A DNA stretch of 21,773 nucleotides, from positions 1 to 21,773 of the forward strand of contig JBGQGY010000058.1 of assembly GCA_041497675.1 (NCBI GenBank), written 5' to 3'. The stretch comes from a bacterium. GTDB taxonomy: Bacteria > Sysuimicrobiota > Sysuimicrobiia > Sysuimicrobiales > Humicultoraceae. The notes under the pieces were generated by a model. That model saw only the letters and a list, made by a program, of their open reading frames with translations, did no database searches and was not told the DNA's origin. The position numbers were made by a program, and so were the translations under genes. Positions 1-21,773 of the stretch are shown in pieces (positions within the stretch are counted from its first letter, which is position 1; every line of letters begins with the position of its first letter).

Positions 1-1755
1 AAGGTCGGCGAGATGATCGTCCGGCACCCCGGTGTCCAGAAGATCGCCTTCACGGGTTCGACCGAAGTCGGCCGGATCATCCGGCGGACCACAGCCGGGA
101 CGGGGAAGAAACTATCGCTCGAACTGGGCGGCAAGTCGCCGTTCGTCGTATTCGACGACGCCGATCTCGACAGCGTGGTCGAAGGCGTGGTCGACGCGAT
201 CTGGTTCAATCAAGGACAGGTCTGCTGCGCGGGGTCGCGGCTGCTGGTGCAGGAGAGCGTCGCGGATCGCCTGGTGGCCGGCCTGCGCGCCCGCATGGAG
301 AAGCTGCGGATCGGCGACCCGCTGGACAAGGCGATCGACATCGGCGCGATCATTGCGCCGGTGCAGCTGCAAAAGATCCAACGTCTGTGCGAGACGGGCG
401 TGCAGGAAGGCGCGACGATGTGGCAACCAACGTGGGCCGTGCCGCGCGAGGGCTACTTCTTCCCTCCCACCCTCTTTACCGGCGTCGCCCCGTCGTCGAC
501 GATCGCCCAGGAAGAGATCTTCGGACCGGTGCTGGTGAGCATGACGTTTCGCACGCCGGCCGAGGCGGTCGCGCTGGCCAACAACACGCCCTATGGACTG
601 GCCGCCAGTCTCTGGACGGAAAACGTGAACCTGGCGTTGGACATCGCGCGCCAGATCAAGGCGGGCACGATCTGGATCAACAGCACGAACCTGTTCGACG
701 CTGCATCGGGCTTTGGCGGCTATCGTGAGAGCGGGTTTGGCCGCGAGGGCGGTCGCGAGGGGATGTTGGAGTATCTGAAGGCACCGGTCGCGACGCTGTC
801 TGCGGCGTCCGGGGCGGACGGCGGAACCTCTGTTCCGGATTTTGCGCTTCCCTCGCGCGGCGGTTCGGCGGAGACGCGCCCGGACGGCGGCCGCACCGGC
901 GGGCCTCGGATTGACCGATCACCGAAGATGTACGTTGGAGGCAAACAAGTTCGACCGGATCAGGGCTACACGCGTCTCGTATACGCGCCGAACGGTGAAT
1001 TGATCGGCGAAGTCGGCGAGGGCAACCGCAAGGACATCCGCAATGCGGTCGAAGCCGCGCGCGCCGCGGTGTCGTGGGGCACGACGACCTCCCACGCGCG
1101 GTCGCAGATTCTCTACTACGTTGCCGAGAATCTCGAGACCCGATCGGCGGAGTTCTCCGATCGCATCGCAAGCATGACGGGCCGCCCGCGCGCCGACGCC
1201 GACACCGAAGTCCGCACGGCCATCTCGCGGCTCTTTACCTTCGCCGCCTGGACGGACAAGTACGACGGGCAGATCCATAGCGTCAACGTCCCCCATCGCG
1301 ACCTGACCATTGCCATCCACGAGCCGCTGGGCGTGGTCGGGATCGCCTGCACCGACGAGTCGCCGCTACTGGCGCTTGTGACGCTCTTCGGTCCAGCGAT
1401 CGCGATGGGCAACACGGTCGTCGCAATCCCGTCCCAGACCCACCCGCTGGCGGCCACAGACCTCTACCAGGTGTTCGATACGTCCGACCTGCCGGGCGGC
1501 GTGGTCAACATCGTCACCGGCGACCGCCACGAACTCGCAAAGGTGCTGGCGCAGCACGACGACGTCGACGCGATGTGGTACTTCGGGTCGGCCGAGGGCA
1601 GCGCGATGGTCGAGCGCGAGTCGGCCACGAACATGAAGCAGACCTGGGTGAACTACGGACATTCGTACGATTGGATGGGCGCCTGGGCCGAAGGAGAGGA
1701 CATCCTCCGCCACGCGGTTCAGGTCAAGAACATTTGGGTCCCGTACGGCGAGTAG
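1..1755 (+). CDS. Aldehyde dehydrogenase, two-domain ALDH16-like type (5'-truncated by window edge)
   Basis: Frame is open from base 1. Motifs FTGS, LELGGKSP (catalytic Glu), FNQGQVCCAG (catalytic Cys), EEIFGP and FGGYRESGFGREGG, then a linker and a second Rossmann-like ALDH half (KMYVGGKQVRPD...VKNIWVPYGE) with no catalytic Cys domain. Confidence 0.92.
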   Translation, partial: KVGEMIVRHPGVQKIAFTGSTEVGRIIRRTTAGTGKKLSLELGGKSPFVVFDDADLDSVVEGVVDAIWFNQGQVCCAGSRLLVQESVADRLVAGLRARMEKLRIGDPLDKAIDIGAIIAPVQLQKIQRLCETGVQEGATMWQPTWAVPREGYFFPPTLFTGVAPSSTIAQEEIFGPVLVSMTFRTPAEAVALANNTPYGLAASLWTENVNLALDIARQIKAGTIWINSTNLFDAASGFGGYRESGFGREGGREGMLEYLKAPVATLSAASGADGGTSVPDFALPSRGGSAETRPDGGRTGGPRIDRSPKMYVGGKQVRPDQGYTRLVYAPNGELIGEVGEGNRKDIRNAVEAARAAVSWGTTTSHARSQILYYVAENLETRSAEFSDRIASMTGRPRADADTEVRTAISRLFTFAAWTDKYDGQIHSVNVPHRDLTIAIHEPLGVVGIACTDESPLLALVTLFGPAIAMGNTVVAIPSQTHPLAATDLYQVFDTSDLPGGVVNIVTGDRHELAKVLAQHDDVDAMWYFGSAEGSAMVERESATNMKQTWVNYGHSYDWMGAWAEGEDILRHAVQVKNIWVPYGE

Positions 1756-3239
1756 GCAGTTCCGAAGTTGACGTTCTCGTCATCGGCGGCGGGAACGCCG
1801 GCCTCTGCGCAGCGCTTGCCGCCGCGGAGGGCGGCGCGCGCGTGTTCCTCCTCGAGCGGGCTTCCGCGGACAAACGCGGCGGAAACTCGTTTATCACAGC
1901 CGGTGCGTTCCGGTTCCCCTACCGCGGAGTCGACGACGTCGCGCAAATCGTGTCGGATCCTGCGCTCCGCACGCCCGGCGCCGTCGCGATCGGTGCGTAC
2001 ACCGAAGCCGAGTTCCTCAGCGATATGCATCGCCTCACGAACGGAAAAACGGACCCGGAACTGTCTCGCGTGCTCGTCTCACAAGCGTTCCCAACAGTGA
2101 AATGGCTGCGCCGCAACGGGGTCGAGTTCGTGCTCGCCTACGATCGCCAGTCGTTCGTCGTGGACGGCCGGCACCGGTTCTGGGGAGGACTGATCGTCAA
2201 GACGCGCGGCGAGGGACCGGGGCTGATCGACGCGCTGCTCCGCGCCTGCGAGGTTGCGGGCGTGACCGTCCTCTTTGAGTCCCGGGCGACAGCCCTCACG
2301 TGGGATGGCACCCGGGGCCGCTGGCGGGTTCGAACCGAGGTCGGCGATACGACCCGCGATCACCGCGCCCGCGCCGTGGTGCTTGCGTGCGGCGGGTTCG
2401 AAGCGAATCCGCAAATGCGGCTCGCGCACCTGGGCCCGCGCTGGCAGGCTGCGAAGGTCCGCGGCACACCGTACAACGTGGGAGACGGGATCCAGATGGC
2501 ACTGGCGGTAGGGGCGCAGCCATTTGGCGATTGGAACGGGTGCCACGCGGTCGCCTGGGACGCGAACGCCCCACCGTACAACGACGAGCGTCTCGGACAG
2601 CACTTCGAGCGCGACTCGTACCCGCTGGGGATCTACGTCAACCTCCGTGGTGAACGGTTCGTGGACGAGGGCGCGGACTTCCGCAACTACACCTACGCGC
2701 GCTACGGACAGGAGATCATCCGCCAGCCTCAGGGCGTCGCGTTTCAGATCTTCGATCAGAAGGTCGTGCCGTTACTCAGGAAGCCCTACACCCTTCCCGG
2801 CACGACACGGGTCGAAGCGACCACGATCGCCGATCTCGCCCGCAACGCGGGGATCGATGCGCAAGGCCTCGAACGAACCATCGTTGCGTACAACGGCGCG
2901 GTAGACACGACGCCGTTCAACCCGGCGGTCATGGATGGCAAAACGACCCATGGGATCACGCCGCCGAAGTCGAACTGGGCGCAGCCGATCGACTCACCCC
3001 CCTACGTCTGCTTTCCGGTGACCTGCGGGATCACGTTCACCTTCGGTGGCCTGAAGATCAGCCCCGAGGCCGAAGTGATCGATTCAGACGGCCGCCCCCT
3101 CCCCGGCCTGTTTGCGTGTGGGGAGATGGTCGGAGGACTCTTCTACGACAACTACCCCGGCGGGTCGGGATTGATGTCGGGCGCGGTCTTCGGACGCGCG
3201 GCCGGCACAGCCGCCGCCTCGCTCATTCTCTCCAAGTAG
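1734..3239 (+). CDS. tcuA: FAD-dependent tricarballylate dehydrogenase TcuA-like flavoprotein (FAD_binding_2 family)
   Basis: DVLVIGGGNAG dinucleotide-binding motif, GGNS, LACGGFEAN, KVRG, RFVDEGADFRNYTYA, GITFTFGGL, GLFACGEMVGGLFYDNYPGGSGL. Start uncertain: the last in-frame start codon before the FAD motif is TTG at 1734, overlapping the ALDH end by 22 nt; the ORF-track start at 1575 lies deep in the ALDH gene. Confidence 0.82.
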   Translation: MGPVRRVGSSEVDVLVIGGGNAGLCAALAAAEGGARVFLLERASADKRGGNSFITAGAFRFPYRGVDDVAQIVSDPALRTPGAVAIGAYTEAEFLSDMHRLTNGKTDPELSRVLVSQAFPTVKWLRRNGVEFVLAYDRQSFVVDGRHRFWGGLIVKTRGEGPGLIDALLRACEVAGVTVLFESRATALTWDGTRGRWRVRTEVGDTTRDHRARAVVLACGGFEANPQMRLAHLGPRWQAAKVRGTPYNVGDGIQMALAVGAQPFGDWNGCHAVAWDANAPPYNDERLGQHFERDSYPLGIYVNLRGERFVDEGADFRNYTYARYGQEIIRQPQGVAFQIFDQKVVPLLRKPYTLPGTTRVEATTIADLARNAGIDAQGLERTIVAYNGAVDTTPFNPAVMDGKTTHGITPPKSNWAQPIDSPPYVCFPVTCGITFTFGGLKISPEAEVIDSDGRPLPGLFACGEMVGGLFYDNYPGGSGLMSGAVFGRAAGTAAASLILSK

Positions 3240-3251
3240 CCTGCGCAGGGG

Positions 3252-3292
3252 CGGCCGCGCCTTGCGGCGAAGCGGCCGAGGTCCACGCAAGG
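3252..3292 (+). other. GC-rich intergenic stem-loop(s) between tcuA-like and M20 genes
   Basis: CGGCCGC (3252-3258) pairs with GCGGCCG (3272-3278); alternatively CCTTGCG (3260-3266) pairs with CGCAAGG (3286-3292). No U-tract, so not called a terminator. Confidence 0.35.
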
Positions 3293-3330
3293 TATTCGAG
3301 AGTCCAGCGGAGCCAGGGGACCTCATCACA

Positions 3331-4599
3331 ATGGCCAGCGCCGATGCCGTCAAAGCGCGCGTCCTTCAAGAGATCGACCGGCGGGCCGAGGAGTACGTCG
3401 ACCTGTGCTGCCGCCTCGTCCGATTCAACACCGAGAACCCACCCGGCAACAACACGATCGAGATCGCGGACTTTACCGCCGAGCTGATTCGCCGGCGCGG
3501 TATCAGCGTGCACCGCGTCGAGCCTCAGCCCGGCGTTGTGAGCCTGGCCGCAACCATCGAGGGCCGGCGCCCCAACCCGCACTTTGTCCTGAACGGCCAC
3601 TTCGACGTGTTTCCCGCGGATGATCCGAGCCTTTGGGAGTACCCGCCGTTCGCCGGTGAGGTCCGCGACGGCAGGATCCTCGGGCGCGGAGTCGCCGACA
3701 TGAAGGCCGGCACGGCCGCGTCGCTGTGCGCGTTCCTCACCGTGCGCGATCTTGGGCTCGATCTTCCCGGCCGGCTCACTCTCACCCTCGTGTCGGATGA
3801 AGAGACCGGAGGCCGATTGGGGACGGACTGGCTCCTCTCCCACAACGCCGATCTCGCCGGCGACGGTTGTCTGATCGGCGAACCCTGCGGACCCGACGCG
3901 GTGCGGGTCGGCGAGAAGGGTCTGTGCTGGATGCGGCTCACGGCCGCCGGGGAGTCGTTCCACTCGTCGTTCTCGACCGGCGAGAACGCCATCACCCGCC
4001 TGGCGAGCGCACTCGATGTGATCAAGACCGTCACAAGCGAGCGGGGGACCACCCCCGACGACATGCGGGATGTGATCGAGGCCGCCAAGCGACAAGACCT
4101 CACGCGCCACCTGACCGGCAAGACACAACTGCTCGAGCAGCCGTCCTTGAACGTCGGCATGATCCGCGGGGGTATCAAGGTCAACATCGTCCCGCGGACC
4201 TGTGAAGCCGATCTCGATGTGCGGCTGCCGCTCGGCATGGACCCCGAGCGCACCTGTGCCATGCTGCAAGAGCGGCTCCGCGCCGCGGGGTTCGGCGACG
4301 TCACGCTCGCTCTCATGATGAGCAGCGTTCCGAGCTACACGCCCCCCAACTCACCGCTGGCGCAAATGGTATGGCGCAACGCAACGGCGGTGCGGGGCGC
4401 GGCGCCCGTTTTCACGATGACGACCGCTGGGACCGACGGGCGCTACTACCGCGCGCGAGGCGTGCCGACGGTGATCTACGGCCCGCGGCCGTACAACATC
4501 GCGGCGCTCAACGAGTCTGTGCCGGTGGACGAATATCTGACGGTCTTGAAGGTGCACGCGGCAACGGCTGTCGATTTTCTGTGGCTAGGACAAGCATAG
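3331..4599 (+). CDS. M20 family metallo-amidohydrolase (ArgE/DapE-like)
   Basis: TENPPG, NGHFDV, GRGVADMKAG, SDEETGG, IGEP, NVGMIRGGIKVNIVP, GTDGRY motifs. ATG at 3331 preceded by AGGGGA. Confidence 0.9.
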   Translation: MASADAVKARVLQEIDRRAEEYVDLCCRLVRFNTENPPGNNTIEIADFTAELIRRRGISVHRVEPQPGVVSLAATIEGRRPNPHFVLNGHFDVFPADDPSLWEYPPFAGEVRDGRILGRGVADMKAGTAASLCAFLTVRDLGLDLPGRLTLTLVSDEETGGRLGTDWLLSHNADLAGDGCLIGEPCGPDAVRVGEKGLCWMRLTAAGESFHSSFSTGENAITRLASALDVIKTVTSERGTTPDDMRDVIEAAKRQDLTRHLTGKTQLLEQPSLNVGMIRGGIKVNIVPRTCEADLDVRLPLGMDPERTCAMLQERLRAAGFGDVTLALMMSSVPSYTPPNSPLAQMVWRNATAVRGAAPVFTMTTAGTDGRYYRARGVPTVIYGPRPYNIAALNESVPVDEYLTVLKVHAATAVDFLWLGQA

Positions 4600-4604
4600 C
4601 GCGT

Positions 4605-5771
4605 CTAGCCGATGCGTACCTGACGCGTGACCTGTCCGTTGCTCTCCCAATAGGTGCGCTTTTTTGTGATGCGGGGATGATCGGCCGCCGGCTGCATGTT
4701 TCCCCGTGTGTCGAAGGCCCGAGAGGTAATCCTGTACTCCCCTGGGGAGGCATTGTTCCAGTCAAGGTGCCAGAAGTCCCACGCGAACTCGGCTCTCTGG
4801 CCCCGATCGATCGTCGCCGGTATCCACGGCCCGCCGTCGATTTGCACATCGACTCGCGAAATGGGGGCACCCCAGGCCGCACCGACGATTCGATGCCTGC
4901 CGTCCTTGCGCGTGACTTTGGCGGGCACAGACTTCAGTAACGCCCGACCCACAGACGTTTCGGCCCAGACCGTTTCGCCACCGCGTTGCTCTTCGCGGAT
5001 CGTCACGTAGTCTCTGGCCATGAAGCGTCCCATAAAACGCGTATCGCGTACCTCGATCCGCCTCAGCCACTTGACGTTGGCGACCCCGTACCAGCCCGGG
5101 GCAATCAACCGCAGAGGAAACCCGTTGGGCCGAGGCAGCGGCGTCCCATTCATCTCATAGCACAGCAGGTTGCGGGGGTTCATGGCGTCGGCAAGCGACA
5201 TGCTCCGCGCGAAGTGCTGCGGCATCTTGATCTGGCGAACTTCCTCTTCGCCCGCGTCGCTGCCCCAAAAGACCACCTCGATGCCTCTCCCCTGAACCCC
5301 CGCTTCTTGCAGAACCGACGCGAGCGAGGTGCCCGCCCACCTTGCGGTTCCGATGCCGGTGGTGAACCATGGGAACCCGTGATTGCCGGAACATTCGAGC
5401 GTGAAGATGACCTCTTGCCGGGGTCGGGCCTTGAGCTGGGACAGCGTCAAGACCCTGGGGCGATTCACGAGACCCGTGATCTGCAGCGCCCACGATTTCT
5501 CATCGACGGCGGGTCTGTTGTAGTGCGCGACGCTGAAGAATTTGTCGTTGGGCGTCAGCCACGAAGAGGCGAGATCTTCCCACCGGGGCAAATTCGTGAC
5601 GACACCGCCGCTTGGGTTCGCCGGGGGTTGATCCAGCCACGGAATGACTTCTTCCCCGGGTTGGCTCTGGAGCGCCTGAGCAAGCAAGGGTGACTGGAGT
5701 AACACCAGCCCCGCGAGCACCGAGCTGCCTTGCTGCAACAGTTTTCGGCGGGAAATCTCACCTGTGGCCAT
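4605..5771 (-). CDS. Tat-exported sulfite oxidase family molybdopterin oxidoreductase (SorA/SoxC-like, with C-terminal dimerisation domain)
   Basis: Twin-arginine signal SRRKLL followed by a hydrophobic stretch; TLECSGN (Mo-ligand Cys), YEMNG, GFPLRLIAPGWYG, VKWL; Ig-like C-terminal domain (GAAWG...VQIDGGPW...SRAFD). Strong SD AAGGAGG 8 nt before ATG. Confidence 0.9.
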   Translation of the reverse strand: MATGEISRRKLLQQGSSVLAGLVLLQSPLLAQALQSQPGEEVIPWLDQPPANPSGGVVTNLPRWEDLASSWLTPNDKFFSVAHYNRPAVDEKSWALQITGLVNRPRVLTLSQLKARPRQEVIFTLECSGNHGFPWFTTGIGTARWAGTSLASVLQEAGVQGRGIEVVFWGSDAGEEEVRQIKMPQHFARSMSLADAMNPRNLLCYEMNGTPLPRPNGFPLRLIAPGWYGVANVKWLRRIEVRDTRFMGRFMARDYVTIREEQRGGETVWAETSVGRALLKSVPAKVTRKDGRHRIVGAAWGAPISRVDVQIDGGPWIPATIDRGQRAEFAWDFWHLDWNNASPGEYRITSRAFDTRGNMQPAADHPRITKKRTYWESNGQVTRQVRIG

Positions 5772-5800
5772 TCAACGGGCCTCCTTTTCTCGTTCCGCCC

Positions 5801-6025
5801 CTAAGGACCGACGACAAAGTCGAACGGGCTCGACTGCTGTCTTGCGGCATCGTCACCCGGCAGTGGATCAAGGATGGTGGTGAACTGGTTCCTGTAGAGC
5901 GGAAACACGATCCGCTGGTCAGCCAGCGTCTGAGTCGTCTGGACGAGCGTCGCGACCGCGACACCCAGAGCCACTACGAGGGTGGCCAGAATTAGGACAA
6001 GCGCGGAATGCTTCGGGAGTCGCAT
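5801..6025 (-). CDS. Small (74 aa) secreted or membrane-anchored hypothetical protein
   Basis: MRLPKH followed by a ~20-residue hydrophobic segment and TLA|D, a possible signal-peptidase site. Fills the gap between the LuxR and sulfite-oxidase genes on the same strand; GGTGGA SD-like sequence 5 nt upstream of ATG. Confidence 0.55.
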   Translation of the reverse strand: MRLPKHSALVLILATLVVALGVAVATLVQTTQTLADQRIVFPLYRNQFTTILDPLPGDDAARQQSSPFDFVVGP

Positions 6026-6030
6026 CTCAA

Positions 6031-6068
6031 TCCACCGATCCAATGACACGAGCATACGGATCGGTGGA
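6031..6068 (-). repeat. Perfect 11-bp inverted repeat with 16-nt loop
   Basis: TCCACCGATCC (6031-6041) and GGATCGGTGGA (6058-6068), read directly from the sequence. Confidence 0.85.
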
Positions 6069-6094
6069 CCGCGTGACATCCGGAGGATACCCTA
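6051..6094 (-). promoter_or_regulatory. Putative activator-dependent promoter: -10 TATGCT plus upstream site centred near -42
   Basis: Minus strand reads TAGGGTATCCTCCGGATG (6094-6077), 20 nt, TATGCT (6056-6051). No consensus -35; lies immediately downstream of a LuxR-type gene. Confidence 0.4.
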
Positions 6095-8443
6095 GGGCGT
6101 TCGAACTGACCCGTGCGCGGCCGTCCAGGCGGCGATCTGCGATCGAGAGTGAAACCCCAGTTTGTTCATGATGTTTTGGACGTGGGCGCCCACCGTCTTC
6201 TCCGTGATCCCCAACGTCGCACCGATCGTTCGGTTCGTGTGTCCCCCTGCAACCAGCGTTGCGATCTCTCGCTCTCGCCCGGAGAGTATCGACGACGGCT
6301 TTGGGCTAGTGGGTGCTCTTGATGGCTCGGACGTATCGGCACGGCGCGGCGCCGGTTCGAGCGCGTAGTCGATTGTCTCGGCGAGCGACATCGCCTGGCC
6401 TGCCGTCCAGGCACGTTCGAACGCGCCCTCACCAAGCCCCGTCCGAGCGGCAGTAACGGCCAGATCAAGGCTGGTGCGTCTCCAGCCGACCGGGACCACC
6501 GCAAATCGTTCTCTTAAGCTCTCGGCAGCCCCGAGCAGTGTTGCTGCCCGCACAAACTCACCCCGCGCAGACAGTGCGCGTGAGAGCTCCACCGTCAGCC
6601 ATATAATGATGAACGGGAAATTTCCTTGGCGCGCGTGCGCCAGGCCGTCCCTGAGGAGTACCTCTGCCTGCTCAGGTCTCCCCTCTGCAAGCGCCACCAT
6701 TCCCAATTGCGCGAGTATGAAACTCGTCATATAAGGGTTATTCAAACTCAAGGCCAGGGCCAGCCCCTCGTTGAGCAGCGCTGTCGCCCGCGGGAGATCG
6801 CCGCGGAGATAGACGGTTCCCCCCAGCGTACTCAGCGTCCTGGACAAGGGCGTCATGTATGCGAGCGTGCGAGACAACGGCAACGCCTCCTCGAAATACG
6901 CGATTGCCGTATTCAGCTCACCACCGTGTTCTGCGATCTCTCCCGAGACGAGCAGAGAGAGCACGATGGCATCACTCTTGCCCAGAATCCTGGCAAGCCT
7001 GAGGCTCTCCGCCGCGAGAGGTGCACCCGCCTGGAGATCGCCCTGCAAGAGGGCCCCCAACGCGGCTACGCGTGATGCATTCCAGCGTGGCTTGGACGGC
7101 TCCGTTCGAGCCGCATTAAGAGACATCTTCAACAGGTCACGAATCTCTCGGAAGTGCCCCTGACTGTTCCACACCCAGTGTGCCGACCCGGAGAGGCGGA
7201 GCGCGCTTTCGGCTTCGCCATTGGCGAGAAACCACTCGACACCCGCCCGCAGATTGTGGCGATCCGGTTCAAGCCGATCCCCCCGGTAGTGGGTCATCAG
7301 ACCAGGCTCGGCACGCTCTGCCAGTTCCAGAAAGAATCTGGCATGAGCCTTTTGGACGTCGGTTAGCTCCCCGCCGGCCTTCAATTGTTCCAAACCAAAC
7401 TCGCGAAGGCTCTCCAGCAGACCGAATCGTGGCTCGTCGCCTTTCTCTGCGAGCTTTCTGACCAGGTGCCTGTCGACAAGAGCGCTGAGAGCATCCAGGA
7501 CGTCGACCCCGATGTCGCCAGCAACATCGCACACTTCCTGAATGGCCTCCAGACTCGCGCTGCCCGCAAAGACAGCCAATCGACGAAACAGTGCCTGCTC
7601 GCGCGGCGTGAGCAGATAGTAGCTCCACGCGATCGCGTCTCGGAGCGTCTGGTGCCGGGCCGGCGCGTCTCGCGGGCCGGTCGTCAGCAGGATCAGTCGC
7701 TGCTCGAGTCGTTCTAGTATCTCCTGCGGTTCGAACATGCTGACTTTGGCGGCGGCAAGTTCGATGGCCAGCGGGAGGCCGTCGAGACGGACGCAAATCT
7801 CCGCGACAGCGCCGGCGTTGCGGTCTGTCAGGAGGAAATTCTGCGTGGTGGCCCTCGCGCGTTCCACGAATAGGCGCACCGCAGGCGATCGCAGGATCGC
7901 GTCGGCAGAACCGTAGTCGCGGCGATTAGGGAGGCCAAGCGGTGCAACCTCAAAACGATGTTCCCATCGCAGTCGCAGGGGCTCTCGGCTAGTGACAATG
8001 ATGTGAATACCGGCACCCGCACCCAAGAGTTCAGAGATGTCTGTTGCCGCATCAATCACGTGCTCAAAGTTGTCCAGAATGACAAGGGTGCGCTTCTTGT
8101 GCAGGTATCGCCGGAGCCGGGCGGTCGTCGGTTCGCGCGTCGTGTCGGACAGACCAAAGGATCGAGCGATGGCTTGCGTGACGAATGACGGATCGGTCAC
8201 GGTGGTGAGGTCGACGAACAACACGCCATCGTGAAACTCGGCCGCAACGCCAGCCGCAACTTCAACGGCAAGGCGCGTCTTGCCGATCCCGGGTGGACCG
8301 ACGAAGGTGAGCAACCGGACATGGTCGGCCAGCAACTGCTGCCTGGCCGCCGCGATCTCGCCGTCCCGACCGATCAAGGGTGTCGGACGCGGCGGCAGAT
8401 CGTGGTGAGGGTCCTTATCGGCTGGCGGCTCGCGACCAGGCAT
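6092..8443 (-). CDS. STAND-type ATPase / TPR / LuxR-HTH transcriptional regulator
   Basis: LPPRPTPLIGR, Walker A GPPGIGKT, Walker B VILDNFEH, VTSRE, RLDGLPLAIELAAA, RHQTLRDAIAWSY, helical TPR-like repeats, C-terminal LSGREREIATLVAGGHTNRTIG...HVQNIMNKLG. ATG at 8443 preferred over TTG at 8473. Confidence 0.93.
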   Translation of the reverse strand: MPGREPPADKDPHHDLPPRPTPLIGRDGEIAAARQQLLADHVRLLTFVGPPGIGKTRLAVEVAAGVAAEFHDGVLFVDLTTVTDPSFVTQAIARSFGLSDTTREPTTARLRRYLHKKRTLVILDNFEHVIDAATDISELLGAGAGIHIIVTSREPLRLRWEHRFEVAPLGLPNRRDYGSADAILRSPAVRLFVERARATTQNFLLTDRNAGAVAEICVRLDGLPLAIELAAAKVSMFEPQEILERLEQRLILLTTGPRDAPARHQTLRDAIAWSYYLLTPREQALFRRLAVFAGSASLEAIQEVCDVAGDIGVDVLDALSALVDRHLVRKLAEKGDEPRFGLLESLREFGLEQLKAGGELTDVQKAHARFFLELAERAEPGLMTHYRGDRLEPDRHNLRAGVEWFLANGEAESALRLSGSAHWVWNSQGHFREIRDLLKMSLNAARTEPSKPRWNASRVAALGALLQGDLQAGAPLAAESLRLARILGKSDAIVLSLLVSGEIAEHGGELNTAIAYFEEALPLSRTLAYMTPLSRTLSTLGGTVYLRGDLPRATALLNEGLALALSLNNPYMTSFILAQLGMVALAEGRPEQAEVLLRDGLAHARQGNFPFIIIWLTVELSRALSARGEFVRAATLLGAAESLRERFAVVPVGWRRTSLDLAVTAARTGLGEGAFERAWTAGQAMSLAETIDYALEPAPRRADTSEPSRAPTSPKPSSILSGREREIATLVAGGHTNRTIGATLGITEKTVGAHVQNIMNKLGFHSRSQIAAWTAAHGSVRTP

Positions 8444-8458
8444 GCGGGTATCGTAGCA
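8443..8458 (-). promoter_or_regulatory. Extended -10 promoter, probably leaderless transcript for the LuxR-type regulator
   Basis: Minus strand TGC-TACGAT-ACCCGC-ATG; no SD present. Confidence 0.55.
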
Positions 8459-8486
8459 TGCGACACCTGGCAAGGACTGGAGCCGG

Positions 8487-9236
8487 CTATCTGCGCAGTC
8501 CGGTCACGGCAATGAGCAGCACCCACAGGAGCAACAGCGCCAGAAACCCGGCAGACAACAGAAGTGTTTTGATAAGTGATGACCCAAGACCCTGCCGATA
8601 GGCGACCCTGACAGCGACGAACAGATACAGCGGGGCGATCCCCAAAAGGACGCCGTAGTACAGTCGCGGATTGGCGGTCACGACCGCAGGCGTCAGGATC
8701 AGGTAGATAAATGAGAAGAAATGAAATGCGAAGGTCAGATGCTCTGTGTAGTAGACTTTCTGCCGTACGTACAAGAGTTTCATCAGCAGGGCGAAGAGCG
8801 GGATAATACCCAACATCAGCAGGGGGAGATTGTTGGAGATCCTCTCGTTCATTGCCACGACCTGCGCCGCCGTCAGTGTGTGCAGCGGACTCGCCTGGTC
8901 GCCCACGTTTTGCCTAAATGTGTCCACCGTGATGGGGTCGAAGCGCCGGACGAGGAGCCAGAAATAGACGCTCACGAACGCGTAGAGCCGTGACGGTGGG
9001 AGGTAGGCGACCTGCCGGCCGGCAGAAAACTCCCGGGTCAGAAGGCCCGGCCGGAACAGGAGTGGGCGCAAACTTCGTACCGCCTTAGAGTCGAATGTGA
9101 CAAAGTTGCCGAGGATGTCGACCGCCACATCCCACAGCGGAACCACAGGGGGCTGGAACCTCTGCCCGCACTCCGAACAGAACTTCCCGGAGATCGGGTG
9201 GCCGCAGTTGTAGCACTGCGCCGCCTCTGCCGTCAT
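8487..9236 (-). CDS. DUF3667-like membrane protein with N-terminal Zn ribbon
   Basis: CYNCG...GKFCSECGQ, FDSKAVRSLRPLLFRPGLLTREF.AGRQVAYLPPSRLY, YYTEHL.FAFH, several TM helices. This is the real 3' part of the 666-aa ORF-track entry. Confidence 0.85.
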   Translation of the reverse strand: MTAEAAQCYNCGHPISGKFCSECGQRFQPPVVPLWDVAVDILGNFVTFDSKAVRSLRPLLFRPGLLTREFSAGRQVAYLPPSRLYAFVSVYFWLLVRRFDPITVDTFRQNVGDQASPLHTLTAAQVVAMNERISNNLPLLMLGIIPLFALLMKLLYVRQKVYYTEHLTFAFHFFSFIYLILTPAVVTANPRLYYGVLLGIAPLYLFVAVRVAYRQGLGSSLIKTLLLSAGFLALLLLWVLLIAVTGLRR

Positions 9237-9401
9237 CTGCACCGCCGCACCGCCCTCGACAGGACCGCCATTCAGCGGTCGGTGTTTGGCCTCCTCTATC
9301 CGGCAGCCCACCGGAGCCCTCCACGGCAGGACTGACCCCGACAACGGTGAATTGTGCCGCGAATTGAGGTCTTGATCGGTTTCCCCAGAGGAGGATTGTT
9401 G

Positions 9402-10976
9402 ATGGCCGCACGTAAGCGCGGAACGCGATTGACCCGCAGGGAGTTCGTCGTAAGCGCGGCTGCGGCCGTAGCCTCGACCACCGTATTGAGGTATGCGCTC
9501 CCCGCTGCGGGTGCCCCCGCGCCGGCCCCGGCTCAGGCGCCGGTCAAACCCAGCACGGGCGGCGTCCTGCGGACAACGCTGGGCGCGGAGCCCACTACCC
9601 TCGACCCCCACCGCGCGCAGTCGATCTTCGACTACGACGTCAAGGATGCCCTGTTTTCCTCGCTCGTGAGCGATGACTTCATCGAGGGCGCCCGGGGAAC
9701 ATTGGCCGAATCGTGGGAGTCGCCCGACGCCTCCACCTATATCTTCAAGCTCCGCCGCGGCGCGCGGTTCCACGATGGGTCGCCCGTCACAGGCGACAGC
9801 GTAAAGTTTAGTCTCGAGCGCGTGGCCGCGCAGGGACTCGGATTGATCCGGTCCATCCCCGATCAGGTCGCCTCGGTCGACGTGCTCGACCAGCAGACCG
9901 TCCGGTTCAAGCTCAAGGCGCCCAACGCCGCGTTCCTCATCGACCTTGCCGATATGGCGATCGTCCCCAAAGATTTTGACCCGACCCGTCCGGTCGGGGC
10001 CGGCCCGTTCCAGTTCGTCGAATGGGTGCGGCTCAGGCACGTGCGGGTGAAGAAGTTCCCCGGCTATTGGCGTGAGGGGCGTCCGTACCTCGACGAGGTC
10101 GTCTTCATGCCGACACCGGACGAGAATCAGAAGATCGTGCTGCTCGAAACGGGTAACGTTGAGTTTACGGACACCGTTCCCCTCCCCCGGGTCCGCGACG
10201 TCGAGCGAAGCGGGAAGATGAATGTCCTCAGCGTCCCGCCCGGCATATCGGCGTCGAGCTACTACTTGCTCACACGCGCCGACCGTCCGCCGCTGGACAA
10301 CGTCAAGGTCCGGCAGGCGATGAACTTCGCCATCGACCGCAAGGCGCTCATGGAGGTCCTCTTCCAGAAGGGCACGTTGAAGTCCAACATCATCCCGCCA
10401 AAGCACTGGGCGTTCAACCCCGCGTCGGTCTCGTTCAACGATCGCGACGTCACCCGGGCGCGAAAGCTGATGGCCGAAGCCGGGCAAAGCAACGGATTTG
10501 CGCTACAGCTGAAGCACTTTACAAGCCGCGCGGAGTTTGCGCCGCTGGCGCAGGTCATCGCCGCGAACCTGGCCGAGATCAACATCAAGGTCGAGGTGTT
10601 TCCGTTCCAGATCGGCATCTGGCTCAACCAGGTCTTGGTCGAGCGCGACTTTCAGATTGCGCTCTCGGGCATCATCCCGCGCCACGACCCCGACATCATG
10701 CTGGGCGAGCAGTACTCGATTCGGCGGATCAACGGCAAGGCGATGGGTTGGCGGCACGACCTCTTCGAGAAGCAGATCGATCAGGGCCGGGCCGTCGTGA
10801 ACCAGGAGGCCCGCAAGCGTGTGTATTCCCACGCGCAGCTGATCGCCCAGTGGGAATCGGCGGGGTTCGTCCTCAACGAGCGGCCGATCCTCATGGGCGC
10901 GGCGCCGAGCGTCCAGGGCTTCAAACCCGACGTGCGTCAGCTCATACGCTTCGAGGACGTGTGGCTGAAGCGATAG
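9402..10976 (+). CDS. ABC transporter substrate-binding protein, family 5 (DppA/OppA/NikA-like), Tat signal
   Basis: TRREFV twin-arginine signal; GGVLR, EPTTLDP, LAESWE, FKLRRGARFHDG, VGAGPF, YLDEV, VRQAMNFAIDR, ARKLMAEAG. SD GAGGAGG 7 nt before ATG 9402. Confidence 0.93.
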   Translation: MAARKRGTRLTRREFVVSAAAAVASTTVLRYALPAAGAPAPAPAQAPVKPSTGGVLRTTLGAEPTTLDPHRAQSIFDYDVKDALFSSLVSDDFIEGARGTLAESWESPDASTYIFKLRRGARFHDGSPVTGDSVKFSLERVAAQGLGLIRSIPDQVASVDVLDQQTVRFKLKAPNAAFLIDLADMAIVPKDFDPTRPVGAGPFQFVEWVRLRHVRVKKFPGYWREGRPYLDEVVFMPTPDENQKIVLLETGNVEFTDTVPLPRVRDVERSGKMNVLSVPPGISASSYYLLTRADRPPLDNVKVRQAMNFAIDRKALMEVLFQKGTLKSNIIPPKHWAFNPASVSFNDRDVTRARKLMAEAGQSNGFALQLKHFTSRAEFAPLAQVIAANLAEINIKVEVFPFQIGIWLNQVLVERDFQIALSGIIPRHDPDIMLGEQYSIRRINGKAMGWRHDLFEKQIDQGRAVVNQEARKRVYSHAQLIAQWESAGFVLNERPILMGAAPSVQGFKPDVRQLIRFEDVWLKR

Positions 10977-10980
10977 CTCG

Positions 10981-13254
10981 TTGACCAGGACGAACAACCA
11001 CGCCGCCGTCCTCGGCTCGCGCGTTCCCATGATGGATGGGGGCGAACGCGTGCGCGGCAAGGCGCGCTACACCGCTGATATCACGCTGCCCGGTATGCTG
11101 CACGCCCGGCCCGTCCTCAGCCCGCACGCGCACGCCACGATTCTTGCCCTCGACAAGACCGCGGCGCTCGCCGTCACGGGCGTCGTGGCGGTGTTGACGG
11201 CCGATGACCTCGCCGTCACATTCGCAGGTATCACACGCGCCCATATGCTGCTGGCGCAGAAGAGAGTGATCTTCTGCGGTCAACCGGTGGCCGTGGTCGT
11301 CGCAGAGACCGAGGCGGCCGCCGAGGACGGCGCGGCGGCGGTGACCATCGACTATGGGGCCCTGCCCGCGTCAATCAATGTGGAGGCGGCGATCGCGCCG
11401 GGTGCGCCCCTCGTATGGCCGGACGGCGTTCCGAAGACGCTTAATCCAGATGACGCCGCGCACGGGACCGTGACCGCCGAGGTTCACCGCGAAGAGGGCC
11501 GCGCCACGAACGTCACCGGCGAAGTCGACGTCACCCGCGGAGACGTCGCGCAGGGCTTCCACGATGCGGACCTGGTGCTGGAAAATACGTATCGCACACA
11601 GACCGTGCACCAGGGCTATCTGGAACCCAACGCCTCCATTGCCAAGCCCGATCCCCTCACCGGCGAGATGACCGTCTACAGCGCGACGCAGGCGCAGTTT
11701 CTCGTCCGTGACAAGGTCTCGCAGATCTTGAACCTGCCGGTGAGCAAGGTGCGTGTGGTGACGCCAACCGTCGGCGGGGCGTTTGGCGGCAAGTTTGGCA
11801 TCATCGACCCCTTGGTGGCCGCCGTGGCGTGGACGTTGAAGCGCCCGGTCCGGATGGCCCTGACGCGATCCGAGGATTTTCTGCTCACCACCCCGGCCCC
11901 ACAGATGGTGATTCGAATCAAGACCGGCATGACCAAGGGCGGCGTGCTGACGGCGATAGAAGCCGACATTCTACTCGATAGCGGCACCCACCCGACTGCC
12001 CTCGCCGGACTCGCGGCGCAGGTGCTCGCGACCTCCTACAAGGTTCCACACCTGCGTGTACGCGCCACTGGGGTGGTGACCCACAAGCCGGCCGTGGGAT
12101 CGTATCGCGGGCCCGGGGGGCCGCAGGCGACCTTTGCCCTCGAGTCGCAGATCGACGAGATGGCGCGCCGGTTGGGTCTCGACCCGCTGGCAGTTCGTCT
12201 GACGAACGCGGTGGACGAGGGTGACCTGATGACCGACGGCGGGCGGTACCCGGCGATCGGTCTGAAAGCCTGCCTGCAGCGCCTGGCGTCACACCCCACG
12301 TGGACACAGCGTCAGCGAACGCCAGGCGTGGGCTACGGTATCGGGGTCGGTGGCTGGCTCGGTACGATCATGCCGGCCTGCGCGATGTGCGCGATGGACG
12401 GGGACGGCACGCTGACCGTCACGGTCGGCTCGACAGACATGACGGGCGCGCACACGACGATGGCCATGATTGCAGCAGAAGTCTTCAACGTGCCTCCCGA
12501 AAAGGTGCGCATCGTCGCCACCGATACCGGCGCCGCCACATTTGCCGGGCCCAGCGCCGGCAGCATGGTGACGCGCACAGTGGGGGCGGCCGTCCTAGCC
12601 GCCACCCGGGCCGCGCGCAAACAACTCGTCGAGACCGCCGCCTCGATGCTCGAAGCCAACCCCGACGATCTCGTGCTCGAGGACGGCTACGTGATCGTGC
12701 GGGGCGCGCCCGGCAGGCGGCTATCCTTTCAAGAGATCAGCACGCGGACGCGGAGCTACAACTCACCGCATCCGCCTATCGCCGCAGAAGGCACCGTGGC
12801 GCTGCGAGACATCGCGCCGTGTTTTGTCGTCGAGCTGGCGCGCGTGCACGTCGATCCCGACACCGGCCGGGTTCAGGTTCTTGATTGGGTCGTGGTACAG
12901 GACGTGGGGCGCGCGCTCAACCCCCTGCTGATCGAAGGCCAGATTCACGGTGGGGTGACCCAGAGCCAGGGGTTTGCGCTGGGCGAGCAACTCGCGTACG
13001 ACGAACACGGACAGCTGCTTTCGGGGACGTTTGCAGACTACGCGTTGTCGAAGGCCGGGGACGTGCCTTCGATCGCCGTCGAACTCATAGAAGTTCCGGC
13101 CCAAGGCAGTCCCTTTGGGGCGCGGGGCGTCGGTGAGCCCTCGATCATCCCCGGCGTCGCCGCCATCGCCAACGCGGTACGTGACGCGTGCGGCGTGCGT
13201 GTGACCTCGTTGCCTATGACGCCGCAGACGATTTGGAAGAGCCTGACCGGCTAG
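10981..13254 (+). CDS. Xanthine dehydrogenase / CoxL-family molybdopterin-binding large subunit
   Basis: GKARYTADI, SPHAHA, HQGYLEP, GGAFGGK, SYRGPG, AGSM, QDVGRALNP, EGQIHGG, GARGVGEP (catalytic Glu). TTG start 4 nt after the SBP stop. Confidence 0.92.
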   Translation: MTRTNNHAAVLGSRVPMMDGGERVRGKARYTADITLPGMLHARPVLSPHAHATILALDKTAALAVTGVVAVLTADDLAVTFAGITRAHMLLAQKRVIFCGQPVAVVVAETEAAAEDGAAAVTIDYGALPASINVEAAIAPGAPLVWPDGVPKTLNPDDAAHGTVTAEVHREEGRATNVTGEVDVTRGDVAQGFHDADLVLENTYRTQTVHQGYLEPNASIAKPDPLTGEMTVYSATQAQFLVRDKVSQILNLPVSKVRVVTPTVGGAFGGKFGIIDPLVAAVAWTLKRPVRMALTRSEDFLLTTPAPQMVIRIKTGMTKGGVLTAIEADILLDSGTHPTALAGLAAQVLATSYKVPHLRVRATGVVTHKPAVGSYRGPGGPQATFALESQIDEMARRLGLDPLAVRLTNAVDEGDLMTDGGRYPAIGLKACLQRLASHPTWTQRQRTPGVGYGIGVGGWLGTIMPACAMCAMDGDGTLTVTVGSTDMTGAHTTMAMIAAEVFNVPPEKVRIVATDTGAATFAGPSAGSMVTRTVGAAVLAATRAARKQLVETAASMLEANPDDLVLEDGYVIVRGAPGRRLSFQEISTRTRSYNSPHPPIAAEGTVALRDIAPCFVVELARVHVDPDTGRVQVLDWVVVQDVGRALNPLLIEGQIHGGVTQSQGFALGEQLAYDEHGQLLSGTFADYALSKAGDVPSIAVELIEVPAQGSPFGARGVGEPSIIPGVAAIANAVRDACGVRVTSLPMTPQTIWKSLTG

Positions 13255-14443
13255 CGGCGCCCGACATCTCACGCCAGACGCGCCCAACCGCATCGGCGAG
13301 CACGCGCTCCTGACCCGGTTTCAGCGTGACCGGGTTGACGACCAGCACTCCACGATGAATCTGCGCCTCGCCCAGATGGATCGGCATCTCGAGCCTGTGG
13401 AGCCGGCGCACCAACTCCCTGGCCTGGGCCGACCCGCCGGGGCAGCGCAGGAGCACCAGCGGCACGCGGCTGTCAGAATCCGCGGCGTTGACGCGCTCGA
13501 CGGCCAGACCGCTGTCTTTCAATTCGGCCTCGACGTGTTTGGCCATGCCCTCCCACCCGGCGAGATCTCGAGCGTGGTCGCGCCGGACGTACCCGCGCAG
13601 CGCGACCAGCAGCCCGACGATTTCCTCTTTCCCGACTTTCAAGGCGCGGCCGATGCCCTGTTCCGGAGGACCGGCCACTGAGACGTCGGTAGCCAGACCG
13701 GCCGGGGGAGCCCACGTCGCGGCATCGACGTCCATATCCAGCATCTGCAGCGCCGCAGCGGTGATGAGGTCGCGCCGCCCGCATAGGATGCCGCTGGTTT
13801 GAGGACCCATGATGGCCTTCCCGCCACTGAAGGCGACCAGATCCGCGCCGCTGGCAATGAACCGCCGGAGATTGTCCGCCGGTGGAAGCTCTGCGGCGGC
13901 GTCCACGATCACCGGGACCCCCTTTTCGTGCGCGATCTGAATGGTCTCGTCAAGAGAAAGCGGGATGCCTTTGGAGCGCGCCACGATATAGAGGACGGCG
14001 GCCGTCCGATCGGTCAGCGCTGCGCGCAGCTCGTACGCCCGTGTCCCATAGGGCATGCCGATCTCGACCAGCCGCGCACCGGTGGCACGCACCGCATGGT
14101 CGTAGCCGTCGCGATGCCCCTTCTGGATGACCACCTCAGACCGCATGCCCGTCGTGTCAGGGAGTTGGTTCATCTTGTGGGGGTCAAGACCTGTGATGCA
14201 CGCGGCGGCGCCGAGCAGCAATCCGGCGGCCGCACCGGAGGTCACGATGCCCGCCTCCGCGCCGGTGACATCTGCGATGACACGGCTCGCCGCGGCCTGC
14301 AGCGCATCCATCGGCACGTAGTTCTGCGCCGCTTCGCGCATGGCCGAGAGCACCTCGTCGCTCATGAGGCTGCCACCGAGGCGCGTCAGACACCCCGCGG
14401 CGTTCACCACGCGTGGAACACCCAACTCTTCGAGAATCGTCAC
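13214..14443 (-). CDS. SelA-like / DgaE-like PLP-dependent enzyme (fold type I)
   Basis: VVNAAGCLTRLGGS, TGAEAGIVTSGAAAG, VIVDAAAE, GADLVAFSGGKAIMGPQTSG (PLP Lys), IGRALKVGKEEIVG. Lacks the N-terminal tRNA-binding extension of true SelA. GAGGAGG SD before GTG. Confidence 0.88.
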   Translation of the reverse strand: MTILEELGVPRVVNAAGCLTRLGGSLMSDEVLSAMREAAQNYVPMDALQAAASRVIADVTGAEAGIVTSGAAAGLLLGAAACITGLDPHKMNQLPDTTGMRSEVVIQKGHRDGYDHAVRATGARLVEIGMPYGTRAYELRAALTDRTAAVLYIVARSKGIPLSLDETIQIAHEKGVPVIVDAAAELPPADNLRRFIASGADLVAFSGGKAIMGPQTSGILCGRRDLITAAALQMLDMDVDAATWAPPAGLATDVSVAGPPEQGIGRALKVGKEEIVGLLVALRGYVRRDHARDLAGWEGMAKHVEAELKDSGLAVERVNAADSDSRVPLVLLRCPGGSAQARELVRRLHRLEMPIHLGEAQIHRGVLVVNPVTLKPGQERVLADAVGRVWREMSGAASRSGSSKSSAAS

Positions 14444-14458
14444 GAGCGCCTCCTCATG

Positions 14459-15271
14459 TCAGTGCTTGTCCTCAGGGATGACGTCCCGGCGCGCGCGGAA
14501 CTCGCGCACGAACTGGACGAAGTTCTCCACGGCGCGCTCGAAGATCAGCCTGCCCTTCTCAGCCGTGGCCACCGTGGCATCACCGGCCACACCCGTCTTC
14601 GAGATCCCACTCCACCAGATCTCTCCCAAGTGGACACCGGAGCCCGGTATGCCGATGTCCATCCAGATCCGTGGGGTCTGCTCGAACCCCATCTCTCGAT
14701 CCATCCGATCCCTGCGGACGCGCGCCTCGTCGAGATGCAGCACCACCGAGGTTTCGAGTTCGCACGCGTGCGCCATCCCCCCGGGCGTGGGCGCCTCGCG
14801 GAGATCGTCCATCGTGCCGATCAGGGTTCCCCAGAAGAGCGAGGCACACATCGAGCCGGTCCGGTAGTGCAGTTCATTGCCCGCGACGGCCATATAGGGT
14901 GGATTGACGCCGTGTCCGCTTACCACCACGATCCGCGTGAACCCATGGTGCGCGATACTGAGCAGCACATCGAGGAGATACTGGATGATATGGTTCCACT
15001 GGATCGTGATCGCACCGGGAAAGTGCATGTGGTGGGCGTCGAAGGCAAACGGGATGACCGGCAGAACCACGACCTCGTCAGGAATGCGCCGTCCAACCTG
15101 ATAGCAGAGGTGACTCACGATGTAGTTGTCGGTGTTCAGCGGGAGATGCCGGCCGTGCTGCTCCATGGCGCCGATAGGCACGATCACCACCCGACCCTGA
15201 CCCGCAACGTCTTTGAGCTCCTCCCACGTCAGGTTGCCCCAGAGAAACCGTTCCTGCCGCGTGAGATCCAC
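14459..15271 (-). CDS. Creatininase / creatinine amidohydrolase family protein
   Basis: PIGAMEQHGRHLPLNTD, HHMHFPGAIT, SGHGVN, HACELETS, SKTGVAGDATVATAEKG. GGAGG SD before GTG. Confidence 0.92.
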   Translation of the reverse strand: MDLTRQERFLWGNLTWEELKDVAGQGRVVIVPIGAMEQHGRHLPLNTDNYIVSHLCYQVGRRIPDEVVVLPVIPFAFDAHHMHFPGAITIQWNHIIQYLLDVLLSIAHHGFTRIVVVSGHGVNPPYMAVAGNELHYRTGSMCASLFWGTLIGTMDDLREAPTPGGMAHACELETSVVLHLDEARVRRDRMDREMGFEQTPRIWMDIGIPGSGVHLGEIWWSGISKTGVAGDATVATAEKGRLIFERAVENFVQFVREFRARRDVIPEDKH

Positions 15272-15286
15272 CAGCGCCTCCCGCTC

Positions 15287-15487
15287 CTACCCCTTCCGGG
15301 TGGATGAACCATACCGCGGCATCCAGTACTCGCGGTACCACTGCTCGCACTCCGCGCCGCAGAAATCCAACGGCCGGCCGTCGATCTCGACGCGCCAAAT
15401 CCGCCGGGGGATCAACCGCCCGCAGAGGACGCAGTTCGTGACTGTCGTTTCATACCACGCGCGCTGGATTTCGATCCATTCTCCCAT
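15287..15487 (-). CDS. 66-aa four-cysteine TRASH/YHS-like metal-binding protein
   Basis: C19-x2-C22-x20-C43-x3-C47 with a DGRPLDFCGAEC hairpin motif; aromatic-rich, protein-like composition; GGGGAG SD 7 nt before ATG; stop 15 nt before the creatininase start. Confidence 0.78.
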   Translation of the reverse strand: MGEWIEIQRAWYETTVTNCVLCGRLIPRRIWRVEIDGRPLDFCGAECEQWYREYWMPRYGSSTRKG

Positions 15488-17280
15488 GCCTGTCTCCCCT
15501 GCGCCCGCAGCCGGCGATCCCGCAGCCGCTGCGTGGCTTTCGGGTCGGGTCTCAGGTCGCCGTTCGCGCCGGTCAGGACGACGCCATAGACCGCACGGGC
15601 CTGGGCGGCGGAGACGAAACCCTCTCGTACATCCTCGAGAACATGTTCTGGGTCGCGTTCGAGCGGGCCGCCGTATCCTCCACCACCCGGCGTCTGGTAC
15701 CTGATCACGTCGCCGCGCTTGAGTACGACGTTGGTGAATTTTGTCGGTGACATGGTCCCAAAGACGTCAGAGAACGACCGGAACCGAGCCGTCCCTGCGG
15801 GCCGAACCAACAGCTTGGTCCGGCCCCCTTCCATACCGCCGAAGAGTCCCCAGGGAGCCAGCCGCACGCGGTCAAAGAGCGCGCTCACGGTGATCTCCGG
15901 GGCCGTCACCTCAAGGGTGCGTACGATGCCCAGCCCGCCCCGCTGCCTCCCCGGACCGCCCGAGTCCCGGACGAGCCCATAGTCCCACGTCAAGAACGGA
16001 TAGCGAGTTTCAAACACTTCGACGGGCGTATTTCGACAGTTGCTGTGACGGGTGATTTCGCCGCTGTTGCCGTCCTTCCTCGCCGTGGCGCCCGTCCCCA
16101 TGCCGTCAAAATGGTAATGGCTGTAGTATTGACCTGTCGCAGGATGGGTCCCGCCGAACAACAGATTGCTGCTCGACCCGCCGCTGGCCGCGGCCACCCG
16201 ATCCGGGACCGCCTGCGCGAGCGCCGCCAGGAGCAGATCGATGATCTTCGGCTGCGTGTCGGTGTTGCCCCCGACGCACGGCCCCGGGTGCTGCACGTTG
16301 ACCACCGAGCCCGGTGGGGCAATGATCCGGATGGGTCGATAGCAGCCCGAGTTGCGGGGAATCAGGCTGCGGGGGTCCACCACCGAGAAGACGGCATTGT
16401 ACACGGCGGCAGCAACGACCGTGAACGTGCAGTTCATCGGGCCGCGGACCTGGGGGCTGCTGCCGGTGAAATCGAACAGGATCTCATCGCCGCGCACGAC
16501 GACGGTCACGCGGATCTTGAACGGGTCGCGCGTCACCCCGTCGTCCTCGATCCACATCTCCGAGGCATATTCGCCGTCGGGCAACTCGTCGATGTGCGTC
16601 CGCATCAGCCGCTCCGAGTGATCGAGCAACGCCCGGCTGCCCTCGCGGATGAACACGGCGCCGTGCTTGTGCGCCAGAGCGACCAGCCGCCGCTCCCCCA
16701 CATTGAGAGAGCCGATCATGGCGTGAAAATCCCCCCACGTATTGCGCGGCGTACGGTGATTGGTCAAGATAATGCGCCAGATATCCTCGACGTACTCGCC
16801 GCGGCTGATGAGCTTAACAGGGGGAAGACGCAGGCCCTCTTGATAGACGTCGGTGGCATCCGACGCGAAGCTGCCCGGCGCCTTGCCGCCAATCTCGGCG
16901 CAGTGACCCATGTTCCCGAGAAAGCCAAAGAGCGCGTCCTCAAGAAACACGGGTTTGATCATCATGTGCTCGGGGAGGTGACACCCACCGCGATAGCAGT
17001 CGTTATGCACGAGCACATCCCCTGGCGCGAACGCCTTTGCCCCCAACTCCTCGACCGCCCACTTCACCGTATGGGGGATAGCGCCCATCATCGAGGGCGT
17101 ATAATTCTTCTCGGCGATCAGCTCACCGTCCGCGTCAAGGATGACCGTCGAGAAGTCTAACCCCTCGTTGAAAATCGTCGAATACGACGTCTTCATCATC
17201 ACGAGCGCCATCTCAGCGGCGACGTTGATCAACGCGTTGTGCAGGACGTGGAGGGAGACGAGATCAGGCGCTACCGGCAT
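15412..17280 (-). CDS. Hydantoinase B / 5-oxoprolinase family subunit (metal-binding, HyuB-like)
   Basis: SYSTIFNEGLDFS, NDCYRGGCHLPE, GHCAEIGG, YQEGLRLPP, DFTGSSPQ, NTPVEVFE, DSGGPGRQRGG, TPGGGGYG. GGAGG SD; 17-nt overlap with the upstream A subunit. Confidence 0.93.
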   Translation of the reverse strand: MPVAPDLVSLHVLHNALINVAAEMALVMMKTSYSTIFNEGLDFSTVILDADGELIAEKNYTPSMMGAIPHTVKWAVEELGAKAFAPGDVLVHNDCYRGGCHLPEHMMIKPVFLEDALFGFLGNMGHCAEIGGKAPGSFASDATDVYQEGLRLPPVKLISRGEYVEDIWRIILTNHRTPRNTWGDFHAMIGSLNVGERRLVALAHKHGAVFIREGSRALLDHSERLMRTHIDELPDGEYASEMWIEDDGVTRDPFKIRVTVVVRGDEILFDFTGSSPQVRGPMNCTFTVVAAAVYNAVFSVVDPRSLIPRNSGCYRPIRIIAPPGSVVNVQHPGPCVGGNTDTQPKIIDLLLAALAQAVPDRVAAASGGSSSNLLFGGTHPATGQYYSHYHFDGMGTGATARKDGNSGEITRHSNCRNTPVEVFETRYPFLTWDYGLVRDSGGPGRQRGGLGIVRTLEVTAPEITVSALFDRVRLAPWGLFGGMEGGRTKLLVRPAGTARFRSFSDVFGTMSPTKFTNVVLKRGDVIRYQTPGGGGYGGPLERDPEHVLEDVREGFVSAAQARAVYGVVLTGANGDLRPDPKATQRLRDRRLRAQGRQAWENGSKSSARGMKRQSRTASSAGG

Positions 17281-19318
17281 GGTTCAGGCCTCCCAGGGTA
17301 ATCATGATCAGACCGCCGGGTAGCACGCGCGCGTGATCACCCGGTGGCACAAGCGTGGTCGAGTCCTCTTCTTCAACGAGCGCGGGTCCCGGTAGCTCCT
17401 GGTCCGGTGCGAGCTCGTGCCGGCGAAACACGGGACAATCGATCCATCCCACCTTGCGGAAAAACAGACGGCGGACCGCTACGGGTTCGGCGGGCGCACA
17501 CGCGTGATCCCATTGTGGCTCAACAGGATCCGGGTAGCCCAGGGCCGTGATACGAAAGTTGATAAGCTCGATGGCTTCACCAGGAAGGTGAAATCCATAG
17601 TGCGTGTCGTGGAGTTGGGCGAATTGATTGCACAGGGCGTCAATTGACGCTGCGGTCATCTCGCCCTCCGGCAGCGGTACTTCGCGCTCGTAGTTCTGTC
17701 CCGCGTACCGCATGTCCACGGCGCGGTAGATGATAGGGCGTCCCTGAAATCCCTGGGCGCGAAGCTCCTCCAGGGCGGATGCGGTCATCTCGGCGATGAT
17801 CCTCGTCATGCGCTCCGGGTCCAGACTCCCGGAGCGCATGATACTGGTCCGCACCTTGTCCACCCGCCAATCCGCAATCAGCGCGCCAAACGCGGAGCAC
17901 AGCCCCGGGTGGGGCGGCACGAGCACCCGTGGCATCCCCAGCAGGCGTGCCACCGCGCAGCCGTGAAGCGGTCCCGCCCCGCCAAACGCCACGAGCGCAA
18001 AATCGCGGACATCGTAACCCATCTCGACGGCCAGCAGGCGGATCTCATTGGCCATGTTCTCGTTTGCGATCTCCACGGCGGCCGCGGCACACTCGACGGG
18101 CGCCATGCCGACGCGGGCGGCCAGCGCGGCCACCGCCTCTTCGGCCCGGCTGGGGTGCAACCGCATGCGACCACCGAGAAAGTAGTCGGGGTCCAGCCGT
18201 CCCAGCATCAGATTCGAATCTGTGAGCGTGACCTCCGTGCCACCGGCGTCGTAGGCAGCCGGACCCGGCGCAGCGCCTGCACTCTGCGGGCCCGCGTGGA
18301 GGAAACCGCCGCGGTCGACCCAGACGATCGACCCTCCTCCGGCGCCAATCGTCTTCACCTTGACACAGGGAAGCGTGATGGGGATGCCCCACTCCACCTC
18401 AAACTCCGCGGCGTCCTCGTGCTGGCCCTCGTGGATCACGCCGATGTCACAACTCGTCCCGCCCATGTCCAGCGTAAACGCGTTGCGCTCTCCCGCCGCC
18501 AGGGCGAAGAACTTGCCGCCGATGACCCCGCCGGCCAACCCGGACAGGAGCAACTGGACGGCGTGGGTGTCCGCCCGTTGCGCGGGGATCAACCCGCCGT
18601 TCGATTTCATCAGGTTGACCGCGGGGGCGCGCTGCGAGAAGACCTCCAGCACGTCCCGAACGTACGTCTGCAGCGACGGCCGCACGTAGGCGTCGGCGAT
18701 GGTCGTGCTCCCGCGTTCGAACTCGCGCCAGGTGGGGCATACAGCGCTCGACCGCGACACGGGCAGATCCGGACATGCTGCGGCTAAGTGCCGTTCGATC
18801 GCCGCTTCGTGTTCGGAATTGAGATAGGAGAAAATACAGCTGACGGCGACAGCCTGGCACTCGCCGCGTCGGACGCGTTTGCCGATCTCGTCGACCACCG
18901 CGGCGAGCTGTTTGAGGTCCAACGGTCGTATCGGCCGTCCCTCCGCGTCTACACGCTCACGAATGCCCAGACAGTCTCGCCGGTGGATAAGCGGTTCGGG
19001 TTTCACCCAGTTGAGATTGTAGAGCTCCTGCTTGTTGATGCGCTGGATGAACGGGACGTCCTCGAATCCTTCAGTCGTCACGAAACAGACACGCGCGCCT
19101 TTGCGCTCGATGACCGCATTGGTGGCCACGGTAGTGCCGAGGATTGCGACGTCGAACCGTTGCCCAATCTCCCCGAGATCGGTCAGGACGGCATGGAGCG
19201 CTACACTGGGTGTCCCCGGCGTGGAGGGGCGTTTCGCCTGATGGAATCTTCCATATTCGTCGACGGCAACAAGATCTGTAAACGTGCCCCCGACATCGAT
19301 GCCGACCCGTCGAAACAT
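17264..19318 (-). CDS. Hydantoinase A / 5-oxoprolinase family subunit (ATP-binding, HyuA-like)
   Basis: GIDVGGTFTD, GTTVATNA, EFERGSTT, DMGGTSCD, IGAGGGSI, GPQSAGAAPGPA, AFGGAGPLH, DMRYAGQ, GPALVEE.DSTT. Start ATG 19318 or GTG 19327. Confidence 0.94.
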   Translation of the reverse strand: MFRRVGIDVGGTFTDLVAVDEYGRFHQAKRPSTPGTPSVALHAVLTDLGEIGQRFDVAILGTTVATNAVIERKGARVCFVTTEGFEDVPFIQRINKQELYNLNWVKPEPLIHRRDCLGIRERVDAEGRPIRPLDLKQLAAVVDEIGKRVRRGECQAVAVSCIFSYLNSEHEAAIERHLAAACPDLPVSRSSAVCPTWREFERGSTTIADAYVRPSLQTYVRDVLEVFSQRAPAVNLMKSNGGLIPAQRADTHAVQLLLSGLAGGVIGGKFFALAAGERNAFTLDMGGTSCDIGVIHEGQHEDAAEFEVEWGIPITLPCVKVKTIGAGGGSIVWVDRGGFLHAGPQSAGAAPGPAAYDAGGTEVTLTDSNLMLGRLDPDYFLGGRMRLHPSRAEEAVAALAARVGMAPVECAAAAVEIANENMANEIRLLAVEMGYDVRDFALVAFGGAGPLHGCAVARLLGMPRVLVPPHPGLCSAFGALIADWRVDKVRTSIMRSGSLDPERMTRIIAEMTASALEELRAQGFQGRPIIYRAVDMRYAGQNYEREVPLPEGEMTAASIDALCNQFAQLHDTHYGFHLPGEAIELINFRITALGYPDPVEPQWDHACAPAEPVAVRRLFFRKVGWIDCPVFRRHELAPDQELPGPALVEEEDSTTLVPPGDHARVLPGGLIMITLGGLNHAGSA

Positions 19319-19342
19319 GCGCAACACCGCCGAGTGATGTCC

Positions 19343-20482
19343 TCACCGCACGAGCTGAACCACGACCTCGATGCCCTCGCTTGGGTAGCCACCGGTGACG
19401 ACGCGCTGAGCGGTCGTGGTCGTGAAGAGTAACCTGTCACCCACCGTAATCGTCGCTCGCACGACCACGACGGTGCTTGCGGTGACGTTCCGGGGATCGT
19501 ATCTGATCTCAAACGCAAACGGCGCCTGGCGGTCCCTCGTGGCAATCGTCTGCTGACCAAGCACGATGGCGGGTGCGTCCGTCTTCGACGCGTCCAATAG
19601 CTGCACGCGCACGATCGCGTCGGTGGGTAGCGCGCTGCGCTGGCGGTGCGTCACGGTCCCGGTCACACGCGCCTCCGTGAGGACGGCGCTGAACCTCATG
19701 GCGCCCGAGTCATCCTTCAACCCGAGCACGAGAATGTCGCCGGGCCAGGACACCCGATCGACGGCGTTCAACTGCGCCAGGTAACGACGCTCCAGCGACC
19801 CGGGTCGGCACGCCGCCTTGGTGAGAGCCTGAACGGACACGGTGAGTGACTGACCGCGTCGGTCGTACGTCCCCGCCCCCCGGTTGCAGTCGGCTCGCAC
19901 GGCGACCCGGCCATCCCGGGAGAACTGCACGGTGTATCGTCCGGGATCGTCAGGCGTGACCTGGCTGCCGTCGCCCATCCACGTGCCCTGCCAGTACCAG
20001 GTGATCTCGACGAGGCGCTGCGATTCTTCCGGGCGAGTGGCGGGCCGCGGCGCGTACATCCTGGCGATCACCTCCCGACCGGGCAGCGCGTTCCGCAGCC
20101 CCTGAACCAGCCGGGCGGTCCATTGGTTGGCGACCTCGTGAACGGGCACACCCGTGCCCGCGGCGTCCGCCGGCGTCACCGTCATGACGGTGATGTCGGC
20201 CGCGACGATCGCCGCGCCGTCTCCAACCGCGCGAACCTCCACGGCGATCTGGCGTCGCGTGAGTTCGGGCAGGCTCAGCACGTCGACAATGCGCTGGTTG
20301 ATCTGTTCGACGCGCTGCTCAAGCGTCAGCCCGGCCGCCCCGCGGGTGAGCCGGCACACCCAGACACCGCCGACCGAGATGTCGCCAATGTCCGCCAGGG
20401 CGGGCCTTGGTAGGACAACCTGCAACCCCACCAGCACGGCGACCATCGCCATCATCGTGATTCGGTGGCACACGGTGCGCAT
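19343..20482 (-). CDS. Secreted protein: unknown N-terminal domain + META (HslJ-like) domain + YbaY/YscW-like domain
   Basis: Sec signal ending PALA|D; META segment YTVQFSRDGRVAVRADCNRGAGTY...TKAAC; YbaY segment VTGTVTHRQRSALPTDAIVRVQLLDASKTDAPA...PFAFEIRYD. ATG overlaps the upstream stop (TGATG). Confidence 0.82.
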   Translation of the reverse strand: MRTVCHRITMMAMVAVLVGLQVVLPRPALADIGDISVGGVWVCRLTRGAAGLTLEQRVEQINQRIVDVLSLPELTRRQIAVEVRAVGDGAAIVAADITVMTVTPADAAGTGVPVHEVANQWTARLVQGLRNALPGREVIARMYAPRPATRPEESQRLVEITWYWQGTWMGDGSQVTPDDPGRYTVQFSRDGRVAVRADCNRGAGTYDRRGQSLTVSVQALTKAACRPGSLERRYLAQLNAVDRVSWPGDILVLGLKDDSGAMRFSAVLTEARVTGTVTHRQRSALPTDAIVRVQLLDASKTDAPAIVLGQQTIATRDRQAPFAFEIRYDPRNVTASTVVVVRATITVGDRLLFTTTTAQRVVTGGYPSEGIEVVVQLVR

Positions 20483-20757
20483 CACCCCATCGTCTTCGGG
20501 AGTCGGCTGATGCCTGTCCTGCTTGGGACCGTCAAAATACACGCCACCACGCAATACATGGCAGCCCATAGCCACCAGAGTCTCGTCAAGTCCGGGCCTG
20601 AGAATCCTCTAAAGAGGTACCAGCCTCCGATCGTATTTTGCGCAGTATGGAACAACATAGCGAGCAACGCGCTCTGATGTGTGTTGTAGTTCCCCCACGA
20701 GAGGCCGTAGGCCAGCACAAAGAACGCCACCAGCGGGTGACCTTTGACGCCCGACAT
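20482..20757 (-). pseudogene. Internally deleted CPBP/Abi (type II CAAX) intramembrane protease remnant, still an open 91-aa frame
   Basis: Family-typical N-terminus HPLVAFFVLAYGLSW joined directly to the C-terminal motif YNTHQSALLAMLFHTAQNT; the catalytic EExxxR and FxxxH motifs are absent. Confidence 0.72.
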
Positions 20758-20773
20758 GGAGCGATCGTATCAT
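20744..20773 (+). promoter_or_regulatory. Sigma70-type promoter candidate for the SDR gene
   Basis: TTGACG (20744-20749), 18 nt, TATCAT (20768-20773). Confidence 0.5.
20757..20772 (-). promoter_or_regulatory. Extended -10 promoter, probably leaderless, heading the minus-strand gene run
   Basis: Minus strand TGA-TACGAT-CGCTCC-ATG; no SD. Confidence 0.55.
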
Positions 20774-20838
20774 AGCCTGCAAACTCGCAAGACCCTCGCC
20801 AAGGACCTCCGCAAGGCCGTGTCGTATGCATCAAGGCC

Positions 20839-21675
20839 ATGATGCTGCAAAAGAATAGCGTGGCCCTGGTGACCGGTGCGGCCCGCGGCTTGGGATGGGG
20901 AATCGCCCGGGCGTTTGGCATCGCCGGGGCGAGAGTGTGCGCGACGGATATCAACGACCACGAGCTTGCCCGCTGCGCTCGAGACCTTACCGCCGACGGC
21001 ACGGACTTCCAGACGGTGCGCTCCGATGTCGCCGACCTCGCCGCGTGCCAAAGCCTGGTCAAGAGCATCGTGGATCGTTGGGGGCGGCTCGACGTGGTGG
21101 TGCACAACGCCATCTACATGCCGCTGATTACGTTTGAGGCCACGACGCCCGAAGAGTGGTCCCGTCAGATCGATGTCGGCATCGGGGGATTGTTCAACTG
21201 CACCTACGCCGTCTGGGATCAGATGAAGGCGCAGGGCGGAGGCCACATCATCGGCATCGCAAGCGGCTCGAGCATTCGCGGCTATAAAGAGGAGATCGCG
21301 TACTGCACGATCAAGCATGGGATTGAAGGGTTTGTCAAAGCAATCTCGTTCGACGCCAAGACCCGCAACATCGCGATCAATACGATGGGTCCGGGTGCCC
21401 GCATCAAGCCGACACGAACGACCTGGGCCGAGTACGATCACGCGCCGCCGGATCTACGGGCGACCTGGGCCGACCCGGCTGAACTCGGCAAAGCGTGGGT
21501 CTGGCTCGCCGCACAACCGCCCAGCCGGTTCTGCGGCTATCGTTTTGACGCCGCGAAGCTTGTCCAAACTATCGCTCGAGAGGGCCCTGACTTCGAGTTC
21601 GCAGCCGACAAGGTCACGCTCTATCCGGACGATTTTCGCACCCGGCAGGAATGGTACAGCAAGTACGTAGACTAA
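20839..21675 (+). CDS. Short-chain dehydrogenase/reductase (SDR), probably NAD(H)-preferring
   Basis: VALVTGAARGLG, acidic residue after beta-2 (ATDIN), GRLDVVVHNA, catalytic Ser (IASGS) and YCTIK. Confidence 0.92.
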   Translation: MMLQKNSVALVTGAARGLGWGIARAFGIAGARVCATDINDHELARCARDLTADGTDFQTVRSDVADLAACQSLVKSIVDRWGRLDVVVHNAIYMPLITFEATTPEEWSRQIDVGIGGLFNCTYAVWDQMKAQGGGHIIGIASGSSIRGYKEEIAYCTIKHGIEGFVKAISFDAKTRNIAINTMGPGARIKPTRTTWAEYDHAPPDLRATWADPAELGKAWVWLAAQPPSRFCGYRFDAAKLVQTIAREGPDFEFAADKVTLYPDDFRTRQEWYSKYVD

Positions 21676-21733
21676 AAAAATGCATGTTCCCGGGAGAATC
21701 TAACGTTGACAACAATTTATGACTCCTTGAAAT
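21676..21733 (+). promoter_or_regulatory. AT-rich intergenic stretch with a perfect TTGACA, likely promoter for the next gene
   Basis: TTGACA at 21706-21711 in an AT-rich tract; -10 is weak (TGAAAT at 16 nt). An open frame starts at ATG 21732 and runs off the window. Confidence 0.35.
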
Positions 21734-21773
21734 GGAACGAAGTCCGAATCACCGCCCACGCCGCCGCCCAGTA

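Follow-up and report, generated by a model that had tools for sequence, protein, structure and literature searches.

The question raised by this locus is whether five tightly packed genes serve a single catabolic route and, if so, which compound enters it. The window, the whole 21,773-nucleotide stretch that was analysed, is an entire contig (C58). Five intact, co-oriented minus-strand genes were found: hyuA (19318-17264, minus; 684 aa from an ATG start, or 687 aa from an in-frame GTG at 19327), encoding a HyuA-type ATP-binding subunit; hyuB (17280-15412, minus; 622 aa), encoding a HyuB-type metal subunit with a polar pocket, of a clade marked by E104-H105; a mini-gene (15487-15287, minus) for a 66-aa TRASH/eL24-like Cys4 protein (CxxC-x20-CxxxC); a creatininase-family gene (15271-14459, minus; 270 aa; PF02633 metal amide hydrolase); and a SelA-like gene (14443-13214, minus; 409 aa) for a PLP enzyme of the SelA/DgaE/Cap15 family. 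hyuA and hyuB overlapped by 17 nt, the hyuB tail overlapped the mini-gene by 76 nt and the two remaining gaps were 15 nt each. GGAGG/GGAG-type sites preceded hyuB, the mini-gene, the creatininase-family gene and the SelA-like gene, and none was seen close upstream of the hyuA ATG at 19318. The coordinates bear out the preliminary description, which reported five co-oriented genes with overlaps or gaps of at most 15 nt and four SD sites, and the genes are presumably co-transcribed. The four long proteins carried the Pfam domains Hydantoinase_A/N/C, Hydantoinase_B, Creatininase and SelA and all scored under their NCBIfam cut-offs; the mini-protein had no Pfam or NCBIfam match in the scan of window proteins. 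As the same genome is rich in paralogues (further hyuA/hyuB-like matches on about ten contigs, 16 additional creatininase-family matches and 2-3 additional SelA-like matches), co-occurrence of these families alone would be weak evidence.

The reading that we favour, with a probability of roughly 45%, is ring opening by a three-subunit enzyme, N-deacylation and PLP-dependent elimination to a 2-keto-3-deoxy acid. HyuA, HyuB and the 66-aa protein would form a three-part ATP-dependent cyclic-amide hydrolase, in which HyuA would activate the ring carbonyl with ATP, HyuB would hydrolyse the activated carbonyl at an Asp-His-Glu-His metal site in its polar pocket, and the Cys4 protein would be a structural zinc module on the HyuB exterior. 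The ring could belong to a 2-amino-2-deoxy sugar acid in cyclic amide or urea form, such as a 5-(polyhydroxyalkyl)hydantoin, and its opening would yield an amino-aldonate with an N-carbamoyl or N-acyl group. That N-substituent would be taken off by the creatininase-family enzyme, the SelA-like enzyme would eliminate the C3 oxygen and ammonia, and the resulting 2-keto-3-deoxy-aldonate would undergo Entner-Doudoroff-type cleavage encoded outside the cluster. A route for amino sugar acids has about an even chance of being correct.

HyuA (PF01968/PF05378/PF19278) kept the three ASKHA ATP motifs of Hyd-branch HyuA (DxGGTxxD, DxGGT and GxxPGP; PMC8453981), as DVGGTFTD (8), DMGGT (284) and GAAPGP (348). 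Its best solved relatives were N-methylhydantoinase (E 1e-118), 6YRA chain A (2e-100) and then carboxylases (3e-81 and 8e-69), and HyuB (PF02538, E 3e-175) matched N-methylhydantoinase at 3e-100, against 9e-32 for Apc and 1.5e-15 for Acx. Both large subunits are nearer to N-methylhydantoinase and caprolactamase than to the carboxylases; the Apc NCBIfam models gave 115-276 bits against cut-offs of 1250-1500, which leaves them outside the Acx/Apc branches, and the CapA and CapB models gave 469 and 328 against cut-offs of 1000, which leaves them outside CapAB as well. HyuB residues D42-H101-E104-H126 aligned to the CapB metal site D41-H99-D102-H124 (PMC8453981). The metal Asp described as fully conserved in the Hyd branch (CapB Asp102) was Glu in 103/103 HyuBs of the clade and in 0/51 outside it; this is a conservative change, so that a metal site probably remains. 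CapB has a hydrophobic pocket (PMC8453981), whereas the corresponding HyuB positions were polar: the vicinal disulfide C410-C411 of CapB aligned to T410-R411, and D341, Q343, D392, E408, R411 and H412 were invariant in 38/38 HyuBs of the tight subclade. The window enzyme thus shares the two-subunit core, ATP motifs and Asp-His-x-His metal site of the Hyd branch (CapAB, PDB 6YRA; N-methylhydantoinase, PDB 7HK5; HyuAB of Pseudomonas NS671, a 5-substituted hydantoinase), but differs in its Glu ligand, its polar pocket and a probable third Cys4 subunit or domain. It is likely to be a hydrolase rather than a carboxylase. Among clade members, those of Shinella and Sulfitobacter had aminotransferase and succinate-semialdehyde dehydrogenase genes downstream, and a class III aminotransferase occurred in 10/23 wider-clade loci.

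The mini-gene is genuinely protein-coding, given the mostly synonymous change relative to the same-family locus L007 (17 synonymous and 3 non-synonymous codon differences in 66 codons) and the 181 representatives (50% clustering) that matched its profile at E<=0.001. The four cysteines, conserved among 120 members (C19 in 120, C22 in 114, C43 in 113, C47 in 104), lead us to infer zinc binding. The model (pLDDT 86) had a hairpin (29-42) and a helix (45-60), which with the CxxC-x(19-22)-CxxxC spacing match the TRASH/YHS/zf-FCS/eL24 treble clef. Pfam TRASH_HVO_1752_C was detected in 22/120 members and zf-FCS in 11/120 (E<=0.01), the Atlas gave 0.95 to a cluster named TRASH, and the best fold matches were eL24/TRASH-like, all of them weak (Z up to 4.5).

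The preliminary description listed the mini-protein beside HyuA-HyuB in the module; synteny, fusions and docking prediction make it very likely a third subunit, or a detached domain, of the HyuAB enzyme rather than a step of its own in the pathway. Its gene lay directly after hyuB or was fused to it in 90 of the 96 evaluable loci of the HyuB clade (drawn from 107), and the HyuB proteins paired with it make up a single clade. In the reverse search (94 + 251 genomes), 11/11 strong profile matches adjoined hyuB or hyuA. C-terminal fusions to HyuB were found in four full-length database proteins and seven loci, and an N-terminal fusion in one cultured organism, Allorhizobium ampelinum S4. A CxxC...CxxxC gene or domain was present in 5/6 cultured clade members, 0/5 of the nearest non-clade plasmid pairs had an annotated small gene, and none was present in 4/4 own-genome paralogue pairs. 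The predicted complex with HyuB scored 0.82 (best of three controls, 0.00), with at least 79% of contacts agreeing between runs and partner pLDDT of at least 81; the mark for such scores is reached by 116/157 solved and 2/215 mismatched pairs, counts that are only rough here. The mini-protein is predicted to dock on the outside of HyuB, at W74, E78, Y96 and R97, which were invariant in 103/103 clade HyuBs and variable in the 51 outside. Six evaluable loci had no mini-profile match: an insertion element followed hyuB in L015, HyuB was cut in L049, only a regex candidate occurred in L064 and L071, and nothing was found in L068 and L083. One regex match, not an annotated gene, was seen in the non-clade pair L196. 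The mini-protein was also not found in Methylobacterium L174, so the third subunit is not obligatory.

PMC5214803 describes the Hyd branch as having two genes, two subunits and no gamma subunit. The window enzyme departs from this (90/96 loci, fusions and predicted docking), which would place a third subunit in an enzyme branch reported without one. The gene order A-B-small Cys4 subunit is that of AcxABC/Apc, where the small subunit likewise sits on the B-type chain, and HyuA-HyuB-mini might instead be a new ATP-dependent ketone carboxylase; the same source reports a small Cys4 subunit only for acetone and acetophenone carboxylases, and the HyuB metal site is altered. We consider this very unlikely: both large subunits lie much further from Acx/Apc than from Hyd enzymes, the pocket is polar, and the neighbours scanned were amide hydrolases, aminotransferases and dehydratases with no CoA ligase. 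Apc gamma is given in PMC5214803 as a 15 kDa, non-globular protein with CxxC-x49-CxxC, and the 66-aa TRASH/eL24-like mini-protein differs from it in length and cysteine spacing; no kinship to the carboxylase gamma subunit was detected, with all fold matches of the mini-protein being weak.

The five-gene module proposed earlier is not the conserved unit. The full order was kept in same-family relatives only, complete in L007 and cut by contig ends in L009 and L008, and the Thermoleophilia locus L017 had all five genes in a different arrangement. In the neighbourhood search that had been suggested, HyuA-HyuB plus the 66-aa Cys4 protein recurred as the widely conserved unit (90/96), whereas beyond close kin the creatininase and SelA-like genes were replaced by non-homologous enzymes. 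The tight subclade (32 loci, each of at least 10 kb) had SelA-like genes in 11 loci and enolase-superfamily genes in 15 (both in 1), PfkB in 8, KDPG-type aldolases in 7, DHDPS-type in 12 and RidA in 5; the wider clade (23 loci) had SelA-like in 1, enolase-superfamily in 6, PfkB in 2 and KDPG-type, DHDPS-type and RidA in 0. These counts are not independent: the loci share ancestry, and some are near-duplicates (L019/L021, L020/L022, L060/L061, L098/L099 and L010/L117). An amide hydrolase was present in 18/32 tight-subclade loci; the 11 SelA loci had a creatininase in 2 and a D-aminoacylase-like enzyme in 6, never both, and in 2 more a D-aminoacylase-like enzyme lay just beyond the locus edge. 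For these neighbours, the best NCBIfam models were those of galactonate dehydratase, KDG kinase and Eda, none of them reaching its cut-off. Judged by these family assignments, the neighbours appear to fill exchangeable slots (an amide hydrolase, a beta-eliminating lyase, and a KDG kinase or aldolases), and this supports the ring-opening, amide-hydrolysis, beta-elimination logic of the preliminary description. The lyase slot is taken by a SelA-like enzyme or an enolase-superfamily dehydratase, usually by just one of the two. This exclusivity is local only: in five SelA-type genomes an enolase homologue (52-56%) lies elsewhere, and the window genome has one at 46% away from the cluster. The window contained no KDG kinase or KDPG aldolase, and a tblastn search of its genome with the KDPG aldolase of the subclade gave nothing at E<=1e-10.

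This logic, though not membership, is that of the oxidative chitin route of Pseudoalteromonas prydzensis (the ong pathway: OngB, OngC, KdgK and RidA; PMC9537276), with N-deacylation, deamination of a 2-amino-2-deoxy-aldonate by a PLP enzyme, a KDG kinase and RidA in common; the D-aminoacylase-like enzyme found in place of the creatininase in related loci has OngB and D-aminoacylases among its solved relatives. The ong pathway has no ATP-dependent ring opener, whereas the window would have one, and the hydrolase and lyase of the window have creatininase and SelA folds. The searches made found no match to a characterised pathway. From the earlier range of substrates (an N-heterocycle, or a modified amino acid or sugar), a 2-amino-2-deoxy sugar acid converted to a 2-keto-3-deoxy acid emerges as the probable one.

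The creatininase-family protein shares the PF02633 fold and the EQHG-x-H / D / HA-x-E-x-ETS motifs with creatininase, MftE, IolN and ArfB, but scored below all four cut-offs (105 against 235 for creatininase, TIGR04448; 127 against 172 for MftE). It had SGHGVN in place of the NGHYEN segment of creatininase (EC 3.5.2.10), a segment with a role in metal and substrate binding. The family label stood, the enzyme label did not, and the textbook creatinine pathway, already doubted, does not fit; the protein is probably an N-deacylase or decarbamoylase. The creatininase-like and SelA-like genes might also be loosely attached and act on a different substrate, a view that includes the textbook creatinine/N-methylhydantoin reading and draws on the many paralogues, the restriction of the five-gene order to close kin and the fact that both large subunits match N-methylhydantoinase best among solved proteins. 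It is quite improbable, since orthologues at 56-57% adjoin the same HyuB subclade in L017, L043 and L046, a creatininase match above 45% identity occurred in just 3/23 genomes, SelA-like genes were concentrated in the tight loci, and the creatininase signature is missing.

The SelA-like protein kept the PLP lysine motif FSGGK209 (invariant in 10/10 aligned), and its DgaE-like label stood for motif and family only. DgaE models gave 212-218 bits against cut-offs of 385 and 600 (212 against the latter), and SelA TIGR00474 gave 55 against 268, which excludes it from the selenocysteine synthases. DgaE has strictly conserved His162/His163 and an Arg301/332/346 phosphate cluster (PMC9529869); in our alignment reading, both histidines were missing and two arginines were replaced (G at R332, V at R346). 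The two best solved matches, of the same PLP fold, were tied, Cap15 (8T7J) at E 4.6e-50 and DgaE at 1.6e-47. Cap15, according to PMC6411801, is an O2-dependent decarboxylase forming a carboxamide. A Cap15-like enzyme would decarboxylate the ring-opened alpha-amino acid to a carboxamide one carbon shorter, which the creatininase-like enzyme would then hydrolyse to the acid, reversing the last two steps. Cap15 was the top sequence and fold match, and an amide hydrolase accompanied the SelA-like gene in 10/11 loci; we nevertheless regard this as distinctly unlikely, as the tie is within noise, the model is modest (pLDDT 66), and the RidA neighbours, like the exchange with a dehydratase, favour an elimination that forms an enamine. 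The equivalents of Cap15 K262/K265 (K269, K272) were kept, but do not discriminate because DgaE also has them. The SelA-like protein is a probable ammonia-lyase for a non-phosphorylated 2-amino-2-deoxy-aldonate. The cultured relatives closest to it (44-48%) are found in haloarchaeal chitin/GlcNAc loci: in three of the four read, the gene accompanied PIG-L deacetylase, RidA and glucose dehydrogenase genes, with NagZ or a GH18 chitinase in two of these three, and the fourth adjoined a polysaccharide lyase. The haloarchaeal glucosaminate-lyase role is itself a published prediction only (PMC12343721). The window protein has an insertion of ~27 residues (LDMD...W...P..GIGR) relative to DgaE and Cap15, which haloarchaeal and Thermoleophilia homologues share; the latter were ~40-48% identical to the window protein, with no supported grouping. 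Another homologue in this subfamily, from Mesorhizobium, lay among peptidase and dipeptide-epimerase genes.

Two other rings were considered. One, for the same three-subunit hydrolase, is a lactam ring closed onto an O-linked acid, of which muramic delta-lactam, derived from peptidoglycan, is an example. With such a substrate, an SDR would oxidise C1, HyuAB would open the ring and lactate would be eliminated from C3 by the SelA-like or enolase enzyme to give KDG, while the creatininase-like or D-aminoacylase-like enzyme would act on a parallel N-acetyl form. This would account for the lost DgaE residues, the polar, basic HyuB pocket and the recurrence of peptide-type ABC transporters, GGT (8/32), SDRs (17/32) and 2-hydroxyacid dehydrogenases; it is rather unlikely, as the neighbours scanned included no glycoside hydrolase or murein-peptide-specific family and the binding proteins had no specific match. 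The other, a small amino-acid lactam with hydroxyl groups (a hydroxy- or dihydroxy-5-oxoproline, or a comparable compound) in place of a sugar, is also unlikely, since it leaves the amide-hydrolase slot (18/32) and the KDG-kinase-like PfkB (8/32) unexplained. It would be opened to a beta-hydroxy amino acid and deaminated to a 4-hydroxy-2-oxo acid for KHG-type aldolase cleavage. Eda-, DHDPS- and RraA-type aldolases, which can cleave 4-hydroxy-2-oxoglutarate, were all among the neighbours, GGT was common and wider-clade members resemble plain lactamases.

Convergent to the cluster, genes for a family-5 solute-binding protein and a xanthine-dehydrogenase-family Mo subunit (Pfam assignments) lay at 9354..13254 on the plus strand. 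Among solved proteins, the binding protein was closest to AgaA, though weakly (163 bits; next 159). Both genes occupied the same position in L007 and L009, and are possibly linked to the cluster, a linkage seen only in close kin.

Five co-oriented ORFs lie on the minus strand of the window: hyuA (19318-17264), hyuB (17280-15412), a 66-aa Cys4 mini-protein ORF (15487-15287), a creatininase-family ORF (15271-14459) and a SelA-like ORF (14443-13214). As in the preliminary description, they are tightly spaced (overlaps of 17 and 76 nt, gaps of 15 and 15 nt), and purine runs resembling ribosome sites precede four of them. Pfam upheld the four family labels and gave none to the small ORF; none of the five proteins reached an NCBIfam cut-off for characterised function. 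Scanning the operon for promoters and terminators returned nothing informative. Scores below the NCBIfam cut-offs and a missing creatininase signature ruled out the textbook creatinine pathway, which had already been judged not to fit. True DgaE, SelA, CapAB and Apc identities were all ruled out for the window proteins. The cluster is real and uncharacterised; it varies on a known enzyme family, has a putative third subunit and points to a putative, narrowed substrate class.

The window, a complete contig, comes from a genome (3.97 Mb) that harbours many paralogues of these families, and conservation therefore had to be tested with orthologues. The comparison covered 107 loci: 27 genome loci came from scanning with the HyuB of the window, and the 80 best of 432 metagenome matches from scanning with a HyuB alignment. 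For the former, record titles named Armatimonadota, Actinomycetota (several Thermoleophilia groups), Acidobacteriota and Spirochaetota. Genes were called with a codon-model caller, which replaced a clustering swamped by shadow ORFs; some calls are chimeric at frameshifts. Eleven of the 107 loci end too early to be judged. The small protein followed hyuB in 90 of the 96 evaluable loci, seven times as an in-frame fusion. It was missed in L015 (insertion element downstream), L049 (HyuB cut), L064 and L071 (regex candidate only), L068 and L083. In L083 (686-4540), clade HyuA and HyuB are fused in one 1285-aa ORF and the small protein was not detected nearby. A reverse search with the small-protein profile gave six strong matches in the phylum of the window (94 genomes) and five in the class of a relative (251 genomes). 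Each of these 11 adjoins hyuB or hyuA, unlike the four weak ones (E about 1e-4). By contrast, the five-gene order did not hold up as a conserved unit: it was kept only in the same-family relative L007 (L008 and L009, of the same family, are cut by contig ends), and the Thermoleophilia locus L017 has all five genes, rearranged. A loose association of the genes, or creatinine as the substrate after all, is considered quite improbable.

The small gene is under purifying selection, as 17 synonymous and three non-synonymous codon differences separate it from its L007 counterpart. Its family comprises 181 representatives at 50% clustering, with four conserved cysteines. The model is a hairpin-plus-helix module (pLDDT 86), and eL24, zf-FCS and TRASH proteins matched weakly. 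The fold search gave a best Z of 4.5 and nothing at E<=0.001; no Acx or Apc (acetone or acetophenone carboxylase) gamma chain was among the matches listed, which leaves kinship conceivable. Four full-length HyuBs, 52-53% identical to that of the window, carry the small protein as a C-terminal fusion. Among cultured organisms, divergent versions stand after hyuB in Shinella and Sulfitobacter, between hyuA and hyuB in Rhizobium and ahead of hyuA in Halalkalicoccus, and one is fused to the HyuB N-terminus in Allorhizobium; none was seen in a Methylobacterium clade member. One further locus (L186, G137:C14) has the small gene directly upstream of hyuA, and in the database protein P0049 it is N-terminal to a HyuB fragment. 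The five nearest non-clade plasmid pairs had no annotated small gene, and the four paralogue pairs of the window genome had no small-protein cysteine motif. A word-index search, insensitive for this protein, found four close homologues only; tblastn against plasmids found none, yet divergent versions occur there, so this search was insensitive too.

When the small protein was co-folded with HyuB, the score was 0.82 (best of three controls, 0.00), with agreement between runs in at least 79% of contacts and partner pLDDT of at least 81. Of 157 solved pairs 116 attained the mark used, as did 2 of 215 mismatched ones, figures that apply only roughly here. As a prediction, this supports binding to HyuB. 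The predicted interface residues W74, E78, Y96 and R97 do not vary among 103 HyuBs of the clade but do among 51 outside it, a comparison subject to shared descent and to bias from about 25 near-identical proteins in the outside set. The predicted interface is on the HyuB surface and, judged by residue number, remote from the metal ligands; we infer a structural role.

All 109 HyuBs with Glu104-His105 formed one clade (support 0.88; FastTree, with no clade-rejection test; trees midpoint- or paralogue-rooted, HyuB sequences below 480 aa left out). The main text of PMC8453981, on Hyd (hydantoinase-branch) enzymes, calls the Asp at the position of Glu104 fully conserved. According to that of PMC5214803, hydantoinases have two genes without a gamma subunit, while acetone carboxylases are arranged A-B-gamma. 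The window shows the carboxylase gene order, which would fit a carboxylase function for HyuAB, but its large subunits are hydrolase-like and its small subunit differs from carboxylase gamma in size and cysteine spacing. A carboxylase is highly improbable; hydrolase function is favoured for the clade because wider-clade members have aminotransferase and semialdehyde-dehydrogenase neighbours.

The window HyuB belongs to a tight subclade whose polar pocket is nearly invariant (K58 in 34 of 38; D341, Q343, D392, E408, R411 and H412 in 38 of 38), suggesting one common polar substrate. A hydroxylated oxoproline type is unlikely, and a muramic-lactam type about equally so. In the 32 loci of this subclade that span 10 kb or more, a SelA-like gene was present in 11, an enolase-superfamily gene in 15 and both in one; two loci scored with neither have a SelA-like gene just outside. 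No SelA-like match at E<=1e-40 was found in five of six enolase-operon genomes. Since five SelA-type genomes hold an enolase homologue (52-56%) elsewhere, the exclusivity is local. The same 32 loci contain KDG-kinase-like PfkB (8), KDPG-type aldolase (7), DHDPS-type (12) and RidA (5) genes, and some kind of amide hydrolase in 18. The SelA-like gene is partnered by the creatininase-family gene in two loci and one for a D-aminoacylase-like protein in six (plus two just outside), never both. These pairings follow the logic of the ong pathway, for which the main text of PMC9537276 describes deacylase, PLP deaminase, KDG kinase and RidA. No characterised close match was found for the SDR and enolase neighbours. 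An agropinic-acid (opine) analogy was discarded, as the AgaA match was weak and unspecific and the literature search gave nothing relevant. A 301-aa neighbour (L012:4791-5693) recurs in L023 and, as a fragment, in L014; neither Pfam nor NCBIfam matched it under the thresholds applied.

From these neighbourhoods, we favour the ring-opening, amide-hydrolysis and beta-elimination route of the preliminary description, with its loosely defined substrate narrowed to a still unproven class, a cyclic amino-sugar acid (probability about 0.45). A 2-amino-2-deoxy-aldonate in the form of a cyclic amide or urea would have its ring opened at the expense of ATP, an N-carbamoyl or N-acyl group would then be removed, and PLP-dependent beta-elimination would yield a 2-keto-3-deoxy acid and ammonia. 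An enolase-type dehydratase could give this keto acid too, and that would account for the SelA/enolase exchange.

The SelA-like protein lacks His162/163 and two phosphate-site arginines of DgaE, criteria taken from the main text of PMC9529869. Its closest cultured relatives (44-48%) are haloarchaeal, at loci that also encode deacetylase, RidA and glucose dehydrogenase and, in two cases, NagZ or chitinase; the main text of PMC12343721 predicts, without testing, that they deaminate glucosaminate. The 'DgaE-like' proteins of the chitin loci L187 (8968-11372, Haloferax mediterranei pHM300), L188 and L189 also lack the His-His loop, suggesting unphosphorylated glucosaminate as substrate, with no kinase needed. 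Against the amino-sugar-acid route, Cap15 (PMC6411801, main text) ties with DgaE as best solved match, a Mesorhizobium homologue sits among peptide-catabolic genes, the window protein shows no firm grouping with the Thermoleophilia ones, and tblastn at E<=1e-10 found no counterpart of the KDPG aldolase of the subclade in the window genome. Oxidative decarboxylation of the Cap15 kind, with an amidase acting next, is an unlikely alternative.

A wider reading is possible but doubtful: a large uncharacterised ATP-dependent amidase branch of bacteria and haloarchaea, with its own, independently gained treble-clef third subunit and a rebuilt Asp-His-Glu-His site, in which the window subclade would open chemically cyclised acids of amino sugars, either sugar hydantoins or muramic lactam originating in chitin and cell-wall necromass, towards Entner-Doudoroff. 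This would be an undescribed salvage of recalcitrant amino-sugar nitrogen in soils and sediments. The published annotation rule (two subunits, hydrolase; small zinc subunit, carboxylase) would fail, and clade hyuAB expressed without the 50-70 aa 'hypothetical' gene may prove inactive. The subunit claim is directly testable in cultured Sulfitobacter dubius, Rhizobium leguminosarum and Halalkalicoccus jeotgali. The neighbourhood pattern leaves only a few amino-sugar-acid rings to consider as substrates and predicts a lyase that acts on glucosaminate-type acids lacking a phosphate, which could make the 'unknown kinase' of the haloarchaeal GlcNAc pathway proposed in PMC12343721 (main text) unneeded. 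A literature search of partial coverage, confined to main texts, yielded no three-subunit hydantoinase-type enzyme and no such route; trees and gene maps in the supplement of PMC5214803 may be relevant to novelty.

In L171 (G000:C9:33480-41968, window genome) and L169 (genome G102), another subgroup of the creatininase family (37-43%) clusters with genes of the enolase superfamily and one for an AstE/DoeB-type deacylase, and clade hyuAB is absent. In the window, a META + YscW-domain protein gene (19343-20575, minus) ends 15-24 nt before hyuA; reduced in L007 to a 3'-end remnant of roughly 50 codons ahead of hyuA, it is probably a variable neighbour and may supply read-through. A xanthine-dehydrogenase-family Mo-subunit gene (10981-13254, plus), which lacks adjacent genes for FAD or Fe-S subunits and is preceded by a lone family-5 binding protein gene (9354-10976, plus), runs convergently into selA, overlapping it by 41 nt. 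The Mo-subunit gene is retained in L007 and L009, and its product could form the lactam substrate by oxidising a heterocycle. Positions 1842-4599 (plus) encode a TcuA tricarballylate dehydrogenase (above the NCBIfam cut-off) and an ArgE/DapE-family deacylase, only 26-28% identical to M20 enzymes beside related hyuAB loci. A DUF3667 protein gene (8490-9311, minus) adjoins an NB-ARC/TPR/LuxR regulator gene (6092-8473, minus). The 5'-truncated ORF at 1-1755 (plus; 580 aa visible), with the C-terminal half of an ALDH domain and a second ALDH-like stretch, is probably an ALDH with two domains; a 98.5% match between its first 205 aa and contig C50 suggests a duplicate or an assembly overlap.
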